From positions 10,727-74,726 of the forward strand of contig CAYOIJ010000003.1 of the NCBI GenBank assembly GCA_964404025.1: a stretch of 64,000 nucleotides of DNA. The letters are read 5' to 3'. Both the position numbers and the translations under genes were made by a program. The DNA is from an uncultured Pseudomonadales bacterium (GTDB lineage Bacteria > Patescibacteriota > Microgenomatia > UBA1400 > PJMF01). Shown here piece by piece: positions 1 through 64,000 of this stretch. Under the pieces are notes generated by a model that was given only the letters and a program-made list of their open reading frames with translations, was not told the origin of the DNA and did not search any database. The stretch's first letter is position 1, and each line of letters opens with the position of its first letter.

Positions 1-2
1 TA

Positions 3-590
3 AAAAATAGAGCGATTCTCTGTTACTACCCCGTCCATTTTTTGATCAAAGCTAGTTACTGGTAATTGGTCAACTAATTGACTTTCAAAAACTAAAGCTA
101 AATTTAATTTTGGTTGATGATCAATAATAAAGCGATCATAAAATCCTGCTCCCCAACCCAGACGATCTCCCTTTTTACTTACTGCCAAGGCAGGCACTAG
201 GTTTAAATCAATCTTCTCGTCCAAAAAATTTTTTATTTTTGGTTGCAAGGTATTAAAGTCACCCACGAATAATTGTGAAAAATCTTCAATGACTGCTGCT
301 CTCATTAAACCCTTTTTAATAATAAAAGGCACTGCTACTGTTTTGCCCATTCTTAATAAGTTCTTAATTAATTGGTGCGTAGTTACTTCGGTATCCCTGG
401 ACACATAACACATAATGATTTTTGCTTGTTGCAAAACAGGTAAAGCTAGAACTTTTTTTTCGATTGTTTGAGACTTAGCTTTTATTTCTTCATCGCTCAG
501 TTGAACACGTTTAAATTTCATTTCATTTCTAAGTGCTTCTTTTTTCTTTATGATTGCCAATGATTTTTTATCTGAAAAATGTTGATTCAT
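3..590 (-). CDS. 5-formyltetrahydrofolate cyclo-ligase (MTHFS family). The C-terminal end is truncated by the window start.
   Basis: Hand translation of the minus strand from ATG (revcomp CAT at 588-590) gives MNQHFSDKKSLAIIKKKEALRNEM... and ends in ...KGDRLGWGAGFYDRFIIDHQ. This contains the family hallmark G-x-R-L-G-x-G-x-G-(F/Y)-Y-D-R. It is absent from the ORF track because it runs into the window edge. Confidence 0.65.
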   Translation of the reverse strand, partial: MNQHFSDKKSLAIIKKKEALRNEMKFKRVQLSDEEIKAKSQTIEKKVLALPVLQQAKIIMCYVSRDTEVTTHQLIKNLLRMGKTVAVPFIIKKGLMRAAVIEDFSQLFVGDFNTLQPKIKNFLDEKIDLNLVPALAVSKKGDRLGWGAGFYDRFIIDHQPKLNLALVFESQLVDQLPVTSFDQKMDGVVTENRSIF

Positions 591-697
591 AGACTTTTTT
601 TAGCCTGCTTGAATTAATAGAGGCTTGACCATATAATAACACTGTTGTCGCAGAGACACCATTTTTAAAATTATTTAATCAAAAAGGATTCATCACT

Positions 698-2041
698 ATG
701 AAGACCTACATTCCCCAATTAAAAAAAACTGACCCAGAAATGGCTGATTTAATTAAAAAGGAGTGTAAGAGGCAGGAGGAAACATTGATGATGATTCCTT
801 CAGAAAATATTGCTTCAGAAGCAGTTCAACAAGCAGTTGGTACTTGCTTGGGAAATAAATACGCTGAGGGCTATCCCAATAAAAGATATTATCAGGGTCA
901 AAAATATGTTGACCTAATCGAAAACTTAACCAAAGAAAGAGCAGTTGAAGCCTTTGGTGTAGTTCATGCTAATGTTCAACCTCTCTCTGGTTCTCCAGCT
1001 AACTTAGCTGTTTATTTGGGACTACTAAAACCTGGAGACACCATTTTGGGTTTAGATCTGTCACACGGTGGACACCTAACTCATGGCTCTAAGGTTTCAA
1101 CTTCTGGCATCTACTACAATTCAGTAGCTTACACTCTGAATAAAGAAGGCAAAATGGATTATGAGGCAATTGAAAAATTAGCCATTAAACATAAGCCTCA
1201 AATTATTGTAGCTGGTATTACTGCTTATCCATTAAAAGTTAACTGGGCTAAATTTGCCAAAGTTGCCGATAAAGTTGGTGCCTATTTGATGGCTGACGTT
1301 GCTCATTTGGCTGGATTGATTGTTTCTGGAGCTTATCCTTCACCCGCGCCACACGTGCATGTGATTACCACCACCACTCATAAAACTCTTCGTGGGCCAA
1401 GAGGCGCCATGATTATGGTTACTAAGAAAGGCATAAAGAAAAATCCTGATTTACCAAAGATTATTGATAGTGCGGTTTTCCCTAGACTACAAGGTGGTCC
1501 TCATATCAATACTATTGCTGGTATTGGCGTTGCCCTAAAAGAGGCCATGTCTCCCCGTTTCAAAAAATATGGAGAACAGGTAATTAAAAATAGCCAAGTT
1601 TTAGCCAAAGAATTAAAAAGCAAGGGATTTCATTTGGTGGCTGGAGGAAGCAATACTCATCTTATCTTAATTGATTTAAAAAATAAGGGAGTAATTGGTA
1701 ATTTAGCGGCAGAAGCATTAGAAGCAGCCAACATCGTACTCAATCGCAACAGTGTGCCTTTCGACACCAATCCACCTTTTTATCCATCTGGCATCAGAAT
1801 GGGTACACCAGGCTTAACTAGCAGAGGAATGAAAGAAGCACAAATGAGCAAAATTGCCAACTGGATTAGTGAAATAATTGAAGACATTGCTAGAATTCAA
1901 AAAGAAGAAAATATTACTTTTGCCCAAGTAAAAAAGAGCTCAGTCCGTAAAAAACTCATTGCCTCTTCCAAAAAAATTAAAGCAGTTCAAAAACAAGTAA
2001 TTCAACTTTGTAAAAAATTTCCTGTCCTGGGCGAATATTAA
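698..2041 (+). CDS. glyA: serine hydroxymethyltransferase
   Basis: The PLP-lysine region VITTTTHKTLRGPRGAMI and SHMT-like sequence are present throughout. It has a ~30-aa Lys-rich C-terminal extension. Confidence 0.92.
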   Translation: MKTYIPQLKKTDPEMADLIKKECKRQEETLMMIPSENIASEAVQQAVGTCLGNKYAEGYPNKRYYQGQKYVDLIENLTKERAVEAFGVVHANVQPLSGSPANLAVYLGLLKPGDTILGLDLSHGGHLTHGSKVSTSGIYYNSVAYTLNKEGKMDYEAIEKLAIKHKPQIIVAGITAYPLKVNWAKFAKVADKVGAYLMADVAHLAGLIVSGAYPSPAPHVHVITTTTHKTLRGPRGAMIMVTKKGIKKNPDLPKIIDSAVFPRLQGGPHINTIAGIGVALKEAMSPRFKKYGEQVIKNSQVLAKELKSKGFHLVAGGSNTHLILIDLKNKGVIGNLAAEALEAANIVLNRNSVPFDTNPPFYPSGIRMGTPGLTSRGMKEAQMSKIANWISEIIEDIARIQKEENITFAQVKKSSVRKKLIASSKKIKAVQKQVIQLCKKFPVLGEY

Positions 2042-2085
2042 ATTAATTAATAATTAAAAACCTCTAATAAATAGAAAGGGTTTTA

Positions 2086-3717
2086 ATGAAATCGGATATT
2101 GAAATTGCTCAAGCAGCTAAACTTAAGCCAATTAAAGAAATTGCAAAATCAATTGCCATTGATGAAAAATATTTAGAATATTATGGCAGTACAAAAGCCA
2201 AAATTAGCTTAGATATTTTAAAAAAAATTGGTCAAAAAAAAGATGGCAAATTAGTCTTAGTTACTGCCATGACTCCCACTCCTGCTGGTGAAGGCAAAAC
2301 TACAACCACTGTAGGTTTGGGGCAAGCATTATGGAGTTTGGGTAAAAAATCAATGATTTGCTTGCGCGAACCTTCTCTTGGTCCAATTTTTGGTATTAAG
2401 GGTGGAGCAGCTGGTGGAGGTCATGCTCAAGTTTTACCCATGGAAGACATTAATCTTCATTTTACTGGTGATCTACATGCTGTCGGTGCAGCTAATAACT
2501 TATTAGCTGCTTTAATTGACAACCATATTCATCACGGCAATAGTCTCGAAATTGATCCACGCAAAATTACTTGGAGGCGCTGTGTCGACATGAGCGATCG
2601 TAGTCTGAGATCAATTGTGATAGCTTTGGGTTCAGCTAATGGCTTAGTTAGAGAAGACGGTTATGATATCACTGTTGCTTCAGAAGTAATGGCTGTTCTT
2701 TGTTTAGCAAAAGACATTAAAGATTTAAAAAAGCGTCTAGAAAAGATGGTTGTTGCCACTAATACTAAAGGTGAACCAATAACTGCCAAAGATTTAAAAG
2801 CTGCCGGAGCAATGACAGTTTTACTCAAGGATGCAATTAAACCCAACCTTGTACAAACTTTAGAGGGATCACCAGCTTTTATTCATGGCGGCCCATTTGC
2901 TAATATTGCTCATGGCTGCAACTCTTTAATTGCTACTAAAACAGCTCTAAAATTAGCGGATATCGTAGTCACTGAGGCTGGCTTCGGTGCTGACTTAGGT
3001 GTTGAAAAATTCCTAGACATTAAATGTCGGATTGGTAAACTCAAACCAAATGCCGTAGTTTTAGTTAGCACTATTCGAGCACTAAAACATCATGGTCAAG
3101 GCGAATTGAAACCTGGCCTAGCTAACCTCGGCAAACACATTGAAAACATCAAAAAATTTGGTTTACCACTAGTAGTAGCTGTTAATAAGTTTAGTACTGA
3201 TACCCCACAGGAAATTAAACTAATTAAACAATATTGTGAAGAACGCGGTACCAAGGCCATTATGTCTGATGTCTGGGCTAAGGGTGCAAAGGGTGGTCAA
3301 GATTTAGCCAAAGAAGTTTTACAGCTAGTTCAACATAAAAATAACTTTAGTTATATCTATAATCCCAAAAAAGGCCTTAAAAACTCAGTGGAAGAAATAG
3401 TGAAAAAAGTTTATGGAGGAGATGGAGTAATTTGGAGTGCTGCTGCTCGCAGAGCAATAAGAAGATTTGAAAAATGGAATATCACTGATTTGCCAATTTG
3501 TATGGCCAAGACTCAGTCTTCAATTTCAGATAATCCTAAATTGCTAGGTAGACCAGAAAACTTTAAAATCAAAGTGAGGCAAATTCGTCTCAGCGCTGGT
3601 GCTGGTTTCTTTGTAGTAATTGCTGGCAGCATTATGACTATGCCAGGCTTACCTAAACAACCTGCCTCAGACAATATCGATATTAATGATCAAGACCTTA
3701 TCGTGGGTTTGTTTTAG
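2086..3717 (+). CDS. fhs: formate--tetrahydrofolate ligase
   Basis: The P-loop [16 protein letters not shown] and FTHFS-family sequence run the full length. Confidence 0.92.
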
Positions 3718-3802
3718 TTAGTTGGCTGCTACAAATAAACTAAAAAATTATTAGTTATTTTAAAACTTCTCAATTAAAATAAGAGAAGTCTGGAGTAAAC
3801 TT

Positions 3803-4660
3803 ATGGCTCAGTTAATTGATAGTCGTGCCCTATCAAAAAAAATCCAAAATAAAATTAAAAAAGAAGTAGCTGCCTTAAATTTTAAACCAGGCTTAGCAGT
3901 GCTTTTAGTTGGCAGCGATCCAGCTTCCCAGGTTTATGTAAACAGCAAAGAAAAAGCTTGTAAAAAAGTTGGTTTCTATAGTGAAAAAATTATTTTAGAT
4001 AAAAATATAACACAGGATAAATTGTTAGTTGAAATTAAAAAGCTAAACAATAATCCAAAAATCCACGCTATTTTAGTTCAATTGCCACTACCCAAGCATT
4101 TAGACGAAAAAATCATAATTGATAATATTGACCCGCACAAAGATGTTGATGTTTTTCATCCCTATAATGTTGGTGAACTCTGCTTACAAAAACGCTTACC
4201 CAAACTCAACGACTTACTAGCTCCCTGCACTCCCAAAGGGATCATGAGAATGTTAGAAGAATATAAAATTGATTTAGAAGGTAAAAAAGCGGTGATCATT
4301 GGTCGCAGTAACCTTGTTGGTAAACCTATTGCGCTTATGCTCTTGGCTAGCAACGCCACAGTAGAGATTTGTCATTCCAAAACAAAGAATTTGACTGAAA
4401 CTAGTGCCCAAGCCGATATTGTTATTGCTGCCTTAGGCCAAGCTAATTTTCTTAAGAAAAACATGGTTAAAAAAGGAGCCATAGTGATTGATGTTGGCAT
4501 CAATCGTACTGATCAAGGCTTAACTGGTGATGTTGATTTTACTGAAGTTGAAAAAATTGCCAAATATATCACTCCAGTTCCTGGAGGAGTAGGGCCAATG
4601 ACTATTGCTTGTCTGTTAGAAAACACCCTTTTGCTGGCCAAAAAATACCGCAAGAAATAA
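3803..4660 (+). CDS. folD: bifunctional methylenetetrahydrofolate dehydrogenase / methenyl-THF cyclohydrolase
   Basis: FolD motifs are present: the YVNSKEKAC region, the GRSNLVGKP NADP-binding site and PVPGGVGPMT. Confidence 0.92.
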   Translation: MAQLIDSRALSKKIQNKIKKEVAALNFKPGLAVLLVGSDPASQVYVNSKEKACKKVGFYSEKIILDKNITQDKLLVEIKKLNNNPKIHAILVQLPLPKHLDEKIIIDNIDPHKDVDVFHPYNVGELCLQKRLPKLNDLLAPCTPKGIMRMLEEYKIDLEGKKAVIIGRSNLVGKPIALMLLASNATVEICHSKTKNLTETSAQADIVIAALGQANFLKKNMVKKGAIVIDVGINRTDQGLTGDVDFTEVEKIAKYITPVPGGVGPMTIACLLENTLLLAKKYRKK

Positions 4661-4709
4661 TAACCTGTACAAGCAAATGATTAAGGACTAAACTCGTTAA
4701 GTTAAGAGA

Positions 4710-5267
4710 TTAAGAGAGATTCTCCCTGCCCCATTTTAAAGTTTTAGCCAACCACAATAATTCTTCTAGGGATTTTTCAATTCTTTTTAAATATTTGTCA
4801 TCTATTATTAAATTTCCCTGTTGATCAAAAAGATCTTGAGCATTTGGAAAATTTAAATCTTGCCTGGAAATTATTAGCCCTAATGTTCGTAACACCGGTA
4901 GTATGGACTCAATCGCCCTCACACCTCCCCAGGGTCCACTAGAAACTCCAGCCAAAGCTACAGGCTTATGAAAATAAGCACTATACTCGCTGTCTAAAAC
5001 TCGTTTAAGAATGGCTGGATAGGAGTGATTATATTCAGGAACTACTATTAAAAGCGCATCCGCTTCTTCAATAATTTTTTTAAAATTATTGTTACTAAGG
5101 CTTGGTTCAAGATCATTTTTGGAAAAATCAAATTCAAGCGGATCGATCATCCTAGGTCTAAAACCAACAAAACTCTCAGCCACCTTATAAATGAGCTCAG
5201 CAATCTTTATAGATTCCCTCTCTCTTCGCTTAGTCCCAACAATAATGGCAATATTTAGCTCCTGCAT
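4710..5267 (-). CDS. NAD(P)H-dependent FMN reductase family flavoprotein
   Basis: It has a flavodoxin-like N-terminus (IAIIVGTKRRERES), PEYNHSYPAILK, and ALAGVSSGPWGG, which is typical of the FMN_red family. Confidence 0.65.
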   Translation of the reverse strand: MQELNIAIIVGTKRRERESIKIAELIYKVAESFVGFRPRMIDPLEFDFSKNDLEPSLSNNNFKKIIEEADALLIVVPEYNHSYPAILKRVLDSEYSAYFHKPVALAGVSSGPWGGVRAIESILPVLRTLGLIISRQDLNFPNAQDLFDQQGNLIIDDKYLKRIEKSLEELLWLAKTLKWGRENLS

Positions 5268-5336
5268 ACCTCTTATTATAGTACAATAGTTAAAATCTAA
5301 AATATAAGCAACAAATAATTATATAAACTAAGTTTT

Positions 5337-5411
5337 GCTTCTGTAGTTTAGTGGATAAAACATTGGTTTCCGGAACCAAAAACGAGGGTTCGATTCCCTC
5401 CAGAAGCACCA
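5337..5411 (+). tRNA. tRNA-Arg (anticodon CCG)
   Basis: Manual fold: 7-bp acceptor GCTTCTG/CAGAAGC, D-arm GTTT..AAAC, anticodon stem TTGGT/ACCAA with loop TTCCGGA, T-arm GAGGG-TTCGATT-CCCTC, discriminator A, and an encoded CCA. Confidence 0.8.
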
Positions 5412-5439
5412 AAAGGCACAAACTCTAGTTTTCTGGTGA

Positions 5440-5589
5440 TTTAATGATATAATATACTCAGTCTTAGATTGAAAACGTGCCGAGGTCCAATATTATTTCC
5501 TCCATAGTTCAAAACACAAGATGACCCTTAATTATAAGGGTAATTATTATTATTGTTGCAAAAATTTTTGCAACAGAAAAAAGGAAAAC
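5440..5589 (+). promoter_or_regulatory. Promoter-like -10 element (gatATAATat) followed by a structured 5' leader with two hairpins. The first is ACCCTTA-ATTA-TAAGGGT at 5524-5541. The second is TGTTGCAAAAA/TTTTTGCAACA at 5554-5575. Together they precede the RRM-protein gene.
   Basis: The inverted repeats were read directly from the sequence. The SD AAGGAAA lies 6 nt before the ATG at 5590. Confidence 0.35.
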
Positions 5590-5949
5590 ATGTCTGATTA
5601 TAGACAAGAAGAACCAAACAAAAAGAAACTTTTTGTTGGCAATCTACCTTTTAGTACTACTCAAGAGGAACTGCAAGAAGTTTTCTCAAAATTTGGCGAA
5701 ATCGCCAATGTAAACTTGATCACTGATCGTATGTCAGGTCGACCAAAAGGCTTTGCCTTTATCGAAATGAACAGCGAAGAAGAAGCTCAAGCTGCCATTG
5801 ATGGCATGAGTGGTCAAAAGATTGGTGACCGAGAAGTCATCGTTAATTTGGCTAGACCCCGCCAACCCCGTGATAACCAACGTGGTGGTTTCGGTGGTCA
5901 ACGCAACTACGGAGGTAACCGTTCAGGTGGCCGTAGCAACCGTTATTAA
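5590..5949 (+). CDS. RNA-binding protein with one RRM domain and a Gly/Arg-rich (RGG) C-terminal tail
   Basis: RNP2-like LFVGNLPF and RNP1-like KGFAFIEM are present. The C-terminus is GGFGGQRNYGGNRSGGRSNRY. The true start is the Met after a good SD; the ORF-track start at 5521 is an upstream in-frame extension. Confidence 0.85.
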   Translation: MSDYRQEEPNKKKLFVGNLPFSTTQEELQEVFSKFGEIANVNLITDRMSGRPKGFAFIEMNSEEEAQAAIDGMSGQKIGDREVIVNLARPRQPRDNQRGGFGGQRNYGGNRSGGRSNRY

Positions 5950-5975
5950 ATCAAGTAATTGCTTTAAAAACCAAG

Positions 5976-6004
5976 AAAAACCAGCTCAGATGAGCTGGTT
6001 TTTT
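5976..6004 (+). terminator. rho-independent terminator after the RRM gene
   Basis: The hairpin is CCAGCTC-AGAT-GAGCTGG followed by TTTTTT. Confidence 0.6.
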
Positions 6005-6059
6005 AATATTCAACTTCTATTGTCAAATATTTGTTTAATTTATAGTTAATAATATTTGA

Positions 6060-6818
6060 GTGAACCCATTGCTGGCGCCACTTATCATTAATGAAGTTTT
6101 TCCTAATCCCAGTGCAGGAAGTGAGTGGGTAGAAATACTGCAACTTGGAGAAAGCCCCATTAACTCTACAGATTACAGTAACTTTACTATCAGTGATGAG
6201 GGGCGTGTTATTTATCAATTTAGTGGAGATGAAAATTGGCTAGGAAAACTTTTACTAATTGAATTATCAGGACTTAATAATGGTGGTGATAGTGTTGTTT
6301 TGAAAAATGCAGAGGGCTTAATCATTGACGAAATGACTTATAGTAGCAGCCAGAAAGACATGAGTTGGTTACGAACTGATACTGAAAACCCATCATTTAT
6401 TCTTGGTAAACCCAGTCCCCTGGCCTTAAATATAACTCCCAGTCCAAGCACTAAGCCTACTCTTACCCCAACTAGTGTTCCTTCCATTACTCCTATTAGT
6501 AATCCTAGTCCAATAATTAGTACCGATCAAAATCAAGAAAATGAGCAAAAACTAAAATTAGAGCAAATAAGTAAGCCGCCAGATAAACAACAAGAAACAC
6601 TTAACAATCAAGATATTTCAGAAAAATACTTTGCTAATTATCAAAACTTTAAAAACTTAAACATTAAGTGTCAAAACAGTCAACATTTTTCTAATTCCCG
6701 TCTAGTTTTTTTGGGGCAAAGAATTCTTAAAACAGCCACTGTCAATGCTATAATAGGAAGTTCTTTATTTATTGTCGCTGCAATTCTATTAAGCTATGAG
6801 CAAAAGCCAAATCACTAG
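6060..6818 (+). CDS. lamin-tail-domain (LTD) protein with a Pro/Thr-rich linker and a C-terminal transmembrane anchor
   Basis: LIINEVFPNPSAGSEWVEILQLG...GDSVVLKNAEGLIIDEMTY matches the LTD fold consensus. It is followed by a TPSPSTKPTLTPTSVPSITP linker and a hydrophobic C-terminal segment, IIGSSLFIVAAILL. It has a GTG start and no N-terminal signal peptide. Confidence 0.55.
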   Translation: MNPLLAPLIINEVFPNPSAGSEWVEILQLGESPINSTDYSNFTISDEGRVIYQFSGDENWLGKLLLIELSGLNNGGDSVVLKNAEGLIIDEMTYSSSQKDMSWLRTDTENPSFILGKPSPLALNITPSPSTKPTLTPTSVPSITPISNPSPIISTDQNQENEQKLKLEQISKPPDKQQETLNNQDISEKYFANYQNFKNLNIKCQNSQHFSNSRLVFLGQRILKTATVNAIIGSSLFIVAAILLSYEQKPNH

Positions 6819-7197
6819 ACAAAAATCTTGGATTTTTTATATAAAAGTCTACCTACCTAGTGTGCTGTGGGCAATGTTAATTTTCATTTTATCTGATCAA
6901 ACAACATTGCCAGGATTTAAAGTCTCAGTATTAGATTTTATCTTCAAAAAAATAGCTCATATGCTTGTTTATGCTGTGCTCTATTATTTAATTTTCCGTG
7001 CTTACCTTGTTAGTAATCCAGCGCAATCACTAAACAAAAAACATTATTTGTGGCCTTTATTTTTGGCTCTATTTTATGCTATGACTGATGAATTACATCA
7101 ATCCACAGTTAAGGGTCGCTATGCAAGCACTCGTGACTTCGCTTACGATTTCCTAGGAATGGTGTCTGTATTGCTACATCAACAAAAAATGCTTTAA
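6796..7197 (+). CDS. VanZ-like family membrane protein
   Basis: It is a small polytopic membrane protein with a VanZ-like C-terminal motif, YAMTDELHQSTVKGRYASTRDFAYDFLG. It overlaps the upstream gene by 23 nt. Confidence 0.6.
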   Translation: MSKSQITRQKSWIFYIKVYLPSVLWAMLIFILSDQTTLPGFKVSVLDFIFKKIAHMLVYAVLYYLIFRAYLVSNPAQSLNKKHYLWPLFLALFYAMTDELHQSTVKGRYASTRDFAYDFLGMVSVLLHQQKML

Positions 7198-7282
7198 TTG
7201 CCACTTGACTTAATAACTCAAACTAGTACACTAATTGATACGTAAAAAGGCAAATTATAAATTAAAAAAGAAAGAGTAAACA

Positions 7283-7558
7283 ATGACCAAGTCTGAACTG
7301 ATTAATATCGTAGCCAAAAAAGCCCATTTAACCAAAAAGGCTGCAAATGAAGCTGTCGAAGCAATTTTTGACGAAATTATTCGTACTTTAAAAAAAGGCG
7401 ACAAAGTTGTCATTTCTGGTTTTGGTACTTTCTATGTTGGCAAGGTAGATGATAAGCACGTTGAACCTTTTGGTGACAAAACTAAACGCCAGCTTGTTAA
7501 AGGTCATCGCGTAGTCAATTTCCGCGTCGGCAAACCTCTTAAAAGAGAAATTTGGTAA
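7283..7558 (+). CDS. hup: DNA-binding protein HU
   Basis: It is 91 aa with an HU/IHF-family sequence, MTKSELINIVAKK...GFGTF...VNFRVGKPLK. Confidence 0.9.
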   Translation: MTKSELINIVAKKAHLTKKAANEAVEAIFDEIIRTLKKGDKVVISGFGTFYVGKVDDKHVEPFGDKTKRQLVKGHRVVNFRVGKPLKREIW

Positions 7559-7575
7559 ATTAGTTTAATATTAAC

Positions 7576-7604
7576 AAAAACCCACTTAATAAGTGGGTTT
7601 TTTT
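7576..7604. terminator. bidirectional rho-independent terminator between convergent hup and rpsI
   Basis: AAAAA-CCCACTT-AATA-AAGTGGG-TTTTTTT; the stem is flanked by an A-run and a T-run. Confidence 0.6.
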
Positions 7605-7641
7605 ATTGTAAAAAAAATATAATTAACAAAAATAAACAAAT

Positions 7642-8151
7642 TTAACGTTTTGGAGATTGACGCTTACGACGAGCTTTTCCACCCATACCAACTTTGCGAG
7701 TTTCTTTCATGCGATCGTCTCTCGTCATTAAGCCAACCGGCTTTAAAAAGGTACGAAATTCAGGATTATATTTGACTAGTGCACCTGATATACCATGAAC
7801 TACCGCGTCTAACTGAGCCCTCTTACCTGAGCCACTAACTTTAACAGAAAAAGAAATTTTACCTTTTGTACCAGTTAAATTAAAAGGCTGCATGTAAATG
7901 GCTGCAGCATTTCTGATACCAGAAAAATAGTCAGCTACTAATTGGTCATTAACTAGCAAATCACCACTGCCTTCATAAATTCTTACTCTAGCACTAGCAG
8001 TTTTGCGACGACCCACGGCTTCAACATACTTGCCACTAGGTATCTTGAAATTTGCAGTAGTTTTGGCTTGAGCTTTTTTAGCCTTAATCTTAGGCTGTTT
8101 TTTAACCACTTTTTTAATTTTGTTGGTTTTTTTATTCATGCGAATTGCCAT
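7642..8151 (-). CDS. rpsI: 30S ribosomal protein S9, with a Lys-rich N-terminal extension
   Basis: S9 core ...GRRKTASARVRIYEGSG... with a C-terminus ending in ...RRKRQSPKR. Confidence 0.92.
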   Translation of the reverse strand: MAIRMNKKTNKIKKVVKKQPKIKAKKAQAKTTANFKIPSGKYVEAVGRRKTASARVRIYEGSGDLLVNDQLVADYFSGIRNAAAIYMQPFNLTGTKGKISFSVKVSGSGKRAQLDAVVHGISGALVKYNPEFRTFLKPVGLMTRDDRMKETRKVGMGGKARRKRQSPKR

Positions 8152-8152
8152 A

Positions 8153-8581
8153 CTATTTTGCCTTTATTTGACTCTGATATGAGTGCTTATTGCCCACAAC
8201 AATTTTTAATCTTGCTAAACGCTGATCACGTAGACGATTTTTGGGAAGCATGTTTTTCACAGCTAATTCAATCACTTTAGTAGGATTTTTTTCTATCATT
8301 TCAGCAAATGTTCGCTGTCTAATACCTCCTGGAAAACCAGTGTGCCAATAATAAGTCTTCGTATTAGCCTTGTTTCTAGTAACTTCTACTTTCTCCGCAT
8401 TAATTACCACTACATAGTCACCACCATCATTGTGAGGGGTGTATGTCACTTTGTGTTTACCAATCAATTTTTCAGCAATTTCTGTGGCTAAACGACCTAA
8501 AACTTGGCCCTCAGCATCGTATTCAAACCATTGGCGCTTAATTTCTTCTTTTTTTTGAATAAAAGTTTTATTGTTTGACAT
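8153..8581 (-). CDS. rplM: 50S ribosomal protein L13
   Basis: L13-family sequence WFEYDAEGQVLGRLATEIAEKL. Confidence 0.92.
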   Translation of the reverse strand: MSNNKTFIQKKEEIKRQWFEYDAEGQVLGRLATEIAEKLIGKHKVTYTPHNDGGDYVVVINAEKVEVTRNKANTKTYYWHTGFPGGIRQRTFAEMIEKNPTKVIELAVKNMLPKNRLRDQRLARLKIVVGNKHSYQSQIKAK

Positions 8582-8583
8582 GA

Positions 8584-9099
8584 TTAATTCTCATCCTCTT
8601 TTTTCTTAGCAACACTTTTGCTTGTCTTCTTTTGGGCTGCTTTTTTTGTGCTAGCCTTTTTCTTAACTGATGTTTTTTTGCTAGTTTTTGCTTTTTCTTT
8701 TTCAACTTTTTTTGTATCGTTTTTCAAACCTTGCCATTTCTTTTCATCAACCAATAAACTTAAGCGAAAAACTGGCATATTATCTCCGCGACGATTACTT
8801 AACTTTTCTAAACTACAAAAACCACTTTTTTTATCTCCTAGTGCTGGCACCACTTGATCAAAAAGAGTGTTAACCACATCTTTCTTACCAAAAAATTTAT
8901 GAACTTCTCGACGACTTACTATATCTCCTTTTTGAGCACGACTAATAAGTTTATCTGCTAAACGACGTAACTCTTTCGCTCGACCCTCACTGGTTTCTAT
9001 TTGTCCATGTTCGATCAAGCCACGCAAAGAATTACGAAAGAGTGCTTTTCGACTCTGGGTATCACGATTAAAATGTTTAGCTTTTATACGATGTTTCAT
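8584..9099 (-). CDS. rplQ: 50S ribosomal protein L17, with a Lys-rich C-terminal extension
   Basis: The L17 core runs through to ...LSNRRGDN, followed by a tail of ~60 aa rich in K, T and S. Confidence 0.9.
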   Translation of the reverse strand: MKHRIKAKHFNRDTQSRKALFRNSLRGLIEHGQIETSEGRAKELRRLADKLISRAQKGDIVSRREVHKFFGKKDVVNTLFDQVVPALGDKKSGFCSLEKLSNRRGDNMPVFRLSLLVDEKKWQGLKNDTKKVEKEKAKTSKKTSVKKKASTKKAAQKKTSKSVAKKKEDEN

Positions 9100-9108
9100 G
9101 TTTAGTTC

Positions 9109-10053
9109 CTAAGCTGGTAAAACTACTCCTTTTTTGGACAATGCCTCTTCAATTAAGTCAATGCTTTTACCACCTAAGTTTTTCACCTTGGATATTTCAG
9201 CTTTATTAGCGGCTAAAAGATCTTTAACAGTCTCAAAACCACCTTTACGCAAAGCGTTAGCAATTCTGGTAGGTAGGTCTAGTTCTTCAACTGTTAGACG
9301 CATTACTTCTAATTCTTCAGGACTAATTTCTGGTAATTCTTCTTCCACTTCCGGTAAAACTGGATCAACAATTTGCTTAAATTGAGCTATTAAAATTTCG
9401 CTAGCCTGTTTAACAGCTTGCAGTGGAGTAACACTACCATCAGTCTGAATATCAAAAACAATACGATCATAATCAGTACGACTACCAACTCGAGTAGCCT
9501 CAACATGATAAGCTACCTTAATCACCGGTGAAAATAGAGCATCAACTGCAATTTGACCAACATTTTCTATTTCAATTTCCTTGGCTAATTTATAGCCCAA
9601 GCCAGACTCAACCACCATTTCAATTTCCAAACTTTTACCCTTAGCAAGAGTTGCCAAGTAAAGATCTTTGTTGATTACTTCAAAACCTGCCTCACATTCA
9701 ATTTCTTTAGCAGTGATTTCTTTAGGACCTTTAGCATTAAGTCTTAAAATACCTGACTCATCACTATCTGATTTAATACGAATGTTTTTTAGATTTAAAA
9801 TTAAATCAACTATATCTTCTTTTAAACCTTCATAGGTACTAAACTGATGATTCACTCCCTCAATACTTAACTTTGTAATAGCCAAACCTGGTAGTGAAGT
9901 TAGTAAAACACGACGAAGTGCATTACCCAGGGTGTGGCCATAGCCATTGTCTAATGGCTCAACAACGATAGTTGAACGTGAACCATTAGTCTCCACCTCA
10001 CTAACAGTAAAAACTGGATTTATAATGTTGTAATTCTCTAAGGCTTTTGCCAT
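9109..10053 (-). CDS. rpoA: DNA-directed RNA polymerase subunit alpha
   Basis: It is 314 aa with alpha NTD and CTD sequence, and sits at the canonical position after rpsD. Confidence 0.92.
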   Translation of the reverse strand: MAKALENYNIINPVFTVSEVETNGSRSTIVVEPLDNGYGHTLGNALRRVLLTSLPGLAITKLSIEGVNHQFSTYEGLKEDIVDLILNLKNIRIKSDSDESGILRLNAKGPKEITAKEIECEAGFEVINKDLYLATLAKGKSLEIEMVVESGLGYKLAKEIEIENVGQIAVDALFSPVIKVAYHVEATRVGSRTDYDRIVFDIQTDGSVTPLQAVKQASEILIAQFKQIVDPVLPEVEEELPEISPEELEVMRLTVEELDLPTRIANALRKGGFETVKDLLAANKAEISKVKNLGGKSIDLIEEALSKKGVVLPA

Positions 10054-10115
10054 TTCTTTTTCTCCTTTGTTTCACCTCCCTCGATATGAGGAATCTGTTT
10101 CTAGATTTATAATTA

Positions 10116-10724
10116 TTACCTATTGTAATATTCAACTATTAATTGTTCGTCAATTTTCTCGACGATATCTTCCCTAATTGGTAGTTTGACAATTTTAATT
10201 GAAGTTCCCTTCACTTCCAACCAGTTAGGAATCATTCTTTCTTCTTCCATGGCTGCAACTACCTGAGGGATTTTGGCAGTACGACTTTTCTTCATACTAA
10301 TTACATCTCCCACATCAAGCACATAAGAAGGAATGTTCATTTTTTTCTCATTAACTAAAAAGTGGTCATGATTAACTAATTGTCTAGCGGAAGCTCTAGT
10401 CAAAGCAAAACCAGCACGATAAACCACATTATCTAAACGTCGTTCTAGTAAGCTTAGTAAGGCTGTGCCAGTTGCTGCAGGGTTTTTACTAGCTTCTTCA
10501 AAAATTTTGCGCAGCTGCCTTTCCATAATGCCGTAGATATATTTTAGCTTTTGTTTTTCTTTTAACTGTAAAGCATAATCTGATACTCTTCGATGAGCTT
10601 TCGCTCCATGTTGACCAGGTCTAATGGCTAAGCGTCTAGCTGTTTTTAAAGCATTAGTTTTTAAACCCAAGTCTTCACCAATTTGTCTTTGTAGTTTTTG
10701 TTTTGGACCACTGTATCTTGCCAT
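10116..10724 (-). CDS. rpsD: 30S ribosomal protein S4
   Basis: MARYSGPK... S4 N-terminus followed by an S4 domain. Confidence 0.92.
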   Translation of the reverse strand: MARYSGPKQKLQRQIGEDLGLKTNALKTARRLAIRPGQHGAKAHRRVSDYALQLKEKQKLKYIYGIMERQLRKIFEEASKNPAATGTALLSLLERRLDNVVYRAGFALTRASARQLVNHDHFLVNEKKMNIPSYVLDVGDVISMKKSRTAKIPQVVAAMEEERMIPNWLEVKGTSIKIVKLPIREDIVEKIDEQLIVEYYNR

Positions 10725-10741
10725 ATTAATTTCTTAGAAGT

Positions 10742-11155
10742 TTAATTTCTAGCCTTTCTTGGTCTGGTGCCATTGTGTGGCACTGGGGTTAAATCAGCAA
10801 TCATGCTTACTCTAATCCCTTGAGCCCTTAGAACACGTAAAGCGACATCTCTTCCCGGTCCAGGTCCTTTTAAATAAACCTCCATTTGATTCATTCCATA
10901 ATTATTTTTAGCTTTATTAACAGCATTTTCTACAGTAATGGTAGCAGCATAAGGAGTTGACTTACGAGAACCACTAAATCCTGAGCCACCAGTGCTTTCC
11001 CAGCACAAAACATTACCTTTTTCATCTGTAATACTAACTAAGGTATTATTAAAGGTAGCACTAACGTATAGTCTGCCTTTAGTCACCGTTCTGGTGCTTT
11101 TTCTATAATTAGTTTTTTTCTTTTTATTAGTTGGTTTTTTGCTAACTTCTGCCAT
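10742..11155 (-). CDS. rpsK: 30S ribosomal protein S11
   Basis: S11 family, ...GSGFSGSRKSTPYAA... Confidence 0.92.
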   Translation of the reverse strand: MAEVSKKPTNKKKKTNYRKSTRTVTKGRLYVSATFNNTLVSITDEKGNVLCWESTGGSGFSGSRKSTPYAATITVENAVNKAKNNYGMNQMEVYLKGPGPGRDVALRVLRAQGIRVSMIADLTPVPHNGTRPRKARN

Positions 11156-11166
11156 AACAATCCTTG

Positions 11167-11571
11167 TTACTTAACTTTCTTAGCCTCTTCTGATTTAGTC
11201 GCAGCCTCTTTAGATATTGCACCAATGGTCCGTCTAGCTCCACGCTTGGTTCTAGCATTTGACCTGGTTCTTTGACCACGAGTAGGCAAGCCGGCAACGT
11301 GTCGCATACCACGATAGGCCTGTATTCTTTTTAAACGAGCAATATTATCATTGACTTCACGACGCAAATCACCCTCAATCATGTAACTATCGAGAGCTGC
11401 TTGAATACGATTAATTTCTTCACCAGTTAAATCTTTGGCTCTTTTGTCTGGATTAATTCTGCATTTTTTAACAATTTCCTCAGCTAAATGAGAACCAACA
11501 CCATAAACATACTGTAGAGAAAAATTAATCTTTTTATTATCTGGTATATCATGTCCCGCAATACGTGGCAT
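11167..11571 (-). CDS. rpsM: 30S ribosomal protein S13
   Basis: MPRIAGHDIP... S13 family. Confidence 0.92.
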   Translation of the reverse strand: MPRIAGHDIPDNKKINFSLQYVYGVGSHLAEEIVKKCRINPDKRAKDLTGEEINRIQAALDSYMIEGDLRREVNDNIARLKRIQAYRGMRHVAGLPTRGQRTRSNARTKRGARRTIGAISKEAATKSEEAKKVK

Positions 11572-11574
11572 AGT

Positions 11575-11688
11575 TTATCCTTGCCTCTGCTTGTGTTTAG
11601 GATTGATGCAAATTACATATAATTTGCCGCGTCGCTTAACAAGCTTGCAATTTTTACACATTTTCTTTAATGATGCTTTTACTTTCAT
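11575..11688 (-). CDS. rpmJ: 50S ribosomal protein L36
   Basis: It is not in the ORF track because it is too short. Hand translation of the minus strand gives [37 protein letters not shown] (37 aa), a classic L36 with a C-x2-C...C-x4-H zinc ribbon. It lies 3 nt downstream of rpsM. Confidence 0.85.
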
Positions 11689-11767
11689 AATGACAGACGT
11701 GCAATATACCTTACTAGACCGAATTTTTAAAGAGTTAAATTGGCCTATTAAAGAATATTCTTTACTC

Positions 11768-12103
11768 CTACTGATTTGTTTTAGACTGCCTATTAGTTGA
11801 GCGATAGGTAATCTTACATTTTGTTAAATCGTATTTACTAACATAGCCCTTAACTTGATCTCCAGGCATAACTCGAATTCGATAAAGACGCATTTTGCCT
11901 GCTAAGGTGCCTAATAATAAACGGCCCTTCATCTGTTCTGCTGTTGAATCAATCACCCTCACCTTAAACATCGTATTTGGCAAGCAAGATTCAACTTCGC
12001 CAATAATCTCAAAACGATCGCTTTGGCTTTGAGCGCTAGACAATGTAAAGTCAACTTGGCGCTTAGCCTTGGCAGCTCGCTTATGTTCTTGTACTTTTCC
12101 CAT
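11768..12103 (-). CDS. infA: translation initiation factor IF-1, with a ~25-aa basic N-terminal extension; the start codon is uncertain
   Basis: The core [10 protein letters not shown]...[34 protein letters not shown] aligns to the IF-1 S1-like fold. Confidence 0.8.
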
Positions 12104-12152
12104 AAACGAGCATTATACCAGATTTAGCAAAAAAAATCACTTATAAATCTGA

Positions 12153-12740
12153 CTATTTTGCTGTTTTTTTACTTTTTTGTTTATCTTTACCACTAATGTG
12201 CTCTACCTTGGTAACAATACCATTAAAAACCGCTTGAACACTCTGTTCACCATCAACTACCGCCAAATGCTTTCGTTCAGAGTAATAGTCCAGCACTTTT
12301 GAAGTTTTTTCATGAAAAAGGTTTATTCTTTTTCTAATGGCCTTCAGCGTTTCATCCTCTCGGTCAGCTTCTCGACCGGAAATTCTCCATAAGGCTTCTT
12401 TATCTGATACATCAATCAAAATTACAATTTCTTCACCTTTAGTAAATTTGTTAAAGGCTTTAGCTTGAGGGACAGTTCTCGGAAAACCGTCCAGAATAAA
12501 ACCCTTTTCATATTCAGGTTTTTTTAAATATTCAATGACTATCTCCAGGGCTTTATCGTCAGGAATTAGAAAGCCAGCATTAATTGTTTCTTTAACCCAA
12601 CGACCCAAAGCTGTTTTGCTCTTTGTCATTTGTCTAAAAATATGTCCAGAAGACAAATAGGGAACATTATATTTTTCTGATAGTAAATTACCTTGCGTGG
12701 ATTTACCCGCTCCCTGAATACCAATTAAAACTAATTTCAT
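12153..12740 (-). CDS. adk: adenylate kinase, short type without a zinc LID insert
   Basis: P-loop GIQGAGKSTQ; 195 aa. Confidence 0.9.
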   Translation of the reverse strand: MKLVLIGIQGAGKSTQGNLLSEKYNVPYLSSGHIFRQMTKSKTALGRWVKETINAGFLIPDDKALEIVIEYLKKPEYEKGFILDGFPRTVPQAKAFNKFTKGEEIVILIDVSDKEALWRISGREADREDETLKAIRKRINLFHEKTSKVLDYYSERKHLAVVDGEQSVQAVFNGIVTKVEHISGKDKQKSKKTAK

Positions 12741-12763
12741 AATGCCTTTCCGGCTATAAATTA

Positions 12764-14059
12764 TTAACTTAATTTTGTATAACGATCGTAATTTTCACTT
12801 AATAATTGAGACTCAACTTGTTTGGCTGTTTCTAAAATTACAGAAACCACAATCAATACGCTTGTTCCTCCCACAGCTAAAGCTTGAATATTGGTAAGCA
12901 TCTGGGCGATCGTGGGTAAAACAGCAATTGAAGCTAAGAAAAGTGCTCCAGCAAAAGTAACTCTTGTAACAACAAATTCTAAATATTTACGAGTCGGACC
13001 TCCAGGCCTAATTCCAGGAATAAAGGCTCCGCTCTTTTTTAATTCGTCACTAATGTCCTCAGCGTTAAAGAAAATAATGGCACTAAAATAACTAAAGACA
13101 AAGACTAAAACAAAATAAGTAATCAAATACCAAATGCTAGTAGGAGAAAAAATAAGGTTTAAGCTCTCTCCCAAGTTAACAAGAAACTCTCGGCCACTAA
13201 GAGTTAAAACACGGCCCAAAAAAGGTGGCAACATCATTAGGGAAACCGCGAAAATAATGGGCATTACTCCGGCTACATTAACCTTGATTGGTAGATGACT
13301 ACTTTGTCCTCCAACCTGTCTACCTCCTTGAATACGCTTAGCATATTGAATATTAACTTTACGCACCGCCTCATTGAAAAATACAACTAAGGCAATTACT
13401 GCTAAAGTTAAAGCTAAAATAACCAATACAACTGTTAATTGTCCACCATCTCCAATTAAGAATGATTGACCTATGCTAGCAGGAATCTGACTGACGATGC
13501 CTACTAATAGAATCATTGAAATACCATTGCCAATTCCATATTCAGAAATTAACTCACCCAACCACATGATTAACATCGAGCCTCCGATTAAAGTTAAGAT
13601 CACTATCGCCATAAACGCAGGTTGAGTATTAACTAACAAACCCTGAGAATTAAGTAAAGCCAAGGTGGCCACGGCCTGAACAGCCGCCACTGGAACAGAA
13701 ATAATGCGCATGTATTGATTAAGTTTGGCTTGACCAGCCTCTCCTTCTTTTTGCATTTCTTTAATCTTAGGAATCACCATTCCTAAAAGTTGCATAACAA
13801 TAGAGGCTGTAATATAAGGATTGATGCCTACCGCCACAATTGAAAATCTAGCTAAGGTTCCACCAGCAAATAAATTTAGAAAACTTAAAAATTGATTCGA
13901 AGCAAAAATTAATCGTAGGCGCTCAACATCTACGACTGGAACAGGAATGTGGGCAAGTAATCGACTGACAGCAAAAATGCTTAGAGTAAAAATGAGCTTT
14001 TTTTTAAGCGCTTGATTGGAAAAAATGGCCCGAATCTTTTTAATTATTTGTTCTAGCAC
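12764..14059 (-). CDS. secY: preprotein translocase subunit SecY
   Basis: It is a 431-aa polytopic membrane protein with SecY-family sequence, at the canonical position between rplO and adk. Confidence 0.92.
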   Translation of the reverse strand: MLEQIIKKIRAIFSNQALKKKLIFTLSIFAVSRLLAHIPVPVVDVERLRLIFASNQFLSFLNLFAGGTLARFSIVAVGINPYITASIVMQLLGMVIPKIKEMQKEGEAGQAKLNQYMRIISVPVAAVQAVATLALLNSQGLLVNTQPAFMAIVILTLIGGSMLIMWLGELISEYGIGNGISMILLVGIVSQIPASIGQSFLIGDGGQLTVVLVILALTLAVIALVVFFNEAVRKVNIQYAKRIQGGRQVGGQSSHLPIKVNVAGVMPIIFAVSLMMLPPFLGRVLTLSGREFLVNLGESLNLIFSPTSIWYLITYFVLVFVFSYFSAIIFFNAEDISDELKKSGAFIPGIRPGGPTRKYLEFVVTRVTFAGALFLASIAVLPTIAQMLTNIQALAVGGTSVLIVVSVILETAKQVESQLLSENYDRYTKLS

Positions 14060-14080
14060 AAAATTTTATTTTATATATAT

Positions 14081-14518
14081 TTATTCTACTTTTCCACCTA
14101 GTGATTCAATTTCTTTTTTGGCTGCCTGACTAACAGCCATTCCTTTAACATTAATTTTTCTATTTAATTTGCCTTTTTTGATAATCTTAGCCTGCTTAAA
14201 GCGCGGATCAATTAATTTATTCAACTTTAAACTATCTAAGCTAATTTCCTCTAAATCCATGGTGTTTAAATCATTAAAAGTTAGCTCTGCTGTTAAGTTA
14301 AGGGTTTTAAAACGCCCCTTACCTCGCCACATTGGTAGGCGTTTAGTTAAAGGCAGAGAACCACCTTCAAACCATAAAGGAATCTTTGAACCCCTTCTAG
14401 ATTTTTGGCCTTTTTGACCTCGACCAACTGTATGGCCCCCCTTGCCTGAACCATAACCACGACCCAAGCGCTTAGCAGATTTGGAGTTAGTTTTTTTAAG
14501 TTGAGTGAGTAATGACAT
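14081..14518 (-). CDS. rplO: 50S ribosomal protein L15
   Basis: L15 family, GRGYGSGKGGHTVGRGQKGQKSR. Confidence 0.92.
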   Translation of the reverse strand: MSLLTQLKKTNSKSAKRLGRGYGSGKGGHTVGRGQKGQKSRRGSKIPLWFEGGSLPLTKRLPMWRGKGRFKTLNLTAELTFNDLNTMDLEEISLDSLKLNKLIDPRFKQAKIIKKGKLNRKINVKGMAVSQAAKKEIESLGGKVE

Positions 14519-14520
14519 AT

Positions 14521-15243
14521 TTAGCTTTTTGCTTTTGCTTTTACTTTGGTTTTTGGTTTGGGAGTTGAAGTTTTTTTCTTAATCGAAGTTTTCTTCTTAG
14601 ATTCAACCTTGTCTTTCTTTTGGAGCTTTTTTTTAGCTTGAGCTTTGCCTTGTTCTTGAGCTTGAGCCTGTTTCTGAACTTGAGCTTTTTCTTTAGCTTC
14701 TGCTTGAATGGCAGCTATTTTTTGACGCTCCTCTGCTTCTATCTCAGCAATGGAACGCAACTTAATACCTTTAATTTTAACTAAATTAGCAATGTGCTTT
14801 AGAGCTTTAAAGGTAGCATGAACACTAGAGGCCTGATTATCACTACCCATAATTTTAGCAACCACATCTCTAACTCCCGCAACTTCTACCACTGCTCTAA
14901 CTGGGCCTCCAGCTATTACTCCAGTACCTTTACTGGCTGGCTTAAGCATTACTCTTCCAGCTCCTCGTTTAACAGTTACTGCAAAAGGAATTGTAGTCCC
15001 ATCGAGCGGAACTATAATCATTTTTTGTTTAGCTTTTTTAACCCCTTTTTGTATAGCTGATAAAACATCAGTTGCTTTACCCAAACCCACTCCAACCTTG
15101 CCTTTTCGATCACCAACTACTACTAAAGCTGAAAAACCAATTTTGTTTCCTCCTTTGGTTTTTTTGGAGACTCGAGAAATTTGAATAACTTTCTCGTCAA
15201 ATTCTTTGGGTTGATTGTGTTTTTGAAAATTATTTCTTGCCAT
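14521..15243 (-). CDS. rpsE: 30S ribosomal protein S5, with a long Lys/Ala-rich C-terminal extension
   Basis: The S5 core is followed by ~80 aa of QAQAKKKLQKKDKVESKKKTSIKKK... It lies immediately upstream of rplO, with no rpmD between them. Confidence 0.92.
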   Translation of the reverse strand: MARNNFQKHNQPKEFDEKVIQISRVSKKTKGGNKIGFSALVVVGDRKGKVGVGLGKATDVLSAIQKGVKKAKQKMIIVPLDGTTIPFAVTVKRGAGRVMLKPASKGTGVIAGGPVRAVVEVAGVRDVVAKIMGSDNQASSVHATFKALKHIANLVKIKGIKLRSIAEIEAEERQKIAAIQAEAKEKAQVQKQAQAQEQGKAQAKKKLQKKDKVESKKKTSIKKKTSTPKPKTKVKAKAKS

Positions 15244-15248
15244 ATGTT

Positions 15249-15608
15249 TTATAGATTAATACCACCTTCTCTTAGAGTATCAGCCACCGCTTTTATTCGA
15301 CCATGATATTTGTAATAAGAACGATCCAAAACTAAAGCTTTGATTTTTTTCTCCTTAAGTTTTTCTAATAATTCTTGAGCGCTTGCTATCGATTTTTCAC
15401 TTTTAGTACCCTTATGCGTTCTTTTTTTACCAAAATCTGCACTAGCCACCAAAGTTTCACCTTTAGAATCATCAATGACCTGTAAATATAAATGTTTATT
15501 AGAACGGAAAACAGTTAAACGAGGTCGCTTGCTAGTACCAAAAATTTTAGCTCTCACTCGCTTTTGTCTTTTAATACGCTGGTTAAGTGTTTTTTTAATA
15601 TTTAACAT
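15249..15608 (-). CDS. rplR: 50S ribosomal protein L18
   Basis: L18 family. Confidence 0.9.
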   Translation of the reverse strand: MLNIKKTLNQRIKRQKRVRAKIFGTSKRPRLTVFRSNKHLYLQVIDDSKGETLVASADFGKKRTHKGTKSEKSIASAQELLEKLKEKKIKALVLDRSYYKYHGRIKAVADTLREGGINL

Positions 15609-16165
15609 TAAGCCACGGTCTTTCCTGGTTTGGTTCTTACTACTTCATCGCTATATCTAATTCCCTTGCCTAAATAAGGCTCTGGTGGTCTTAGGCTACG
15701 AATATTTGCGCTTATTTGACCAACTAGCTGTTTATCTATACCCTCAACATGAATAGTGTCGTTACCCTCTATTTTAAAAGTAATTCCTGGCACCGCATCA
15801 ACAGTTACTGGATGAGAAAAACCCAGGGTCATGCTCAATCCTGCTCCCGCACTACTTACTCGGTAACCAGTGCCCACTAATTTTAAAGTTTTTTTATAAG
15901 CTTCGGTCACTCCTAAGATGTTGTTGGCAAGTAAACTTCTCATTAAACCATGGTTGGCTCGACTTTGCTTCAAATTGTTTTTGCGCTCAACAATAATTTC
16001 CTTATCTTCAATTTTTACTTTAATTCCACTAACTAAAGGTGTGCTTAATTCACCCTTGGGACCACGAATGGCTACACTATCACTGGCCACAGTGACAGTC
16101 ACTTGCTCTGGAATAATAATATTTTTTTTACCAATTTTTGACATATTCTTTACCAAATTTGACAA
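15608..16165 (-). CDS. rplF: 50S ribosomal protein L6
   Basis: L6 family; two-domain sequence. Confidence 0.92.
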   Translation of the reverse strand: MSNLVKNMSKIGKKNIIIPEQVTVTVASDSVAIRGPKGELSTPLVSGIKVKIEDKEIIVERKNNLKQSRANHGLMRSLLANNILGVTEAYKKTLKLVGTGYRVSSAGAGLSMTLGFSHPVTVDAVPGITFKIEGNDTIHVEGIDKQLVGQISANIRSLRPPEPYLGKGIRYSDEVVRTKPGKTVA

Positions 16166-16539
16166 AGTATTTCGCCACCTACTTTAGCTTTGCGAGCTGC
16201 TTTATCGTCCATAATTCCTAAGTTGCTTGATAAAATCGTTAAACCATAACCATTTAGGGTTTTGGGGATTTCATCAGCCTTGACATAAGTTCTTCTTCCT
16301 GGCTTAGAGACACGCTTTACATTGGTGATCGCACTCAACTTACCAACATATCTTAAGACAATTTTAATCTCTTTTTGAGGCTTTTTTTCTATAATTTCAT
16401 AATCTGTAATATAGTTATTCTCTTTGAGCAATTTAACAATTGCTTCTTTTACTTTTGAATGAGGCATCACAAGATCTTTGCGTTCTGCCATACACGCATT
16501 TTTTATTCTGATGATCATGTCTGCAATAGGATCTGTCAT
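16150..16539 (-). CDS. rpsH: 30S ribosomal protein S8
   Basis: S8 family, MTDPIADMIIRIKNA. Confidence 0.92.
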   Translation of the reverse strand: MTDPIADMIIRIKNACMAERKDLVMPHSKVKEAIVKLLKENNYITDYEIIEKKPQKEIKIVLRYVGKLSAITNVKRVSKPGRRTYVKADEIPKTLNGYGLTILSSNLGIMDDKAARKAKVGGEILCQIW

Positions 16540-16557
16540 ATTTTTGTTTTATTTTCC

Positions 16558-16788
16558 TTACTTACTGCTTTTAACTACTCCTGGCAATTCACCTTTGCTA
16601 GCTAACTCTCTGAAAGTTAAACGACTCAAACCAAAGAAGCGCATATAACCTCTAGGACGACCGGTAATTTTACAACGGTTTACGCCTCTAGTCGAGACTC
16701 GATTTTTTTTACGCTTACCCGCTTTCAGATAAGTGACTCTTTTTTTTAGAAGCTTTTTAGATTTAGCAATCTTTGATTTTTTAGCCAT
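16558..16788 (-). CDS. rpsN: 30S ribosomal protein S14 (76 aa; a short form with only one Cys)
   Basis: S14 C-terminal motif [11 protein letters not shown]. Confidence 0.88.
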
Positions 16789-16791
16789 AAA

Positions 16792-17361
16792 TTATTTGTT
16801 CCTTGCCAATTCTTCTTTTTCAAAAGGCATGCCTAGTAACTCTAACAATCGCAATGAGCGTTCATCATTGCTATTGCTGACTACTATATTAACTTGTAAA
16901 CCGCGAATTTTTTCAATTTGATCAAAATCGATTTCTGGAAATGCAATTTGTTCCTCAATACCTAAGCTATAATTTCCTCGACCATCAAAAGCTGTTTTTG
17001 ACACTCCACGAAAGTCTTTTACTCTAGGCAAAACTAAAGAAATCAATTTGTCTAAAAACTCCCACATTTGCTCACCCCTCAAAGTCACCATTAAACCCAA
17101 AGGATCACCCTGGCGTAATTTAAAATTAGAAATAGCTAAACGAGCCTTAGTAATCATTGGCCTTTGACCAGCAATAATTTCAAGTTGTTTAATCAAAATA
17201 GGCATAACTTTTTCTCGTGCTTTTGGATCTGCCGGATCAGTTACTCCCATATTTAAAACAATCTTCTCAATTTTAGGCACAGCAAATAAATTTGGCTGCT
17301 TAAACTCTTTTTTAAGAGTTGGCGCCACCTTTTCATGGTATTGTTTTCTTAAACGATTCAT
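16792..17361 (-). CDS. rplE: 50S ribosomal protein L5
   Basis: L5 family. Confidence 0.92.
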   Translation of the reverse strand: MNRLRKQYHEKVAPTLKKEFKQPNLFAVPKIEKIVLNMGVTDPADPKAREKVMPILIKQLEIIAGQRPMITKARLAISNFKLRQGDPLGLMVTLRGEQMWEFLDKLISLVLPRVKDFRGVSKTAFDGRGNYSLGIEEQIAFPEIDFDQIEKIRGLQVNIVVSNSNDERSLRLLELLGMPFEKEELARNK

Positions 17362-17364
17362 AAT

Positions 17365-17874
17365 TTAACCCTTGTCCTGAGTCTTTCTGATTCTGCCAAT
17401 TTTAGCAATTTTACTGATAGCTTTTTTGCTTGCCTTTTTTTCAGTCTCGATTGCCTTTTGGGACATTTTTTGGCTACTAAGACTTAGATCAGCGTCCGTC
17501 TTAGCACTTGTTTTCTTGTCTTTCTTTTTACTTTTTTTGTCTTCTTTAACTGCTTTTTCCAATTTTTCTACTTTAGCTAATTGACCAGTTTTTTTGAAAA
17601 AACGTTCTTTCTGACCATCTGCTGTTTTACGATAAGCTAAACGATCTGCTTGGTCTTTATCATTTAAAACAGCAATATTAGCTACTGGTAGGGGTCTCTC
17701 ACGTCTTATCTTTTCGCCAGGTTTGTCCATAAAGGGTTTAACGTGTTTAAAATAAAGATTGATATCTTTAACTAAAACCTTATTTTCTCTCGGCAGCAAG
17801 CCCACAATCACACTCTTTTTACCCTTATCTTTGCCAGCAGTTATTAGTACTTTGTCGCCAACTTTAAATTTCAT
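17365..17874 (-). CDS. rplX: 50S ribosomal protein L24, with a Lys-rich C-terminal extension
   Basis: KOW motif [19 protein letters not shown]; C-terminal tail of ~70 aa. Confidence 0.9.
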
Positions 17875-18245
17875 AATACCTCCGGCGCTAAGCTAGCTAT
17901 TTTACTAAAACCGTTTTCTTTAACCTCACGAGCTATTGGTCCAAACACACGAGTTCCCACTGGCTCTTTACTATCACGAGCTTGAATAACAACTGCAGCA
18001 TTATCATCAAATCTTAAATACTCTCCTGTAGAGCGTCTTTTCTCTTTAGTTGTTCTAACGATAACTGCTCTCACTTTTTCACCCTTTTTTAAATTCCCAA
18101 CGGTATCGGCACTAATCACTGAAGCAACTACTATATCACCCACAGCACCAAACCTTCTTTTAGAGCCACCATACACTTGGATAACCCTAATTTTTTTGGC
18201 CCCACTATTATCTGCAACGTTTAAAACACTTCTTAGTTGTATCAT
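17871..18245 (-). CDS. rplN: 50S ribosomal protein L14
   Basis: [18 protein letters not shown]14 family. Confidence 0.92.
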
Positions 18246-18487
18246 TGTTGTTTCTCAATTTTTTTTATTACTTTAAAGCTTTTGGTTTTACTAATGGGTC
18301 TGCACTCATGAATTTCCACCATATCGCCAATAGCTAATTTAATTTTCTTAGGATCATAGTCGCTAGCAAATTTTTTACTACGCTTAACTCTTTTTTCATA
18401 AAGAGGATGAATCCACATTCTACTCACTTCAACAGTAGCGGTTTTCTGGTTTTTCAGTGATACAACTTTACCGTTTAATTTTTTCAT
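18242..18487 (-). CDS. rpsQ: 30S ribosomal protein S17
   Basis: S17 family. Confidence 0.9.
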
Positions 18488-18693
18488 ATTGACTGTCTTA
18501 ATTCTTTTTCACGTAATATTGTTTTAATACGAGCGATGTCTTTTCTCAAGTTCTTTAATTTGGCAGGACTATCGAGTTTACCAGCTTTAGCCAATAAACG
18601 CATGCCCGCTAAATCCTTAGTCAAAACACTCAGTTCTTTATTTAATTCTAATTGGTCCTTGCCGTGCAAGGCTTTAATGTCATTAGCTTTCAT
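18484..18693 (-). CDS. rpmC: 50S ribosomal protein L29
   Basis: L29 family; 69 aa. Confidence 0.88.
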   Translation of the reverse strand: MKANDIKALHGKDQLELNKELSVLTKDLAGMRLLAKAGKLDSPAKLKNLRKDIARIKTILREKELRQSI

Positions 18694-18694
18694 T

Positions 18695-19099
18695 TTATTT
18701 CTTTACAAATATGGTCTTAACTGATAATTTGTGACTGGCCTTATTTAAAGCAGAACGAGCTATCGCTTCACTAACTCCTCCAACCTCAAACAAAATAAAT
18801 CCTGGTCTAACTGGAGCCACATATTGATCAATAGCTCCCTTTCCTGAACCCATTTTCACACCAACTGGCTTTTTTGTTAAAGATTTATGTGGGAAAACCT
18901 TAATCCAATATTTACCTTCTCTTTTAGTCACATAAGTAATTTTCTTACGAGCTGCTTCAATCTGTCTTGCAGATAACTCTCCACGCTCAGTTGCTTTTAA
19001 ACCAAAATCACCAAAAGCAAGCTCAGTACCCCGACTGGCTACACCTCGATTTTTGCCTCTAAATGTTTTGCGGTATTTAACTTTTTTTGGTTGCAACAT
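18695..19099 (-). CDS. rplP: 50S ribosomal protein L16
   Basis: MLQPKKVKYRK..., L16 family. Confidence 0.92.
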   Translation of the reverse strand: MLQPKKVKYRKTFRGKNRGVASRGTELAFGDFGLKATERGELSARQIEAARKKITYVTKREGKYWIKVFPHKSLTKKPVGVKMGSGKGAIDQYVAPVRPGFILFEVGGVSEAIARSALNKASHKLSVKTIFVKK

Positions 19100-19116
19100 T
19101 TTCTAATTTCCTAAAT

Positions 19117-19767
19117 TTAGACAATTTCTCCCTTATAAATCCAGACTTTAATGCCAACATAACCAGATCTGGTTTTAGCTGGCTGCTCATAATAATCAAT
19201 GTTAGCTCTTAAAGTTTGAGTTGGAATACTTCCCTGAAAATACTTTTCATTACGACCAATTTCTGCACCAGCAATTCTTCCAGATAATTGTATTTTGATT
19301 CCCTTAGCTCCTGCGCCCATCACTCTTTCCATGGCTTGTTTAACCGCACGTCGATGAGGATAACGAGCAATCAATTGACTAATGATTCTTTCTGTCACTA
19401 GCTTAGCGCTTAAATCTGGTTTTTTTACTTCTTCAATTTTTAATTCAATGCGTGATTGTTCTTTTTTACTTTTTGAAACGTTAACAATTTGATCAACACC
19501 AGCTTTAATTCTTTCTAAATTTTGTCCTCCCTTACCAATAACCACACCTGGTCTGGCCACCTCAATAATTAAAGTTAACTTACTAATTGAGCGTTTAATA
19601 TTAATTTCCACTAATCCAGCGTTAGATAATTTTTTTTCTAAATACTTGCGCAAACGATAATCTTCCAAAACATTCTTTGCATAATTGCTTTTGTCAGCAA
19701 ACCAACGAGATTTCCAGCTGAAAATTCCGCCCATACGCAATAGTGTTGGATTAACTTTTTGTCCCAT
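19117..19767 (-). CDS. rpsC: 30S ribosomal protein S3
   Basis: MGQKVNPTLLR... with a KH domain; S3 family. Confidence 0.92.
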   Translation of the reverse strand: MGQKVNPTLLRMGGIFSWKSRWFADKSNYAKNVLEDYRLRKYLEKKLSNAGLVEINIKRSISKLTLIIEVARPGVVIGKGGQNLERIKAGVDQIVNVSKSKKEQSRIELKIEEVKKPDLSAKLVTERIISQLIARYPHRRAVKQAMERVMGAGAKGIKIQLSGRIAGAEIGRNEKYFQGSIPTQTLRANIDYYEQPAKTRSGYVGIKVWIYKGEIV

Positions 19768-19769
19768 AT

Positions 19770-20303
19770 TTATTCTTTACTTTTTTTGCTTACTTTTTTA
19801 GTTGTAGCTTTAGTTTTACTGCTAACTTTCTTACTTATTTTAGATTTACTAGTTTTTTTACTAGCTGTTTTTGTTACTTTATTTGTTTTCTTGGTTTTTG
19901 TTGGCTTCTTTTCTTCTTTATCTTTTTTACTTGATTTGTCCATTTTTTTGACCACTTCTTTTTTGCTTGAGTCTTTTTTTTCCAGCTCAACTTTAATATG
20001 ACAGGATCTTTTTAAGATAGTGTGAGCTCGACCACGACTAACTGCCCTCCAACGCTTATAGGTTGGTGCGACATCGACTACAATATTTTTAATTTTTAAT
20101 TCATCAAGTGACAACTGATGATTATTCATTGCGTTAGCAATTGCTTGACGCAGAGTTTTTAAAATTACTAAACTAGCTCTACGCTCCATTACTGCTAATT
20201 GCTTCAGCGCATCTTCGATAGACATTTTTTTAACAACATCAGCTACATAGCGAACTTTGCGTGCAGTTTGTCTGGTGTTTTTTTGTGTTGCAGTAATAAT
20301 CAT
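19770..20303 (-). CDS. rplV: 50S ribosomal protein L22, with a Lys-rich C-terminal extension
   Basis: The L22 core is followed by ~65 aa of KKDSSKKEVVKK...KKVSKKSKE. Confidence 0.9.
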   Translation of the reverse strand: MIITATQKNTRQTARKVRYVADVVKKMSIEDALKQLAVMERRASLVILKTLRQAIANAMNNHQLSLDELKIKNIVVDVAPTYKRWRAVSRGRAHTILKRSCHIKVELEKKDSSKKEVVKKMDKSSKKDKEEKKPTKTKKTNKVTKTASKKTSKSKISKKVSSKTKATTKKVSKKSKE

Positions 20304-20321
20304 TTTTTCCTAATATGAATT

Positions 20322-20606
20322 TTAAGTTTTAGCCAAAATTCTTTTAACCATTTTCCCATGACCTCTAAAAGTGCGAGTGGGAGCAAACTCACCTAACTTA
20401 TGACCCACCATCATCTCAGAAATAAAAACTTCTACAAAATTTTTACCTTGATGAATTAAAAAAGAATGTCCAACAAATTCTGGAGCAACAGTACAAGCTC
20501 TGCTCCAAGTCTTAATTGGAGTTTTATCACCAGTTTCTTTTTGCTTCATCACTTTTTTGAGAAGCTTTTGATCAACAAATGGTCCTTTTTTATTTGATCT
20601 AGACAT
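20322..20606 (-). CDS. rpsS: 30S ribosomal protein S19
   Basis: S19 family, [16 protein letters not shown]. Confidence 0.92.
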
Positions 20607-20620
20607 TAATTAGTTTTCCT

Positions 20621-21457
20621 TTAACTTTTACTACGACGATCACGTACAATCCACTTATTAGTTTTTCGAGGACTGCGTGTTTTTTTACCTGGAGCTGCAA
20701 TTTTACCCCAAGGTGTTTTCTGGTATTTTAAGCCAACACCACTGCGACCTTCACCACCACCGTGGGGATGACTGCCTGGGTGCTGAGCAGTACCACGCAC
20801 TGCTGGGCGAATACCCATTAGGCGTTTGGTACCAGCCTTACCAAGTTTGCGATTTTTCCAATCAGCATTAGCAAGACTGCCTATTGTAGCGAAACAATCA
20901 AGATTTATCAATCTAAATTCTTTAGAAGGTAGTTGAACAGTTGCATAGTTTTTTTCTTTGGATTGAATAATTGCTCCTAAACCAGCTCCACGAACTAATT
21001 GGGCTCCTTTGCCTGGCCTAAGTTCTATATTATGAATTTCAACACCAAGAGGAATATTCTTTAAAGGCATGGCATTACCAACTGCGGTGCTGAGTTTTTC
21101 ACCAGCCATTACCTCATCTCCAATTTTTAAATTTTCTGGAGCCAAGATATAGCGTTTTTCACCATCCTTATAAACCAAAAGAGCAATATTAGCGCTGCGC
21201 ATTGGATCGTATTCAATTCTCTTAACCACTGCTGGAACATTCAATTTATTACGCTTAAAATCAATGATGCGTTGACGCTTTTTAACTCCTCCTCCTCGAT
21301 GACGCATGGAAATATGTCCCTTAGCATCTCTGCCAGAACGTTTTTTATGACCTTTGCGCAACAAAGATTTTTCAGGAGCACCTTTGTGCAACTTTTTACG
21401 ATCTATGTCAACTCGGTGTCTAGTACCAGGAGTACCAGTTTTGTTTTTCTTCAACAT
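20621..21457 (-). CDS. rplB: 50S ribosomal protein L2
   Basis: L2 family, ...HPHGGGEGRS... Confidence 0.93.
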   Translation of the reverse strand: MLKKNKTGTPGTRHRVDIDRKKLHKGAPEKSLLRKGHKKRSGRDAKGHISMRHRGGGVKKRQRIIDFKRNKLNVPAVVKRIEYDPMRSANIALLVYKDGEKRYILAPENLKIGDEVMAGEKLSTAVGNAMPLKNIPLGVEIHNIELRPGKGAQLVRGAGLGAIIQSKEKNYATVQLPSKEFRLINLDCFATIGSLANADWKNRKLGKAGTKRLMGIRPAVRGTAQHPGSHPHGGGEGRSGVGLKYQKTPWGKIAAPGKKTRSPRKTNKWIVRDRRSKS

Positions 21458-21756
21458 TATTGATCTCCTCCAATATCAAAAAGAGCAATGGTTTGGCCCT
21501 TGGCCAGCTTAATGTAAGCCTTTTTTGTTTTTGGACTAACTGTACTAATTCTTTTTCGACCGGTTTTTTTCTTTACTCGATGTCTAACTACTGTGTTAAC
21601 TTCCAAAACTTTAACATCAAAAACATCTTCCACTGCTTGTTTAATTTGTCCCTTGTGGGCGTTCATCAACACTTCAAAAGTATAGACATTAAGCTTATTG
21701 GCTAAGCTTAGTGATCTTTCAGTAATGACTGGTTTTTTGATTAAATAAGCGTTCAT
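21457..21756 (-). CDS. rplW: 50S ribosomal protein L23
   Basis: L23 family. Confidence 0.9.
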
Positions 21757-21758
21757 GT

Positions 21759-22403
21759 TTATTTCTTAATACTTTTCTTCTTAACTTTAACAAATCTATC
21801 TTCTAGAGTTTTTAAAGCAGTTAAATCGATAAGAATCTTGTCTGCTGAAACTACTTGTAAGACATTAAGCCTCTCAGCTGTAGTTACCAATACATTGGGC
21901 AAATTAGCTAAAGCTCTTATAACAGCTTCATTAACCTTGTTTAAGACTACCAAAACCTTGTCCATATCCTGACCAACTTTTACTATTAATTTTTGAGCTT
22001 CTTTGGTTTTGCCTTTAAGACCAACTATATCTTTACTAACAAACAAGTTCTTTTTCTGTAAAGTTAAAGCGTGTTTGAGAGCAATTAATTTAGATTTTTT
22101 ATTTAATTTAAGAGACCAGTTTTCAATAGCACGAGGTCCATGGGACACGCCACCTCCAACAAAAATATTGGGAGTTCTTGCTCCATGACGCGCATTACCC
22201 GTACCTTTTTGTTTGTACCATTTTTTCTTAGTTCTCTTAACCTCACTCCGAGTTTTAGTGTAGCTAGTACCCTGCCTTAAATTGGCCTGATAAACTCTAA
22301 CCGCTTGAGCTAATAGTGCATCAGCAGCTTGATCAGAAAACAAAATATCGTTTACTCTGATTTTTTCGTTTTTGCTAGTAGAGTCAATAATTGGCAATTG
22401 CAT
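21759..22403 (-). CDS. rplD: 50S ribosomal protein L4
   Basis: L4 family. Confidence 0.9.
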
Positions 22404-23215
22404 TAAGCTAATTTTTCTTCTTTAACTTCTTTATTTGTTTCTATAACTTTTTTCTCAGCTTTTTCCTCGACTTTTTTTTCACTTACTTTGTTTTCAACTT
22501 GTTTTTCAAGCTCTTCTTTTTTATCCTCTTTTTTTACTTCTTGCTCATCTGTTTTTTTAAACAAAGACATGTTTAGTTCTAAATCTTTCTTTTCACCAGT
22601 TTTTTGAATTCTAACTATAGAATTTTTATGACCAGGAACTGGACCTGTCACCCAAACCTCTTTGTTTTCTAAATCAATATGAGCCACTACTAATCCCAAA
22701 ACAGTCTTTGTCTCGACTCCGTAGTGACCAGGCATTTTTTTACCTTTCCAAACTCTACCAGGATCAGTACCTGAGCCAATAGATCCAGGAGCACGCTGAC
22801 GGTCAGATTGACCATGTGTTCGTGGCCCACCATGAAAACCGTATCGTTTAACTACACCGGCAAAACCACGCCCCTTACTAACCCCCTGAACAGCCACCAC
22901 ATCTCCAACCTCTAGAACCTGATTTGCCTGAATTTTTTCACCTTTTTTAATATCTTCATCGGCCTCAATAGCTCTAATTTGCCTAAAACCAGAAGAAAAA
23001 CCACTCTGTGAGATTTGTTCTCGGAGTGGTTTAGCTACATTTTTTAATTTCTTTGCGCCGTAAGCAATCTCAGCCTTTAAAACTTGATTTTGATCTTTTT
23101 TAACACTTAAAACACAGTTGTCATCAACCATTAGTTTAGTAATAGGAAGACGTTTTCCCAGCTTTGACCAAGCTTGAGACATGCCGATTTTTGTAGCAAA
23201 TATTGTATTTAGCAT
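22403..23215 (-). CDS. rplC: 50S ribosomal protein L3, with a Lys/Glu-rich C-terminal extension
   Basis: The L3 core is followed by ~60 aa of KKTDEQEVKKEDKKEELEKQ... Confidence 0.9.
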   Translation of the reverse strand: MLNTIFATKIGMSQAWSKLGKRLPITKLMVDDNCVLSVKKDQNQVLKAEIAYGAKKLKNVAKPLREQISQSGFSSGFRQIRAIEADEDIKKGEKIQANQVLEVGDVVAVQGVSKGRGFAGVVKRYGFHGGPRTHGQSDRQRAPGSIGSGTDPGRVWKGKKMPGHYGVETKTVLGLVVAHIDLENKEVWVTGPVPGHKNSIVRIQKTGEKKDLELNMSLFKKTDEQEVKKEDKKEELEKQVENKVSEKKVEEKAEKKVIETNKEVKEEKLA

Positions 23216-23271
23216 TCTTCCTTTTATTCCGTCTGGTCAATTTAGTTTTAGTCCTTAAATAAATTAATAAC

Positions 23272-23592
23272 TTACATTTTAATTTGGATGTCTACACCTG
23301 CTGGCAACTCCAAATGCATTAAAGAGTCAATAGTTTTATTAGTTGGATCAATAATATCAATTAGGCGCTTATGAGTACGAATCTCGTAATGTTCCTGAGC
23401 ATCCTTATCTGTGTGTGGAGAAATCAAAACAGTAAAAGATTTAGTATGAGTGGGTAAAGGAACTGGTCCTATAACCTTAGCTCCTGTAGAAAGAGCTGTT
23501 TGTAATATTTTGCGACTAGCCTCATCAATCACTCGATGATCATATGATTTTAGTCTCACTCGAATCTTGTATGTGTTTTGGTTCTTTGCCAT
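23272..23592 (-). CDS. rpsJ: 30S ribosomal protein S10
   Basis: [14 protein letters not shown]..., S10 family. Confidence 0.92.
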
Positions 23593-23828
23593 ACTAATTT
23601 TTTAACACTTTATTAACTTGTTATAGGTTTTTGCTAATTAAAGCAATTTAGACCTGACTCCTACTTGAGACAAATATTTCTCTGTAGAAATCACAAAGCG
23701 CGATTATAACTAATTTTCTTCAAGTTGTATAGATGATAAATAAAAAAATTAATCTTCCAGCGCTTTTACCTATCTCTTTTAGCGAGACTTGTATTTTACC
23801 AGAGAGAAAAATAAAGAGCAAGAGAAAC

Positions 23829-23854
23829 TAAAAACCCTCATCAACGGACGAGGG
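23829..23854 (-). terminator. rho-independent terminator downstream of tuf, upstream of the S10 operon leader
   Basis: On the minus-strand transcript this reads CCCUCGUC-CGUU-GAUGAGGG, an 8-bp stem with one G:U pair, followed by UUUUU. Confidence 0.55.
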
Positions 23855-23880
23855 TTAGTTTAGCAATAATTAAGCTTTAC

Positions 23881-25077
23881 TTATTCAATAATTTTAGTAA
23901 CTGCACCAGCTCCAACAGTTAAACCACCTTCTCGAATTGCAAAACGAAAACCATCGTGAATAGCAACTGGAGTAATTAGTTCAACAGTCATCTTGGCATT
24001 ATCACCAGGCATAACCATTTCAACACCTTCTGGTAATTTAATCTCACCAGTTACGTCTGTGGTGCGAATGTAGAATTGGGGTTTATAACCAGAGAAAAAT
24101 GGTTTATGACGACCACCTTCTTCTTTCTTCAAGATATAAACTTCAGCTTCAAATTTCTTATGAGCTGCGGCGCTGCCTGGAGCAGCCAATAATTGACCAC
24201 GCTCAACACCATCTTTTTCAGTGCCACGCAATAAAATACCAACGTTATCTCCAGCCTGCCCTTGATCAAGCATTTTTCTAAACATTTCTACACCAGTAAC
24301 TGTAGTTGATTTTTTGTCACGGATACCAACTATATCTACTGTTTCGCCAACTTTAACTACACCAGTCTCAATACGACCTGTGACTACTGTTCCGCGACCT
24401 TTGATAGAAAAGACGTCTTCAATATACATGGAAAAAGGCTTGTCAATATCACGCACTGGTTCAGGAATGTAGTCATCGACTGCATCGAGTAGTTTCATAA
24501 TTTGATCTTGAGCATCTTTGTCACCTTCTAGGGCTTTAAGGGCGCTGACTCGCAAAACTGGAGCGTTGTCACCATCATAACCATATTTAGTTAAAAGCTC
24601 TCGAACTTCCATTTCCACTAAATCAAGTAATTCCGCATCATCAACCATGTCACACTTGTTCAAAGCAACAATTAGTTTAGGTACGTTTACCTGATTAGCC
24701 AATAAGATATGCTCTCGAGTCTGAGGCATTGGACCATCAGTAGCTGATACTACTAAGATAGCTCCATCCATTTGAGCAGCACCAGTAATCATGTTTTTAA
24801 TATAGTCAGCATGACCTGGGGCATCGATGTGAGCGTAGTGGCGCTTTTCTGTTTCATACTCTATATGAGAAATATTAATTGTAATACCTCTCGCAATCTC
24901 TTCAGCACTACTTTCAACATCGTCATATTTCATAGCTTTATTGGTTTCTGTTGGAACCTTTTCTGCTAAAACATGAGTCATTGCTGCTGTTAAAGTAGTT
25001 TTACCATGATCAACGTGGCCAATTGTACCAATATTGACGTGGGGTTTATTTCTGACAAATTTTTGTGCATCTGCCAT
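23881..25077 (-). CDS. tuf: elongation factor Tu
   Basis: [13 protein letters not shown] plus full-length EF-Tu sequence; 398 aa. Confidence 0.95.
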
Positions 25078-25148
25078 AACTTTTATCTCCTTTTTATAAT
25101 ACTTACTAATAATTTTTAACCATCTTATTATACACTAAATCTGAAAAA

Positions 25149-27281
25149 TTAGGCTTTTTTGCCTTTTCTTTCTTCAATGATTCCCTCGGTGATATTACGA
25201 GGCACTTCATCATAGTGGCTGGGCAATAAAACACTTGTGGCCCGACCCTGAGTCATGCCACGTAAGGTCGTTACATAACCCTGCATCTCTGCTAGTGGGG
25301 CGATAGCTGTAATAATACTAATATTACCACGTTGATTGGTTCCTTGAATTTGTGCTCTACGACTACCTAAGTCACCAATGACATCTCCCATATATTCTTC
25401 TGGAGTGCTAACTTCAACCTTCATAATTGGCTCAATCAACACCATGTCTGCCTTGCTTACTGCGTCACGCATAGCAAACGAGCCAGCCATTTTAAAAGCT
25501 AACTCACTAGAATCAACCTCATGATAAGAACCATCATATAGAGTTACTTGAACGTCAACCATAGGATAATTGGCCAAAAAACCACGATCTAGGGCTTCTT
25601 TCACACCCTTATTGGTTGGCTCAATATACTCTCTAGGTACTGTTCCACCTTTAATTTCATTGACGAACTCATAGCCAGTGCCACGATCCTTAGGTTCAAT
25701 GCGCAATAAAACGTGACCGTATTGTCCACGACCACCAGATTGTTTAATGTATTTACCCTCACCCTCAGCTTCTCTTTTAATTGTTTCACGATAAGCTACT
25801 TGAGGCTTACCAACATCAGCATCAACATGAAATTCGCGTTTGAGGCGATCAACGATAATTTCTAAGTGTAGTTCGCCCATACCACCAATAATGGTTTGGC
25901 CAGTTTCTTGATCTGACTTAATGCTAAAAGTTGGATCTTCTTCACTCAGTTTTGCAAGAGCCATACCCATCTTTTCTTGATCAACTTTAGTACGTGGTTC
26001 GATAGCTAAATAAATGACTGGTTCGGCAAAAGTAATGCCCTCCAAAACTATTGGATGTTTTTCATCACACAAAGTATCACCAGTCTTGGTTTCTTTTAAA
26101 CCAATCATTGCTACAATTTCTCCAGCTGCGGCTTCACTAATTTCTTCTCTTTGATTAGCATGCATCAACAACAAACGTCCCAAGCGTTCTTTAGTGTCTT
26201 TACTAGAGTTATAAATATAACTGCCAGATTGCATAGTTCCTGAATAAATACGAAAATAAGTTAATTTTCCAACGTGAGGATCAGTTTGAATTTTAAAAGC
26301 TAGGCCACAAAATTTTTCTTCAGGAGTTAGTTTGCGTTCAATTACTTCTTCAGTACCTGGTTCAAGGCCAGTAATATGTTCTATATCTAAAGGAGATGGT
26401 AAATATTCAACAACCGCATCCAGCAGTGGCTGGAGTCCGGTGTTTTTAAGCGAAGAACCAGCATAAACTGGAACAAGTTTGTAATCAATAACTGCTTGTC
26501 GTAGGGCTATCTTTAATTCATTAAGTTCAATTTCTTCCGAATTAAGGAATTTTTCCATCAATTTATCATCAGTCTCGGCAATTGACTCTACTAACTCAGC
26601 TCGCATTTTTTCCACTTCTGATTGATATTGTTCAGGAATCTCTTTAACTTCAGGTTCAGTAGCTGCCTCATGATCTTCCCAGAAATAAGCTTGACGAGTC
26701 AATAAATTTATTATCCCATCAAAATTATCTTCACTGCCCATTGGTAAGACCATAACTGCTGGTTTCACACCAAATTTAGTACGGATATCTTCTACTGTTG
26801 CCTTAAAATCTGCCCCCAATTTATCCATTTTATTAACAAAACAAATTCTGGGAACATTATATTTATCAGCTTGACGCCAAACTGTTTCTGACTGAGATTG
26901 CACACCTTCACTAGCATCTAGGACCGTAATCCCACCATCAAGCACTCTCAGTGAACGCTCTACTTCGGCAGTAAAATCAACGTGTCCTGGAGTATCAATA
27001 ATGTTGAAACGATAGGATTCTTTAGCTAAATGAGTATCAAAATAAGGCTTCCAAAAACAAGTGGTAGCTGCTGACATAATAGTAATACCACGCTCTTGTT
27101 CTTGCTCCATCCAGTCCATAGTGGCAGCACCCTCGTGAACTTCTCCGATCTTATAGTTACGACCAGTGTAAAAGAGAATTCTCTCTGTGGTGGTGGTTTT
27201 GCCAGCGTCAATATGAGCAATGATTCCAATATTTCTAATTCTATCTAGAGCTACTTTACGCTGACCTGAAATATCTGACAT
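25149..27281 (-). CDS. fusA: elongation factor G
   Basis: [12 protein letters not shown] plus full-length EF-G sequence; 710 aa. Confidence 0.95.
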
Positions 27282-27370
27282 AAATACTTTTGCGCGCTTT
27301 AGGCGCTTTTTTCTAATAATATAATAAACAATAATTCTATAATTTTTTTACTTAAATAACTAGCGATATT

Positions 27371-27847
27371 TTACCAACGGAAATGGGAAAAAGCCTTGTT
27401 AGCTTCGGCCATTCGGTGAGAGGTATTTCGTTTTTCAATTGCTCCGCCTTGTTCAGTCAAAGCATCTAAGATTTCAGCTGCTAATTTTTCTGCGAAAGTG
27501 TGGAATTGTTTATTTGGCCTCTTGTTAGCCTCATTAATTAACCAACGAATACTCAAAGAACGAGCCCTTAAATCTCTGACAGGCATTGGTACTTGATAAG
27601 AAGCCCCTCCTACACGACGAGTTCTTACTTCCATTTTTGGCTTAATTTTTTCTAAAGCTTCTTCTAAAACTTCTACAGGCTTGCGTTTACTTTGCTTAGA
27701 CACAATTTCCAGCGCTGCATAAACTTGTTTTTGAGCTACTGATTTTTTACCATCCCTCATACTACGGTTAATTAAACCCTGTACTAAGGTGGATCCGTGC
27801 TTAACATCTTTTTCTACAGGACGAATGGTGGCTTTCTTAGTTCTCAT
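27371..27847 (-). CDS. rpsG: 30S ribosomal protein S7
   Basis: S7 family. Confidence 0.92.
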   Translation of the reverse strand: MRTKKATIRPVEKDVKHGSTLVQGLINRSMRDGKKSVAQKQVYAALEIVSKQSKRKPVEVLEEALEKIKPKMEVRTRRVGGASYQVPMPVRDLRARSLSIRWLINEANKRPNKQFHTFAEKLAAEILDALTEQGGAIEKRNTSHRMAEANKAFSHFRW

Positions 27848-27852
27848 AAATC

Positions 27853-28263
27853 TTAACTCCTCTTCACCCCATATTTACTACGGCTTGATTTTCTTTCATC
27901 AACGCCAGCACAATCATACTTGCCACGGACAATATGGTATTTAACTCCAGGTAAATCTTTAACTCTACCACCGCGCACTAACACCACGCTGTGTTCTGCT
28001 AAATTATGTCCCTCTCCTGGAATATAAGCTGTCACTTCAACCTTATTTGACAAACGCACTCTTGCTACCTTACGCAGTGCAGAGTTAGGCTTCTTTGGCG
28101 TCATGGTTTTAACCACAGTACACACACCCCGTTTTTGAGGGTTAATTGTTTTAGTCGGACGATTAGTATTTGAATTAAAACTACGACGCAGCGCAGTTGC
28201 TTTAACGCGTTTAGTTCTTTTCTTTCTTCCGCCTTTTCTGATTAGTTGATTAATAGTTGGCAT
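27853..28263 (-). CDS. rpsL: 30S ribosomal protein S12
   Basis: [13 protein letters not shown]..., S12 family. Confidence 0.93.
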
Positions 28264-28332
28264 AAATATTTTTATTTTCTATAACTTGAAGGGCAATTTT
28301 AACATAAGAGTCAGAGTTTATCCAGATTCTCT

Positions 28333-31300
28333 CTAATCTAAACGCGCCCTTTCTTCACTAGTAGGAATTAAGCGGCCAATAATTACATTCTCCTTCAAAC
28401 CCTTGAGGTAATCAATTGATCCCTCAGCGGCAGCATCAGTCAAAACATGCTTAGTGTGTTGGAAAGAAGCTGCTGACAACCAAGAATCAGTAAATAGTGA
28501 GGAACGAGTGATACCCAAAAGAAGCACTCTAGCAGTAGCGGGGTCACCACCGGCTGCCATTACATCCTCATTGGCATCAACAAAACGACTACGCTCCACT
28601 ACTTCACCAACTAAGAAATCAGTATCTCCTGGTATATCGATCTGTAACTTGTCGCCCATTTTTCTGGCTATAACTTCAAAGTGTTTATCATTAATAGTGA
28701 TACCTTGTGATTCGTAAACTGCCTGGACTTGATCAACTATATATTGCTGAGTAGCTAATAATCCAGAAAGCTGTAGTAATTCCTGAATATTAATTCCACC
28801 AGAAGTTAGGGGTTGTCCCGTAGAAACTAATTCTTTATCTGCTACTTTGAGAGTAATAGAACTAGATAAGGTATAACTTTCTTCCTCACCATTATCACCT
28901 TTAATAGTAATTTCCTGGTCATTATCTTTTTGTTTAATCCTCACCTTTCCAGGAAAATGGGCAATAATTGCCTGAAGTTTAGGGTTGCGCGCTTCTAATA
29001 ACTCCTCAACACGTGGTAAACCCTGAGTCACATCTAAACCAACAATACCACCAGAGTGTTTAACTCGCATGGTTAACTGCGTACCAGGCTCTCCAATTGA
29101 TTGGGCCGCTAATACTCCGACAGGAACACCAATTTTAACTTGACTACGATTAGAGAAATCCCAACCATAACACTTGGCACACAAGCCGTGCTTGGCACGA
29201 CAGGTAAGAGCAGATCTCACCCAAACTGACTCAACACTGCTTTGATTTATCTTTTCAGCTAAATCAGGAGTGATTAATTCACCAGTTTTTACTAAAATCT
29301 TCTTTCCTTCTTTAATATCTTTGCTCACATGTCTGCCAATAATTCGAGCCATGAATACGTCTTTTCTTGGCAACCTGATGATTTCAATTCCATCTTCAGT
29401 GCCACAATCTTCAGAACGAATGATGGCATCGTGAGCTACATCAACAAGTCGACGAGTTAAATAACCAGCATCAGCAGTTTTGATTGCTGAATCAGTTAAA
29501 CCTTTTCGGGAGCCACGAGCTGACGTCACATATTCAAAAATACTCAGACCTTGTCTAAAGTTAGATTTGGTAGGCATTTCCACAATATTGCCTAAAGGAT
29601 CAACAACCAGGCCACGCATGGCTGCCAATTGTTTAACTTGATCTTTAGAAGCACGAGTACCACCAGAATCAATAATAGTTTTAACACTATTGTTATCATC
29701 ATAAGTAGCCCAAGTTTTCTCCGCTAATTCTTCTGTAGTTTTAATCCAAACATCTAATGATTGACGACGACGTTCCTCTTCAGCAATCAATCCTTGGGTG
29801 TAATAATCTTGAATTTTTTCTACTGACTTGTTGGCCTTGTCGATAATCTGATCTTTTTCTTCAATCATGCCACAATCAGTTACACCTACTGACAAACCAG
29901 ATTTAGTGGCTGCCTCAAAGCCCAAATCTTTAATATCATCAATCATAGTGGCTACAACAGACTCTGGCTCAGTCTCAATTGCTTTAGTTACAATTTGCTT
30001 AATTCTTTTAGAATCTATGGTTTCGTTAATAAAACGCAAGCTAACAGGTAAGACACTATTAAATAACAAACGACCTACACTAGTTTCAACTAAATGAGTT
30101 TCTCCTTTGATCTTGAATTTAACTTTAATTTTTTGACGAAGTGCTAAGCGTCCTGTTTGATAAAGATGATAAGCTTCATTTTTACTACTTAAAACAGCAG
30201 GAAAATCTTCTAAGTCCTCATCAAAACCAGTATAATAATAAGCGCCCATAGCCATATCTTTGTTTGGCAAAGTAACCGGCTCACCATTCGCTGGTTTGAG
30301 CAAATTATGCTCAGGCATCATTAGCTCAATAGCCTCTTTTTGAGCCTCTTTGGTAAGAGGCACATGAACAGCCATTTGGTCACCATCAAAGTCAGCATTA
30401 TAACCAGCACAAACACAAGGATGGAGTGCAATCGCACTACCTTCAATTAGAACTGGAAAGAAAGCTTGAATACCAAGTTTGTGTAAAGTTGGAGCTCGAT
30501 TGAGTAAAACTGGATGATTCTCAATTACTTTTTCCAAAACTGCATAAACATCTGCTTCTCGACGATCTACTAAGTGACGAGCGCTCTTTACATTAGGAGC
30601 AATACCACGAACAATTAATTCTCGCAAAACATAAGGCTTAAACATTTCTAAAGCCATATCTTTAGGCAAACCACACTGATTAAGTTTTAATTCTGGACCA
30701 ACAATAATTACACTACGTCCAGAGTAATCAACTCGTTTACCCAATAGGTTTTGACGGAAACGACCAGTTTTACCACGCAACATTTCGGAAAGAGAGCGTA
30801 ATGGTCGACGATTTGAACGACGACGAGTTTGTTTAGCTTGAGAGCTATCAATTAAGGAATCTACAGCTTCTTGCAACATGCGCTTTTCATTACGTAAAAT
30901 AATTTCTGGAGCACCTAAATTTATCAAATGAGCTAAACGGTTATTACGATTGATCACTCTACGATACAAATCATTTAAATCTGAAGCAGCAAAACGACCA
31001 CCAGATAATTGGACCATTGGTCTTAAGTCTGGAGGTAAAACAGGTAAAATGGACAAAAACATCCAACTTGGACTAATTTCAGACTTTTTTAAACCTTCAA
31101 AAACTCGTAAGCGTTTGATAATTTTAGTCTTCTTCGCCCCTTTGCTTTCAACAAGTTCGTCACGCAGAGAAACTATTTCTTTGTCAAGATCAACCTCTTT
31201 AATTAATTCTAAAATAGCTTCTGCTCCCATCCCGACTCTTAAATGTGAGTTGGCGTTGTATTCATCAAGTTTTAAATATTCATCTTCTGTCAAAACTACT

Positions 31301-32052
31301 TTTTTCTTGATTTTTTTAACCATTTGTTTAATGGTTTTATAAATCTCTTCAGTTTGTTCAATTTGCACTTCTAATTGTTGTTTTGCCGCTACAATTTTAT
31401 TTTTAGTTTTTAAATCTAATTCAACTAGTTTTAGTTGAAGAGTTTCTTTGCTTTTAACCTTGTCTTTAAGAGCTTGAGTTTCAGTTTTAAAATCTTCCTT
31501 AATTTTTAATATTGCTTGCTCAGCATTATCTTTAAGCTCATCTATAGCAGCTACACCATCAACGTCTAATTGTTCTAGAACCGCTTTCTTTTCTTCACTA
31601 TCAACTCCCAAAACAATATATTGGGAAAAATACATAATAGAATTTAAGTTGCGTGGAGAAAGATTTAACAAGAGAGAAAGTTTAGAAGGAGCTCCCTTAA
31701 AAAACCAAATGTGAGCAACGGGGGCTGCTAATTGAATATGTCCCATTCTCTCACGACGCACTCTTGATTCAGTTACTTCCACCCCACACTTGTCACAAAT
31801 AATACCCTTGTAACGAATGCGCTTATACTTGCCACAGTGACACTCATAATCTTTGACCGGACCAAAAATTTTCTCATCAAATAGACCATCTTTTTCTGGC
31901 TTTAATGATCGATAATTAATAGTCTCTGGTTTTTTAACTTCTCCATAAGACCAATCCTTAATTTCTTCAGGAGAAGCAATTTTGATTTGTAGAGCACTAA
32001 AATCAATGATATCTTTAGTTTTTTTGACTGGTTGGTTAAAAAATTTTGGCAT
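28333..32052 (-). CDS. rpoC: DNA-directed RNA polymerase subunit beta'
   Basis: It is 1239 aa with a zinc-binding CHCGKYK...CDKCG motif and the [12 protein letters not shown] catalytic motif. Confidence 0.95.
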
Positions 32053-32090
32053 AAGTTTTTTCGATTATTCTTACTAAAAAAATGTAATTC

Positions 32091-35000
32091 CTAATCCTCA
32101 TCCTTTCCGTCTTCTTCAATTATTGCTTCATCTTCAGTGCTTTCTTCAAGATCATCTTCAGCATCATCTTCTTGTTCAATATTGTCTTCATTAGGTTCAT
32201 CTTCATCACTATTTGCCTCAGCATCTTCTTTGGCATCAGCTTCTTCAGACTCTAAATCTTCCAAGATTAACAATTCTTCTTGATCTTTTTCAGCGGCTGG
32301 TTCTTCACTGCTAAGCACCACTTCTTCAAGAGGATTAATATTCAGTGCTAAGGAATTTAACTCTTTGCACAAAACTTTAAATGATTCTGGAACTGTAGGT
32401 GCTGGAATTTCTTCGCCTTTAACAATAGCCTCAAAGGCTTTAGCTCTACCACGCACATCATCTGATTTAATAGTCAACATTTCTTGTAACACATGGGCAG
32501 CTCGGTGTGCTTGTAGTGCCCAAACCTCCATTTCACCCATTCTCTGACCACCCATTTGAGCTTTACCTCCCAGTGGTTGTTGAGTCACTAAAGAGTAAGG
32601 ACCAGTTGAACGAGCGTGAATTTTATCCTCAACCATATGGCTAAGTTTTAAAATATAGTTAATTCCAACTACTGATTTTTCATGATAAGCCTCACCAGTT
32701 AATCCGTTATAAAGTTGAGCCTTACCAGAAACAGGTAGGCCTGCTTTTTCTAGTTCTTGCCAAATTTTATCTTCATCAAATGCTTCAAAAGCTGGTGTGG
32801 CAACACTATAACCCAATTTATCTGCCGCCCAACCTAAATGAGCCTCCAATAATTGACCAAGATTCATACGGGCTAAAACTGATAATGGTGAAACAATAAT
32901 ATCCACTGGAGTGCCATCTTCTAAATGGGGCATATCCGCTTGTGGTACTATTTTGGAAATTACACCCTTATTGCCATGACGACCGGCTAATTTATCTCCT
33001 ACAACAATTTTTCTTAACTGAGCAACTTTGACTATTACTTCTTTGATGGTGCCAGGATCTAATTCATCCCCCAAATCACGATCTAAAATTTGCACATCAA
33101 TTACAGTTCCTTCTTCTCCGTGAGGCATACGTAAAGAAGTGTCTCGAATTTCTTTTGATTTTTCACCAAAAATAGCTCTCAATAAACGTTCCTCTGGAGA
33201 AAGCTCCGTTTCACCTTTGGGAGCTACTTTACCTACTAAAATATCTCCTGATTTAACATGGCTACCGACCTGAATGATGCCATCAATATTTAAATTGGCC
33301 AAAAAAGTTTCACTAACATTTGGAATATCATTAGTTAACTCTTCAGGACCTAAACGAGTATCCATAACCTTGGCTTTATGTTCGCTAATTTGGATAGAAC
33401 TAAGGGTATCTTCTTTGACTAAGCGGTCAGAAATAATAATAGCATCTTCATAACCTAAGCCATTATATGAGGTGTAAGCTATTAATAAATTGGTACCTAG
33501 GGCTAATTCCCCTTTTTCAGTAGCTGGTCCATCAATCAATACATCACCCTTTTTCAACTTATCTCCAACTTTAACTTCAGGAGTTTGATTGTAACAAGTG
33601 CTTTGGGCAGTGCGAACAAATTTGTTTAGAGTATAAACAAGAGTTCCTTGCTGATAACTAACATGTTCATCTTTATTTGTTTCAACCCAGTTCTTTGCTT
33701 TATCATAATATTTTGGATCAATCTTTAAGACTATTTCACTAGCGTCAACACTTTGAACTTCTCCAGGAAATTCTGCTAACACTGTCCAACCCATAGCAGA
33801 CGCTATTTCTTTTTCCATACCTGTACCGATAATAGGCGCCTGAGTTTTAAGCAAAGGAACAGCCTGGCATTGCATATGAGAACCCATTAAAGCTCGGTTG
33901 GCTTCATCATGAGCAATAAAAGGAATAAGTGAAGCGCTGCTACCCACCACTTGACGGGGCACCACATCAATATATTCAACTTTTTTCACTGAACCCTCAA
34001 TAAATTCATTAGCATGACGCATTGGGATCCAATCTTGAACAATATATCCCTTATCATCAATCTTTACTCCAGCGTGAGTAATGTAATAATCTTCTTCTTC
34101 ATCGGCACTTAAATAAACAATTTCATCAGTAATTTTCATTTTTCCTCGAAAGTCAGTTACCTTAAAGTAAGGGGCTTCCAAAAATCCATATTTATTAACT
34201 CTGGTATAAAGCGCTAAATAAGTAACCAAACCAATGTTTGGTCCTTCAGGAGAACGAATTGGACAGATTCTAGAATATTGAGAAGCATTAATATCACGCA
34301 TAGAAAATGATGCGCGATCACGAGTCACTCCACCTGTTCCCATTACCGATAAACGACGTAAATTATCAATTTCCGATAAAGGATTTGTTTGGTCTAAAAT
34401 AGTTGACAAACGATTACGACGGAAAAATTCAGCAATTGAAGCAATTAGGGGTCGAGCGTTAACTAAAGCCGAAGGAGTTAAAACCTCATCAGTTTTAGTC
34501 AAAGACATTTTTTCACGAATTGAGCGCTCTAAACGAATTAAGCCAATACGAAAAGCACTAATCAAGACTAATTCTCCAACCTGACGAACTCGACGATTAG
34601 ATAAATGATCTATGTCATCAACCTTACCTTCTCCATTTTGTAATTTAATTAAATATTTAATACTAGCCAAAACATCATCTTTAGCTAAAACAGTTAATTT
34701 ATCGTCCATTTTAATACCTAAGCGACGATTCATCTTGTAACGACCCACTTCACCTAAATCATAACGGCGTGGATCAAAAAACATATTTTTTAAAAATTCA
34801 CGAGCAGTTTCAAGTACTGCTGGCTCTCCTGGCCTCATTTTTTCGTAAACCTCAATCAAAGCTTCTGCTTGATTAGTTGTTGAATCTTTCCTGAGAGTGT
34901 TGTTGATTAAATCTAATTTATCTTGTTCTAATGTTTCTCCCAAGGCTTGAGCAATATCTTCATTACTTTCCCAACCCAAGGCTCGAAGAAGTACAGTGGC

Positions 35001-35567
35001 AGGCATCTTACGTCGACGATCAATTTTAATTGTCAAAACATGACGACGGCTAACGTTAATTTCCAACCAAGAACCTCGCATGGGTCGTAATTCTGCTTTA
35101 TAAAGAAGTTCTTTAGAACTTTGGTCTTCTTCTCCAGAGAAAAATACTCCTGGAGAGCGGACCAATTGTGTTACAATTCCCCGTTCGATACCATTGATAA
35201 TAAAGGTGCCAGTACTAGTCATGGCTGGAATATCACCCAAAAATACTTCCTGAGTTCTCTCTTCACCAGTCTTTTTATTCAAAAGAGTTGCCTCAACATA
35301 GAGAGGTTGATCATAAGAAACATTTTTATTTTTAGCTTCAGTGGGAGTATATTTAGCTTGACCAAAACGATATTGACCAAATTTTAAAGACCAGTTTTTA
35401 CCGGTAAAATCTTCAATGCCATTGTCAGAATTAATTTCTTTTAGTGATTCTTTAATACCATTATTTAAAAAATCTTGATAACTATTGATTTGTAGGGCAA
35501 TTAAATCTAATTTAGGTAAAATCTCATGATTTTGTCCCCAGTTCTGACGATTCATTGTTTGTGGCAT
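32091..35567 (-). CDS. rpoB: DNA-directed RNA polymerase subunit beta, with an acidic C-terminal tail
   Basis: It is 1158 aa of RpoB sequence throughout. The C-terminus is an extremely acidic ~90-aa tail (EEADAKEDAEANSDEDEPNEDNIEQEDDAEDD...). Confidence 0.95.
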   Translation of the reverse strand: MPQTMNRQNWGQNHEILPKLDLIALQINSYQDFLNNGIKESLKEINSDNGIEDFTGKNWSLKFGQYRFGQAKYTPTEAKNKNVSYDQPLYVEATLLNKKTGEERTQEVFLGDIPAMTSTGTFIINGIERGIVTQLVRSPGVFFSGEEDQSSKELLYKAELRPMRGSWLEINVSRRHVLTIKIDRRRKMPATVLLRALGWESNEDIAQALGETLEQDKLDLINNTLRKDSTTNQAEALIEVYEKMRPGEPAVLETAREFLKNMFFDPRRYDLGEVGRYKMNRRLGIKMDDKLTVLAKDDVLASIKYLIKLQNGEGKVDDIDHLSNRRVRQVGELVLISAFRIGLIRLERSIREKMSLTKTDEVLTPSALVNARPLIASIAEFFRRNRLSTILDQTNPLSEIDNLRRLSVMGTGGVTRDRASFSMRDINASQYSRICPIRSPEGPNIGLVTYLALYTRVNKYGFLEAPYFKVTDFRGKMKITDEIVYLSADEEEDYYITHAGVKIDDKGYIVQDWIPMRHANEFIEGSVKKVEYIDVVPRQVVGSSASLIPFIAHDEANRALMGSHMQCQAVPLLKTQAPIIGTGMEKEIASAMGWTVLAEFPGEVQSVDASEIVLKIDPKYYDKAKNWVETNKDEHVSYQQGTLVYTLNKFVRTAQSTCYNQTPEVKVGDKLKKGDVLIDGPATEKGELALGTNLLIAYTSYNGLGYEDAIIISDRLVKEDTLSSIQISEHKAKVMDTRLGPEELTNDIPNVSETFLANLNIDGIIQVGSHVKSGDILVGKVAPKGETELSPEERLLRAIFGEKSKEIRDTSLRMPHGEEGTVIDVQILDRDLGDELDPGTIKEVIVKVAQLRKIVVGDKLAGRHGNKGVISKIVPQADMPHLEDGTPVDIIVSPLSVLARMNLGQLLEAHLGWAADKLGYSVATPAFEAFDEDKIWQELEKAGLPVSGKAQLYNGLTGEAYHEKSVVGINYILKLSHMVEDKIHARSTGPYSLVTQQPLGGKAQMGGQRMGEMEVWALQAHRAAHVLQEMLTIKSDDVRGRAKAFEAIVKGEEIPAPTVPESFKVLCKELNSLALNINPLEEVVLSSEEPAAEKDQEELLILEDLESEEADAKEDAEANSDEDEPNEDNIEQEDDAEDDLEESTEDEAIIEEDGKDED

Positions 35568-35828
35568 GAAAGTCCTTGCTAAATTCTTTTATTTATTTAA
35601 TTTTTTATTTAATAACTAAAATGTGTTTTAATTTGTCATTCAGATGTTTTAAGATAAGAGCAATAGTAAAAAACACAGCCAAAGTTTCTGATTACTTGCT
35701 GTGGTGAACTCAATTAATTTTTTGTTGTGTTCTTAGAACAAAGTTCACGAATTAATTCTGCTACTTGCTATTGGTTCGGGCTAAAAGTCTCTTTTTAGAC
35801 AATCGCACATTCTAACAGTAAACCAGGA

Positions 35829-36824
35829 TCAACGCAAGTATTGATTTACATTAGCATTGTGACCCTCAAGAGTCTCTGCTATATGAATTTTACCAGATAA
35901 ATCATGGATATAATAAAAGGCGCTTGTTGATTGGGGCGTAAGTACAGCTTCAATCGCTGTCAAACCAGGATTACAAATTGGTGAGGGAGGTAAACCAATC
36001 TTTTGGTAGGTATTAAAAGGCGAATCTAAATTTTTATCTGCTGCAGTGGGAGTGGGCCACCAGTTTTGTTCAGCACTACTATAAGCTTTTATATATTGAA
36101 GCGTTGCATCAACCTGTAGGGGCATTCCAATATCTAATCGATTGAATAAAATACCAGCAATTAGTGGCATCTCAGCATCATTAGCACTTTCTCTTTGCAC
36201 CAAAGAAGCGAGGGTCAAAATTTGCTTTAAGCTTAATTCGCTATTATTGATATCATCATCTAAAACTAGAAGTACTTTATTTTCAAAAGTGTTGTGTAAA
36301 AGATTAAGCAAAGCCTCAGCACTAATACTTTTTGATACTAAATAGGTGTCTGGAAACAATTGTCCCTCTAAGCCACTGCTTAGCTTAAGAAAATTTTCCT
36401 CATCAAAAGCATTTAGGTCTTGTTTAGATAAGCTTGTCGCTATTTCTTCACGCCGCCAACCTTCTGGAATAGTAATCCATAAATCATCAGTTCCTTTAGT
36501 TAAAGATTGAGCCAACTCCCAAGTTGATGAGCTTGGTGAAAGCTTGAATGAGCCTGCTTGAATTTTATTTTGTAAGCCTCTTTGGTAAACCACTCCACGG
36601 AAAACTAAGCCAGAACGAACTAAACCTGCCTGGCGAAGCCGTTGAGCAATTTGCTGAGTTGCCTGTCCCTTGGGAACGACAAAGGTGATAGTTGTTCGAT
36701 CACTGCTGTCCACTGGTCTTAATAAAGATAATACAGTTACAGAGACGGAAATAGAAATAAGCAAAACAGCAAGTAAAATAACTCTAACAAATTTGAAATT
36801 TTTTTTAGAACTTGGGAGTGGCAT
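35829..36824 (-). CDS. mltG: endolytic murein transglycosylase MltG/YceG family
   Basis: It has an N-terminal TM anchor and YceG-like sequence (...GLPPSPICNPGLTAIEAVL...). It shows the conserved alaS-ruvX-mltG neighbourhood. Confidence 0.8.
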   Translation of the reverse strand: MPLPSSKKNFKFVRVILLAVLLISISVSVTVLSLLRPVDSSDRTTITFVVPKGQATQQIAQRLRQAGLVRSGLVFRGVVYQRGLQNKIQAGSFKLSPSSSTWELAQSLTKGTDDLWITIPEGWRREEIATSLSKQDLNAFDEENFLKLSSGLEGQLFPDTYLVSKSISAEALLNLLHNTFENKVLLVLDDDINNSELSLKQILTLASLVQRESANDAEMPLIAGILFNRLDIGMPLQVDATLQYIKAYSSAEQNWWPTPTAADKNLDSPFNTYQKIGLPPSPICNPGLTAIEAVLTPQSTSAFYYIHDLSGKIHIAETLEGHNANVNQYLR

Positions 36825-36843
36825 AATAATGAAGAATCCTAGT

Positions 36844-37245
36844 CTAGCATAAATCTAAATAGTTTTCGAGAATAAGTGCAGCAGCATAATGATCAATGGC
36901 TTGGCGTCTATTTTTTTTTGGCAGGTCTTTAAGCTTTTCTTCAACCTCATAAGATGAAAGCGTTTCGTCTGCCATAACAATCTCAACATCCAATAAAGAT
37001 TTTAGATAATTAAAAAACTTTATCGTTTGCTCTGCCATCTTAGATTCAGAAAGCCCAATAACAATTTTCTCTACTTTTTCTTTTTGGATAACTGCCTGTA
37101 TTTCTTCGAGAGCTCGAGGACCAATAGGCAATTCATGACCGAGCAAATCATTTTTTATTACTTTGAGAGGTTCAACTAAACCCACAAAAGAAATAGCTAA
37201 GCCAATCCTTGCTAAACCATAATCAATTGCTAAAATTGTTGGCAT
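36844..37245 (-). CDS. ruvX: putative pre-16S rRNA nuclease / Holliday-junction-resolvase-like YqgF (RuvX)
   Basis: MPTILAIDYGLARIGLAIS, a RuvC-like fold with an N-terminal catalytic Asp; 133 aa. Confidence 0.8.
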   Translation of the reverse strand: MPTILAIDYGLARIGLAISFVGLVEPLKVIKNDLLGHELPIGPRALEEIQAVIQKEKVEKIVIGLSESKMAEQTIKFFNYLKSLLDVEIVMADETLSSYEVEEKLKDLPKKNRRQAIDHYAAALILENYLDLC

Positions 37246-37260
37246 TTCTACTAGATTATA

Positions 37261-38217
37261 CTAGTCTTTTATTAATTGTGCTGTTACTACCCCGCGACGT
37301 AAAGTAGTCCCCTCAGGAGTACAAGTCACTAACTTCAACTGACGCACATCGTAGCGTTGAGCTAAAATAAAGGTGTCATCTGGCTTAACCTCTGTCTTGC
37401 TTTGCACAATGTAAGTATATTTAACATTATCATGAGTTAAATATATTTTTTCTCCTCTTTCCAGCAACATAATTTTGCTAAAAATAGAAGTATAGCGACG
37501 AGGGTTATTTTCACTAGGATTGTAGAATTGACGCAAAACAGAATGGCCAAAAAGCACTGGTGAACCCAATTGTCCTGGTAGACCAGTACCAGGATAATGA
37601 ATTAAGCTCTGGTTAAGATCTGTGCCTCCAACCCTTACTTTCGCATTAGTAATATTTAAACTAGGAATATCTAAAGTATATTCAATAAATTCACTTTTAT
37701 TTAATTCTGGAACATCGAGCTCACTACTAAACCAATTACTTAAGTCAGTAAAATCAAGAGCCTGATCTAAAATGACTGGTCCATTTTCAGCACTCTTATT
37801 TGCCTGGCTTTCTTCAAGATCGACCTGAGCTTGAGCGGAAATAAGAGGCGTACTAAGTAATAATTGGGAGTGTGGAACCGGGGACAATAAGGCTAATTTT
37901 TCTTGTTTATTCCAGGGTAAATAATATTCTATCAGAGGCCAAAGCGCAGATAAGGCTAGAACTAAGCCAAAAGCTATTAATGCCAAAGGTAATAAAGTTG
38001 CCCCAAATCTAATTCTTCTTGGCAAACGTCGCCAAAAATTTAATTTAATTTGTTTGTCCAAAACCTGTTCTTCTTTACGACTAACAACGTCTTGTTTTAA
38101 AAAATAATTAACTTTTTTATTCAAATCTTGAATAGCCACCCCTTCCTTGAGAGCTTGACGGTAAAGCTTTAGAATTTGCTTTTTTTGCAGAGATGGTTGG
38201 GAATCTTTTTTGGCCAT
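37261..38217 (-). CDS. sortase-family transpeptidase (membrane-anchored)
   Basis: It has one TM helix. The catalytic His is in LFGHSVL, the catalytic Cys is in the TLxTC-like LKLVTCTPEG, and Arg follows (RRGVV). It lies 5 nt downstream of the 747-aa gene. Confidence 0.75.
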   Translation of the reverse strand: MAKKDSQPSLQKKQILKLYRQALKEGVAIQDLNKKVNYFLKQDVVSRKEEQVLDKQIKLNFWRRLPRRIRFGATLLPLALIAFGLVLALSALWPLIEYYLPWNKQEKLALLSPVPHSQLLLSTPLISAQAQVDLEESQANKSAENGPVILDQALDFTDLSNWFSSELDVPELNKSEFIEYTLDIPSLNITNAKVRVGGTDLNQSLIHYPGTGLPGQLGSPVLFGHSVLRQFYNPSENNPRRYTSIFSKIMLLERGEKIYLTHDNVKYTYIVQSKTEVKPDDTFILAQRYDVRQLKLVTCTPEGTTLRRGVVTAQLIKD

Positions 38218-38222
38218 AGGAA

Positions 38223-40466
38223 TTAATTAATAACAAAATTAAAACGAGCAGTGTTTTTTGGTAACTTTTGCACTAGCTTGGACAAAAATTCTGGTTGATA
38301 TACTATTTCTGCTTTGCTTATTAATTCTTGGTCTTCTAGATTATTTTCTGCTTCTTCAATGCTCTTGCCAACTAATAAGTCTGTCAACGACTCTTCATCA
38401 ATATTTGCTCTAGATTTAGCTGATAACTCTGTACTTAAAATTAAACGATTACTGTCATCTTCAGTCGGAACAGCTCGATCGCTTAGTAGTGATGGCTCTT
38501 CATCAACAAATTCATAATTTTCTGGCAGATCCATAAGCAAAACTGCTCGCGCCAACTGTTTCAAGTCACTAGATAAATATTTGACGGCCTCAACTTCTAA
38601 ATTCATTTTTAAAGAAAGAGTTTCCACCTCGTCTCCCTCTTCGTGATCATATTCAAAAAAAGTAATACGACTCTTATCACTTGCTACAAAATAAACACCA
38701 TCTCTAGACTCTTCAGCAAACTCATCTTTAGCAATTTCGTTTAAACTTGTTCTTAATTGACTCAGTAAATTTTCTAAATCCTCTTTGGAAACCACTCTCA
38801 CCTCTCTACTAGAACCACCAGAAAAATTTTCAAGAGCAGTAGCTGAATAGGTATCTTCACTAAAATCTGCAACTTTTAATTTACTATCTTTTTCAATATT
38901 GGCGTCTGCTCCTATGTCTTTAGCAACCACCATCGCTTCTTTACTCCCATAATTCATTCCAGCACCACCCTCTTCTTCTTCAGCAGCAGCTACTATTACT
39001 TCTTCCTCAAATTCAAACAAAACACCCTCGTGCTCCAAAGTTGTACTAGCAGCAAAAGTTTTTTCACTAGAAGTCTTATTAAATAATTTAATCTTTCCCT
39101 TAGCTTTTTCTCCTACTAAACTAATACCAGTTGTACTTAAGCTGTCTTCACCGCTAATTTCTTTTTTTACTAATGACGCTTTGAGTAAATTTTTATTATA
39201 ATCAGATTCTGCTAGTTGAGGATCAAGAATGATATCGAGATTTTTTTGCAGTATTTGTTCGTCCGCTTTAATTCTGACTGTTATATTCGATAAGAAAAAA
39301 CTAAAAATAAGTAGAATAATCGTTAGAGCTAATAGACCGCTGCTAACTCCAATTATTAATGATTTACGATTTTTTCTTAAAAAACGAGCTAAAGGAGTCA
39401 TTTTTTTTATTTTTTCTGGGTTTTTTGTTAATACGGGTTTAACAACTTGATGATTTACTTGATCGGGATTAAATTCTTTCAATTCTTCAGATTTAAAATC
39501 AGTGAATTGAGCTCTATTATTCTCTTCATCCGCCTTGACTTTATCAGAAGCGAAATCAATACCAAAACTACTAATTTTTTGCTCTTCACTCTTTACCTCA
39601 ACTTCATTTGCTAAATTATTTTCCAGATCAGTACCTTTTTCAACACCATGAACTATGCTTAAATCCTGATCAAGTTTAGATCTGAAGTCAGTTGATAGCA
39701 TATGACTGGCTGCTAAACTTAGAGACTTAATTAAAAAGTCTATTTCTAAAACTACAAATTGTGGTGCTTGTAAAAAACCACTGACTTTTGTCCAATCAAA
39801 GGCTTGCAGTTGTGACTGCTCCTTTTTTAAAGATTTTTGACTAAGATTTAATGAGGTCAGAAAAAGTTTGTTGGGAAAATATTTGCCCTGTTCTCCTAGC
39901 TCTTGGCTAACTCTTGCTAAACCCTCTTGTAAATCGTCAGTCAATTTTGCTGATCTACCAACTCGAAGATTAAGTAATAATTGACCATGTTTAATCAAAA
40001 TTAAATCAAAATCTCGCTCACGCAAATAGATAGTGAGGGAAGAGTCACGAGGATCATTAATAATCCGAGATCTATGAATTCCCTCACTTACACTCATTTG
40101 TCCCAAAGCAGATAGGCTTAAACTTTCTGATAATTCTTGAACTATGACTTTTTTACTATCTAATAATTCACCATCTTTCAACCAAGACTCATCAAAAATA
40201 AAAACACAATCTGCTACTTCGTCTGCTAATAATCCCAAGTCTTGTAGTGACTGGTCGAGTTGAATTAACAAATCTTGACGATCAAAATAAGTTTTAATTG
40301 CAGAATACTCTTTAATTTCTTGCTTCTTATTAACTAAAGCGCTCTGCAACTCTTGATCACTTAAAATGATAGAAATAAATAATTCCTCATGATTAAGGTT
40401 CTCAGTTAGATCATGATGCTTCTTTTCTTTTTTTCTCTGAGTAAATTTTTTCAATAAATTGGGCAT
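38223..40466 (-). CDS. uncharacterised 747-aa bitopic membrane protein. It has a ~370-aa cytoplasmic N-domain, one TM helix, and a ~350-aa acidic extracytoplasmic C-domain. It is the first gene of the sortase operon.
   Basis: The single hydrophobic segment is LIIGVSSGLLALTIILLIFSFFL at ~aa 372-394, after a basic stretch KNRKS. The N-domain has a weak actin-fold/PilM-FtsA-like feel (LILIKHGQLLLNLRVGRSAKLTDDLQEGLARV), but no recognisable motif could be confirmed by eye. Confidence 0.5.
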   Translation of the reverse strand: MPNLLKKFTQRKKEKKHHDLTENLNHEELFISIILSDQELQSALVNKKQEIKEYSAIKTYFDRQDLLIQLDQSLQDLGLLADEVADCVFIFDESWLKDGELLDSKKVIVQELSESLSLSALGQMSVSEGIHRSRIINDPRDSSLTIYLRERDFDLILIKHGQLLLNLRVGRSAKLTDDLQEGLARVSQELGEQGKYFPNKLFLTSLNLSQKSLKKEQSQLQAFDWTKVSGFLQAPQFVVLEIDFLIKSLSLAASHMLSTDFRSKLDQDLSIVHGVEKGTDLENNLANEVEVKSEEQKISSFGIDFASDKVKADEENNRAQFTDFKSEELKEFNPDQVNHQVVKPVLTKNPEKIKKMTPLARFLRKNRKSLIIGVSSGLLALTIILLIFSFFLSNITVRIKADEQILQKNLDIILDPQLAESDYNKNLLKASLVKKEISGEDSLSTTGISLVGEKAKGKIKLFNKTSSEKTFAASTTLEHEGVLFEFEEEVIVAAAEEEEGGAGMNYGSKEAMVVAKDIGADANIEKDSKLKVADFSEDTYSATALENFSGGSSREVRVVSKEDLENLLSQLRTSLNEIAKDEFAEESRDGVYFVASDKSRITFFEYDHEEGDEVETLSLKMNLEVEAVKYLSSDLKQLARAVLLMDLPENYEFVDEEPSLLSDRAVPTEDDSNRLILSTELSAKSRANIDEESLTDLLVGKSIEEAENNLEDQELISKAEIVYQPEFLSKLVQKLPKNTARFNFVIN

Positions 40467-40558
40467 ATTTTTTGAATAGTAAAAGACTGGGTTAAATTAA
40501 ACCCTCACTTATATTAAAGCAGAGTTTCAGTTAATTTTGAAGAACTGAGTGCTTGTTA

Positions 40559-42463
40559 TTATCTGAAACGAATATAGATCCGTCTAATTCCTTGAGCTAT
40601 AGCCTGTTCTTTAAAAATTTCCAATTCTCCAAGACGAGCTATTTGCGAGGTGTGCTCGACGTGAGGTCCGCCACAAAGCTCCTTTGATATCCAATTTTGC
40701 TTATCACCAATAGTATAAACTTTTACTTTTTGTGGATAACGTTCAGCAAAAAAAGCAATTGCACCAGACGCTAGAGCCTCTTCTTTAGACATTGTTTCGC
40801 TAGACACCTGCAGATCATCTTCAAGCCACTGATTTAATAATTTTTCTATTGATTTGAGTTGCTCATCACTAAGTGATTGATGATAACTAAAGTCGAAACG
40901 AAGGCGATCACTACTAATGTTCGAGCCTTTTTGCTGTACTTCATTACCCAAAATTTTTCTTAGAGCAGCTTGCAGCAGGTGAGTAGCTGTATGAAAAGCA
41001 GTGGTTTTGGCATCTTGATCAGCCAAACCTCCTTTGAATTTTTTCTGAGTAGTCTGCCGAGATAATTGCGCATGTTGGCTGCGTTTTTCAACAATTTTAT
41101 TTTCAATTTGATCTTCAAGTGCAATATTCCTTGAATTAGCCTCTTCAATGGATAATTCAAAAGGAAAGCCATAGCTCTCATACAGTCTAAAGGCTAGTTC
41201 AGCTGTTAATTGATCTTTATTTGCTATTAAACGATTAAACTCTTTTAAACCTCTGATCAAAGTTCTATTGAATTTTTGCTCTTCAGTTCTTAAAACATTG
41301 CTAATCAAATCTTTTTTCTTTAATAAGTCAGGATAAAAATCTTGATAAAGTGCCAATATGTCTGGCACGATTTCCGTCACAAAATTTTCTTTTAAATCTA
41401 GATGTCGAGCCTGCCTCAAAGATCGTCTAACTAAACGACGTAACAAATAGCCTTGTTCTTTATTGCTAGGCAAAACTCCATCACCAATTAACATCACGCT
41501 GGCACGAATATGATCAGCAATAATACGAAAAGCCGGCTTATACTGTGAATTTTGATATTCTTTAGCACTCAATTTAACTAGTTTATTAATAATGTTTGAA
41601 AAAGCACTGGTTTGAAAAATATCTACCTGGTTTTCTACTGCTGCTAATAATCGCTCTAAGCCTCCACCAAAATCAATATTTTTTTGCTCTAATTCTTTAA
41701 AACCGTCTTGATCACGCTGATATTGCATAAATACACTGTTACCGATTTCTAGGAAACGACCACAGTCACAATTAATGTGGCAAGGCTGACTGGCAAACTT
41801 AGAATGTTGGTGGATGTCAACATTAGACTCAGAATCAGTGAAATCATAGAAAACCTCACTGTCTGGCCCACCCAATTCACCAATAGGCATTTTGGATGGT
41901 GCACCAGACCTTGACCACCAATTTTTCTCTTCATCATAGAAAAATATTCGACCTCCTTGTAGTCCCAATTGAGGCCTATCAATAATTTTAGCTTCAACAC
42001 CTCTCTCTTGGAATAATTTTTGCCAAATGTTTGCTGATTCATTGTCTTTGGGAATATTAAGTTCTTTCTTGCCTGCAAAAACTGATACATAAAGACGCTC
42101 TGGCTTTAGCTTGAGAACATCAACTAAAAATTCAAAACAAAAATTAATTTGCTCTTTTTTAAAGTAGTCACCAAACGACCAATTGCCCAACATTTCAAAA
42201 AAAGTTGTATGACGATTGTCACCCACTTCTTCAATATCTTCACTGCGAAAACATTTTTGTGAATTAACTATTTTTTTACCAAGAGGATGATTTTGGCCAA
42301 AAAAATAAGGAATCATTGCTTGCATACCAGCACTGGTAAATAAGGTCGTCGGATCATTTTCTGGCACTAAACTTGCTGAAGGTACAATAACGTGACCCTT
42401 AGCAATAAAAAAATCTAAGTATAAGCGACGTAAACTAGATAAGGTTAAAGAAGAATGAGACAT
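40559..42463 (-). CDS. alaS: alanine--tRNA ligase, short form of 634 aa. It lacks the C-terminal C-Ala domain.
   Basis: The N-terminus is LYLDFFIAKGHVIVPSASLVPENDPTTLFTSAGMQ. The editing-domain motifs HTATHLL and CGGPHV are present, and the protein ends shortly after them. Confidence 0.88.
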   Translation of the reverse strand: MSHSSLTLSSLRRLYLDFFIAKGHVIVPSASLVPENDPTTLFTSAGMQAMIPYFFGQNHPLGKKIVNSQKCFRSEDIEEVGDNRHTTFFEMLGNWSFGDYFKKEQINFCFEFLVDVLKLKPERLYVSVFAGKKELNIPKDNESANIWQKLFQERGVEAKIIDRPQLGLQGGRIFFYDEEKNWWSRSGAPSKMPIGELGGPDSEVFYDFTDSESNVDIHQHSKFASQPCHINCDCGRFLEIGNSVFMQYQRDQDGFKELEQKNIDFGGGLERLLAAVENQVDIFQTSAFSNIINKLVKLSAKEYQNSQYKPAFRIIADHIRASVMLIGDGVLPSNKEQGYLLRRLVRRSLRQARHLDLKENFVTEIVPDILALYQDFYPDLLKKKDLISNVLRTEEQKFNRTLIRGLKEFNRLIANKDQLTAELAFRLYESYGFPFELSIEEANSRNIALEDQIENKIVEKRSQHAQLSRQTTQKKFKGGLADQDAKTTAFHTATHLLQAALRKILGNEVQQKGSNISSDRLRFDFSYHQSLSDEQLKSIEKLLNQWLEDDLQVSSETMSKEEALASGAIAFFAERYPQKVKVYTIGDKQNWISKELCGGPHVEHTSQIARLGELEIFKEQAIAQGIRRIYIRFR

Positions 42464-42485
42464 TAAATTATTATAACAGCCAAAA

Positions 42486-42842
42486 CTAAATACCTTTAAA
42501 TTGATTCTTTTTTTCTTGTCTTCGTAAACGCTTGCGTGTTTTTTCTTTATTCTTTGATCTCTCTAGCTTTGATAAAACTAAAGATAAATTATTCTTAAAT
42601 TCAAATAGAGAGTTCTTAAGTTGTGAGTAATATCTATCTTTTACTTCTTCTAAAGATAGGTTTGGATTATCAATCAAATTTTTTTTATATAAATCAAGAC
42701 GAGCAGCTTCCCAATCTTTCGCTAACTTTTTCCAGGTTTTCTGGCCTTGTTCACTAGAAAAATAAGTAATGACACTACCTAAAGAAAACCCTATAGCTAA
42801 ACCCGATAAAAAGCCATTAGCTTGCTGCTTATCTTCTGTCAT
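42486..42842 (-). CDS. YtxH-like small membrane or stress protein
   Basis: The N-terminal GFLSGLAIGFSLGSVITYF motif is typical of YtxH (DUF948-partner) proteins. It has a basic coiled-coil C-terminus. Confidence 0.45.
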   Translation of the reverse strand: MTEDKQQANGFLSGLAIGFSLGSVITYFSSEQGQKTWKKLAKDWEAARLDLYKKNLIDNPNLSLEEVKDRYYSQLKNSLFEFKNNLSLVLSKLERSKNKEKTRKRLRRQEKKNQFKGI

Positions 42843-42845
42843 TTT

Positions 42846-43181
42846 TTATTTTTTCTTTTTGCTTAATGGGCTTTGATCCTGTTTTTTTGAATCGTCCTCA
42901 CGATGACGATTTAACCAAGCCATAAAACCTTCGGTTACTTTTAAACCAGCAGTAAAATTAGTAATAAAAGCACTTAAACTATGAAAAGGATTAAGGATGC
43001 CTTCAATTTTGTTTTGAGTTGTATCAACTACTTGATTGGCTTTATCAATAACTTGATTAAATTTTTGTAAAGAATGCTTGATCTGACTCAAAACCATAAT
43101 TAGCTTGATAGCTAATATAACTAGTACCACAGTTAAACTAGCAACAGAAATAGTTAGAACTAAGGGTAAAATCTCTGACAT
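42846..43181 (-). CDS. DUF948 (YtxG)-like membrane protein
   Basis: It has an N-terminal TM helix and then a coiled coil (QKFNQVIDKANQVVDTTQNKIEGIL). It is adjacent to the YtxH-like gene, as in Firmicute ytxGH. Confidence 0.45.
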   Translation of the reverse strand: MSEILPLVLTISVASLTVVLVILAIKLIMVLSQIKHSLQKFNQVIDKANQVVDTTQNKIEGILNPFHSLSAFITNFTAGLKVTEGFMAWLNRHREDDSKKQDQSPLSKKKK

Positions 43182-43250
43182 AATTGGCTTTCTTGTTAAT
43201 TAAGATCATTCTACGACAAGGAGGGCCAATTTGCCAGTTGTGCTAAAAAT

Positions 43251-43934
43251 TTAATAATCAATCTGAATGGTTCGCTGAACGACACTTGTTTTACCTCGCT
43301 CATCAGTCGCTTTAATTGTAATAGTGGTCGGTCCTTCAATATCATAATAAAGCTCGGTGTTAAAAAAACCACCCGCCTGCAATGCTACAGGCTGTGCATT
43401 TACTAAAACACTGGCATTCATTATTGTTTGGCCTTCAACTACTACTCTGGCTGCGCTAATATCACCATCTTTTGGTTGGAACACTTCTAGACGCGGTGGC
43501 CTGCTTAAAGAATACCATTGCCAGGCCGCATAAGTTAAAAAAATTAAAAAAACACTGCTAATAAACAGGATGGTTAAACGCACCGGAGAAAATAAATTTG
43601 TTTTCTTAAAAGAATCGCGTAGAAATTCTCTGGGCAATAGGCGCCCCTTAGCACTTTCTTGGTAATCTCTGCGCAAGATCGCTAATAAAGGTCTTGGATT
43701 AACTCCAAGTAATTTAGCATAATTGCTAATGTAGGCTTTGGCATAACTAGCATTTGGTAAAATAGCAAAATCATTTTTTTCAATTGCCTGAAGATAACTC
43801 AGCTTGATAAAAGTGCTGTCCGCAATATCTTTCAACTCTAAACCAGCTGCTTTTCGATGTTTAATCAACAAATCACCTACAGTTTGCGTTTTAATCGTTT
43901 GACTCATTAGGCCAATTCTAGAAAGAATTCTCAA
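43251..43934 (-). CDS. RodZ-like cytoskeleton-associated protein (N-terminal HTH, TM, C-terminal beta domain)
   Basis: It has an XRE-like HTH (TVGDLLIKHRKAAGLELKDIADSTFIKLSYLQAIEKN), a single TM helix, and a C-terminal DUF4115-like region. Confidence 0.6.
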   Translation of the reverse strand: MRILSRIGLMSQTIKTQTVGDLLIKHRKAAGLELKDIADSTFIKLSYLQAIEKNDFAILPNASYAKAYISNYAKLLGVNPRPLLAILRRDYQESAKGRLLPREFLRDSFKKTNLFSPVRLTILFISSVFLIFLTYAAWQWYSLSRPPRLEVFQPKDGDISAARVVVEGQTIMNASVLVNAQPVALQAGGFFNTELYYDIEGPTTITIKATDERGKTSVVQRTIQIDY

Positions 43935-43952
43935 TCAAAGCAAGTTCTAAAC

Positions 43953-44387
43953 TCAATTTTTTAAAGTTTTTTTGAGTACAGCCGCAATTCGAGATCCATC
44001 AGCTTGAGCAGCTAATTTTTTAGTTATTTGACCCATTAAAGGACCAAAATCCTTTACGCTGCTTTCAGCAATGAACTCTTCAATAAATTTTTCCAAATCT
44101 TCATCACTCATTTGTTTGGGTAAATAACTTTCCAAAGCCTTAATTTTACTCTCAGTCTCACTAATTAAATCTTGACGATCAGCCTTTTTAAAATCTTCAA
44201 GCGCATCTAGTTGCTGATTGAGCATTTTTTTAATTATTTTCTGTACTGTTAAATCATCAGCCACTCCATGATCAATTTCAAAATTTTTAATTTCACTACG
44301 AATTAAGCGAATAATCCCTAGACGATCGGCATCTTTAGCCCTCATAGCTGTTTTCATCTCTTCCATCAATTGTTCTTGCAGTGTCAT
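43953..44387 (-). CDS. GatB/YqeY domain protein
   Basis: It is a 144-aa all-helical protein. The motifs RLIRSEIKN and LESYLPKQMSDEDL match the YqeY family. Confidence 0.7.
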   Translation of the reverse strand: MTLQEQLMEEMKTAMRAKDADRLGIIRLIRSEIKNFEIDHGVADDLTVQKIIKKMLNQQLDALEDFKKADRQDLISETESKIKALESYLPKQMSDEDLEKFIEEFIAESSVKDFGPLMGQITKKLAAQADGSRIAAVLKKTLKN

Positions 44388-44404
44388 AAATTCCTTTTTT
44401 TAAT

Positions 44405-44481
44405 TGGTGGACAATACTGGACTCGAACCAGTGACCTCACGAATGTGAATCGTGCGCTCTAACCAGCTGAGCTAATTGTCC
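44405..44481 (-). tRNA. tRNA-Val (anticodon CAC)
   Basis: Manual fold of the reverse complement: acceptor GGACAAT/ATTGTCC, D-arm GCTC-AGCTGGTTA-GAGC, anticodon stem CACGA/TCGTG with loop TTCACAT, T-arm ACTGG-TTCGAGT-CCAGT, and an encoded CCA. Confidence 0.8.
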
Positions 44482-45249
44482 TTTACTGGCAGCCTGTATT
44501 ATAAAACAAAGCCTGACTTTTTAAAAAAGCAAAGTCAATTTTCTGTCAATTCGAAATTTTACAATGCTTTAGTGAAAAATTTTTCATTTTTTCATTGTTG
44601 GCAAGCTTATCTCTTACCAGATTTTTGCCAACATTGCCAAAAACTGGGCCCCATGCTTTGTGAAAGTTGTTATCAATTGATAGAGTTTTTTTGGCAAGAA
44701 GATTTTGGGCCGTTTTTTAGTAAAAATTTTGAAAAAGTTTATTTTAATCAAATAAGAGTAATGGCTCGTTTTAAAACTCCAATCAGCTCACTAATTAAAT
44801 CATTAAAATATCAACACCACAGTCGGGCCAGTAAATTCTTAGCTCAAATGTTATTTTTTCATCTTAATATCAATTATGAGAAGTTTGATTTAATCACTTT
44901 TATCCCTATTCACAGCCAAAAAATTAAAAAACGAGGATATAATCAAAGCCAGCTTATTGCTGAAGAATTAGCTCTGTGGACTAAAAAGCCCTGTCTTGGT
45001 CTGTTAAAAAAAACCATCAACAACAAGGCTCAGGCACAAATTAGCGATAAACAAGAGCGCTTGCAACGACTCAAGAAAACTTTTAAAATTTCTCATTCTT
45101 ATTCTCACCAACAATCCTTAAAAGATAAAAGAATTTTATTAATCGATGATGTTATTACTACTGGTGCCACCATAAATAGTGCGAGTAGCGTATTAAAAAA
45201 ACACGGAGCAAACTTTGTTTCAGTCTTAACTTTGGCAGCTAATCTATAA
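44476..45249 (+). CDS. comF: ComF-family protein (ComFC-like, phosphoribosyltransferase domain). The annotated start overlaps tRNA-Val by 6 nt, so the true start is probably further downstream.
   Basis: It has an N-terminal Cys-rich region (CQHCQKLGPMLCESC), a PRPP-binding motif RILLIDDVITTGATI, and ends in VSVLTLAA. Confidence 0.6.
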   Translation: MSFTGSLYYKTKPDFLKKQSQFSVNSKFYNALVKNFSFFHCWQAYLLPDFCQHCQKLGPMLCESCYQLIEFFWQEDFGPFFSKNFEKVYFNQIRVMARFKTPISSLIKSLKYQHHSRASKFLAQMLFFHLNINYEKFDLITFIPIHSQKIKKRGYNQSQLIAEELALWTKKPCLGLLKKTINNKAQAQISDKQERLQRLKKTFKISHSYSHQQSLKDKRILLIDDVITTGATINSASSVLKKHGANFVSVLTLAANL

Positions 45250-45270
45250 ATTAAAACAGATTGCTGAATA

Positions 45271-45299
45271 TTGATTTTCTCGAGTATAAATGCTATAAT
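45271..45299 (+). promoter_or_regulatory. sigma-70-type promoter for ssrA: TTGATT-N17-TATAAT
   Basis: The -35 TTGATT (45271-45276), a 17-nt spacer, and the consensus -10 TATAAT (45294-45299) sit ~16 nt before the mature tmRNA 5' end. Confidence 0.45.
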
Positions 45300-45315
45300 A
45301 ACTTGTTCATTAACA

Positions 45316-45717
45316 GGGGATGTATTGTATTGACGTCAGTCAACTTTAATCATAGCAGATCATCTTTGGTGAAAAGATGTTAAAAAACACTAAAAAATAA
45401 CTGTCAAAAACAGTTTTAAAACAGCAGTTAATAAAGTCGCCAGTCTTTTTGACTTCGGCTTCGTAGCTGCTCCTGCTTTTGCTTAATTGTAAAAGTAGGC
45501 ATCTAGTGTTGAACTCTTATCGACGGTTCACATTAGGTGAAAACCTAGTCGATTAACAGAAATAAAGAATCAGGTCGCTTTGTTTCTAAGAATTAGGCCT
45601 GGATGAAGCAAAAAAAGTTTGTCTATTCACTTCTTGCTTCAAATCAAAAATAAACTAAATCTGTAGACATCGTTAAAGTCAGATTAGCGGACGCGGGAGC
45701 AAAACCCGCCATCTCCA
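45316..45717 (+). ncRNA. ssrA: transfer-messenger RNA (tmRNA, SsrA)
   Basis: The 5' GGGGATG pairs with the 3' CATCTCC to form a 7-bp acceptor stem with G3:U70. The 3' tRNA-like end GGAC-GCGGG-AGCAAAA-CCCGC-CATCTCC-A matches the E. coli GGAC-GGGGG-UUCAAAU-CCCCC-CGCCUCC-A architecture. The 5' D-analog is ATTGTATTGACG. An internal tag reading frame follows AGTC, from the GCC resume codon at 45439 to the TAA at 45484-45486, encoding ASLFDFGFVAAPAFA. The CCA is not encoded; the sequence reads A-CAA. Confidence 0.7.
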
Positions 45718-45745
45718 CAAAAATAAATATTTATCTGAAAATTAG

Positions 45746-46231
45746 TTAGTTTTTGAATTTAAGGCTTAGACCTAAGCCAAGCGCTAATATCCCTAAAGCA
45801 AAAATTATAATTGTATTCTCTAGAGCACCTGATTCTGGCAGAGTTGTTTTCGCAGAGGGGGTACTCATGCTAGCCACTTCTGACACATTCACGACTAAAT
45901 CTAGTGATTCGCCAGCAGAACTAACTACCAAATTATTGTTCCCGTAAGCAACATCGCTAAAATTAACCCCCCAACTACCCAAAGAATCAGCGGCAGTATT
46001 ATTGTTCAAATCCCCAAGCGCTACTCGCACCTCAGCTGAAGGAGAAGCAGTTCCTCTGACGGTAAAGCTTGTTAGGGTAGTATCATAAGTTTTCACTGTA
46101 GATCCCAAACCCACAATTGAATCGTTACCTCCTATGGCATCAATCGTAAGAGCGCTGGCAAACACTGGTTTAATCAAAACAAGAGATAAAAACAAAAAAA
46201 ATAATAGGGCAATTTTTGTGATTTTTTTCAT
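45746..46231 (-). CDS. small secreted surface protein with a C-terminal LPESG sortase sorting signal (paralog A)
   Basis: Signal peptide MKKITKIALLFFLFLSLVLIKPVFA. The C-terminus is TTLPESG-ALENTIIIFALGILALGLGLSL-KFKN: motif, hydrophobic segment, then a basic tail. Confidence 0.7.
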   Translation of the reverse strand: MKKITKIALLFFLFLSLVLIKPVFASALTIDAIGGNDSIVGLGSTVKTYDTTLTSFTVRGTASPSAEVRVALGDLNNNTAADSLGSWGVNFSDVAYGNNNLVVSSAGESLDLVVNVSEVASMSTPSAKTTLPESGALENTIIIFALGILALGLGLSLKFKN

Positions 46232-46298
46232 ACAGTCTTTAGCTTAACATCTTTTTAAATACAAAATCAATTGTTTTGAGTATTTTCAATTTTTATTA

Positions 46299-48548
46299 TT
46301 AGAAACTTTTTGTACCTAAATACTCCTGTATTTTGGCTCTAAAAACCTCTCTGGCTTTACTGCCCTGAGCAGGACCCACAAAACCAGCTTCTTCTAATTG
46401 GTCTAAAATACGAGCTGCTCGAGCATAACCTACAGATAAATGACGTTGAATAGCACTAGAAGAAGCACTGTCACTAGTACTAAATAACTGCGCTGCTTCA
46501 TCAAATCGTTCATCTCGATCAGCTTCTCCTTCTACACTAACGCTAACCGTGCCGCCAACTCTGCTAACCTGATATTTATTAGTAATTTCCTCCTCATAAT
46601 TTGGTTTTTTACCTCTAGACTTAAGAAAATCAATCAATTGATCAATTTCTTTAGCATCAACATAAGTGCCTTGAATACGCATTGGTTTAGCTCGATCGGG
46701 AGATAAATAAAGCATGTCTCCTTTACCCAAAAGCTTTTCTGCTCCAGGGGTGTCTAAAATTACTCGACTATCGGTCACACTAGAAACATTAAAAGCAATT
46801 CTGGTGGGCATATTAGCTTTAATTAGACCAGTGATCACATCAACAGAAGGTCGCTGAGTAGCTAAAACCAGATGAATTCCCACTGCTCTAGCCATTTGAG
46901 CAATCCTGGTAACATTATCCTCCACCTCTTTGGGAGCAAAAAGCATAATGTCTGCCATTTCATCAATAACAATCACAATATTTGGCATAGTAGCCAAACC
47001 AGCTAATTCATTGTAATCTTGAATGCTTCTGACTCCCACATCTTCAAGCATTTTATAACGCTTGGACATTAGCTCCGAAGCCCACTTAAGAGCTGATACC
47101 ACTTTGTCGGGATCAACTATAACTGGCGTTAATAAATGAGGAATGTCCTTGTATTTGGTTAGCTCTACGCGCTTAGGATCAACCAAAATTAGCTTTACTT
47201 CTTCTGGTGTAGCACGGAATAAAATAGAACACAAAAATGAGTTAACACAAACAGACTTGCCTGAACCAGTGGCCCCAGCAATGAGTAAATGAGGCATTTC
47301 AGCAATATCTGCCACAATTGGTTTACCCGCTACATCAACTCCTAAACTAACTGCTAGTTTTGAGGGATGTTTTTTCACCACCGGTGAAGATAACATTGTT
47401 TTTAGGGGCACAATTTCAGCACTATGATTAGGCACCTCCACCCCAACTAGATTACGACCAGGAATTGGCGCTTCAATTCTTACTTGTCCGGTAGGTGCTG
47501 CTAGAGCTAAGGCTAAATCAGTTGATAGAGCCGTAATTTTTGATAAACGAGTTCCCTTACTAATGTCTAAGGCATACTGAGTAACTGCTGGACCGGGGTT
47601 ATATTCTGCAACCTTGGCATTAATACCAAAAGAATCTAGAGTATTTTCAATAACTTGAGCATTTGCCTTAACATCCCCACGATCGGCTTTTGCTCCTCTC
47701 TCCACAGACAATAAAGACAAGGGAGGATAATCCCAAACCATTGGTAGAGATGAAGCATTGAGGGCTTCTTCTCCTTCCAAACCACCTGAAGGATTTTTAG
47801 CAAGCTGACTTTCTGCTTTAGTCAAAACAGCAGTACTGCTAGTTTGATCAAGCTCTATTTCTTCATTAAAATCCGCTCCTTTTTTGAGGGTTTTCTTGCC
47901 AAAAGCTAATTTAGGAATTGAAAAGTGGCGAGATTTTTTTATTTCCCTATCAGTTACATCCTCATCAACTGACTTAAGACCTTTTTTGGCTAATTTTGCT
48001 TTGCGACGGCTAGCAAACACTTTACTTAAACCATTAACTAAATCGCTTAAAGAACTCTGGGAAAGAATCAAAAAACCAATCAGAGCTAAAGAAGAAAAGA
48101 CTATGTAAGCGCCTATCACGCTAATTAATCTTGATAAATTATTGAAAATATTAATTCCAATTTCGCCAGAACGAGATACGCCCATCACCCCAATCATCAT
48201 TAAAATCACTCCAAGTAAAATTGTTGGCTTAGACCAAGCATGCTTACTACGAATCATCACCAAGCCTGAAGCAATAAAAACAAATGGTAAAAATAACATG
48301 GATAAACCAAGTTTATTTGCTAAAAAATTGTTAAGAGCTATTAGCCACTGTCCTTGCCCACTAAAAGAAACCAAGACCAAACCACCAAACATAATTAGCA
48401 AAACTGCTATTATCGAATAGGTGGTATCAGCTCGCATTTTTAAACGAATTGCTTTACGCTTTTTGCGACGAGACTTTCTTTTTGCCATATTTTGATCAAA
48501 ATAGTTAACTATATTTAAAAGCAAAACTCTTGAAACTGCAAGCAGCAA
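46299..48548 (-). CDS. ftsK: DNA translocase FtsK/SpoIIIE. The start is probably the internal Met at MAKRKSRRKK.
   Basis: It has an N-terminal multi-TM domain, an acidic linker, an ATPase domain with Walker A LLIAGATGSGKS, and a C-terminal gamma winged-helix domain (...LFSTSDSASSSAIQRHLSVGYARAARILDQLEEAGFVGP). Confidence 0.9.
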   Translation of the reverse strand: MLLAVSRVLLLNIVNYFDQNMAKRKSRRKKRKAIRLKMRADTTYSIIAVLLIMFGGLVLVSFSGQGQWLIALNNFLANKLGLSMLFLPFVFIASGLVMIRSKHAWSKPTILLGVILMMIGVMGVSRSGEIGINIFNNLSRLISVIGAYIVFSSLALIGFLILSQSSLSDLVNGLSKVFASRRKAKLAKKGLKSVDEDVTDREIKKSRHFSIPKLAFGKKTLKKGADFNEEIELDQTSSTAVLTKAESQLAKNPSGGLEGEEALNASSLPMVWDYPPLSLLSVERGAKADRGDVKANAQVIENTLDSFGINAKVAEYNPGPAVTQYALDISKGTRLSKITALSTDLALALAAPTGQVRIEAPIPGRNLVGVEVPNHSAEIVPLKTMLSSPVVKKHPSKLAVSLGVDVAGKPIVADIAEMPHLLIAGATGSGKSVCVNSFLCSILFRATPEEVKLILVDPKRVELTKYKDIPHLLTPVIVDPDKVVSALKWASELMSKRYKMLEDVGVRSIQDYNELAGLATMPNIVIVIDEMADIMLFAPKEVEDNVTRIAQMARAVGIHLVLATQRPSVDVITGLIKANMPTRIAFNVSSVTDSRVILDTPGAEKLLGKGDMLYLSPDRAKPMRIQGTYVDAKEIDQLIDFLKSRGKKPNYEEEITNKYQVSRVGGTVSVSVEGEADRDERFDEAAQLFSTSDSASSSAIQRHLSVGYARAARILDQLEEAGFVGPAQGSKAREVFRAKIQEYLGTKSF

Positions 48549-48576
48549 GGCTAAAAAAGCAATAATTTAGATACAA

Positions 48577-50241
48577 CTAAAAATCCCAAATTACCGGCAA
48601 AATCATAGGTTCACGACGAATAATTTTGAATAGACGACGAGCTAAACGCTTTTCTAAATGGTGTTTTAATTCTTCGTCTTTAACATTTCTTCCCAACCCC
48701 TTAATGATGGTTACCGTTTCTTTTTCAATATATTTAATTACTTCATCAGCTTCTTTCATAAAAACAAAACCTCGTGAAATAACCTGCATTTTATTGAAAT
48801 CAAACCGTCTTTTAAATCTTGGCAACAATAAAACAATAATTCCAGCTTTAGATAAATTTAAACGATCAGATAAAACCACTGGCCCAACATCACCTATGCC
48901 AAAACCATCAATAGTTTTTGCAGATAGGGATATTTCTCGAGCAACTGATGCACCTTTTTGATCAATTTGTAAAATTTCTCCACTCTTGGGTATTAAAATT
49001 TGCCAATCTTTATAACCTAAGGGTCTAGCCACCGTTTTTTTGAATAAAGTGCGATGACGATCAGCACCTCCAATCGGCATAGTTAATTTAGGCTTGAGTA
49101 GTTTCAACATTACTTCTTGCTCACCACGACTAGCATGGCCAGAGCGATGAATATCTGGACGAATATCCGGATAAACAACCTCTACATCATCAGCTGCTAA
49201 TTGATCTATAGCTGCGTAATAGGGAATTTCATTGCCTGGAATCACATCTGCTGAAAAAATAACTTTATCTTGATTGGTGATTTGCACTATTTGATGATCA
49301 CCATAAACAGCTCTAACTAGAGAAGAGCCCTCTTGTCCCTGACTGCCAGCAATAATTATACAAAGCTTGTCATCTGCTAATTGGTTAATTTTTTTCTTAT
49401 CTAAAAGTAAGCCTTTGGGAATGTTCAAGCTTTTGGATTGAGTGGCACTTCTTACATTTTGCTCTACACTTCGACCTACAAAAACAACCTTTCGGCCTAA
49501 TTTAATACAAGCATCAAGTGTTTGTTGAATACGATGCAAATGAGAACTCATTAAAGTGACTAAGATTTTTCCCTTAACATCTTTCATTTCCCTAAGCAAA
49601 GCAGGACCAACCGTTGATTCAGATGGAGTCCAATCGTCTCTTTCTACCCTTAGACAATCTAAAGAGGCCATTAACAAATCTCCATCTTGACCAATTTTTT
49701 CTATGAAATCCATATCACTAAGTCGTCCGTCAACGGGATGTTTATCTAATTTAAAATCACTACCATGATAAATTTTACCTACAGGAGTCTCTAGTAAAAT
49801 ATGTTTTGAGTCAGGCACTGAATGAGTAACAGCAATTAATTGAAATTTAAAAAATTGACTTAAATTTAATTGTTGTCGATCATTTAAAACTTGAATTTTT
49901 CTATCAAGTTTTTTATCTAATAAGCGATCATGAGCAAATTGAGCTGTCAGTGGTGAAGCATAAATAGGAAAATCCGGTAAATTTGGTAATAAATAAGGCA
50001 AAGCCCCAATGTGATCATCATGACCATGACTCAAAATCATACCAACTATTTTTGCTCCTGATTCTAGTTGATTTAACAAATAACTTATATCTGGAATGAG
50101 AGCATCGACTCCGGGCATATACATGTCAGGAAAACCAATGCCACAATCGATTAATAAAATTTCCTGTTGATACTGGTATAAATAAAGATTTTGGGTAACT
50201 CGACCCATACCTCCTAAAGCTAAAAAGTTAAGTTTTGACAT
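48577..50241 (-). CDS. rnj: ribonuclease J (metallo-beta-lactamase / beta-CASP)
   Basis: The HGHDDHIGALPYL metal-binding motif is present, with 554 aa of RNase J-family sequence. Confidence 0.88.
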   Translation of the reverse strand: MSKLNFLALGGMGRVTQNLYLYQYQQEILLIDCGIGFPDMYMPGVDALIPDISYLLNQLESGAKIVGMILSHGHDDHIGALPYLLPNLPDFPIYASPLTAQFAHDRLLDKKLDRKIQVLNDRQQLNLSQFFKFQLIAVTHSVPDSKHILLETPVGKIYHGSDFKLDKHPVDGRLSDMDFIEKIGQDGDLLMASLDCLRVERDDWTPSESTVGPALLREMKDVKGKILVTLMSSHLHRIQQTLDACIKLGRKVVFVGRSVEQNVRSATQSKSLNIPKGLLLDKKKINQLADDKLCIIIAGSQGQEGSSLVRAVYGDHQIVQITNQDKVIFSADVIPGNEIPYYAAIDQLAADDVEVVYPDIRPDIHRSGHASRGEQEVMLKLLKPKLTMPIGGADRHRTLFKKTVARPLGYKDWQILIPKSGEILQIDQKGASVAREISLSAKTIDGFGIGDVGPVVLSDRLNLSKAGIIVLLLPRFKRRFDFNKMQVISRGFVFMKEADEVIKYIEKETVTIIKGLGRNVKDEELKHHLEKRLARRLFKIIRREPMILPVIWDF

Positions 50242-50243
50242 AT

Positions 50244-50903
50244 TTAAAATAATTCCTCTCTCAATTGCGCTTTTAATTTCAAAGTCTCTTGTTGTGAATC
50301 TATCCAGCTTATAATTTTTTTAATTTTCTTGAAATCCTCAATAAATAGTTTTTTTACTTTAACAGACCTTAGGGCTGCTGCTGGATGATACATTGGTAAA
50401 ATAAACAAATCTTGATCCTGCCATCTTAACCTATGTAAGCGACCATGTATTTGTGAAATTTTAACATCTTCTAAAAATTTAGCCATACTAAAACGCCCCA
50501 AGGTAACAATTAATTTGGGTTTGATTAGTTCAATCTCCTTATCTAAAAAAGGTTTAAAAGCTAAAATTTCTTTAGGTAAAGGGTCTCGATTATTTGGTGG
50601 ACGTACTTTAATAATATTTGTGATAAAAACTGTTTCAGTGGGACAATTAACTTCTAAAAGAGTTTTACGTAACAATTGACCAGAACGACCAACAAAAGGA
50701 CGTCTTTCTAAGGTTTCATGATAACCAGGAGCCTCACCAATTAACATAATGTCTGCGCTTTGCTTTCCTTCACCATAAACTACATCCTCAGCTCGATTAA
50801 CTAGAGGAAGCGTTTTTGCAGTTTCTTCAATCAGAGATTCTAATTTAGATAAAGTTTTAAGTTCAATTAATAGTTTCTCCACTGATAAATCAGTCTTTGG
50901 CAT
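50244..50903 (-). CDS. uracil-DNA glycosylase, family 4
   Basis: GEAPGYHE and the FVGRSGQLL motif are present. Confidence 0.8.
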   Translation of the reverse strand: MPKTDLSVEKLLIELKTLSKLESLIEETAKTLPLVNRAEDVVYGEGKQSADIMLIGEAPGYHETLERRPFVGRSGQLLRKTLLEVNCPTETVFITNIIKVRPPNNRDPLPKEILAFKPFLDKEIELIKPKLIVTLGRFSMAKFLEDVKISQIHGRLHRLRWQDQDLFILPMYHPAAALRSVKVKKLFIEDFKKIKKIISWIDSQQETLKLKAQLREELF

Positions 50904-50922
50904 ACCCCAATTCTAACATAAG

Positions 50923-51987
50923 CTAATAGGTGGGTAGAAAAATTTTGACATTATCTGGCCTAATAATCACTTCTTCAAAACCACGCTCTACAATAATTCG
51001 TGCTGCTTTACGCACCGCACCCTTAAGAGTGCGCTGCAGCGTTCTTACTCCAGCATCAAAACCCAAAGGACGCACTAAGGTTGGCCAAATTGCTTCATCA
51101 ATTTTGAATTGACTTTCTTTCAAACCAGCCTCTTTGATAATGCTTGGCAAGATATACTTTTTAGCAATTACTATCTTTTCTTCATCGCTATAAGATGGCA
51201 TATCAATCCGTTCCATACGATCAATTACTGCGGTTGCAATGCGTCGAGTGTTATTACAAGTAGCAATGAAAATTGCTTGGCTCAAATTAACTGGGTAATT
51301 AATGTAATTATCTACAAAAGCATGATTTTGAGCTGGATCTAACAGCTCTACTAAAACCCCCATAATATCATTATTGGCTTCATCAGCGGCTCGATCAATT
51401 TCGTCAAGCAAAATCACAGGATTCATTGTTTTAGCTTCACACAAACCCTGTATCACTGCTCCGGGTTGAGCTTCTAAAATCAGTCGCGATTCACCACGCA
51501 GTTCTTTAGCAGATACCATGCCGCCAATGGGAATGCGCACTAATTGACGCCCTAGCGCTTCTGCCAAAGAATAGGCAAAAGTAGTTTTTCCAGTGCCCAC
51601 TAGACCGACTAATAGTAAAATCGGTGCAGAGAATTCTTGGCTAGTAAAGTTTTGTTTTTGTAAATTAAGAATAGCTAAATATTCTAAAAAACGATCCTTA
51701 ACCTCTTTTAAACCATAATGATGTTTATCAAAAACTATTTTAGCCGCCTGAATATCTAGAGTGTCTTCACTTTTTTGAGCAAAAGGGATCTTAATTACCC
51801 AATCTAAATAACGAGAAACTTTGTCGTATTTTTCATCATAATTTCCCAATTTGACACTGCGCTCTAGAGAGCTTAATTCTTTTTTTAATTTTGATAAAAG
51901 CTCTTCTGGCAATTGAATTTGTTCAATTTTTGCTTTAAGCTCGTCAAGTTCTTGATTTAAAATTTCTTCAGAATTAATTTGAGACAT
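50923..51987 (-). CDS. Lon-like AAA+ ATPase. It has a Lon ATPase module but no LON N-domain and no S16 protease domain.
   Basis: It aligns by eye to the Lon region ...YLDWVIKIPF...DKHHYGLKEVKDRFLEYLA...GLVGTGKTTFAYSLAEALGRQLVRIPIGG...ILLDEIDR. The protein ends at 354 aa. Confidence 0.65.
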   Translation of the reverse strand: MSQINSEEILNQELDELKAKIEQIQLPEELLSKLKKELSSLERSVKLGNYDEKYDKVSRYLDWVIKIPFAQKSEDTLDIQAAKIVFDKHHYGLKEVKDRFLEYLAILNLQKQNFTSQEFSAPILLLVGLVGTGKTTFAYSLAEALGRQLVRIPIGGMVSAKELRGESRLILEAQPGAVIQGLCEAKTMNPVILLDEIDRAADEANNDIMGVLVELLDPAQNHAFVDNYINYPVNLSQAIFIATCNNTRRIATAVIDRMERIDMPSYSDEEKIVIAKKYILPSIIKEAGLKESQFKIDEAIWPTLVRPLGFDAGVRTLQRTLKGAVRKAARIIVERGFEEVIIRPDNVKIFLPTY

Positions 51988-51993
51988 AAAAAA

Positions 51994-52512
51994 CTAAAAT
52001 TGCTTTGCTTGAAGTGCGAAGCCCAAACCAATACTAAGCATAGCTAAAGCCAAGAATATAATAGTCGTAGTAGTTGAACCAGCTTGTGGCAAAGTTCCAT
52101 CCGAAGCACTGGCTATTGCTTCTGTTGATGCTGTTGACCCTGTTGCTTCAGTACTATCACCAATAGTTAAAACAAAATCTAGTGTTTCTGCTCCAGATTC
52201 TAAATTAAACTGATGCCTGCCCTCAGTTAATGATGACACCAAATTAGTCCAACCCCCCTCTGCATCAGCTGTCGCAGTTTGTGTTGAATCATCAATTAAA
52301 ATTGATACGGTGGCCGAAGGAGAAGCTAAACCTGTTAATTCAAATGTGCCACCAGAATAAGTGTAGTTCTTTAAACTGCCTCCTAGATCTAGTCCCGAGA
52401 CATCTATGGGTCCTAAGCCCGTAATCTTTAAAGAAGCAGCCGAAACTTTTTTGACAAAAAGCAAGGGAAAGAGAAGTAATAAAAGTACAGTGCTAATAAA
52501 AAATTTTTTCAT
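51994..52512 (-). CDS. small secreted surface protein with a C-terminal LPQAG sortase sorting signal (paralog B)
   Basis: Signal peptide MKKFFISTVLLLLLFPLLFVKKVSA. The C-terminus is GTLPQAG-STTTTIIFLALAMLSIGLGFAL-QAKQF. It shares blocks with paralog A (GLASPSATV / GTASPSAEV; ETLDFVL / ESLDLVV). Confidence 0.7.
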   Translation of the reverse strand: MKKFFISTVLLLLLFPLLFVKKVSAASLKITGLGPIDVSGLDLGGSLKNYTYSGGTFELTGLASPSATVSILIDDSTQTATADAEGGWTNLVSSLTEGRHQFNLESGAETLDFVLTIGDSTEATGSTASTEAIASASDGTLPQAGSTTTTIIFLALAMLSIGLGFALQAKQF

Positions 52513-52535
52513 GTCTCCAGTTCAGTCTAGCATTA

Positions 52536-53474
52536 TTATTTTTTTTGTGCAGCTAGTAATTCTAACATTTGATCACGACGCAACAAGCCAGTCTTGGCTC
52601 CATAAAATTTAACAACACTACTAGCATTTCGCACTCCCCAAACGATCGCCTCCTCAACTTTTCGCTTATCTAACAAAGCAGCAATGTAAGCAGCTGCAAA
52701 AGAATCTCCAGCCCCTGTATTATCTATGGCCTTACTAGACTGGCCCTCATAGATAAATTTCTTTTTACCATACAAGTACACTTCTCCACCTTTTTTACCC
52801 ATTGTCACAATTACCTGTGGAAAATGGGCTAGAATCTCTTGTTGGACCTCAGCTAACATTAGCCATTCCTGTTGATTAACAAAAAATACTTCACAGGGAA
52901 CTTTCTCTAAATCAAAAGTCTTATTTATTAATAACTCTATTTCACTTTTACCAGGATTCCAAGACAACTTAGTGTCCTGATCCTTAATTAAACTACGAAA
53001 AATTTTTGATAAAGTGTCTTTCTGACCAGCAATACTAGACAAATGAACCCAAGTCGCTTGAGTCAACCAAAAAGAAGGTATGTCATAAGGATCGAGCATA
53101 GAAGCTGCACCTCGATAAGTCATGGCTACTCGATTACCACCTTTGGTTACGAGCAGCACGCTTCCACCAGTTCTTTCTAATTTTTCTTTAATTAACAATT
53201 GTGTGTTCACTCCTTCACGTTCAAAATCATTCATTATCAAATCAGAAAACTCATCCTGACCAGTTTCAGAAATAACAGCCACCCTGTAACCTAAGCGTGC
53301 TAAAGCCACTGAAGTATTGCTAGCACCACCACCAGTAAATATATGAAAATCACTTAGGGCCAATTTGTCACCATAGGTTAAAATTTGTTCTTGCTTACTA
53401 TGACTAGCCTCTAGATCTTTAGAGCTAATAAAAATGTCAACTAGTGAAGATCCAATACTGATGCAGTCGTACAT
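52536..53474 (-). CDS. PfkB-family carbohydrate or nucleoside kinase (ribokinase-like)
   Basis: GGGASNTSVALARLG and the PfkB signature DNTGAGDSFAAAYI are present. Confidence 0.8.
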   Translation of the reverse strand: MYDCISIGSSLVDIFISSKDLEASHSKQEQILTYGDKLALSDFHIFTGGGASNTSVALARLGYRVAVISETGQDEFSDLIMNDFEREGVNTQLLIKEKLERTGGSVLLVTKGGNRVAMTYRGAASMLDPYDIPSFWLTQATWVHLSSIAGQKDTLSKIFRSLIKDQDTKLSWNPGKSEIELLINKTFDLEKVPCEVFFVNQQEWLMLAEVQQEILAHFPQVIVTMGKKGGEVYLYGKKKFIYEGQSSKAIDNTGAGDSFAAAYIAALLDKRKVEEAIVWGVRNASSVVKFYGAKTGLLRRDQMLELLAAQKK

Positions 53475-53540
53475 AGGCAGGTAAAAACATTGTACAAGAA
53501 AATTAAGTAGATTTGCAAGACTTGAGATTATTTTTTTATC

Positions 53541-54161
53541 TTATTCTAAGCGCTTTTGCATTTCTTCTTCGAACAAGTGAAGAGCTACTTTAAACTCTTC
53601 TAAATTATCAACAATTCGATAAACCTTTGATTCCTTGTAGCCAATTAAAAAATGTTTATGAATAACATCCATCACTTCGTGCCAGAAATGACCATATAAA
53701 ATCATTGGCTTATGATTGCCATAATAAAGGTGAGCTAAAAGCCAAGCAGTAGCCCATTCACTCAAAGTGCCGGTCCCACCCTGAAAGCAAACGAAAAGAT
53801 CTGCATTATCCATGAGACCAAACATACGTTCTATATAGTTACTAGTTTTAATTTCTCGATCAACTATATTTTCAAAATCACGACCCTCAAATTCAGGCAT
53901 ATTAACTGGGTTAAAGGTAACCGCTAAAATTTCACCATTCACTGACTTTGCCCCTTTGCTAGCTGCACCCATTACCCCAGGACCACCACCGTTGATCACA
54001 ATCTTTTTTTGGCTAGCCACATAAGCGGCTACTGCAAAAGCAGCTTGGCAAACCGGATGGTCAGTGTTTAAGTCTGCACCTCCATAAAAAGCAATTTTCT
54101 CTACTTTACATAAGCGGTTTGCTCTAGGAACCACTATTTTTTTTCGTTCCTCTTGATTCAT
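53541..54161 (-). CDS. LOG-family protein (nucleotide 5'-monophosphate phosphoribohydrolase / TIGR00730 Rossmann fold)
   Basis: GGGPGVMGAAS and the LOG motif GGTGTLSE (PGGxGTxxE-like) are present. Confidence 0.75.
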   Translation of the reverse strand: MNQEERKKIVVPRANRLCKVEKIAFYGGADLNTDHPVCQAAFAVAAYVASQKKIVINGGGPGVMGAASKGAKSVNGEILAVTFNPVNMPEFEGRDFENIVDREIKTSNYIERMFGLMDNADLFVCFQGGTGTLSEWATAWLLAHLYYGNHKPMILYGHFWHEVMDVIHKHFLIGYKESKVYRIVDNLEEFKVALHLFEEEMQKRLE

Positions 54162-54823
54162 AAAAGTTCTTTCTTTAAATTACTAAAAGCTAAATCAAAA
54201 TTTTGGGCATTAAACAATGCAGATCCGACAGCCACTTGGTCAACACCAGCTTGTTTTAAAATCTTGATGTGCTGCTGTTTAACTCCACCATCAACACTGA
54301 TTTTAAACTGTTTATTTAGCTTCTCTGCTAGAGTTTTTAACTCTTTAATTTTATCAAGCACTAAATTATCAAAACTTTGCCCTTGTTGACCAGCCTCAAC
54401 TGCCATTAACAAAAAATGATCTGACCATTCCCAAGAAGCATCTTCTATGCTCTCAAGAGGTGTAAAGAGATCCAGTGCTAGACCGGCTTGCCAACCAGCT
54501 TTTTTAATTTCTTCTAAGAAATCTACCTGCTGAGACATCTTTTCAACCTGACCAATTACTGATCTTGTTGGTAATCGCTTACCACACTCAATCAATTCCC
54601 AAACATAATCCATTGGTTCCTCTGTCATTAAATGAAAATCTATTGACAATTTACCAAAATCAAAATCCAGCAAATCACTTGGATAAACAGTAATATTATT
54701 TGTAAATAAAGCATCAATTATATCTATTTGTATAACCTCAATGTCTACTTGATTTTTCACTAACTCTAACTGCTGAGCAAAAGTAGCCAAACTATCAGTT
54801 AAAATAGCTGGATTAATTTTCAT
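54158..54823 (-). CDS. divergent ribulose-phosphate 3-epimerase-like TIM-barrel protein
   Basis: It aligns to Rpe at INPAILTDSLATF (PSILSADFA), IDFHLMT (DVHLMV), AVEAGQQGQSF (SVNPGFGGQSF), SVDGGVK (EVDGGVK) and VAVGSALF (VAGSAIF). The first metal-binding His (HxDVMD) is replaced by IQIDIID. Confidence 0.55.
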   Translation of the reverse strand: MKINPAILTDSLATFAQQLELVKNQVDIEVIQIDIIDALFTNNITVYPSDLLDFDFGKLSIDFHLMTEEPMDYVWELIECGKRLPTRSVIGQVEKMSQQVDFLEEIKKAGWQAGLALDLFTPLESIEDASWEWSDHFLLMAVEAGQQGQSFDNLVLDKIKELKTLAEKLNKQFKISVDGGVKQQHIKILKQAGVDQVAVGSALFNAQNFDLAFSNLKKELL

Positions 54824-55271
54824 TGCCAGCCCTCATTTGTTCTTCATATTCAGCAATTTGTTTAATTCTTCTTAAATGTCTTTCTTCATCGCTAGGTTTT
54901 GTATTAATAATTGTTAACAAATAATCTAAAACTTTCTGCTTGCTTAAAAAATCAGCTCCAAAAGCAAAAACATTAGCATGATTATCCTTAACCGCATGTT
55001 TGGCGATGCTTTGATCATAAACATCAACTGCTCGCACGCCTTTAACTTTGTTAGCAGCAATTACCATACCCGAACCAGAACGACAAAATAATAAACCAAT
55101 GCTGTCATCTTTAGCATGAGCTATTTCTTCTGCTAGTTTAAAAGCAAATTTAGGATAGTCATCATCTGGATCAAGCTTCATTGGACCGAGATCAACAACT
55201 TGCTCATTTAAGAATTCTTTAACTTCTTCCTTAAGATTAAATCCTCCATGATCACTGGCCATATAAATTTT
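54813..55271 (-). CDS. rpiB: ribose-5-phosphate isomerase B. The true start is at MKIYMASDHGG; the ORF-track start at 55325 is an upstream extension.
   Basis: SDHGGFNLKE and the catalytic-Cys region LLFCRSGSGMVIAANKVKGVRAV are present. Confidence 0.82.
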   Translation of the reverse strand, partial: KIYMASDHGGFNLKEEVKEFLNEQVVDLGPMKLDPDDDYPKFAFKLAEEIAHAKDDSIGLLFCRSGSGMVIAANKVKGVRAVDVYDQSIAKHAVKDNHANVFAFGADFLSKQKVLDYLLTIINTKPSDEERHLRRIKQIAEYEEQMRAGNEN

Positions 55272-55364
55272 CATAGACTTATCATAACAAATATATGAGA
55301 AAAGCAAAAAAGAAAAACCCCACATTAATAAAAAGGTGGGGTTTTAATTGACAAATGAGAAAAA

Positions 55365-55565
55365 TTATTTTTTCTTCAATACTGGCATGCCAGTGCGAGA
55401 TGTCTCAACAACCATGTAACCGGCTGGGACTGCACTCAACGAACCATCACGAATGTCACGTGCAAAAAAGTAAATGGTTTGCACACGACCATTTTTCAGG
55501 GTCACATCACGAGTGTGAAGGTAATAAGTTTGACCCTTTTTATTGGTGTAGCTAAAAGCTGCCAT
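55365..55565 (-). CDS. small conserved hypothetical protein (66 aa)
   Basis: A strong SD (AAGGAG) lies 8 nt upstream. The sequence MAAFSYTNKKGQTYYLHTRDVTLKNGRVQTIYFFARD...VPAGYMVVETSRTGMPVLKKK has the look of a conserved small protein. It is preferred over the fully overlapping plus-strand ORF. Confidence 0.5.
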   Translation of the reverse strand: MAAFSYTNKKGQTYYLHTRDVTLKNGRVQTIYFFARDIRDGSLSAVPAGYMVVETSRTGMPVLKKK

Positions 55566-55703
55566 ACTATTCTCCTTTTTCCTGACTCTTGGCCAGGATA
55601 ATTGTTAATTACTAATTCTTAGCCTAACATACTTGACTAGTATATCAAGAAGCAATTTCAATTTTTAACTATCAAAATATATCAATATATATCAATAAAA
55701 TAT

Positions 55704-56201
55704 TTAATTTTCAATAATTCCTCTTAGGAGAGCGTCCTCAAGAAGTAAATCTGATTCTGTGCTAACAACCACTTCAATAGGTAAAACCTCAGCAGGCACT
55801 GAAGCTGAACCAATAAAACCTGCCTTAGAATAAGTGAGCGTAAACACTTTTTTCTTAGTATCACCATCAATTTCTTTAAGCCAAACTGCAAAAGCCTCGC
55901 TGCTATCTGGCAAGTTAGCTGTTACTGTAAAGTTGAGCTTATCATCTACCAACTGATAACGAACTTCACCACTAGCTTCCCCAACAGCCATCATTTCAAC
56001 TGTCGCAAAATCAGCAGTCCCTCTAATAATACTTTCCTCTTCTTCTTGAGTTAGGGTTGTAATTTCCAAATCATTACTCAATAAACTATTCCCTTGCTCA
56101 GCCACTCTGTTAGAGTACCAGCGAAAAAACATAAAAACGACAAAAGCAAAAGCTAATAGTGGGAAAATATAAGGGACAACTTTTTTAAGTTTTTCTTGCA
56201 T
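55704..56201 (-). CDS. hypothetical membrane-anchored protein (N-terminal TM, acidic ectodomain)
   Basis: It has a single N-terminal hydrophobic segment, VVPYIFPLLAFAFVVFMFF, and no recognisable motif. Confidence 0.4.
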   Translation of the reverse strand: MQEKLKKVVPYIFPLLAFAFVVFMFFRWYSNRVAEQGNSLLSNDLEITTLTQEEEESIIRGTADFATVEMMAVGEASGEVRYQLVDDKLNFTVTANLPDSSEAFAVWLKEIDGDTKKKVFTLTYSKAGFIGSASVPAEVLPIEVVVSTESDLLLEDALLRGIIEN

Positions 56202-56318
56202 GAGACCTTTGGCCTAAGCCAGTAACTGCTATATTGTGATACTATTTTGAAGTATAAATAAGAAGCTGTCAAGATCAGTTGATTTTAATATTATGGGATT
56301 GAAATTTCATTTAAAATT

Positions 56319-56885
56319 TTAAGTCTTTTGCCAATCCCTACCATACCATAAACCAATCGCTAATTTGGCAATTGCCACATACTCTTCAGTACGATCAATG
56401 AAGCCTTTGGTTAAAATTCCAATTGCCCCACTTTTACGTTTCAAATCTAAATCATCAAATAAATCACCGATAACATGCCCGAGTTCTTGGCCAGCTAAGA
56501 TTCCATTAGCTAAAACCTGAGGCAAACGAAATCTAGCTCCGCTAGCAGAATAAATATCTCCTTTTTGATCGAGAACACTAATCCAAACTGTGGACCAGAG
56601 CTCACTATCATTTTGAACAAATTTTGGACAATAAACCCCACCCTCTGCACCAATAAACAAAGCTTCTTCATCTGGCAAACAATAGGATTTTGCCAAAACT
56701 ATTTTTTTTAATGCCTTAGCTCGATTAATAGAACCTCTTAGAGTTTCTTCATCTGTCATTGGTTGTTCCGAAACCCCACTGGCAACTGCAAGTCCACGCA
56801 CTTCAACGTCGGGATAGTTATCACTAGCAGCAATGGTGATAGCATTAATCTTAACTGGATTTTCTGAAGCTACAAAAATTTTCAT
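56319..56885 (-). CDS. yjjX: inosine/xanthosine triphosphatase (YjjX family non-canonical NTP pyrophosphatase)
   Basis: MKIFVASENPVKINAI...ASGVSEQPMTDEETLRGSINRAKA aligns with E. coli YjjX (VCATTNPAKI...[22 protein letters not shown]). Confidence 0.7.
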   Translation of the reverse strand: MKIFVASENPVKINAITIAASDNYPDVEVRGLAVASGVSEQPMTDEETLRGSINRAKALKKIVLAKSYCLPDEEALFIGAEGGVYCPKFVQNDSELWSTVWISVLDQKGDIYSASGARFRLPQVLANGILAGQELGHVIGDLFDDLDLKRKSGAIGILTKGFIDRTEEYVAIAKLAIGLWYGRDWQKT

Positions 56886-56953
56886 TAGTCACTTTTATTA
56901 TTCTAAATGCTTATATTGTTCTAAATACAGTACTTAACACTCATCAGTTGGCG

Positions 56954-57889
56954 CTATTCACTTAAAAAACCTCGCAAAATTAAATCTTCAGCCTCTCCAG
57001 CACTCAAACCTCGACTGCGCAGATAAAGAATTTGCTCCGCTGACAACTTACCAATTGAAGCCTCATGGGTTAATTGGGCGTTGGGGTTTTCTACCAATAA
57101 TTCGGGAATTAGTTCTAACTTCGCACTTTTATCAAGCATTAAGCCACCACAATCCAAGTGACCCTTGGCAGCAGCTCTAGCTATAATTCTGGAACGCGCT
57201 TTCACTTCAGCAGCTTTTCGACCAACTATGCGTAAAGTAGAAATGGCATTGGCGCCCGCTCCATTTAAATAAGCAATATCTGTTAAACTCATTTTAGTAT
57301 CTTGACAATTAGCCAGTATTTTTAAATCAGAGCGGGCGCCCTTTGCTAGATGAATTTGTGCGTTCAACTGCATGGCCTTGGCCGCTTTTTCAATTTTATA
57401 AGTATATTCTAAACTAGCTCCTTGTTCTAAAAAAAACTCATAATTAGTGCTAACCTGATCATTTTTGTCCCAATCATGAACATGCTGATAATATAGACTA
57501 GCTCCTTGGCGTAGTAGCAGTTTACCTTTTGCTTGGTGAGAGCGGCCTTTTCCTACAACTTTTTCACTAAGTAAACTCGCTGACTCACAAGTACCAGTCA
57601 AATCAACATACAAGCCAGCCTCTATCACAATCAGGTTGTTTAATTGTTGTTTAGTGCCGGGCTTATCCAGGGAGACACAGCCCAAAAAAGAACAACTGGG
57701 CTGCTCTTTAATCCAAACAAAATATCCTTCTTTAGGTTTATCAACAAAATACTGTCTAGTCCAAGGGAATTTGTCCCAAGCCTCTACTGAGCTTAACACT
57801 TCTGAGCCAGACATACTAAGAATTTCTTCAATATGATGGTCTAGTTGTTTATAAGCAGTTTTTACAGCTTTCGCACTTTTGATAGCCAT
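56954..57889 (-). CDS. sufD: SufB/SufD-family Fe-S cluster assembly protein (short, 311 aa)
   Basis: The C-terminus has the SufBD beta-helix and the motif QLTHEASIGKLSAEQILYLRSRGLSAGEAEDLILRGF. It overlaps sufC by 41 nt. Confidence 0.7.
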   Translation of the reverse strand: MAIKSAKAVKTAYKQLDHHIEEILSMSGSEVLSSVEAWDKFPWTRQYFVDKPKEGYFVWIKEQPSCSFLGCVSLDKPGTKQQLNNLIVIEAGLYVDLTGTCESASLLSEKVVGKGRSHQAKGKLLLRQGASLYYQHVHDWDKNDQVSTNYEFFLEQGASLEYTYKIEKAAKAMQLNAQIHLAKGARSDLKILANCQDTKMSLTDIAYLNGAGANAISTLRIVGRKAAEVKARSRIIARAAAKGHLDCGGLMLDKSAKLELIPELLVENPNAQLTHEASIGKLSAEQILYLRSRGLSAGEAEDLILRGFLSE

Positions 57890-58565
57890 ATTTTTTAATA
57901 GTCTTTAATACTTTTTTAATGTCTCGACTTTGGCAAACTAATTCTCCCTGACGCAAAATAGCAATGCGATCGGGTTTAATTTCATCTAGAACTGCTCCAG
58001 AATGAGTGATAATTAATAAGGCTATTTTTCGCTTTTTTAATTCTTGCTTAAGGGCAGTTAAAACTTTTCCTAAATTCTCAATATCTAAACCAGAATCTAG
58101 CTCATCAATAACCAGTAGCTTTGGGTTTTGATTTAATACTTGAACTAATTCGGCAATCTTCTTTTCTCCACCAGAGAAATTACTATTAATTTCTCTAAAC
58201 AAAAGAGAGTCTGCTAGTTCATAGTCATAGTCACCATCGTGAATTTCTTGAATTAAATTTAGTAAAGTAAATAGTTCAACTCCTTTAATTGCTGGAGATT
58301 GCTGCCAAACAAAAGCTAGGCCTGTTTTAGCTCGTTCTTCTGGTTTAAGAGCAATTAGATCTTGACCAGCAAATTCAATTAAACCTGCTCCCACTTGATA
58401 ATTATCATCGCCTAGTAAAACCCTAACCAAAGTTGATTTACCAGCTCCATTAGCTCCCATTAAAGCAACTAATTCTCCACTATTAATAGCCAAAGAAATA
58501 TTTTTTAGAATTAATTTCTTGTCAGCTTCTACATCTAGATGCTTAATTTTGAGTAAATTTTTCAT
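57849..58565 (-). CDS. sufC: Fe-S cluster assembly ATPase SufC
   Basis: Walker A GANGAGKST, the ABC signature NFSGGEKK and Walker B LLVIDELDSGLD are present. Confidence 0.85.
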   Translation of the reverse strand: MKNLLKIKHLDVEADKKLILKNISLAINSGELVALMGANGAGKSTLVRVLLGDDNYQVGAGLIEFAGQDLIALKPEERAKTGLAFVWQQSPAIKGVELFTLLNLIQEIHDGDYDYELADSLLFREINSNFSGGEKKIAELVQVLNQNPKLLVIDELDSGLDIENLGKVLTALKQELKKRKIALLIITHSGAVLDEIKPDRIAILRQGELVCQSRDIKKVLKTIKKYGYQKCESCKNCL

Positions 58566-59053
58566 TATTTATGAAAAGCCTTGTTCAAAATATTTTTAAC
58601 AAACTGGCCTCTTTCACCACCAAAATCATAACTGTCCAAATCATTTAAACTAACCCAGGTAAACTCCTGATGTTCTCTTGAAATTGTGATTTCTGCCTGA
58701 TCGCTTTCTGAAAAATCTAAATACCAGCCACAATTAATGCTATAAAGATCCCGATCAGCTTCAAAGTAACTAGCAAAATAAATAAGATGCTCAAAATCAA
58801 AAAGACCTGGTTCAACTAATAAATTACTCTCTTCTTTGACTTCTCTAGCAATATCCAATTGGTGTAGATTAGCAGTGCTTTCTTGCTCTAGACTAGGCCA
58901 TTCAGCATTGCCACCTGGTAAATCCCAGGCATTAGGACGTGAAATTGCGTTATTGCTGCGCTTTAAAATTAAAGCCTCTTTTTGACCCTGATTAACTCTG
59001 ACGATTGCTACCTTGTGTAAAAATTTAACTTTTTTGCTTAGTTGCTGCTTCAT
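58565..59053 (-). CDS. Nudix hydrolase
   Basis: Nudix box ...DLPGGNAEWPSLEQESTANLHQLDIAREVKEESNL. Confidence 0.65.
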   Translation of the reverse strand: MKQQLSKKVKFLHKVAIVRVNQGQKEALILKRSNNAISRPNAWDLPGGNAEWPSLEQESTANLHQLDIAREVKEESNLLVEPGLFDFEHLIYFASYFEADRDLYSINCGWYLDFSESDQAEITISREHQEFTWVSLNDLDSYDFGGERGQFVKNILNKAFHK

Positions 59054-59081
59054 AAAAACTTTCTGTCTCTGATTATAACAG

Positions 59082-59621
59082 CTAACTGTTTAGTAATTTA
59101 AAAGCCAAAATTAACTCAGATCTAACTTGTTCGAAAATTTCTTCTTTCGACATTTTTTTAATTTGATCTAAACTAAACCAATCAATTTTTTCTGACTCAC
59201 TGTTTTGCTCTAAAGTAGACAAATCAACTTCACTGGCCAACAAATATTGAAAATCTAGGTGTTGCTCACAACCTTTTAGCCAATCTTTTTCTCTTTTCTT
59301 TTGACCAGCTAAACGATATTGATAATTTTTTTTTGAAATCCAATGTAAGCTAATACTGATTGGCACAGGATGAAAAGAAATATCCTTATCTTTTTTATCA
59401 AAATTTAAATCAAAGTTGGGTGGACTAATAGCCTTCACCTTTAATCCAGTTTCCTCAAGAAATTCTCTTTCAGCTGCCTGATGTAAAAACTCGCCTTCTT
59501 CAAGATGGCCTCCGGGAGTTAACCAGCTTTTTAATTTTTTATGTTTTAATAACAAAACTCGCTGATCAATAACTAATACTCCAGAGGCAGTATAACAAAA
59601 TTGTGGCTGGATTGTTTTCAT
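59082..59621 (-). CDS. Nudix hydrolase
   Basis: Nudix box LTPGGHLEEGEFLHQAAEREFLEETGL. Confidence 0.75.
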   Translation of the reverse strand: MKTIQPQFCYTASGVLVIDQRVLLLKHKKLKSWLTPGGHLEEGEFLHQAAEREFLEETGLKVKAISPPNFDLNFDKKDKDISFHPVPISISLHWISKKNYQYRLAGQKKREKDWLKGCEQHLDFQYLLASEVDLSTLEQNSESEKIDWFSLDQIKKMSKEEIFEQVRSELILAFKLLNS

Positions 59622-59626
59622 GTTTT

Positions 59627-60211
59627 TTAAATTAAACTCATTTGTGTACCACTAGCTTTTTTTGCTACAAAAGAAAAATCGACAGGAGCTTGGATTAATC
59701 GATTCCATTTATTACGAAATTTAACCTCGCCATTTCTTAATCCGTAATCATAAACATCTCTAGTAACTTTAACATCTTCTAAACAATATTTTTCAAGAGC
59801 CTTTAAGTCACCAGTTTGGTAATAGCGAATAGCATCAAGCCCATCACCAATTTTCCCTGCCCCTAAAGTCTCTTGAGCAACAGCATCCAAAGCAATCCGA
59901 TGACCAACACTATCTTTGATGCGCGTCAATAAATCGAGTGTAGGAATCTTTTTAATATCTGCTTGATAGTAAGGAATAAGGGTAGGCATATCAAAATTAT
60001 CTACATTAAAGCCAATCACTACATCTGCTCTCTCCAACAGGGGAAAAAGTTTTTTTAAATCCTTTTCAAAAAAAGAAAGAAATTGGCCTTTTTTATCACC
60101 ATTTTCTCTTAAACATAAACCAACAAAGGAAATGCCTAATTTCTCTGGAAAATAACCCCCAACGTCATCGGAACTTTGTTTAGTTTCTACATCCAAAATC
60201 ACTTCTAACAT
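59627..60211 (-). CDS. DEDD-type 3'-5' exonuclease (RNase H-like fold)
   Basis: Exo I-like ILDVET, Exo II-like VIGFNVDNFDMP and Exo III-like YCLEDV motifs are present. Confidence 0.55.
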   Translation of the reverse strand: MLEVILDVETKQSSDDVGGYFPEKLGISFVGLCLRENGDKKGQFLSFFEKDLKKLFPLLERADVVIGFNVDNFDMPTLIPYYQADIKKIPTLDLLTRIKDSVGHRIALDAVAQETLGAGKIGDGLDAIRYYQTGDLKALEKYCLEDVKVTRDVYDYGLRNGEVKFRNKWNRLIQAPVDFSFVAKKASGTQMSLI

Positions 60212-60258
60212 AGGAAACTATCCTAAAACAAGTTCCTGTTGACTGCAAGCTCAAACTC

Positions 60259-60891
60259 TTACGAATAATTTTTTGTTAAAGCAGTTTGATAGCGTTTTTC
60301 TACAGTAGCAAAGTCAAGTACTTGCCACCAAGCGTCTACATAGTCAGCACGACGATTTTGATATTTTAGATAATAAGCATGTTCCCACACATCAACCCCT
60401 AGTAATGGCTGATGATGCAAAGTTAAAGGTGAGTCTTGGTTGGGTAAACTATACATTTCAAGCTTTTTATCTTGATTAAGCACTAACCAAGCCCAACCAG
60501 AGCCAAACTGACTCGTTGCTAAATCAGTAAATTCTTGTTTGAATTTGTCAAAACCACCAAGATCTTCAATTAAATTTTTAAGATCTCCAATGGGTTTTCT
60601 TGGTCCTTCAGGAGACATGATTTCCCAAAAAATATTGTGGTGAGCAAAACCTCCACCATGGTTATTCAAAGCCACCCAAGTTTTAGAATTAAGTTTTTCT
60701 TTTAGGCTTGGTAGGCGCCATAAAATTTCATCAACTGTTAAATCTTTTAAATCTGGCAGATCTTGGAGAGCTAATTTAAATTTATCTAAATAAGACTGAT
60801 GATGTTTATCATGATGAATTCTCATTGTTTCTTCATCAATGTAAGGTTCAAGAGCATCATAAGCATAAGGTAATGGTTTAAGTTCTAACAT
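60259..60891 (-). CDS. sod: Fe/Mn superoxide dismutase
   Basis: HHDKHHQSYLDKF, NNHGGGFAHHNIFWE and DVWEHAYYLKYQNRRADYV are present. Confidence 0.92.
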   Translation of the reverse strand: MLELKPLPYAYDALEPYIDEETMRIHHDKHHQSYLDKFKLALQDLPDLKDLTVDEILWRLPSLKEKLNSKTWVALNNHGGGFAHHNIFWEIMSPEGPRKPIGDLKNLIEDLGGFDKFKQEFTDLATSQFGSGWAWLVLNQDKKLEMYSLPNQDSPLTLHHQPLLGVDVWEHAYYLKYQNRRADYVDAWWQVLDFATVEKRYQTALTKNYS

Positions 60892-61023
60892 AGGCCTCCT
60901 TTTTAAATATCAATTAAATAATATATTCTTATTATAGCACGAGGCTTGTGAATAATCAATTATAAAAAGGATTGATTAATCAATATAATAAACATATATC
61001 AAACAATAATTGTATCCAAATAT

Positions 61024-61851
61024 TTAGAGAGTTAATTCTTCAGCTATACGATTAAGCTCAATCAATCTGTCTCTTAGGGTGGTGCGCACAAAGTTTTGCA
61101 TGGCTGGCCAATCAAATTCTTGATCAGCTTGGCGAAATTGAACTAATTCTCGCCATAAAAAATTTCCTAAATAAAAACCCTTTGCCCCATTTTCCATTGC
61201 AATTCTAAAATTTTCTTTAAACTTTTCGTAACTTAAATTTTTTTGATTATCCCCACTTAATAACCAGGGAATATCTACTTCACTACTGATAGTAGCTGCT
61301 AATAGCGGATTGGAAACATTTTCTAAAACCAAAATATCTGTAAAAGAATGAACTTCGCTAATACTGCTTAAAAGAATTTCTTCATTATCAAAATTAGTAT
61401 TTAGCTTGAGCAAAAAATTAATTTTTAGGCTCTCACTATAATCTTTAATTTCAGCTAACAATTGTTTTTTTGATAAAGCTTGTTCTTCATGAGACTGATA
61501 GCTGAGTCCTAATTTTGCTAAGGCATAATTATTTTTAATCTCTAAAAGTGAAAAATTGGGAAAAAGCTGAGGAATATCCTGCGCTTCTACCAATTGGTGT
61601 TGTTCTAAGCGAACAAGTGCTCCTACATCACTAGGTTTATGAGCTAATAAAGGTAAGCTATAAATTGGATCTACAACTAGACCAGTTACCTCCTGAGATA
61701 ACTCAAGCAATAAAAGATAAATCTGTTCTAAAAAAGATAAATTGTCAGTTAAGCTTAAATCCAAAGATAGGGTTTCACTTAAAGATAAAACATCATCCAA
61801 GGCTAAGATACCAAATAATTGGCGCTGATTGCTAATTGCGGGCAACTGCAT
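61024..61851 (-). CDS. hypothetical protein, possibly an aldolase-like TIM barrel
   Basis: It is 275 aa. The GILALDD and VVDPIYSL segments are vaguely reminiscent of class I aldolase/DeoC-LacD proteins, but no motif was confirmed. Confidence 0.3.
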   Translation of the reverse strand: MQLPAISNQRQLFGILALDDVLSLSETLSLDLSLTDNLSFLEQIYLLLLELSQEVTGLVVDPIYSLPLLAHKPSDVGALVRLEQHQLVEAQDIPQLFPNFSLLEIKNNYALAKLGLSYQSHEEQALSKKQLLAEIKDYSESLKINFLLKLNTNFDNEEILLSSISEVHSFTDILVLENVSNPLLAATISSEVDIPWLLSGDNQKNLSYEKFKENFRIAMENGAKGFYLGNFLWRELVQFRQADQEFDWPAMQNFVRTTLRDRLIELNRIAEELTL

Positions 61852-61893
61852 CTTTTTAGTATAGCAAAAAAACCCTGGTTACGCTCAATTTAA

Positions 61894-64000
61894 TTAAGAA
61901 CGGCGCCTGTTGTTTTGATTATTATTCGAACGATAGTTGCGATTACTACTTCGACCCTGATCAAAACGTCTTTGACCTCCACCACGTCTTGAATTAGAAC
62001 GAGCTTCTTTTTGAGCGGCTTCTTCCTCTGGAGTGAGAGCTGTTAAAGCTACCTTACCATCTAGGCCTATTTCTTTAATACGTATCTTTAAATGATCACC
62101 TAGTTTAACTTTTTCATTAGCGTCCCGCACATAATCAGTAGACATATTAGATACATGAAGCAGACCATCTCGTCCTGGCAAATATTCAACAAAAGCACCG
62201 TAGTTTTCAACTCTAGTTACTTCGCCTTCAAATTCATCACCGACTTCTACTTCTCTAACTAGGCCATCTATCATTTCCAAAGCTTGATCTATTGCTTTTT
62301 GATCAGGAGAAGAAATATTAATAACGCCTTGTTTCTTTTCCTTATCTTCAACTACATTGACCTCTGCTCCAGTTTTTTCAATAATATCCTTAATGACACT
62401 ACCACCACTGCCAATCACTGTACCAATCTTTTCTGCAGGAATAACTAATTGAGATACTTTTGGCGCATATTGGCTTAATTCTTCTCGTGAGCTAGTAATA
62501 TTTTTAAGCATTTCTTGCATAATATGCATGCGACCCTTATGAGCTTGAGAGAGAGCTTTAACTAAAATATCTTTATCTATACCTTTTAGTTTAATATCCA
62601 TCTGAATAGCTGTAATTCCTTTTTCACTACCAGCTACTTTAAAGTCCATGTCACCGACGTGATCTTCTAAGCCCTGAATATCCGAGAGAATGACAAACTT
62701 ATCTTTACCGTCACTCATCAATCCCATAGCAATACCTGAAACAGGTCGCTTAAGAGCAACACCAGCTGCCATTAAAGACAAGGTGGAACCACAAACAGCA
62801 GCTTGAGAGGTTGAGCCATTAGAACTCATTATCTCAGTTACCACTCGAATCGCATAAGGAAATTCTTCTTGTGAGGGCAACATTGGTCTCAACGCTCTTT
62901 CAGCAAGGGCTCCGTGACCAATTTCTCGTCTCTTAGGATAAGCAATGCGTCCAGCTTCTCCAGAAGCATAGGGAGGCATGTTGTAATGGTGCATGTAATG
63001 TCTCACTCTCTCACCAGTAATATCTTCAACTGTTTGACCCAAAGAAGGATCTGCTAAAGTTACTACAGTCAAAGCTTGAGTTGCACCTCTTTTAAACATA
63101 GCGCTACCGTGAGCCCTAGGTAAAACATCAATTTCTGTCCAAATTTGTCTAATTTCATCAGTTTTTCGACCATCAGGACGAACTCCGTCTTCAAGAATCA
63201 TTCTTCGAGCTTCATCTTTTTCTAATTGATAAATGATATCTGCTACCATAGCAGCACTAACTTCTTTATCATCCTCTTTGGCCTGATCAGTTTTTTCAGC
63301 AACAATCTTTTCAATTAATTCGCTGATGCCAGAATCTTCTAGTTGTGCTTTCTTAAGCACAGCCTGATTAATTTCTGGACCATACTTTTGATCAATTTCT
63401 GACTTTAATTCGCTGATAAATGATTGTTCATCTTCGCTGATTTCCTCAGTCAAAACTGCTTTTTCTTTACCAATTTCTTTGGCAATCTTTTCAATTTCTC
63501 CACAAACTCCAGATAAAACTTCTTGAGCTTTAACTAAAGCATCGACAATAATTGACTCTTTAACCTCGTTTGCTCCAGCTTCTACCATCACAATTGAAGT
63601 TTTAGAAGCTGACACAATTAAATCAAGATCATTTTCTTCGATTTCGCTTTTTAGAGGGTTAAAGATAAATTGTTCTTTTGAACCATCCTTAGCTAAAGCT
63701 AATCTAGCTCCGGCAATGGGTCCATCAAAAGGAATTTCACTAATTTGTAGTGCTAAACCAGCAGACAATAAAGCCATCATGTCTGGCTCATTTTCACCAT
63801 CATAAGATAGGACTGTGCTGATTATTTGTACTTCATGTTTAATTCCATCTGGAAATAAAGGACGCATGGTGCGATCTATCACTCTAGCTCGCAAAATTGC
63901 ATCATCCGTAGGACGACCTTCTCTTTTTACCCAACGAGAACCTTTAATCATGCCACTTGAATAGAGTTTCTCCTCAAATTCAACTGACAAGGGAAAGTAA
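61894..64000 (-). CDS. pnp: polyribonucleotide nucleotidyltransferase (PNPase). The N-terminus runs off the window end.
   Basis: It has an RNase PH domain (REGRPTDDAILRARVIDRTMRPLFP), KH and S1 domains (GDEFEGEVTRVENYGAFVEY), and an Arg/Gly/Asn-rich C-terminal tail. The Met at 63990 is internal; the homologous N-terminus needs ~60 more residues. Confidence 0.9.
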   Translation of the reverse strand, partial: YFPLSVEFEEKLYSSGMIKGSRWVKREGRPTDDAILRARVIDRTMRPLFPDGIKHEVQIISTVLSYDGENEPDMMALLSAGLALQISEIPFDGPIAGARLALAKDGSKEQFIFNPLKSEIEENDLDLIVSASKTSIVMVEAGANEVKESIIVDALVKAQEVLSGVCGEIEKIAKEIGKEKAVLTEEISEDEQSFISELKSEIDQKYGPEINQAVLKKAQLEDSGISELIEKIVAEKTDQAKEDDKEVSAAMVADIIYQLEKDEARRMILEDGVRPDGRKTDEIRQIWTEIDVLPRAHGSAMFKRGATQALTVVTLADPSLGQTVEDITGERVRHYMHHYNMPPYASGEAGRIAYPKRREIGHGALAERALRPMLPSQEEFPYAIRVVTEIMSSNGSTSQAAVCGSTLSLMAAGVALKRPVSGIAMGLMSDGKDKFVILSDIQGLEDHVGDMDFKVAGSEKGITAIQMDIKLKGIDKDILVKALSQAHKGRMHIMQEMLKNITSSREELSQYAPKVSQLVIPAEKIGTVIGSGGSVIKDIIEKTGAEVNVVEDKEKKQGVINISSPDQKAIDQALEMIDGLVREVEVGDEFEGEVTRVENYGAFVEYLPGRDGLLHVSNMSTDYVRDANEKVKLGDHLKIRIKEIGLDGKVALTALTPEEEAAQKEARSNSRRGGGQRRFDQGRSSNRNYRSNNNQNNRRRS

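What the first reader, a model, noticed from the sequence alone, without database searches (positions are those of the whole stretch)
35829..40466. A sortase and a 747-aa membrane protein are inserted into the conserved alaS-ruvX-mltG neighbourhood
alaS, yqgF/ruvX and mltG/yceG are near-universal neighbours in bacteria, for example B. subtilis alaS-yrrK-yrrL. Here two extra genes sit between alaS and ruvX on the same strand with gaps of 5 and 15 nt, implying co-transcription. One is a membrane-anchored sortase with His in LFGHS and Cys in LVTCTP. The other is an uncharacterised 747-aa bitopic protein. This puts a surface-protein anchoring enzyme in the same likely operon as a murein transglycosylase and a large novel membrane scaffold. 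Together with the two LPxxG proteins elsewhere in the window, it looks like a compact cell-surface display module that has not been described for this kind of organism.
Basis: partly seen in the sequence, partly recalled or inferred. Interest (0 to 1): 0.6.

Follow-up and report, generated by a model that had tools for sequence, protein, structure and literature searches.

The report
Fused FtsA-like/baseplate-like membrane protein plus sortase
In this ultra-small (CPR, Pacebacteria-like) bacterium, two genes that are separate in related lineages, an FtsA-like cytoskeletal protein and a membrane protein with a phage-baseplate-like outer domain, are fused into one 747-aa protein that is always followed directly by a sortase gene; this is a conserved but uncharacterised cell-envelope gene pair.

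Summary
On the minus strand the order is alaS, a 747-aa gene, a sortase, ruvX, mltG, with gaps of 92, 5, 15 and 19 nt. The sortase has an invariant His225/Cys299/Arg308 triad.

The 747-aa protein has four parts:
- an FtsA/PilM-like actin-fold cytoplasmic domain that has lost its nucleotide-binding motifs;
- a disordered linker with an invariant [SD][FL]G motif;
- one transmembrane helix;
- an outer domain equivalent to a whole phage Baseplate_J/gp47 wedge protein.

In other lineages the same slot between alaS and ruvX holds two separate, closely spaced or overlapping genes: an FtsA-like protein with intact ATP motifs, and a membrane protein with the Baseplate_J-like outer domain. Those lineages have no sortase there (80 metagenome loci plus other examples). 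The large protein is therefore a Microgenomates-specific fusion, and it predates the sortase at this position.

In the fused lineage the sortase follows immediately in 71 of 71 loci (median gap 1 nt). Sortases and sortase-motif proteins in CPR bacteria are already reported.

The most likely function is a trans-membrane scaffold for wall growth or division, made together with a housekeeping-type sortase. That function is inferred, not shown. Novelty: an undescribed domain architecture and gene pairing of known kinds.

The parts
40559..42463 (-). alaS, short-form alanyl-tRNA synthetase (634 aa). It is the upstream anchor of the conserved neighbourhood.
   Evidence: PF01411 4.8e-120 plus tRNA_SAD. 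NF002436 scores 646.8 bits against a cutoff of 529.
40467..40558 (-). 92-nt spacer between alaS and the 747-aa gene. It holds one weak hairpin with a poor T-run at 40504..40489.
   Evidence: The number of terminator-like sites in the region is no higher than in shuffled sequence (6 found, 5.0 expected). No Rfam family matches here.
38223..40466 (-). Gene for the 747-aa fusion protein: FtsA-like domain, linker, transmembrane helix and Baseplate_J-like outer domain.
   Evidence: ORF. The protein itself has no Pfam or NCBIfam hit. AlphaFold2 model: mean pLDDT 78.7, with both folded domains at about 88. 52 full-length homologues were found. The N-domain family has 1499 representatives of 50%-identity clusters.
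39696..40385 (-). Residues 28-257: cytoplasmic actin-like (ASKHA) domain of FtsA/PilM type. It is reduced in size and has lost its nucleotide-binding motifs.
   Evidence: - Domain-only model: pLDDT 89, pTM 0.82.
- Foldseek places it in the ASKHA fold generally, TM-score about 0.55.
- The N-domain profile scores 24.8 and 22.8 bits against the separate FtsA-like genes of L077 and L076. The best of all PDB sequences scores 15.1 bits.
- The phosphate-1, phosphate-2 and adenosine positions carry no conserved Asp or Gly.
39399..39695 (-). Residues 258-356: disordered acidic/Ser-rich cytoplasmic linker. It contains an invariant short motif, SFGIDF (residues 300-305, bases 39552..39569).
   Evidence: pLDDT is below 50 for residues 260-356. 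G302 is invariant, F301 is F or L in 41 of 42 sequences, and S300 is S or D in 34 of 42.
39291..39359 (-). Residues 370-392: the single transmembrane helix. It is preceded by RFLRKNRK, which puts the N-terminus inside the cell.
   Evidence: It is the only hydrophobic window in the protein. The model predicts a helix at residues 367-391.
38226..39287 (-). Residues 394-747: extracytoplasmic domain equivalent to a complete phage or tailocin Baseplate_J/gp47 wedge protein.
   Evidence: - PF04865 matches 31 of 42 family members, best E-value 9.5e-8.
- The family profile matches diffocin TRI-2 (8v3w_E) at E=0.0063, and Mu gp47 more weakly at E=1.7.
- Foldseek against BFVD finds many 'Baseplate J-like' phage proteins at probability 1.0 over about 320-450 columns.
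37261..38217 (-). Membrane-anchored sortase (318 aa). It has a 70-aa cytoplasmic N-terminal tail, a transmembrane segment at residues 71-96 (37930..38007), a linker, and a catalytic domain at residues 182-315 (37273..37674). Catalytic residues: His225 at 37543..37545, Cys299 at 37321..37323, Arg308 at 37294..37296.
   Evidence: PF04203 1.2e-18. The triad is invariant. No class A-F NCBIfam model reaches its cutoff: best class scores are C 36.3, E 33.2 and D 31.1-32.4 bits, against cutoffs of 140-166. PDB sequence hits are only 28 bits or less. 924 homologues were found, named 'sortase [Candidatus Pacebacteria]'.
36844..37245 (-). ruvX/yqgF (133 aa).
   Evidence: PF03652 4.5e-24; TIGR00250 49.7 bits against a cutoff of 43.25.
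35829..36824 (-). mltG/yceG endolytic transglycosylase (331 aa, N-terminal transmembrane segment).
   Evidence: PF02618 3.7e-74; TIGR00247 184.3 bits against a cutoff of 103.4.
42486..44387 (-). Conserved upstream block, in transcription order: yqeY (43953..44387), a RodZ-like protein with HTH_25, a transmembrane segment and an Ig-like domain (43251..43934), a DUF948-like 111-aa protein (42846..43181), and a 118-aa small protein (42486..42842).
   Evidence: Pfam hits. The same order is kept in most of the 72 related loci.
45746..46231 (-). Candidate sortase substrate 1 (161 aa): signal peptide, one Ig-like domain, LPESG, a transmembrane segment, and a KFKN tail.
   Evidence: Gram_pos_anchor scores 18.8 bits, just below the cutoff of 20. 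An orthologue with LPESG is present in L008.
51994..52512 (-). Candidate sortase substrate 2 (172 aa): signal peptide, one Ig-like domain (weak Big_13 hit), LPQAG, a transmembrane segment, and a QAKQF tail. It is a paralogue of substrate 1.
   Evidence: It is 32% identical to substrate 1, E=4e-21.

Best explanation
What it is (shown). The 747-aa gene is a lineage-specific fusion of two older genes.
- In other lineages the slot between alaS and ruvX holds two separate genes that nearly abut or overlap. The first is a divergent FtsA-like actin-fold protein with intact ATP-binding motifs. The second is a bitopic membrane protein with a small cytoplasmic head, a linker, a transmembrane helix and an outer domain homologous to a phage Baseplate_J/gp47 wedge protein.
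- These lineages are a large group of unidentified organisms sampled by 80 metagenome contigs plus L077, and the organism of L078/L079. Dojkabacteria have the same gene pair in a different neighbourhood.
- In Microgenomates (Pacebacteria, Woesebacteria and relatives) the two are one polypeptide. The actin-like part is cut down to about 230 residues and has lost its nucleotide-binding residues.
- In that lineage a sortase gene sits directly behind the fusion, often overlapping it by 1 or 4 nt.

How it most likely works (inferred).
- The protein is a nucleotide-independent trans-membrane scaffold of the wall-growth or division machinery.
- Its FtsA-like domain and the invariant [SD][FL]G linker motif would engage cytoplasmic partners, as FtsA, PilM and GspL do.
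- Its Baseplate_J-like domain would oligomerise or bind on the wall side.
- The sortase shares its N-in/C-out topology, is made with it from one transcript, and is probably positioned by it at sites of new peptidoglycan. There it would attach LPxxG Ig-like surface proteins to lipid II, next to the glycan-strand terminase MltG.
For: Fold and domains:
- Baseplate_J is detected at sequence level in 31 of 42 members and against PDB TRI-2. Foldseek against BFVD agrees.
- The models are confident for each domain.

Fusion:
- L078/L079: alaS, then a 405-aa FtsA/PilM_2-like gene with DIGS, DIGGE and GGGA motifs, then a 524-aa Baseplate_J-like (BJ) membrane protein (29% identical to window residues 388-746), then ruvX.
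- L077: FtsA-like (TIGR01174 2.9e-31), then BJ, ruvX, mltG.
- Dojkabacteria L076: FtsA-like, then BJ.
- 80 metagenome loci have alaS, FtsA-like, BJ, ruvX, mltG and no sortase.
- The N-domain profile matches those FtsA-like genes at 24.8 and 22.8 bits in three collinear segments, including the shared W-x5-F-x3-P motif. No PDB ASKHA protein exceeds 15.1 bits.

Pseudo-ATPase: there is no conserved Asp or Gly at the phosphate-binding loops, and the GGG motif is lost.

Coupling to the sortase:
- The sortase is the next gene in 71 of 71 fused-form loci, with a median gap of 1 nt and many -4 or -1 overlaps.
- This holds down to 20-25% identity of the large protein.

Envelope context: FtsK, a RodZ-like protein, small membrane proteins and MltG are conserved in the same block.

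Sortase and substrates: the sortase looks competent and candidate substrates exist.
Against: - No experiment or transcript data. Function is inferred from fold, fusion and synteny only.
- The FtsA assignment is not unique. Foldseek ranks ROK, PPX and EutJ proteins as high as PilM and FtsA. The direct sequence link to FtsA in the PDB is marginal (E=0.096). hhalign of the N-domain profile against the single L078 FtsA-like sequence gave probability 1.5%.
- The split form works without any adjacent sortase, so the scaffold-sortase link may be a lineage-specific add-on or mere co-expression.
- The LPxxG genes are not linked to the operon beyond the closest relative.
- I could not determine whether these genomes also carry a canonical ftsA next to ftsZ.
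- No known Baseplate_J protein is extracytoplasmic and anchored by its own transmembrane helix, so the role of the wall-side domain is a guess.
Confidence: 0.5

Rival explanations
1. One reading: a sortase-centred surface-display module. The 747-aa protein exists to serve the sortase, as a dedicated docking or assembly platform. Together with the LPxxG proteins and MltG it forms one compact display system.
For: The sortase strictly and immediately follows the large gene in 71 of 71 fused-form loci. Both proteins have the same membrane topology. Two LPxxG Ig-like proteins are present in the window.
Against: The two halves of the large protein occupy the same genomic slot in lineages with no sortase nearby: 80 metagenome loci plus L077, L078/L079 and L080/L081, and the Dojkabacteria pair in L076 lies elsewhere in the genome. 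Its core function therefore cannot depend on the sortase. The LPxxG genes are 5 and 11.5 kb away and are not syntenic in more distant genomes. The sortase has no class C pilus-sortase features: it has no C-terminal transmembrane segment, and the class C model scores 36 bits against a cutoff of 160.
Confidence: 0.15
2. A GspL/PilM-PilN-type platform of a pilus or secretion machine. In this view the cytoplasmic actin-like domain docks an assembly ATPase, and the outer domain aligns a filament or channel.
Against: No PilB, PilC, PilN, PilO or pilin genes lie anywhere in the conserved neighbourhood. The outer domain is Baseplate_J-like, not PilN- or GspL-like. In a complete Microgenomates genome the type IV pilus genes, including their own pilM, are reported at a single separate locus (PMC7143001). 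The split-form partner scores better against FtsA than against PilM: 2.9e-31 versus 1.7e-13, and 1.1e-20 versus 9.9e-11.
Confidence: 0.1
3. An operon of convenience. The large protein and the sortase are unrelated housekeeping envelope proteins that share a strongly expressed, conserved transcription unit, with no physical or functional coupling.
For: alaS, ruvX and mltG have no known functional link either, yet they stay together (my own knowledge; synteny). CPR genomes are compact, with almost all genes on one strand here. Other genes, such as PYNP and an acyltransferase, are inserted between ruvX and mltG in some genomes.
Against: Insertions occur between ruvX and mltG but never between the large gene and the sortase in 71 loci. 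Start and stop overlaps of 1 or 4 nt are frequent, which suggests translational coupling. The fusion state and the presence of the sortase coincide perfectly in the sample: 71 of 71 fused-form loci have it and none of the split-form loci do. That could, however, simply reflect shared ancestry.
Confidence: 0.2
4. A remnant of a prophage or tailocin. In this view the Baseplate_J-like domain marks degraded phage DNA rather than a cellular gene.
For: The C-domain is homologous to phage and tailocin baseplate wedge proteins.
Against: The gene sits in a housekeeping block (alaS, ruvX, mltG, rpoBC, ribosomal proteins) that is conserved in at least 72 species. It has no sheath, tube, gp25-like or other phage genes nearby. 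It has no relative in 2.9 million viral contigs. Its base composition is the same as the surroundings. The family has about 1500 representatives of 50%-identity clusters, nearly all with the same 700-800 aa architecture.
Confidence: 0.02

Closest known systems
FtsA (divisome membrane tether; TIGR01174, PF14450)
   Different: The fused protein gets no FtsA HMM hit. It is about 230 residues rather than about 400, with no room for a 1C subdomain. Its ATP-binding motifs are lost. It is anchored by a true transmembrane helix joined to a large outer domain, not by a C-terminal amphipathic helix. It is not next to ftsZ.
GspL and PilM-PilN (inner-membrane platform proteins of type II secretion and type IV pili)
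   Different: The outer domain is Baseplate_J-like, not the ferredoxin-like PilN/GspL domain. No pilus or secretion genes are nearby. There are no GspL or PilM_2 HMM hits.
Baseplate_J / gp47 / T4 gp6 / diffocin TRI-2 / T6SS TssF (baseplate wedge proteins of contractile injection systems)
   Same: The C-terminal 355 residues match over the length of a whole wedge protein, by both sequence profile and structure.
   Different: This is a cellular housekeeping gene. The domain is predicted to be outside the cytoplasmic membrane and covalently tethered by a transmembrane helix. It has no sheath, tube or spike partners and is absent from viral contigs.
Housekeeping sortases (class A/E type) of monoderm bacteria; the CPR sortase family of Meheust et al. 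2019 (fam000526)
   Same: It has an N-terminal membrane anchor, a His-Cys-Arg triad, a TCxP active-site motif, and candidate LPxxG substrates with a transmembrane segment and a basic tail. Sortases are reported as near ubiquitous in Microgenomates (PMC6744442).
   Different: It reaches no class A-F model cutoff. In Pacebacteria it carries a conserved 70-aa cytoplasmic N-terminal extension that the Woesebacteria-type 230-aa sortases lack. Its fixed, probably translationally coupled position behind the fusion protein was not described in any paper I could find.
The alaS-ruvX(yqgF)-mltG(yceG) neighbourhood of Firmicutes (B. subtilis alaS-yrzL-yrrK-yrzB-yrrL; my own knowledge)
   Same: The three anchor genes have the same order and strand.
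   Different: Here, and across the sampled CPR-type lineages, the space between alaS and ruvX is filled by the FtsA-like/Baseplate_J-like pair or its fusion, and in Microgenomates also by a sortase. In Firmicutes that space holds the small gene yrzL.

Membership tests
Sortase (PF04203, MEROPS C60) | The sortase domain HMM scores above the curated cutoff. | tested here: met
   67.5 bits against a cutoff of 26.6, covering residues 182-315.
Sortase (PF04203, MEROPS C60) | A conserved catalytic His-Cys-Arg triad. | tested here: met
   H225, C299 and R308 are invariant in 25 sequences down to 26% identity.
Sortase (PF04203, MEROPS C60) | Substrates with a C-terminal sorting signal (LPxTG-like motif, hydrophobic segment, basic tail) in the same genome. 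| tested here: met
   Two proteins in the window carry LPESG and LPQAG. Their Gram_pos_anchor hits (18.8 and 15.2 bits) fall just below the cutoff of 20. Actual cleavage was not tested.
Sortase classes A-F (NCBIfam NF033745-8, NF058671) | A class model scores above its cutoff. | tested here: not met
   Best scores: class C 36.3 against a cutoff of 160, class E 33.2 against 160, class D 31.1 against 165 and 32.4 against 140, class F 15.8 against 166. The sortase belongs to an unclassified CPR clade.
FtsA (TIGR01174 / PF14450) | A match to the family HMM. | tested here: not met
   No Pfam or NCBIfam hit for the 747-aa protein or its N-domain. The N-domain profile against S. aureus FtsA gives only E=0.096.
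FtsA (TIGR01174 / PF14450) | An actin-like fold closest to FtsA/PilM. | tested here: met
   [not shown]
FtsA (TIGR01174 / PF14450) | ATP-binding phosphate-1, phosphate-2 and adenosine motifs. | tested here: not met
   The positions aligned to DIGS, DxGGG and GGGA carry no conserved Asp or Gly in 42 sequences.
FtsA (TIGR01174 / PF14450) | A C-terminal amphipathic membrane-targeting helix, and binding of the FtsZ C-terminal peptide. | not testable with these tools
   Membrane attachment here is by a transmembrane helix. FtsZ binding cannot be tested computationally with the tools available.
GspL / PilM-PilN platform proteins | The architecture: a cytoplasmic actin-like domain, one transmembrane helix and an outer domain. 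| tested here: met
GspL / PilM-PilN platform proteins | An outer domain of PilN/GspL type, and a gene cluster containing PilB/C/O or Gsp genes. | tested here: not met
   The outer domain is Baseplate_J-like. No pilus or secretion genes are present in the conserved block.
Baseplate_J (PF04865) wedge proteins | Sequence and structural homology to gp47, gpJ or TRI-2. | tested here: met
   [not shown]
Baseplate_J (PF04865) wedge proteins | Part of a contractile-tail or T6SS gene set (sheath, tube, gp25-like, spike). | tested here: not met
   The neighbourhood is housekeeping only. There is no relative in viral contigs.

The most novel reading that the evidence does not exclude
In Microgenomates the ordinary FtsA-type membrane tether has been replaced or supplemented by a membrane-integrated, nucleotide-free FtsA derivative. 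This derivative is covalently joined to a domesticated phage-baseplate wedge domain on the wall side. The protein would assemble into a ring-like trans-envelope structure at the division or growth site and recruit a dedicated sortase. That would be a previously unknown kind of divisome or elongasome anchor, linking the cytoskeleton directly to surface-protein anchoring in bacteria of the Candidate Phyla Radiation.
Probability: 0.15. Interest if true: 0.8.

Novelty: new variant of a known kind. Interest (0 to 1): 0.55.

Why it matters
How CPR/Patescibacteria build and divide their envelopes is essentially unknown, and most of their lineage-specific membrane proteins have no annotation.

This analysis gives three things:
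- It assigns folds and an evolutionary origin to a large 'hypothetical' family. The family has about 1500 representatives of 50%-identity clusters and was found in all 72 related species-level genomes retrieved.
- It identifies a gene-fusion (Rosetta-stone) argument that a divergent FtsA-like protein and a Baseplate_J-like membrane protein work together across several CPR-type lineages.
- It shows that the CPR sortase at this locus is fixed behind this scaffold in every sampled genome that has the fusion.

The split form may be present in cultivable CPR lineages, which was not checked here. If so, the pair is directly testable by existing transposon or knock-out genetics. It would also be an example of a phage baseplate module taken over for a cellular, extracytoplasmic role.

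Tried and rejected
1. The C-terminal 'LPKNT' of the 747-aa protein as a hidden sorting signal. Rejected: no hydrophobic segment follows it. The same [LV]P-x4-[KR]I terminal strand is also conserved in split-form proteins of lineages without a sortase.
2. Prophage or tailocin origin. Rejected.
3. The type IV pilus PilM role. No supporting context was found, and it conflicts with PMC7143001.
4. A regulatory RNA or strong terminator in the 92-nt alaS-747 gap. No Rfam hit. Only one weak hairpin is present, and the count is no higher than in shuffled sequence.
5. A second FtsA-like gene in the window. tblastn with three FtsA-like queries found nothing below E=0.7. The window is only 64 kb, so this says little about the whole genome.
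6. Searches that added nothing or failed:
   - The profile search with A1 returned essentially the same set of proteins.
   - The listing of cluster members gave no organism names.
   - Alignments A1 and A5 were too divergent for pattern scans.
   - The afdb50 library was not available.
   - hhalign of the N-domain profile against a single FtsA-like sequence was uninformative, probability 1.5%.
7. Synteny of the LPxxG genes. They are conserved only in the closest relative, L008.
8. Literature searches for baseplate J plus Patescibacteria or CPR, baseplate J plus sortase, and FtsA plus Microgenomates found no description of this family.

Full report
**1.

ORF listing and family scans show the following order on the minus strand:
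- alaS 42463..40559
- a 747-aa ORF 40466..38223
- a 318-aa sortase 38217..37261
- ruvX 37245..36844
- mltG/yceG 36824..35829
- rpoB and rpoC

The intergenic gaps are 92, 5, 15, 19 and 261 nt. The window has 36% G+C. Almost every gene from 7.6 kb onwards is on the minus strand. Protein names attached to homologues place it in Candidatus Pacebacteria, in the Microgenomates group of the Candidate Phyla Radiation (CPR).

**2. The sortase**

- PF04203 scores 67.5 bits against a cutoff of 26.6.
- His225 (in LFGHS), Cys299 (in LVTCTP) and Arg308 are invariant in 25 sequences, including Woesebacteria-type sortases only 26-37% identical.
- A single hydrophobic segment (residues 71-96) follows RRLPRRIR. 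The N-terminal 70 residues are therefore cytoplasmic and the catalytic domain is outside.
- None of the NCBIfam class A-F models comes near its cutoff. PDB sortases match at 28 bits or less. It belongs to an unclassified CPR clade.
- Sortases in CPR bacteria are not new. Meheust et al. 2019 found a sortase family in more than half of CPR genomes and 'near ubiquitous in Microgenomates' (PMC6744442). Genome papers on a Microgenomates member, on Peregrinibacteria and on a Parcubacterium mention sortases or surface proteins with sortase motifs.

**3. Candidate substrates**

A scan of all window ORFs for a C-terminal motif followed by a hydrophobic segment and a basic tail found two real genes:
- 45746..46231, with LPESG
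- 51994..52512, with LPQAG

They are 32% identical paralogues. Each has a signal peptide, one Ig-like domain and a near-threshold Gram_pos_anchor hit. Only the closest relative (L008) keeps one of them in place. They are plausible substrates but not part of the operon.

**4. Domain structure of the 747-aa protein**

The protein itself has no Pfam or NCBIfam hit. An AlphaFold2 model built on 42 homologues has two confident domains separated by a disordered stretch (residues 260-356) and one long helix (367-391).

N-terminal domain (residues 28-257):
- It has the beta-beta-beta-alpha-beta-alpha-beta-alpha x 2 actin-like topology.
- A domain-only model is better still, with pLDDT 89 and pTM 0.82.
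- Foldseek confirms the ASKHA fold but does not single out FtsA or PilM.

C-terminal domain (residues 394-747):
- It is homologous to a whole Baseplate_J/gp47 wedge protein.
- 31 of 42 family members hit PF04865.
- The family profile hits diffocin TRI-2 at E=0.0063.
- Foldseek against viral models lists many 'Baseplate J-like' proteins at probability 1.0 over 320-450 columns.

Topology: residues 370-392 are the only hydrophobic segment, and RFLRKNRK precedes them. The actin-like domain is therefore cytoplasmic and the Baseplate_J-like domain is outside.

**5. The actin-like domain has lost its nucleotide site**

The family was aligned to S. aureus FtsA and to the FtsA-like genes described in section 6. 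In all 42 sequences the positions of the phosphate-1 (DIGS), phosphate-2 (DxGGGTTD) and adenosine (GGGA) motifs carry no conserved Asp or Gly. What is invariant instead is:
- a W-x5-F-x3-P motif at the end of the domain;
- a Gly within a [SD][FL]G[IFV] motif in the otherwise disordered linker. This looks like a short binding motif.

**6. The key finding: the protein is a gene fusion**

More distant homologues of the C-terminal half are shorter (524-657 aa). They have only a small cytoplasmic head of about 70 aa before the linker and transmembrane helix. Directly upstream of them lies a separate FtsA-like gene of 405-424 aa with intact DIGS/DVGT, DxGGxTT and GGGA motifs. It hits FtsA best, then PilM.

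The gene orders (BJ = the Baseplate_J-like membrane protein) are:
- L078/L079: alaS, FtsA-like, BJ, ruvX
- L077: FtsA-like, BJ, ruvX, mltG, LysM/CHAP
- Dojkabacteria L076: AAA, FtsA-like, BJ, GroES/GroEL
- L080, from a 67.5% G+C organism: alaS (long form), BJ, ruvX, with no FtsA-like gene

A metagenome scan with the three FtsA-like proteins returned 80 loci, the best of 526, at 76-85% identity to the L077 protein. Every locus with enough flanking DNA shows alaS, FtsA-like, BJ, ruvX, mltG, with no sortase.

The N-domain profile of the fused family matches the L077 and L076 FtsA-like proteins at 24.8 and 22.8 bits. The match is in three collinear segments that include the W..F..P motif. The best of all 177,635 PDB sequences, which include hundreds of actin-fold proteins, reaches only 15.1 bits.

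The gene order is the same as the domain order. In the split form the two genes overlap by 4 nt (L078) or are 3 nt apart (L077). The simplest reading is that Microgenomates fused the FtsA-like gene to its downstream membrane partner, with loss of about 170 residues and of nucleotide binding.

**7. Extent of the family and linkage to the sortase**

- The N-domain profile finds 1499 representatives of 50%-identity clusters (926 at E<=1e-30). Most of the top 150 are 700-800 aa long.
- A scan of one genome per GTDB species found 72 loci.
- tblastn with the window's proteins shows the order yqeY, RodZ-like, DUF948, (small protein), alaS, fusion, sortase, ruvX, mltG, rpoB in nearly all of them.
- Exceptions are mainly insertions between ruvX and mltG. 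In one locus (L050) there is a 2-kb gap between the sortase and ruvX.
- In 71 of 71 fused-form loci with downstream sequence, the sortase is the next gene. The median gap is 1 nt, and overlaps of 1 or 4 nt are frequent.
- The pairing holds in Woesebacteria (23% identity), in groundwater lineages and in a locus that lacks alaS (L073).
- No relative exists in 2.9 million viral contigs.
- Rfam finds only a tmRNA and two tRNAs in the window.

**8. Mechanism**

Shown:
- the domain folds;
- the membrane topology (from sequence);
- the fusion;
- the loss of ATP motifs;
- the fixed position of the sortase behind the fusion, often overlapping it;
- a conserved envelope-related neighbourhood (FtsK, RodZ-like, small membrane proteins, MltG).

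Inferred:
- The FtsA-like protein and the Baseplate_J-like membrane protein act as a complex. This is the Rosetta-stone argument from the fusion.
- In Microgenomates the complex became a single nucleotide-independent trans-membrane scaffold, comparable in plan to GspL or PilM-PilN.
- The sortase is co-produced with the scaffold and probably positioned by it where new wall is made, to anchor LPxxG Ig-like proteins.

Because the split form exists without a sortase, the scaffold's primary role cannot be sortase-specific. I put about 0.9 on the structural and evolutionary description and about 0.4-0.5 on the functional model.

**9. Comparison with what is known, and novelty**

- The sortase is a new member of a known kind, already noted in CPR genomics.
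- The large protein resembles FtsA, GspL/PilM-PilN and Baseplate_J/TssF in parts. It fails defining features of each: no FtsA HMM hit and no ATP site; no PilN/GspL outer domain and no pilus genes; no contractile-system partners.
- I found no paper describing this architecture or its pairing with a sortase. The library searched is incomplete.
- I rate it a new variant of a known kind (bitopic actin-fold scaffolds) with an unusual phage-derived outer module.

**10. Limits**

- No transcript, interaction or localisation data were available.
- Whole genomes could not be read, so two things are unknown: whether a canonical ftsA exists elsewhere, and the full set of sortase substrates.
- The taxonomic identity of the split-form lineages is unknown, apart from Dojkabacteria (L076).

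Noticed in passing
window 39552-39569 (residues 300-305 of the 747-aa protein): An invariant Gly within a conserved [SD][FL]G[IFV] motif sits in the middle of an otherwise disordered, poorly conserved cytoplasmic linker. It looks like a short linear binding motif. Its partner is unknown.
   Followed up: partly
window 37261-38217 (N-terminal 70 residues of the sortase, bases about 38008-38217): Pacebacteria-type sortases carry a conserved cytoplasmic N-terminal extension (consensus LLxxYRQAL...). The 230-250-aa Woesebacteria-type sortases at the same genomic position lack it. It might contact the cytoplasmic actin-like domain.
   Followed up: no
L080/L081 (67.5% G+C contigs): A high-G+C organism with a long-form AlaRS has a 656-aa membrane protein with the Baseplate_J-like outer domain directly between alaS and ruvX. 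It has neither an FtsA-like gene nor a sortase there. The gene's position may therefore predate, or extend beyond, the CPR. The organism was not identified.
   Followed up: partly
window 7600-64000 (whole window): Nearly all genes lie on the minus strand, and GC skew is persistently negative (about -0.15). This resembles the strand-composition disparity reported for the complete Microgenomates genome Ch65 (PMC7143001).
   Followed up: no
window 40559-42463: AlaRS is a short form of 634 aa, with a catalytic domain, an editing domain and tRNA_SAD. No Pfam hit corresponds to the C-terminal DHHA1/C-Ala domain. The same short form (589-619 aa) occurs in the other CPR loci, whereas L080 has the long form.
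   Followed up: no
window 45316-45720 (+), 44408-44481 (-), 5337-5408 (+): A tmRNA gene (102 bits) lies between the comF-like gene and the LPESG gene. A tRNA lies immediately upstream of yqeY, at the head of the long minus-strand gene run. A second tRNA is at 5.3 kb.
   Followed up: no
window 43251-43934, 42846-43181, 42486-42842: A RodZ-like protein (HTH_25, a transmembrane segment and a Glucodextran_B-like Ig domain) and two small membrane proteins (one DUF948-like, one 118 aa with no hit) always precede alaS in related genomes. In L001 and L078, FtsK lies just upstream of the RodZ-like gene.
   Followed up: partly
L004 13418-14086: One groundwater lineage has a second, shorter sortase (222 aa, 26% identical) a few genes downstream of mltG, in addition to the one behind the fusion protein.
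   Followed up: no
L005-L076 record titles; L041 = CP011212.1: Many GTDB species-representative records that carry this typical CPR locus are titled 'uncultured Pseudomonadales', 'Vitreimonas sp.' or 'Methylococcaceae'. CP011212.1 is titled 'candidate division TM6', while an 853,053-bp contig of the same length is listed for a sortase cluster (P0111) named Pacebacteria GW2011_GWF2_38_9. These are probably mislabelled or chimeric records.
   Followed up: no
window 698-4660 and 6060-6818: A folate one-carbon trio (SHMT, formate-tetrahydrofolate ligase, FolD) lies on the plus strand at the start of the window. A 252-aa protein with a weak lamin-tail-domain hit is at 6060-6818.
   Followed up: no

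Follow-up and report, generated by a model that had tools for sequence, protein, structure and literature searches.

The closest described counterparts of the protein studied here are GspL and the PilM-PilN pair, in which, as in this protein, one transmembrane (TM) helix links an actin-fold domain in the cytoplasm to a domain on the far side of the membrane. In pilM-pilN the actin-fold gene lies directly before the gene of its bitopic partner or overlaps it, an arrangement shared by the unfused relatives described below. Another precedent is SafA, which partners SrtA, the housekeeping sortase of actinobacteria. It is a small transmembrane protein that, like the protein studied here, is genetically linked to a sortase, and its conserved FPW motif mediates the interaction with SrtA (PMC9282373).

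Here we describe a 747-residue bitopic protein encoded directly upstream of a sortase gene in a window of 64,000 nucleotides, by which we mean the whole stretch of DNA that was analysed. The best overall explanation, which we hold with moderate confidence, is that it acts as an envelope-spanning coupler, with the sortase as a plausible, lineage-specific client.

Architecture of the 747-residue protein

The open reading frame given in the initial annotation is real, with an ATG start and 747 codons in the translation of the window, and it lies on the minus strand, which had been left unstated. The start codon is supported by the conservation of the N-terminus MPNLL. The gene and its parts are as follows:

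38223..40466, minus strand: bitopic membrane protein, 747 aa plus stop (open reading frame list and translation)
39681..40385, minus strand: cytoplasmic actin-fold (ASKHA) domain, aa 28-262, a minimal core with degenerate motifs
39375..39680, minus strand: low-complexity cytoplasmic linker, aa 263-364 (low pLDDT, variable alignment columns)
39552..39572, minus strand: short linear motif SSFGIDF, aa 299-305, within the linker (near-invariant alignment columns)
39291..39374, minus strand: basic juxtamembrane KNRKS, aa 365-369, and single TM helix, aa ~369-392 (hydropathy, charge bias)
38226..39290, minus strand: extracellular domain, aa 393-747, with a beta-hairpin stalk, a beta-barrel and alpha/beta subdomains
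38793..39134, minus strand: Baseplate_J-like beta-barrel core, aa ~445-558 (profile matches)

Searches of the protein against Pfam, NCBIfam and PHROGs gave no significant match, with NCBIfam matches at chance level only, and the domains were assigned from homologues, from profiles and from the predicted structure. Of the 52 homologues found, most are full length, and the two nearest share 100% and 78% identity with the protein; alignment statistics are drawn from 35 aligned homologues, and the genome scan from a 15-sequence alignment. The fused family amounts to about 1,500 clusters at 50% identity (1,505 representatives, E<=0.001), and among the 150 representatives listed most are 690-825 aa long, with the domain N-terminal. 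The earlier description of the protein as uncharacterised holds only in part, as one partial homologue is named 'baseplate J/gp47 family protein' at NCBI.

The bitopic layout that had been proposed, with KNRKS followed by one TM helix, is borne out on several counts. The one strongly hydrophobic segment of the protein lies at aa 370 (Kyte-Doolittle 2.68, best 19-aa window), the TM segment is kept in 35/35 aligned homologues, and the mean flanking charge is +3.9 on the N-side and +1.4 on the C-side, a positive-inside bias which fits an N-in/C-out topology.

What had been called a 370-aa cytoplasmic domain is indeed on the cytoplasmic side, but it consists of a folded domain of 235 aa (aa 28-262) and a linker of ~100 aa. 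The folded part has the two lobes of an actin fold, that is, two RNase-H-like subdomains, and PilM is among its top structural matches, which bears out the PilM/FtsA-like character suspected earlier. Its link to FtsA and PilM is indirect: neither PF14450 (FtsA) nor PF11104 (PilM_2) matches the protein in Pfam at E<=1, and the connection runs through hhalign to FtsA/PilM_2-positive proteins encoded by neighbouring genes. With only ~235 aa, the domain is missing 1C and most of 2B, and hhalign found no counterpart to the large insertion of the separate ATPases, the 1C (SHS2) insert of FtsA/PilM. The phosphate-1 (DxG), phosphate-2 (DxGGGTTD) and adenosine (GGG) motifs are absent as well; in a profile-profile alignment the DIGTE, DvGGGTTD and CGGG of the ATPases fall on non-conserved, non-Gly/Asp positions, for example YLRERDFD. 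As it has neither the 1C insert nor the ATP-binding motifs, the domain is most likely a non-catalytic module for docking or oligomerisation. Judged by these motifs, ATP binding and ATPase activity would have been lost, and the cytoplasmic domain of GspL likewise does without nucleotide binding. From aa 262 the pLDDT of the predicted model falls below 50, and the alignment columns of the linker are mostly gaps or variable, with the exception of SSFGIDF, whose G302 is invariant in 35 sequences and which takes the forms SFGI, DLGF and FGF in homologues.

The ectodomain comprises 355 aa with a net charge of -34 and carries AAAEEEEGGAG at aa 493-503, so the strongly acidic character noted earlier is correct for this protein. 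As a family trait, strong acidity was rejected, since net charges across homologues range from -45 to +6; it is lineage-specific. A motif search found no [LI]Px[TSA]G in the protein, whose sole TM helix is central rather than C-terminal. The earlier statement that it has no sorting signal was thus correct, and a role as a sortase substrate was rejected.

The ectodomain has a Baseplate_J beta-barrel fold. Over the barrel stretch the family profile matches two PDB entries, diffocin TRI-2 (8v3w_E, E 0.002) and Mu gp47 (9ki1_H), and the core carries the motifs TTGxxLVGEKAKG, DIGAExN and FSGGSSRE. PF04865 is matched by 29/35 homologues at E<=1 (best E 9.5e-8) and phrog_6, 'baseplate wedge subunit', by 3/5 (best 8e-10), but the protein itself matches neither. 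The likeness is confined to ~100-150 residues; in the comparison with baseplate proteins it spans ~120-150 residues, and the global rmsd is very large. These matches raise the question of whether the protein belongs to a phage or contractile-injection-system baseplate, as a prophage remnant or a tailocin part, a reading that we consider extremely improbable: only the barrel is shared, with no match to the helical core bundle that wedge proteins have; tail, sheath, tube and other baseplate genes are absent from the window and from all related loci; and the gene sits in a housekeeping block, alaS-ruvX-mltG-rpoB, that is conserved in 72 species. A phage origin was rejected on this context and on the fact that no relatives were found in viral contigs. 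A literature search for 'baseplate J' together with CPR terms found no paper carrying that term.

Unfused relatives and the inherited gene block

The gene belongs to a tight string of housekeeping genes, whose other members, apart from the sortase, are:

40559..42463, minus strand: alaS, 634 aa (short form), upstream of the gene (PF01411, PF07973)
36844..37245, minus strand: ruvX, 133 aa, in the same tight string (PF03652, E 4.5e-24)
35829..36824, minus strand: mltG (YceG), 331 aa, last of the string before rpoB (PF02618, E 3.7e-74)

The gene and the sortase lie between alaS and ruvX. Synteny extends over 72 species-level loci, and the whole block is inherited synteny. The gap after alaS is 92 nt in the window and has a median of 86 nt across loci, and the gap from sortase to ruvX has a median of 9 nt. 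Promoter and terminator scans gave chance-level results (33 found against 28.9 expected, and 6 against 5.0) and for that reason were not used to define an operon.

In Dojkabacteria-type relatives the two halves of the protein are separate, abutting genes, one for a canonical FtsA/PilM-like ATPase and the other for a bitopic baseplate-J-like protein. Word-indexed profile searches with the N- and C-domains returned few proteins, mostly fragments, yet unfused relatives were among them, and we find unfused modules in five CPR loci (L072, L080, L081, L082 and L083). The separate ATPases are 412-434 aa long and FtsA/PilM_2-positive, and their genes overlap, abut or lie within ~160 nt of the ectodomain gene, whose product carries a globular N-domain of ~75 aa. 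The fused N-domain aligns to them in hhalign over 227 columns (probability 97.3%, E 2.1e-11), and a W...F...P motif and an MxNL(P)F N-terminus are common to both. Since this alignment ties the fused domain to the separate ATPases, the protein is a Rosetta-stone fusion, and we hold its architecture and its origin from two proteins with high confidence.

The separate ATPases also bear on what the module might do, as they match both PF14450 FtsA, under the NCBI name 'cell division FtsA domain-containing protein', and PF11104 PilM_2, with one of them named 'pilus assembly protein PilM'. The first match invites the reading that the protein is an FtsA-derived division or elongation anchor. It, or the unfused pair, would connect the wall with some cytoskeletal or divisome element, much as FtsA-FtsN, MreB-RodZ or MreB-MreC do, and the sortase would be a mere neighbour. 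The basic, amphipathic-looking C-terminal tail of the L083 ATPase (GIKGKFDKLLRV) speaks for it, as do the wall and division genes in the neighbourhood (mltG, a gene for a RodZ-like HTH_25 protein, and FtsK) and the family's seemingly widespread, vertical inheritance across related genomes. Nevertheless, we judge this anchor to be unlikely, given that ftsZ or dcw genes are adjacent in none of the loci, that the fused domain is without 1C and most of 2B, the partner-binding surfaces of FtsA, and that the junction with the sortase is the tightest of the block and is never broken.

The second match, together with an architecture that matches GspL and the abundance of type IV pilus genes in CPR genomes (PMC6744442), would favour a type IV pilus-like or filament assembly platform, that is, a PilM-PilN fusion analogous to GspL and serving a pilus or secretion machine. 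In ~80 loci, however, no pilB, pilC, pilO, pilD or pilin genes lie nearby, apart from a T4SS-pilin-like ORF ~5 kb off in L072; there are no Pfam T2SSL or PilN matches, and the protein no longer has the ATP-binding site, which PilM keeps. A pilus platform is hence very unlikely. The Pam pilus system of CPR, which is built from donor-strand-exchange pilins and membrane-anchored chaperones, was also considered and rejected as unrelated, having no sortase or actin-fold component (bioRxiv 10.64898/2026.03.03.709456).

The sortase and its junction with the fused gene

The features on which a link to the sortase would rest are the following:

38218..38222, minus strand: 5-nt spacer TTCCT between the stop codon TAA of the 747-residue protein and the sortase ATG (sequence read)
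37261..38217, minus strand: sortase, 318 aa (PF04203, E 1.2e-18)
45746..46231, minus strand: candidate sortase substrate, 161 aa, with signal peptide, LPESG, TM helix and KFKN tail (motif scan, translation)
51994..52512, minus strand: candidate sortase substrate, 172 aa, with signal peptide, LPQAG, TM helix and QAKQF tail (motif scan, translation)

The initial annotation had placed the sortase 5 nt downstream, and this agrees with the sequence: TAA is followed by TTCCT and then by the ATG of the 318-aa enzyme. The sortase has a cytoplasmic N-extension of ~65 aa, a TM helix and a catalytic domain with GHS, LVTCTP and RRG, and it stays under the cut-off of every NCBIfam sortase class. The two LPxxG proteins of the window are paralogous and, from their motifs, are plausible substrates.

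It had further been suggested that the protein is a dedicated partner of this sortase, for example a scaffold or platform on which LPxxG proteins would be anchored or polymerised. On this reading, scaffolding the adjacent enzyme would be its primary function, and the two would form an obligate complex. Part of this picture stands. The sortase follows directly, with no gene ever in between, in every one of the 67 related loci where both genes were located. The gap has a median of 2 nt and stays within +/-10 nt in 87% of them, overlaps of the forms ATGA, TAATG and GTGA are frequent, and the adjacency is also kept in homologues that share 20-25% identity and have different outer flanks. The sortase is probably co-translated with the fused gene in Microgenomatia-type genomes. 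Its cytoplasmic N-terminal motif L..LYR.AL, conserved in Pacebacteria-type loci, could dock on a cytoplasmic partner, candidate substrates are at hand in the window, and SafA provides a precedent. Mirror-tree distance matrices, too, give this pair the highest correlations of the block (raw 0.84, partial 0.62).

Other parts of the picture did not hold. The mirror-tree margins are small, with partial correlations of 0.58 for the protein and MltG and 0.56 for sortase and MltG, and in the distance-matrix test the sortase did not stand out. Close spacing by itself counts for little in so compact a block, because the sortase-ruvX junction is almost as tight although RuvX is an implausible functional partner, and the block as a whole is inherited synteny of unrelated housekeeping genes. 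Short sortases that adjoin fused genes are without the N-terminal motif. No sortase was found in the fetched flanks (+/-7 kb) of ectodomain relatives, whether or not these have a separate ATPase, either in the five CPR loci or in the high-GC, non-CPR-like L077/L079; in L083 the order is alaS-ATPase-ectodomain gene-ruvX-mltG. Occurrence without a sortase in relatives, which had been named beforehand as counting against the partner idea, is thus seen for the relatives of the ectodomain, and the partner conserved across these lineages is the actin-fold protein. For these reasons, a dedicated sortase platform appears improbable to us.

Proposed role and comparison with known systems

In the coupler explanation that we prefer, the protein is a type-II (N-in/C-out) fusion of proteins that are separate in sister Patescibacteria lineages. 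Its first half is an FtsA/PilM-type actin-fold protein pared down to a 235-residue core, and its second half a single-pass membrane protein whose external domain of ~355 residues is built on a Baseplate_J/gp47-type beta-barrel. One TM helix would then connect the actin-fold module in the cytoplasm with a scaffold outside the cell, in the zone of the wall, and in this way an envelope activity on the outside could be positioned or organised from within the cell. This module is a vertically inherited housekeeping component within the alaS...ruvX-mltG block, while the sortase, and hence the anchoring of LPxxG proteins, would be a lineage-specific client and not the original or defining partner.

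The reading frame, the topology signal, both folds, the fusion/fission relationship, the synteny and the junction statistics are observations, while the loss of ATPase activity, the mechanism of coupling and a link with the sortase, be it physical or functional, are inferences. By analogy with GspL or PilM-PilN, a coupler-type mechanism is about evenly balanced in our estimation. The sortase is a plausible client because in Microgenomatia-type genomes its gene comes directly after the fused one, with probable co-translation, but this part of the explanation is possible rather than probable. A more specific version, which must be called tentative and on balance rather unlikely, would have an FtsA/PilM-derived pseudo-ATPase with a baseplate-like ectodomain recruit or position the housekeeping sortase, with docking through the SSFGI linker motif and the LYRxAL of the sortase, so that anchoring would be directed from the cytoplasm, possibly at sites of wall growth or division.

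A large part of bacterial diversity falls within the Patescibacteria, and no role has been assigned to the majority of the conserved envelope proteins in this group. As the fused family is found throughout Microgenomatia-type genomes and within a housekeeping block, it probably belongs to the core of envelope biology in these bacteria. A sortase is reportedly near-ubiquitous in Microgenomates, according to Méheust et al., and the protein would be a candidate organiser for it; if it does position the sortase, a previously unrecognised envelope-spanning machine would exist in Microgenomatia-type Patescibacteria. The fusion origin also points to a concrete interaction, namely that of the ATPase with the neighbouring membrane protein in Dojkabacteria-type genomes, and the ectodomain shows a phage-type Baseplate_J barrel put to use as a cellular, membrane-anchored domain.

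While coupling of the GspL or PilM-PilN kind offers a structural frame for the protein, each of the known systems differs from it in important respects. SafA, compared here by its description only, shows no apparent relationship to a two-domain protein of 747 aa (PMC9282373). In place of the periplasmic domain expected of a PilN/GspL type, the ectodomain combines a Baseplate_J-type barrel with alpha/beta subdomains; Pfam T2SSL, PilM_2 and PilN matches are lacking, as are secretion or pilus ATPase and platform genes nearby (in the block of the window and ~80 loci), and where PilN has a short peptide, the unfused partners have their globular N-domain of ~75 aa. Compared with the Baseplate_J/gp47/gpJ wedge proteins (PF04865) and the GlxA beta-barrel, the protein has no tail genes around it and is membrane-anchored, extracellular and set in a housekeeping context. 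Finally, in contrast to FtsA, it has neither the 1C (SHS2) subdomain nor any of the three nucleotide-binding motifs, adjoins ftsZ in no locus, and has its actin-fold domain covalently joined to a large external domain.

Topology and chromosomal setting of the membrane protein

The bitopic protein X is encoded in a Patescibacteria (CPR) housekeeping region of the window, which has a GC content of 36%. The labelled relatives come from Pacebacteria, Woesebacteria, Levyibacteriota and Roizmanbacteria.

Gene order on the minus strand of the window
Upstream part: AAA/Lon-lid protein, UDG, RNase J, FtsK, 161-aa secreted protein, yqeY
Next: RodZ-like HTH_25 protein, two small membrane proteins, alaS, X, sortase
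After the sortase: ruvX, mltG, rpoB, rpoC, then ribosomal-protein operons
X itself: 38223-40466, minus strand, 747 codons with an ATG start

The initial annotation had described a 747-aa reading frame with a basic KNRKS stretch and one TM helix, an acidic external domain containing AAAEEEEGGAG, no LPxTG signal and a sortase gene 5 nt downstream, and this description as a whole was confirmed. There is one strong TM segment (top 19-aa hydropathy window 2.68, at aa 370); the helix spans aa ~369-392, just after KNRKS (aa 365-369), and was found in 35/35 aligned homologues. The mean flanking charge in the family (+3.9 on the N-side vs +1.4 on the C-side) fits a predicted N-in/C-out topology. The C-terminal 355 residues of X carry a net charge of -34, with AAAEEEEGGAG at aa 493-503, but family-wide the values for the ectodomain run from -45 to +6, so the family is not defined by acidity. 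A search of X for an LPxTG-like motif found none, and its stop codon is separated from the ATG of the sortase by TTCCT.

Several features of the neighbourhood were recorded alongside. At 634 aa and without a DHHA1 match, the window alaS (40559-42463, minus strand) is a short form, and it is similar in the CPR relatives inspected (loci L073-L076 and L083); a high-GC locus, L079, encodes 920 aa with DHHA1. Upstream of alaS, most related loci carry a RodZ-like protein and two small DUF948/YtxH-like membrane proteins (window 42486-43181); the C-terminal domain of the window's RodZ-like HTH_25 protein (43251-43934, minus strand) matches Glucodextran_B (E 1e-7). The 92-nt alaS-X spacer holds a weak terminator-like hairpin (40489-40504, minus strand; GGGTTTAATTTAACCC, then a T-rich tail), a type of site occurring at chance frequency in the region overall. 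Despite unmistakable Patescibacteria synteny, many of the loci L001-L072 have unreliable record titles, among them 'uncultured Pseudomonadales', 'Vitreimonas sp.', 'Methylococcaceae' and, for CP011212.1, 'candidate division TM6'; such titles are probably placeholders or mis-assigned MAG taxonomy.

Domain structure and origin by fusion

X itself has no match in Pfam, NCBIfam or PHROGs, and its domain assignments derive from homologues, profiles and predicted structures. The PilM/FtsA-like actin-fold character earlier proposed for the N-domain was borne out by AF2 modelling from an alignment of 25 sequences (block-mean pLDDT at least about 90 over aa ~31-260, below 50 from aa 262 on), with which Foldseek returned 809 PDB matches at E<=0.001 in the same actin-fold superfamily. 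With ~235 aa the domain is a minimal core; the segment originally singled out (aa 155-177) is the beta-hairpin of its second lobe. Since the family alignment has no conserved Asp/Gly at the phosphate-1, phosphate-2 and adenosine positions, X has presumably lost ATP binding. Within the otherwise unconserved, low-confidence cytoplasmic linker lies a short SSFGI motif (aa 299-305; window 39552-39572, minus strand) that looks like a docking peptide; it reads DLGF or FGF in distant homologues, and G302 is invariant in 35 sequences.

The ectodomain was modelled with very high confidence (mean pLDDT 91.5), and the sequence evidence, though indirect, agrees with the model. PF04865 (Baseplate_J) matches 29/35 homologues (best E 9.5e-8), phrog_6 'baseplate wedge subunit' matches three, and one partial homologue is named 'baseplate J/gp47 family protein' by NCBI; the family profile also matches the baseplate proteins TRI-2 of diffocin (E 0.002) and Mu gp47 over the TTG...FSGGSS stretch. 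That X is a phage-derived baseplate protein is effectively excluded by the housekeeping context and by the lack of relatives in viral contigs.

An exhaustive N-domain profile search (E<=0.001) gave 1,505 representatives of 50%-identity clusters. Most of the 150 matches listed are 690-825 aa long with the N-domain at the extreme N-terminus, the remaining ones being shorter and probably fragments; the fused architecture is thus a large, stable family. Among more remote relatives of the ectodomain, the two halves are separate genes. In loci L080 (Dojkabacteria by NCBI naming), L081, L082 and L072 (Dojkabacteria), a 412-419-aa gene lies directly upstream of a 567-657-aa bitopic baseplate-J-like gene, abutting or overlapping it in L080-L083 and ~160 nt away in L072. 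The upstream ATPases carry canonical DIGTE, DVGGGTTD and CGGG motifs and match PF14450 FtsA and PF11104 PilM_2. Locus L083 bridges the fused and unfused forms: there a short, CPR-type alaS is followed by the genes of the ATPase (434 aa) and the bitopic protein (564 aa) and then by ruvX and mltG, a slot identical to that of X but split in two. By hhalign, the fused N-domains align with the separate ATPases (probability 97.3%, E 2.1e-11, 227 columns); both have a W...F...P motif, and in X the 1C insert has been deleted along with part of 2B. The N-termini also correspond (MLNLPF/MFNLPF in the ATPases vs MPNLL/LPNLF in X). Together with the gene pairs and the L083 slot, these alignments identify X as a two-gene module fused into one Rosetta-stone protein.

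Unfused ectodomain proteins (coordinates within each related locus)
L080:7001-8704
L081:7001-8854
L082:7001-8830
L083:7001-8695
L077:866-2836

These proteins have in common a ~75-aa cytoplasmic N-domain (e.g., KIVVGKDDELTDIV...LLTFAEESDLL...), which has no Pfam match, may be a docking site for the neighbouring ATPase, and was removed by the fusion. The L077 relative (67.5% GC over the locus, ~1.8-Mb genome) does not look like CPR, with a full-length alaS including DHHA1, plus metH; its order is alaS, a ~660-aa protein (small N-domain, TM helix, ectodomain) and ruvX. Separately, the unfused-module locus L072 encodes a T4SS-pilin-like ORF (12141-12569; PF18895, E 1.4e-6) downstream of groESL and clpB.

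Linkage to the sortase

Besides a TM helix, the 318-aa sortase following X (PF04203, E 1.2e-18) carries the catalytic signatures GHS, LVTCTP and RRG. We scanned one genome per species, yielding 72 loci in which neighbours were identified by phmmer with window proteins. Most keep the order yqeY, RodZ-like, p111, p118, alaS, X, sortase, ruvX, mltG, rpoB, sometimes with extra genes inserted, and the sortase is the next gene after X in 67/67 loci where both were found.

Gene junctions in the scanned loci, with start codons picked heuristically (median gap; within +/-10 nt; interrupted)
alaS to X: 86 nt; 3%; 6/63
X to sortase: 2 nt; 87%; 0/67
sortase to ruvX: 9 nt; 55%; 3/64
ruvX to mltG: 52 nt; 8%; 15/59

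From these gaps and the common ATGA, TAATG and GTGA overlaps at the X-sortase junction, X probably heads a tight X-sortase-ruvX unit, of which that junction is the tightest. The adjacency is kept at 20-25% identity in Woesebacteria-type loci with different outer flanks. The sortase also has plausible local substrates, two paralogous small secreted proteins without Pfam matches, each with a signal peptide, beta-rich body, LPxxG motif, TM helix and short tail; on these sequence features both are likely substrates.

45746-46231, minus strand: 161 aa, LPESG
51994-52512, minus strand: 172 aa, LPQAG

The initial annotation suggested that X is a dedicated partner of the sortase, for example a scaffold or platform. 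The adjacency stood, but three observations speak against dedication, which makes a dedicated sortase platform a less likely rival reading. No sortase lies in the fetched flanks of the unfused and non-CPR-like relatives (L083 and L077 included). The sortase-ruvX junction is almost as tight, though ruvX is an implausible partner, and distance-matrix correlations controlled for alaS do not discriminate the pairing (X-sortase 0.62, X-mltG 0.58, sortase-mltG 0.56). According to Méheust et al. [quoted passage not shown]

Two further sortase features were noted. At its N-terminus the window sortase carries a cytoplasmic extension of ~65 aa (aa 1-65; 38023-38217, minus strand) whose L..LYR.AL..GV.L motif is at least 90% conserved in 44 Pacebacteria-type loci (among L002-L061) and is lacking in L069, L071, L073, L074 and L076, where the sortase beside fused X is short (221-253 aa); a conserved domain on the cytoplasmic side seems unusual in this enzyme class. 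Just after mltG, L076 carries a second sortase gene (222 aa) and a 268-aa protein without a Pfam match (13418-14969), which may be an additional sortase-substrate pair.

A proposed coupler and its known counterparts

The best-supported reading is that X is a transmembrane coupler of GspL or PilM-PilN type. In the cytoplasm, a presumably non-catalytic actin-fold module would connect through a flexible linker, with SSFGI as its single invariant short motif, and a lone TM helix to a scaffold outside the cell that is built around a protein-protein-interaction barrel. Three things suit a core, surface-exposed envelope component: the housekeeping setting, an inheritance that appears vertical across many related genomes, and the speed at which X evolves (mean Kimura distance 1.41 vs 0.57-0.95 for neighbours). 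For such a coupler the sortase is a plausible client in Microgenomatia-type genomes; actinobacterial SafA, a genetically linked membrane partner of the housekeeping sortase, is a precedent (PMC9282373).

We found no published description of the X architecture or of its linkage to a sortase. Less likely rivals are that X is an anchor for division or elongation, derived from FtsA and without relation to the sortase, or part of a pilus platform. X has the actin fold, but three features that define FtsA/PilM proteins are missing from it, namely nucleotide motifs, 1C insert and Pfam match. It has the GspL-like architecture but neither the GspL/PilN-type ectodomain nor the corresponding gene context. 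The CPR 'Pam' pilus of a recent preprint is a different system. With Baseplate_J proteins it has the barrel in common but not the tail-cluster context. Overall, the kinship of X is with bitopic actin-fold couplers; our structural and evolutionary picture of X is solid, but its function is inferred.

Follow-up and report, generated by a model that had tools for sequence, protein, structure and literature searches.

The tmRNA product of the ssrA gene carries a tag reading frame of 8–35 residues whose resume codon usually specifies Ala or Gly, and interactions between its D-loop and T-loop have been reported as required for the binding of SmpB (PMC3968760). In Mycoplasma pneumoniae the tmRNA tag, 27 residues long and hydrophobic/aromatic in composition, is a degron for Lon (PMC8403727). 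The locus described here lies in a 64-kb stretch of DNA, which was analysed as a whole and is referred to as the window. On sequence grounds, the segment 45316–45717 of its plus strand is almost certainly the ssrA gene of a Patescibacteria (CPR) bacterium encoding a standard one-piece tmRNA, and it is in essence a quite ordinary housekeeping gene. Its unusual traits are limited to a non-standard tRNA-like elbow and a long, 27-codon tag with Val as the first residue.

The assignment to the tmRNA family follows from an Rfam search of the window, in which RF00023 was matched over its entire length (model positions 1–374 of 374, window positions 45316–45720) with a score of 102 bits (E = 1e-38), the gathering score being 47 bits. 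The earlier note, made from the letters alone, had called a tmRNA at exactly these coordinates and had proposed a covariance-model search as the check; run with Rfam, this check places the tmRNA above the gathering score, and the pseudoknots, on whose formation the earlier proposal had been made to depend, are present, four in number, and display compensatory changes. Orthologues are present in 16 further syntenic loci, each scoring 76–102 bits with Rfam, and the gene order around them is kept (FtsK ... tmRNA - ComF - tRNA-Val - YqeY ... AlaRS). The gap in which the gene lies contains, as had been said, no ORF: none of at least 60 aa was found on either strand between 45250 and 45745. ARAGORN made no tmRNA call on the window, and among the tmRNAs of the lineage it detected only 2 of 17, one of them with a wrong 5' end, versus 17 of 17 detected by Rfam/Infernal. 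These misses are due to the non-standard tRNA-like elbow and reflect a limit of the tool; they are not evidence against the gene. The features of the locus are collected in Table 1.

Table 1. Features of the ssrA locus and the AlaRS gene in the window
Feature	Coordinates	Strand	Description
Promoter, sigma-70 type (putative)	45271-45299	+	TTGATT (-35), 17-nt spacer, TG-extended TATAAT (-10); consensus scan and conservation, predicted function
Precursor 5' leader	45300-45315	+	conserved GTTC[A/T]TTAACA at 45305-45315, abutting the mature 5' end
Mature tmRNA (ssrA, predicted), through discriminator A	45316-45717	+	402 nt; Rfam RF00023
Acceptor stem, 5' strand	45316-45322	+	GGGGAUG, G3 at 45318; partner 45710-45716
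D-loop analogue	45323-45331	+	UAUUGUAUU; U-G at 45326-45327, where canonical tmRNA has G-G
Helix 2, 5' strand	45332-45360	+	partner 45659-45691; Rfam alignment
Pseudoknot 1 (PK1)	45361-45392	+	stem 1 45361-45366/45374-45379; stem 2 45367-45371/45388-45392
Small hairpin	45399-45415	+	AACUG-UCAAAAA-CAGUU; 5' strand ends on base 1 of the resume codon
Tag reading frame (most likely extent)	45403-45486	+	resume GUC 45403-45405; 27 codons, VKNSFKTAVNKVASLFDFGFVAAPAFA; stop UAA 45484-45486
Helix 5	45472-45499	+	UAA stop in loop; Rfam alignment; 6/10 pairs changed on both sides
Pseudoknot 2 (PK2)	45500-45553	+	compensatory pairs: stem 1 12/14, stem 2 3/6
Pseudoknot 3 (PK3)	45558-45601	+	compensatory pairs: stem 1 8/10, stem 2 5/6
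Pseudoknot 4 (PK4)	45605-45655	+	stem 1: compensatory in 7/9 pairs
Helix 2, 3' strand	45659-45691	+	Rfam alignment
T-arm	45693-45709	+	stem GCGGG/CCCGC, 7-nt loop AGCAAAA (45698-45704); direct reading
Acceptor stem, 3' strand, and discriminator A	45710-45717	+	CAUCUCC (U70 at 45714), A at 45717; direct reading, pairing
AlaRS gene	40559-42463	-	634 aa; 3 kb from tmRNA

The 5' and 3' halves of the tmRNA are contiguous and base-paired to each other. They are closed by the acceptor stem with G3:U70 and a discriminator A that had been read earlier, all 7 pairs of which, including the G:U at pair 3, are invariant in 14 distinct sequences. The T-stem (5 bp) is 100% paired and shows one compensatory pair (C:G to G:C or A:U), while in helix 2, as seen in the broader alignment, 17 of the 21 tested pairs changed on both sides. 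PK1 displays three compensatory pairs in stem 1 and another three in stem 2; stem 2 of PK4 is weakly supported (82% paired, one compensatory pair). Over the whole structure, 97.3% of cells are paired in 7 close sequences, with 9 compensatory pairs, and 86% in 16 broader ones, compared with 36–44% for slid partners. Changes on both sides were found in 67 of the 110 pairs (203 cells) among the 16 relatives, a result equalled in none of 500 shuffles.

The TTGATT-N17-TATAAT promoter pointed out in the earlier note is indeed present upstream of the gene. The consensus scan gave TTGATT-17-TGCTATAAT, matching 10 of the 12 consensus positions plus the TG, and the pattern TTGA[T/A][T/A]-17-TG[C/T]TATAAT recurs in 7 related genomes against a variable flanking spacer. 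The match alone is not above chance (2 sites seen versus 2.7 expected in shuffles), and the promoter call is therefore supported by conservation across genomes, not by the consensus match alone. The leader, in which GTTC[A/T]TTAACA is likewise conserved across those genomes, is presumably cut off by RNase P, by analogy with the known maturation pathway of tmRNA (PMC3968760). A terminator scan found no intrinsic terminator downstream of the tmRNA; the hairpin GGCUUAG-AC-CUAAGCC at 45762–45779 was considered as part of the gene and rejected, as it is without a U-tract and lies within a convergent ORF.

The earlier reading of the T-arm as GGAC-GCGGG-AGCAAAA-CCCGC with a non-standard loop was confirmed at 45689–45709. 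Numbered as in tRNA, the loop is A54 G55 C56 A57 A58 A59 A60, and 11 genomes of the clade have this same loop, the next relatives a different one; the UG of the D-loop is invariant across the clade. The canonical U54-U55 and the GG of the D-loop are thus missing, but C56, A57, A58, and the second G of the D-loop are retained. The tRNAs of the window have canonical T-loops and encoded CCA ends. Without U54 and U55, the usual m5U54 and pseudouridine-55 are impossible in the tmRNA of the window. In the lineage as a whole the T-loop has drifted, AGCAAAA being one state beside CUCAAAA, GUCAUAA, and UUCAUUA/G. Any of the four bases is found at position 54, G or U at 55, and A or U at 58, and only C56, A57, and the D-loop G are fixed. 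Since positions 54, 55, and 58 differ among relatives whose Rfam scores are equally good, the elbow sequence is a variable trait of the family and does not decide membership in it. With respect to the requirement for D-loop/T-loop interactions mentioned above, the lack of G18, U54, and U55 in this elbow counts against the reading as a standard tmRNA.

Two schemes linking the D-loop with the T-loop were tried and abandoned. Covariation of D-loop position 18 with T-loop position 55 (G:U to A:G to U:G) was conceived on the basis of metagenome tmRNAs, where an AG D-loop accompanies 30 of 33 'UGC' T-loops, but it turned out to be one-directional, since UUC is found with AG in L137 and L138 and with UG in L142. 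That sample had been selected for non-U55, and is therefore silent on the converse of the link. A swap of an 18:54 pair (A18/U54 to U18/A54) was likewise discarded, as A, C, and G all occur at position 54 beside an unchanged D-loop, UAUUGCUUU. The AGCAAAA T-arm had no match when a collection of viral contigs was scanned, and no description of tmRNA elbow variants in CPR/Patescibacteria was found in the literature searched. It is conceivable, though this is a tentative and rather doubtful idea, that the tmRNA elbow of this lineage, in which only A57 and the equivalent of the G19:C56 pair persist, has been released from the near-universal T-loop motif, with the tRNAs of the same genome remaining canonical, and that the small hairpin listed in Table 1 serves as a second element. 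Should this hold at the level of structure, the outer G:C layer of the elbow would be all that tmRNA requires for SmpB binding, for recognition by RNase P and the CCA-adding enzyme, and for its contacts with the ribosome.

At its 3' end the gene reads A-CAA (45717–45720), and CCA is not encoded, as stated earlier. It is encoded in four relatives (L010, L011, L138, and L142); among the relatives C74 is invariant and positions 75–76 vary, the terminal triplets being CAA, CCA, CAU, CCU, and CUG. The tmRNA carries the alanine identity elements G3:U70 and A73, and its alanylation is predicted. The AlaRS encoded nearby consists of the tRNA-synt_2c and tRNA_SAD domains only, with no C-Ala/DHHA1, which bears out the earlier observation that it lacks C-Ala, and this domain is absent from all 120 best AlaRS homologues (55–100% identity). 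The loss is Patescibacteria-wide and occurs with every T-loop type seen, and for this reason it is not specifically tied to AGCAAAA; the missing C-Ala as the specific cause of this loop was rejected, given that AlaRS enzymes without C-Ala are also found beside UUC-loop tmRNAs. Relaxation of the elbow might have been permitted by a lineage-specific change of a partner, the candidates being a modified SmpB and the loss, throughout the lineage, of C-Ala, the domain of AlaRS that binds the elbow. With tblastn, no smpB was found in the window or in 10 syntenic loci, the same probe being positive on 13 other loci, and of the best 120 homologues found with the L078 SmpB none lay on a contig known from the clade.

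The tag reading frame and its UAA stop (45484–45486) had been identified correctly in the earlier note, and the hydrophobic, Ala-rich C-terminus described there is seen as ...AAPAFA. The start proposed at the time, GCC 45439, gave a tag of 15 residues and most probably lies 12 codons too far downstream, the relatives pointing to GUC 45403; this codon, specifying Val as the first residue, is most likely the resume codon. Nor is the tag charge-free as had been claimed: VKNSFKTAVNKVASLFDFGFVAAPAFA contains three Lys and one Asp, and the Asp is present even in the peptide originally proposed, ASLFDFGFVAAPAFA. The resume context of 11 nt is identical to that of the outgroup L078, with AAAAAAUAACU|GCA in L078 and AAAAAAUAACU|GUC here. 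GUC is located at tmRNA position 88, 10 nt past PK1, and the coding starts of relatives fall at positions 81–96. It is the common resume codon of five branches of the lineage, including L139, L135, L136, and L141, while L116 has GUA. The relatives have long tags sharing the family pattern [A/V][K/N]S[F/L]..K......F....AP.[F/Y]A, and the tag ORF is open with a conserved C-terminus in 17 of 17 lineage members; for the orthologue L009 the same tag was predicted by ARAGORN. Comparison with L135 reveals three synonymous differences 5' of 45439. The small hairpin at 45399–45415 is invariant in the clade, and covariation within the lineage lends it little support; in 8 other lineages there is an equivalent hairpin of 5 bp whose middle pair covaries, versus 5.7% of control positions. 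A conserved hairpin closing on the first base of the resume codon could help to set the frame.

Resumption of the same tmRNA at GCC 45439, with the 15-residue ASLFDFGFVAAPAFA as the tag and 45403–45438 (36 nt) as a non-coding spacer holding the hairpin, is an unlikely alternative to the GUC start, despite the resemblance of its context, AGUC|GCC, to the AGUC|GCA of E. coli and despite Ala being the usual residue at this position (PMC3968760). GCC was favoured at first by counts within the clade, where among the 7 closest genomes none of the 4 variable codons upstream of 45439 is synonymous versus 5 of 7 downstream. Taken alone, such synonymous/non-synonymous counts favour the short tag. This choice was overturned by the L078 context, the tag family, the shared GUC, and the synonymous differences from L135. 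GCC would lie 46 nt past PK1, outside the range of coding starts seen in all relatives, its AGUC is changed to AAUC in 4 of 7 close genomes, and the AAAAAAUAACU that directly precedes the GCA resume codon of L078 aligns with GUC here. In addition, the upstream stretch VK.S[F/L]K..V.KV is conserved as amino acids with synonymous nucleotide changes relative to L135, and in L066 a KVASLF motif runs across the proposed start. A 27-codon tag beginning with GUC is thus preferred.

The gene could also be viewed as a decaying, non-functional ssrA remnant, its degenerate T-loop and the lack of the D-loop GG and of CCA being signs of pseudogenisation in a reduced genome. The T-loop is off consensus at positions 54 and 55, and in relatives also at 58, smpB was located neither in the window and the syntenic loci nor by the homologue search, and loss of ssrA has been documented in one extremely reduced symbiont, Carsonella (PMC4131195). 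This explanation is nevertheless very improbable, as the full-length score is as high as that of relatives with more standard loops, every helix is maintained by extensive compensatory substitution, and the promoter, the acceptor stem, G3:U70, A73, and C74 are invariant; moreover, the tag ORF has stayed open with its C-terminus conserved throughout the lineage, and SmpB is widespread in Patescibacteria. Even less credence can be given to another structured RNA, be it RNase P RNA, a permuted two-piece tmRNA, or a tRNA-like remnant of an integration site, although such sites are common at the 3' ends of tmRNA genes (PMC4131195). The 3' end does match the permuted models (RF04321 and relatives), but only partially and at 20.3 bits, below the gathering score of 47, whereas the standard model is matched colinearly and in one piece, and the mutually paired halves are contiguous. 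The dismissal of RNase P RNA in the earlier note was borne out: Rfam gave neither RNase P RNA nor a rival family at the gathering threshold in the window, and no RNase P RNA match at E up to 10 in 45150–45850. A functional, standard tmRNA remains the reading adopted here.

The analysis shows that the gene belongs to the tmRNA family, that its secondary structure is complete with four pseudoknots, that the promoter is conserved, that the elbow is non-canonical, and in which frame and, most likely, over what extent the tag is read. Every step of the pathway proposed below is derived from the established mechanism of trans-translation. The gene would be transcribed from the conserved sigma-70 promoter, the short leader would be removed by RNase P to give a 5' end at G45316, and the 3' trailer would be trimmed and the CCA end finished by a CCA-adding enzyme, invoked because the gene reads ...CUCC-A-C-AA. 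AlaRS without C-Ala would charge the tmRNA with alanine by means of G3:U70 and A73, and the Ala-tmRNA together with SmpB and EF-Tu would move into the vacant A site of a stalled ribosome. Once transpeptidation had taken place, translation would resume at GUC 45403, appending VKNSFKTAVNKVASLFDFGFVAAPAFA behind the tmRNA-borne Ala, and terminate at the UAA that lies in the helix 5 loop. The product, marked by its long Phe/Ala-rich tag, would then be degraded, probably by a Lon- or FtsH-type protease if the analogy with the 27-residue tag of Mycoplasma applies.

This is a known kind of gene; its variant elbow is mildly interesting and the significance is modest. ARAGORN is used for tmRNA in many annotation pipelines, and surveys based on it could wrongly report the absence of trans-translation in these Patescibacteria. 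Natural variation in the lineage also amounts to a mutational series of the T-loop and the D-loop of tmRNA, in which positions 54, 55, and 58 and the first D-loop G are dispensable, but C56, A57, and the second D-loop G are not. This series is relevant to the recognition of the elbow by SmpB, RNase P, the CCA-adding enzyme, and the ribosome. Finally, resumption on Val and tags that are long and rich in Phe and Ala recall the solution found in Mycoplasma and hint at the proteases that clear tagged proteins in ultra-small genomes.

The tmRNA of the window shares with E. coli ssrA the 7-bp acceptor stem with G3:U70 and the discriminator A, the T-arm GGAC-GCGGG...CCCGC with an identical stem, the long helix 2, PK1, the tag ORF, helix 5 with the stop in its loop, PK2–PK4, and the hydrophobic, Ala-rich C-terminus of the tag. 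The two differ in the T-loop (AGCAAAA versus UUCAACU in E. coli), the D-loop (UAUUGUAUU with UG versus AUUCUGGAUUC with GG), the resume codon (GUC for Val versus GCA for Ala), the length of the tag (27 versus 10 codons) and of the RNA (402 versus 363 nt), and the 3' end, which here is CAA with CCA not encoded, unlike in E. coli ssrA. A reduced genome and a 27-residue tag rich in hydrophobic/aromatic residues and ending in ...FA are common to Mycoplasma and the bacterium studied here. The first encoded residue of the Mycoplasma tag is also other than Ala. Nevertheless, the two tags show no sequence relationship, and the preference for Lon/FtsH would apply here by analogy only. A likeness is also found in the metagenome 'UGC' T-loop tmRNAs (L012–L131, including the Beckwithbacteria-like Patescibacterium L078), which have G55, have lost the canonical D-loop GG, are often missed by ARAGORN, and in many cases carry long tags of the ANS[F/L]..K...F...FAPAFA family, the resume context of L078 being the same. 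Unlike the clade of the window, with its A54 and UG, they keep U54 and have an AG D-loop (30/33), and most of them resume on GCN. Outside tmRNA, the eukaryotic initiator tRNA has A54 and A60 in a 7-nt T-loop that still folds. Its loop retains pseudouridine-55 and the G18/G19 partners, and neither the molecule nor its function is the same; it is thus a precedent only for A54 being compatible with the T-loop fold.

The gap between the ComF-like gene and the 161-aa ORF, which contains no ORF of at least 60 aa on either strand, carries a gene of a known kind, encoding a one-piece tmRNA of canonical build, four pseudoknots included. The Rfam tmRNA model RF00023 matches 45316-45720 (+) with 102 bits (gathering score 47, E 1e-38) over 374 of 374 model positions. 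The acceptor stem (5' GGGGAUG with CAUCUCC at 45710-45716, including the G3:U70 pair), the discriminator A and the T-arm GGAC-GCGGG-AGCAAAA-CCCGC read exactly as the earlier note, made from the sequence without database searches, had claimed, and its remark on the empty gap holds as well. In a permissive search of 45150-45850 the permuted-tmRNA model gave a partial match of 20 bits, RNase P, dismissed already in that note, gave none, and the remaining matches were at chance level. Whereas the Rfam model finds the gene, ARAGORN called two tRNAs and no tmRNA in the window; in the window and 16 related loci it calls two of the 17 tmRNAs and Rfam all 17, and its call in L009, a close relative, places the 5' end 115 nt too far upstream. 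In these Patescibacteria, tmRNA would thus be under-reported by any annotation pipeline that depends on ARAGORN.

Features of the tmRNA locus and of other genes in the window
Feature	Position	Strand	Remark
tRNA-Arg-CCG	5337-5411	+	CCA encoded, canonical UUCGA T-loop
142-aa protein	5521-5949	+	adjoins tRNA-Arg
Gene with sortase orthologues	37261-38217	-	
~750-aa conserved protein	38223-40466	-	no Pfam match
AlaRS	40559-42463	-	634 aa
tRNA-Val-CAC	44405-44481	-	CCA encoded, canonical UUCGA T-loop
ComF-like gene	44476-45249	+	flanks the tmRNA gap
Promoter	45271-45299		TTGATT-17-TATAAT with TG extension
tmRNA (ssrA)	45316-45717	+	402 nt to discriminator A
Hairpin at resume codon	45399-45415		5 bp
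Resume codon GUC (predicted)	45403-45405		
Tag stop codon UAA	45484-45486		
161-aa ORF	45746-46231		flanks the tmRNA gap
354-aa ORF	50923-51987	-	upstream of UDG and RNase J genes

With its longest ORF (257 aa, from a TTG), the ComF-like phosphoribosyltransferase gene shares 6 nt with tRNA-Val, which is on the opposite strand; its true start probably lies further downstream, since the gene callers use a 198-aa version.

The Rfam alignment supplied the full secondary structure, to which a second stem was added by hand for every pseudoknot. With the comparison limited to the closest sequences (seven), pairing reaches 97.3% of cells, and nine pairs have changes on both sides. In 16 lineage-wide sequences 86% of cells are paired versus 36-44% with the 3' partners slid by 1-3 columns, a contrast inflated by derivation of the structure from the window sequence itself; the double-sided changes, found in 67 of the 110 pairs (203 cells), still lie far above the controls, and none of 500 shuffles reaches any observed structure value. 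All four pseudoknots can be formed, with compensatory changes in both stems of PK1, PK2 and PK3, in PK4 stem 1, and also in helix 2, helix 5 and the T-stem; PK4 stem 2 is weakly supported by covariation.

An identical copy of the 161-aa neighbour is encoded on ENA contig ERZ4240871 NODE_90 (122.9 kb), and a scan with the T-arm 22-mer (one genome per species) gave six MAGs titled Candidatus Paceibacterota, Candidatus Woesebacteria or, implausibly, 'uncultured Pseudomonadales', each with a tmRNA of ca. 405 nt in the same position (93-101 bits). Relatives were sampled independently of the T-loop by using the AlaRS gene, 3 kb from the tmRNA, as an anchor. At 56-75% AlaRS identity the gene order FtsK ... 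tmRNA - ComF - tRNA-Val(CAC) - YqeY ... AlaRS ... rpoB-rpoC is the same, and a tmRNA occupies the corresponding gap in nine of the ten loci fetched (76-100 bits), the sequence of the tenth, L140, ending before the gap. Named proteins among the homologue matches are from Patescibacteria. Three loci (L006, L009, L010; CAYXJQ01, CAYMSV01, CAYSMC01) with tmRNAs 90-97.5% identical to that of the window come from MAGs titled 'uncultured Pseudomonadales' and have a Patescibacteria-type gene order, as in the window; these labels are almost certainly wrong.

The tag frame, ending in ...AAPAFA-UAA, is open back to 45394. The earlier note placed the resume codon at GCC 45439 and described the tag as charge-free, but the peptide read from there, ASLFDFGFVAAPAFA, itself includes Asp. 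The substitutions in the seven closest genomes, mostly synonymous after 45439 and amino-acid-changing in all four upstream cases, initially favoured the GCC start; wider comparison reversed this support. In relatives with tags readable by ARAGORN or manually, coding starts at tmRNA positions 81-96; GUC 45403 is position 88, 10 nt past PK1, and GCC 45439 is position 124. L078, a Beckwithbacteria-like Patescibacterium and, beyond the syntenic series, the closest outgroup, has AAAAAAUAACU before GCA, 11 nt identical to the window's AAAAAAUAACU before GUC. Within that series GUC after AUAACU or AUAAAU is common to L139, L135, L136 and L141, while branches beyond these have ACAACU followed by GCC; L116, another comparison locus, has a Val resume codon too, GUA. 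Moreover, the N-terminal part of the tag belongs to a recognisable tag family (ANSLKEKVASLF..., AKTLLSKVKTAF..., VKTSLKQAVEKVANFF...), the window and L135 differ upstream of 45439 in three codons, solely synonymously (GCA/GCU, AAA/AAG, GUC/GUU), and ARAGORN in L009, its sole call in the close clade, predicted the same 27-residue tag, with a wrong 5' end. On these grounds the resume codon is very probably GUC 45403 and the tag VKNSFKTAVNKVASLFDFGFVAAPAFA (27 codons; five Phe, six Ala, three Lys, one Asp). Known tags have 8-35 residues, and the resume codon is mostly Ala, sometimes Gly (PMC3968760), so Val would be unusual. The tags of L135 (5439-5828, -) and L136 (6885-7286, -) end in Cys (...PSLAFC, ...PALAYC) and not in the usual Ala, which is unusual for an ssrA tag.

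The final 5'-strand base of the hairpin listed in the table is the first base of the GUC resume codon. The hairpin recurs in L058, L066, L086, L122, L116, L050, L100 and L068, being present in nine of 20 independent lineages versus 5.7% of control positions, and its middle pair covaries (C:G, G:C, A:U, G:U). It may aid presentation of the resume codon, and the conserved N-S-[F/L] with which these tags begin may be partly due to it.

The T-stem GCGGG/CCCGC is identical to that of E. coli ssrA, whereas the elbow, the corner of D-loop and T-loop, differs: the window has UAUUGUAUU and AGCAAAA, E. coli AUUCUGGAUUC and UUCAACU. The first D-loop G is replaced by U, and positions 54 and 55 are A and G, which makes m5U54 and pseudouridine-55, the T-loop modifications documented for tmRNA (PMC3968760), impossible. 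Eleven genomes of the clade share the same T-loop, recognised earlier as unusual, which is therefore not a sequencing error. Searching metagenomes for tmRNA 3' ends that lack U55 gave at least 120 loci (L012-L131), nearly all of those listed having UGC loops, so that G55 is a recurrent and common variant (UGCGAUU, UGCGAAU, UGCAAUU and others, e.g., in L016, L022, L058, L066, L086 and L087); where the 5' end could be paired (33 UGC-loop tmRNAs), the D-loop has AG for GG in 30. Since tag length among the G55 tmRNAs runs from short (ANTQYALAA) to long (ANS[F/L]..K...FAPAFA), they probably come from several phyla. The combination of A54 and G55 with a UG D-loop is particular to the window's clade, and in the syntenic series, sampled regardless of the T-loop, the loop changes stepwise.

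T-loop and D-loop positions 18/19 in the syntenic series
Loci	AlaRS identity	T-loop	D-loop 18/19
window, L133, L134, L139	65-100%	AGCAAAA	UG
L135	64%	CUCAAAA	UG
L136, L141	58-59%	GUCAUAA	UG
L142	57%	UUCAUUA	UG
L138, L137	56-57%	UUCAUUG	AG

Two covariations that had been considered, 18:55 and 18:54, do not hold up in this series. C56, A57 and the second D-loop G are the sole positions that stay constant throughout the lineage; even position 58, A in the window, is U in several members. The simplest reading of the alignments is that constraint on the tmRNA elbow is relaxed or altered in this lineage, the outer G:C tertiary pair alone being retained. Loss of C-Ala from AlaRS, pointed out in the earlier note, is pertinent here because this module binds the tRNA elbow (PMC8887476, PMC10036535), and the enzyme indeed ends after its catalytic and editing/SAD domains. 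The best 120 homologues (P0001-P0120; 55-100% identity, 618-656 aa), those named being from Patescibacteria, Paceibacterota or Woesebacteria, all have the same two domains and no C-Ala, including those adjoining tmRNAs with UUC loops, so the loss is lineage-wide, cannot specifically explain AGCAAAA and is at most a permissive background. The tmRNA gene reads A-C-AA at its 3' end and, as noticed earlier, does not encode CCA, with C74 invariant and 75-76 variable among relatives; the tRNAs of the window have canonical GGUUCGA-type T-loops. Should every tRNA gene of the genome include its CCA, the CCA-adding enzyme may have in the tmRNA one of its main substrates.

In every relative examined, the ~750-aa protein, which may be a sortase substrate or surface protein, lies between AlaRS and the sortase-type gene. 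The 142-aa protein has a clear eukaryote-type RRM_1 domain (E 3e-24).

No description of tmRNA elbow variants in CPR bacteria was found in the literature searched, whose limited coverage leaves novelty unproven; the non-canonical elbow, its lineage-wide drift, the resume hairpin and the ARAGORN misses are of real but modest interest.

The promoter proposed earlier is present; the match by itself is not above chance (two found, 2.7 expected), and both hexamers, the TG and the 11-nt leader directly before GGGG are kept in seven related genomes, other spacer positions varying. By the established pathway (PMC3968760), transcription would initiate at this conserved promoter, RNase P would take off the short leader, and the 3' end would be trimmed and its CCA completed. 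AlaRS would then charge the tmRNA via G3:U70 and A73, and SmpB with EF-Tu would bring it to stalled ribosomes, translation resuming at GUC 45403 and ending with the UAA that helix 5 carries in its loop, with degradation of the tagged product. The gene for SmpB, expected in the genome, was found neither in the window nor in any syntenic locus with a probe that detects smpB adjoining tmRNA in 13 other loci; a homologue search with the L078 SmpB gave many Patescibacteria SmpBs, none of the best 120 on a contig tied to the window's clade. The 354-aa ORF (400-1464 in L133), whose positional orthologues in relatives have AAA and Lon_lid domains without a protease domain, could be relevant to the handling of tagged proteins. 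The predicted tag, rich in Phe and Ala, has the same 27-residue length as that of Mycoplasma, a Lon degron in a bacterium that has no ClpXP (PMC8403727), a parallel that suggests a possible Lon- or FtsH-type route for the tagged proteins.

Follow-up and report, generated by a model that had tools for sequence, protein, structure and literature searches.

The stretch of DNA analysed here, a 64,000-nucleotide window of a 122,925-bp metagenomic contig (ENA ERZ4240871 NODE_90), has a G+C content of ~36% and carries mostly housekeeping genes. Among these, on the minus strand, lie two small open reading frames, ORF A (45746-46231, 161 aa) and ORF B (51994-52512, 172 aa), which had been predicted to encode paralogous secreted proteins with C-terminal sorting signals. 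BLASTP alignment of the two products (32% identity over 152 aa, E 4e-21) bears out their paralogy, and a signal peptide, a beta-sandwich, a sorting motif, a hydrophobic helix and a K-containing tail are all present in both, as had been proposed. On the same strand, the window also contains a sortase gene, which had gone unnoticed in the original prediction.

Domain organisation of ORF A and ORF B

Both products are single-domain proteins of 16-18 kDa. Each starts with MKK, followed by a hydrophobic core of 15-18 aa and an AxA-like site, the features of a Sec signal peptide that is predicted from sequence to span approximately aa 1-26 in A (site VFA↓S) and aa 1-25 in B (site VSA↓A). AF2 models of the two proteins (mean pLDDT 75 for A and 65 for B) place a helix at residues 2-23 of A and 2-18 of B, and then an Ig-like beta-sandwich, which extends over ~aa 29-116 in A, with nine strands between residues 29 and 116, and over ~aa 26-117 in B. 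The sandwich is followed by a Ser/Thr linker in A (aa 117-130) and by a Ser/Thr/Ala linker in B (aa 118-140), in a region modelled as disordered, with pLDDT values below 50 at residues 121-133 of A and 119-146 of B.

These linkers lead to the motif LPESG in A (aa 131-135; 45827-45841, minus strand), with a putative cleavage site between Ser134 and Gly135, and to LPQAG in B (aa 141-145; 52078-52092, minus strand). The segments past the motif comprise 26-27 residues, made up of a short polar spacer, a ~20-residue Gly-Leu-Gly helix and a K-containing tail. In A, the hydrophobic helix covers aa 136-157 (residues 136-160 in the AF2 model) and precedes the tail KFKN, and in B the helix after LPQAG runs into the tail QAKQF. 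A hydrophobic core of ~20 aa is therefore present after both motifs, as originally predicted, and a positively charged tail follows it. The tails are short and weakly basic, having just one or two Lys and lacking a cluster of Arg residues, a property that counts against the reading of these proteins as sortase substrates.

Conservation of the C-terminal motif

We examined the motif in 14 database homologues of A, 23 homologues of B and 14 more distant small proteins (160-186 aa) of the same architecture, the last group found by searching 1.84 billion representative proteins with a profile. The homologues carry the names Candidatus Pacebacteria/Paceibacterota or Woesebacteria, with one distant member from Candidatus Shapirobacteria, and these names place the organism in the Microgenomates group of the CPR/Patescibacteria. 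The pentapeptide could be scored in 52 of the 54 small homologues, the other two being a nonsense-truncated copy and an LPEELLQSG variant. Pro and Gly were found in all 52 and Leu in 51, while position 3 was filled by nine different residues and position 4 by Ala (35), Ser (14) or Thr (3). Orthologues of A have LPE[SA]G, except for one with LPSAG, and the L, P, A and G of the B motif are invariant across its 23 orthologues. The tripartite signal is kept in orthologues and distant homologues alike, as is the helix with GLG that LPXTG signals typically have, whereas the linker upstream of the motif is hypervariable in both sequence and length. The presence of an invariant, fixed-register motif beside a hypervariable linker argues that the motif is under selection and is not a chance match.

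Among the window ORFs that are 90 aa or longer (75 in all), three matches to the pattern LP.[AST]G were found where composition alone would predict 0.93, and the only match besides the C-terminal sites of A and B is internal, in a 1158-aa ORF at 32091-35567. A loose scan for C-terminal sorting signals, which covered ~84 kb of the contig (the window and 10-kb flanks), ~1.3 Mb around the sortase genes of 80 related genomes and the other loci of the family, found no real protein besides members of the A/B family. There is thus no independent substrate set by which to judge the generality of Ala or Ser at position 4.

Since LPXTG by definition allows any residue at position 3, only position 4, with Ser or Ala in place of Thr, is non-canonical in A and B. 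Of the two positions originally described as unusual, the fourth stands and the third does not, and even there "non-canonical" is an overstatement, given that signals of the LPxAG and LPxSG types have been documented in both staphylococci and streptococci. The SrtA of S. aureus has a strong preference for Thr at position 4, and the rarity of Thr in the family counts against the sortase-substrate reading. The same holds for the curated LPXTG models, in which both window proteins fall below the cut-offs: Gram_pos_anchor gives them 18.8 and 15.2 bits (cut-off 20), and TIGR01167 gives 14.0 (cut-off 15.9). Although sub-threshold, these matches are specific to LPXTG-anchor models, and in this they speak for the sortase-substrate reading. 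Across the family, EF0750_LPXTG is matched by 13 of 28 members and Gram_pos_anchor, at E <= 0.01, by only 2 of 28. Most members are annotated as hypothetical, and one orthologue (P0018) has been named "LPXTG cell wall anchor domain-containing protein" by NCBI.

A single Ig-like module per protein

The profile of the A/B family matches giant tandem-repeat proteins with E values of 4e-97 to 1e-20 and up to 51 stretches per protein, and the three giant matches that we checked are Big_13/Big_6 repeat proteins. In addition, 23 of 28 family members match the NCBIfam model Ca_tandemer (best E 8.5e-07). Taken alone, the window proteins stay below curated cut-offs, Big_13 (PF19077) reaching 17.2 against a cut-off of 27. 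The sequence blocks that had been reported as common to the two proteins (G-T/L-ASPSA, GxW and ExLDxV) prove to be real and are those characteristic of Big_13-type Ig-like domains. As modelled, A and B are single-copy, divergent Big_13/Ca-tandemer Ig-like modules. Of the folds originally put forward for a structural check (CnaB, Ig and pilin), the Ig-like one was therefore recovered, and CnaA/CnaB and pilin folds were not returned by structure searches.

The giant Big_13 (PF19077)/Ca_tandemer (NF033510) adhesins share with A and B the beta-sandwich and the blocks G-T-A-x-P-x-A-x-V ... T-A-D-x-x-G-x-W, but they consist of tens of repeats, whereas A and B have one domain and a predicted wall anchoring by sorting signal. 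The C-termini of the giant Big_13 proteins bear unrelated signals (LAFTG-like motifs and Cys-rich/RRRR tails), which suggests that these proteins come from other taxa and are uninformative for the signals of A and B.

Elsewhere in the window, a 252-aa ORF (6060-6818, plus strand) matches the Lamin Tail Domain with 28.1 bits, below the cut-off of 34.3, and may also be a surface or secreted Ig-like protein.

A sortase in the same window

The sortase gene (37261-38217, minus strand) encodes a protein of 318 aa that matches PF04203 with 67.5 bits (cut-off 26.6). A cytoplasmic N-terminal segment of ~70 aa (LLKLYRQAL...), conserved among homologues, is followed by a single TM helix (~aa 72-95), a linker and the catalytic domain (aa 182-315). 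The triad residues His225, Cys299 and Arg308 are invariant in 21 aligned homologues, and so is the active-site sequence QLKLVTC, which replaces TLxTC (KLVTCTPEG at 37309-37335). The pattern T[LIVM].TC matched no real gene in the window, and the sortase, with its KLVTC, came from Pfam matches on the contig.

All class-model scores of this protein are below the respective cut-offs (36.3 against 160 for class C, 33.2 against 160 for class E, 31.1 against 165 for class D, 32.4 against 140 for SrtD and 15.8 against 166 for class F), so that it fits none of classes A-F, and even the generic model TIGR01076 stops short at 37.9 (cut-off 39.35). The nearest solved sequences are 2kw8_A and 4d70_A (E 1e-8 to 3e-8). 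Relatives of the sortase are present in 149 GTDB species genomes.

In 79 of 81 Pacebacteria-like loci, the gene directly upstream of the sortase encodes a 747-aa single-pass membrane protein (38223-40466, minus strand, in the window), with ~365 aa in the cytoplasm, one TM helix and ~355 aa outside. Pfam, NCBIfam and PDB sequence searches gave no match to this protein, which may be a partner of the sortase. The pair is flanked by alaS ... ruvX-yceG(mltG) in the same 79/81 proportion of loci, a housekeeping-type arrangement. Neither a substrate within 10 kb of the sortase nor a substrate-sortase operon was found in 80 related genomes, and the distances on this contig (7.5 kb to A and 13.8 kb to B) are therefore incidental. 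This lack of operon linkage counts against the sortase-substrate reading. In at least five further lineages, orthologues of the sortase and of A/B share longest-contig sizes (41890, 68206, 78495, 25485 and 19036 bp), an identity which suggests that the same contigs carry both.

Like housekeeping sortases of class A/D/E, the window enzyme combines a sortase domain, a His-Cys-Arg triad and an N-terminal membrane anchor, and occupies a genomic position unlinked to substrates. It departs from them in QLKLVTC, in its cytoplasmic N-terminal domain, in its 747-aa neighbour and in model scores of 16-36 bits, where the class cut-offs are 140-166. These first three features, with the 747-aa protein as an obligate membrane partner, and the place in the alaS-ruvX-mltG cluster allow the tentative suggestion that the sortase forms a distinct, so far undescribed class, with a natural specificity for LPx(A/S)G over LPxTG and with A/B-like single-Ig proteins as its principal substrates in these minimal genomes. 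We view this suggestion as possible but somewhat doubtful.

Stable and variable genomic slots

The order pfkB-[B]-Lon-like AAA-UDG-RNase J-ftsK-[A] is conserved. The slot next to pfkB is occupied in all relatives examined. The ftsK slot holds an intact gene in the window and in the related loci L005 and L091 and is empty in L087 and L088; in L085, L086 and L092, an in-frame TAA stands directly before an intact ETLPEAG-helix-KSRD signal (L085, 16279-16761). With a stop codon at this point, the anchor is dispensable for that copy, an observation that counts against the sortase-substrate reading. The truncated product of the A orthologue is listed on 31 contigs and is either a secreted form that lacks the anchor or a pseudogene of recent origin. 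The pfkB-slot protein of L087 is nearer to A (57%) than to B (39%), and a metagenome profile scan gave nine loci that are consistent with this picture of the slots; an activated-sludge metagenome is the source of one related locus. A is therefore a lineage-variable duplicate, whereas B sits in a stable slot. The two copies that had been described as dispersed are in fact one gene in a conserved slot (pfkB-B-Lon-like AAA) and another in a slot after ftsK that varies between lineages.

Several further elements accompany these genes. A PMT_2 (GT-C family) glycosyltransferase is encoded in or beside the ftsK slot of relatives (16903-18285 in L085 and 16289-17671 in L088), a neighbour that may hint at O-glycosylation of Ser/Thr-rich surface stalks. 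Six nucleotides downstream of B, a gene at 50923-51987 (minus strand) encodes an AAA+ protein of 354 aa that has a Lon lid domain but in which a protease domain was not detected; this protein follows the pfkB-slot gene in every relative examined. What looks like an empty gap of 500 nt downstream of A holds a tmRNA gene (45316-45720, plus strand; Rfam RF00023, 102 bits, E 1e-38) that is convergent with A and was not reported by ARAGORN. Promoter and terminator scans gave background levels.

Probable wall anchoring by sortase and its alternatives

The full tripartite signal in both proteins, the selection that appears to act on the motif and the presence of a sortase in the window argue that A and B are sortase substrates and ordinary wall-anchored surface proteins. 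To this reading, which is well supported though short of proof, we assign a probability of about 0.7. The original prediction of likely sortase substrates is in this respect upheld, on the conserved signal, the intact catalytic triad of the sortase and the LPXTG name that NCBI gives to one orthologue.

Under such a scheme, A and B would be exported via Sec to the surface, each with its one Ig-like domain raised on a Ser/Thr-rich stalk that is short and probably extended. The precursor would be held in the membrane by the C-terminal helix and the K-containing tail until the housekeeping sortase cleaves LPx(S/A)↓G after position 4, with formation of a thioacyl intermediate on Cys299. The protein would then be transferred to a peptidoglycan precursor, the presumed wall acceptor, to yield an Ig module of 108-119 aa that is displayed as a monomer on the cell wall.

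A and B might instead be tail-anchored by the C-terminal helix and never cleaved, in which case LPx(A/S)G would be structural, for example a Pro-Gly helix cap. Anchoring by TM helices without a sortase has been proposed for the Pam chaperones and for the terminator PamR (preprint 10.64898/2026.03.03.709456), and the weakly charged tails, the absence of Thr at position 4 of A and B and LPXTG model scores under the cut-offs would all suit it. We nevertheless hold it to be rather unlikely. The L, P and G residues are invariant at 26-27 residues from the C-terminus despite ~30% identity elsewhere, which better matches a recognition motif; only A, S and T, all of them small, occur at position 4, as is the case for known substrates of sortases; and a sortase that is conserved and has kept its triad must have substrates, for which the A/B family provides the only candidates seen. 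Several protein-sorting systems share the tripartite signal layout, and the examined part of the genome amounts to ~84 kb, so that an exosortase, archaeosortase or rhombosortase-type enzyme encoded elsewhere could be imagined to handle the signal. LPx[AST]G is, however, a sortase signature, unlike PEP, PGF, GlyGly or VPxxxP, the specific model matches are to LPXTG anchors, and none of these three types of enzyme was seen in the window or its flanks; processing by any of them is highly improbable.

Equally remote is the idea that A and B are pilin subunits polymerised by the sortase into a covalent pilus, which had been raised in the form of pilin-like or polymerised subunits. It draws on the presence of sorting signals on small Ig-like modules, on the possibility that two paralogues act as shaft and base, and on the LPxAG that FctB-type basal pilins also carry. 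What we found is a generic Ig-like sandwich, with neither a YPKN-type pilin motif nor any Cys in A or B, and without a CnaA/CnaB-type fold bearing intramolecular isopeptide bonds; structure searches gave no pilin. The only well-conserved Lys, K47, is near-invariant in close families but is replaced by T, S, H or Q in distant homologues. The sortase scores far below the class C cut-off and occupies a housekeeping context in nearly all of the loci, and the window contains no class C sortase with a pilin gene cluster and no pilus operon. A, B and the sortase instead stand in separate housekeeping contexts. A and B do not share an operon, and lineages differ in whether copy A is missing, truncated or intact. 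With no universally conserved Lys, no class C sortase and no pilus operon, polymerisation is unsupported, and so is this part of the original prediction.

Relation to known systems and implications for CPR surfaces

Having weighed these alternatives, we return to A and B as probable wall-anchored sortase substrates. Their sorting signals have a mildly unusual motif of a type already known from Firmicutes. SasF of S. aureus (LPKAG) is wall-associated (PMC3398289), FctB of S. pyogenes (LPLAG) is anchored by SrtA and FctX, with LPSSG, is sortase-handled (PMC7900414), and surface shaving of S. haemolyticus yielded proteins with LPXAG and LPXSG signals (PMC7137321). With these SasF/FctB/FctX-type signals, A and B share the signal peptide, LPx(A/S)G, the Gly-Leu-Gly helix and the short basic tail. 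Ala or Ser at position 4 is a rare exception among the LPxTG substrates of Firmicutes, whereas it is found in 49 of 52 members of the A/B family; moreover, the host here is a CPR bacterium (Pacebacteria-like), and its sortase lies outside classes A-F.

Among the surface structures of CPR bacteria, the recently described Pam pili consist of pilins that have two domains and a mass of 38-55 kDa; they are assembled through donor-strand exchange with the aid of PapD-like chaperones and encoded in a pam operon, and Pam homologues have been reported in Microgenomatia (preprint 10.64898/2026.03.03.709456). Pam pilins resemble A and B as CPR-specific secreted Ig-like surface proteins, but no sortase motif has been described for them, whereas A and B are single-domain proteins in housekeeping contexts with LPx(A/S)G. 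On a comparison by description only, we set A and B (161 and 172 aa) aside as Pam pilus components on the grounds of this single-domain architecture.

The sortase itself is the more interesting point than A and B. Sortase is near-ubiquitous in Microgenomates (PMC6744442), and we found no description of Microgenomates sortase substrates or specificity in the searchable literature. For sortase-mediated ligation, LPXSG-specific sortase variants reportedly had to be engineered (PMC9782347, PMC8248031). Should the sortase described here really favour Ala or Ser at the scissile position, nature would have supplied an orthogonal enzyme for such ligation.

Most CPR/Patescibacteria are episymbionts that have not been cultured, and contact with the host is mediated by their surface molecules. 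The role of A and B is most likely that of a surface coat or of adhesion in an episymbiotic CPR cell. The A/B family offers concrete candidate substrates for the Microgenomates sortase, with the motif LPx[A>S>>T]G. This motif is mostly missed by standard LPXTG models, and the surface proteomes of CPR bacteria are therefore probably under-annotated.
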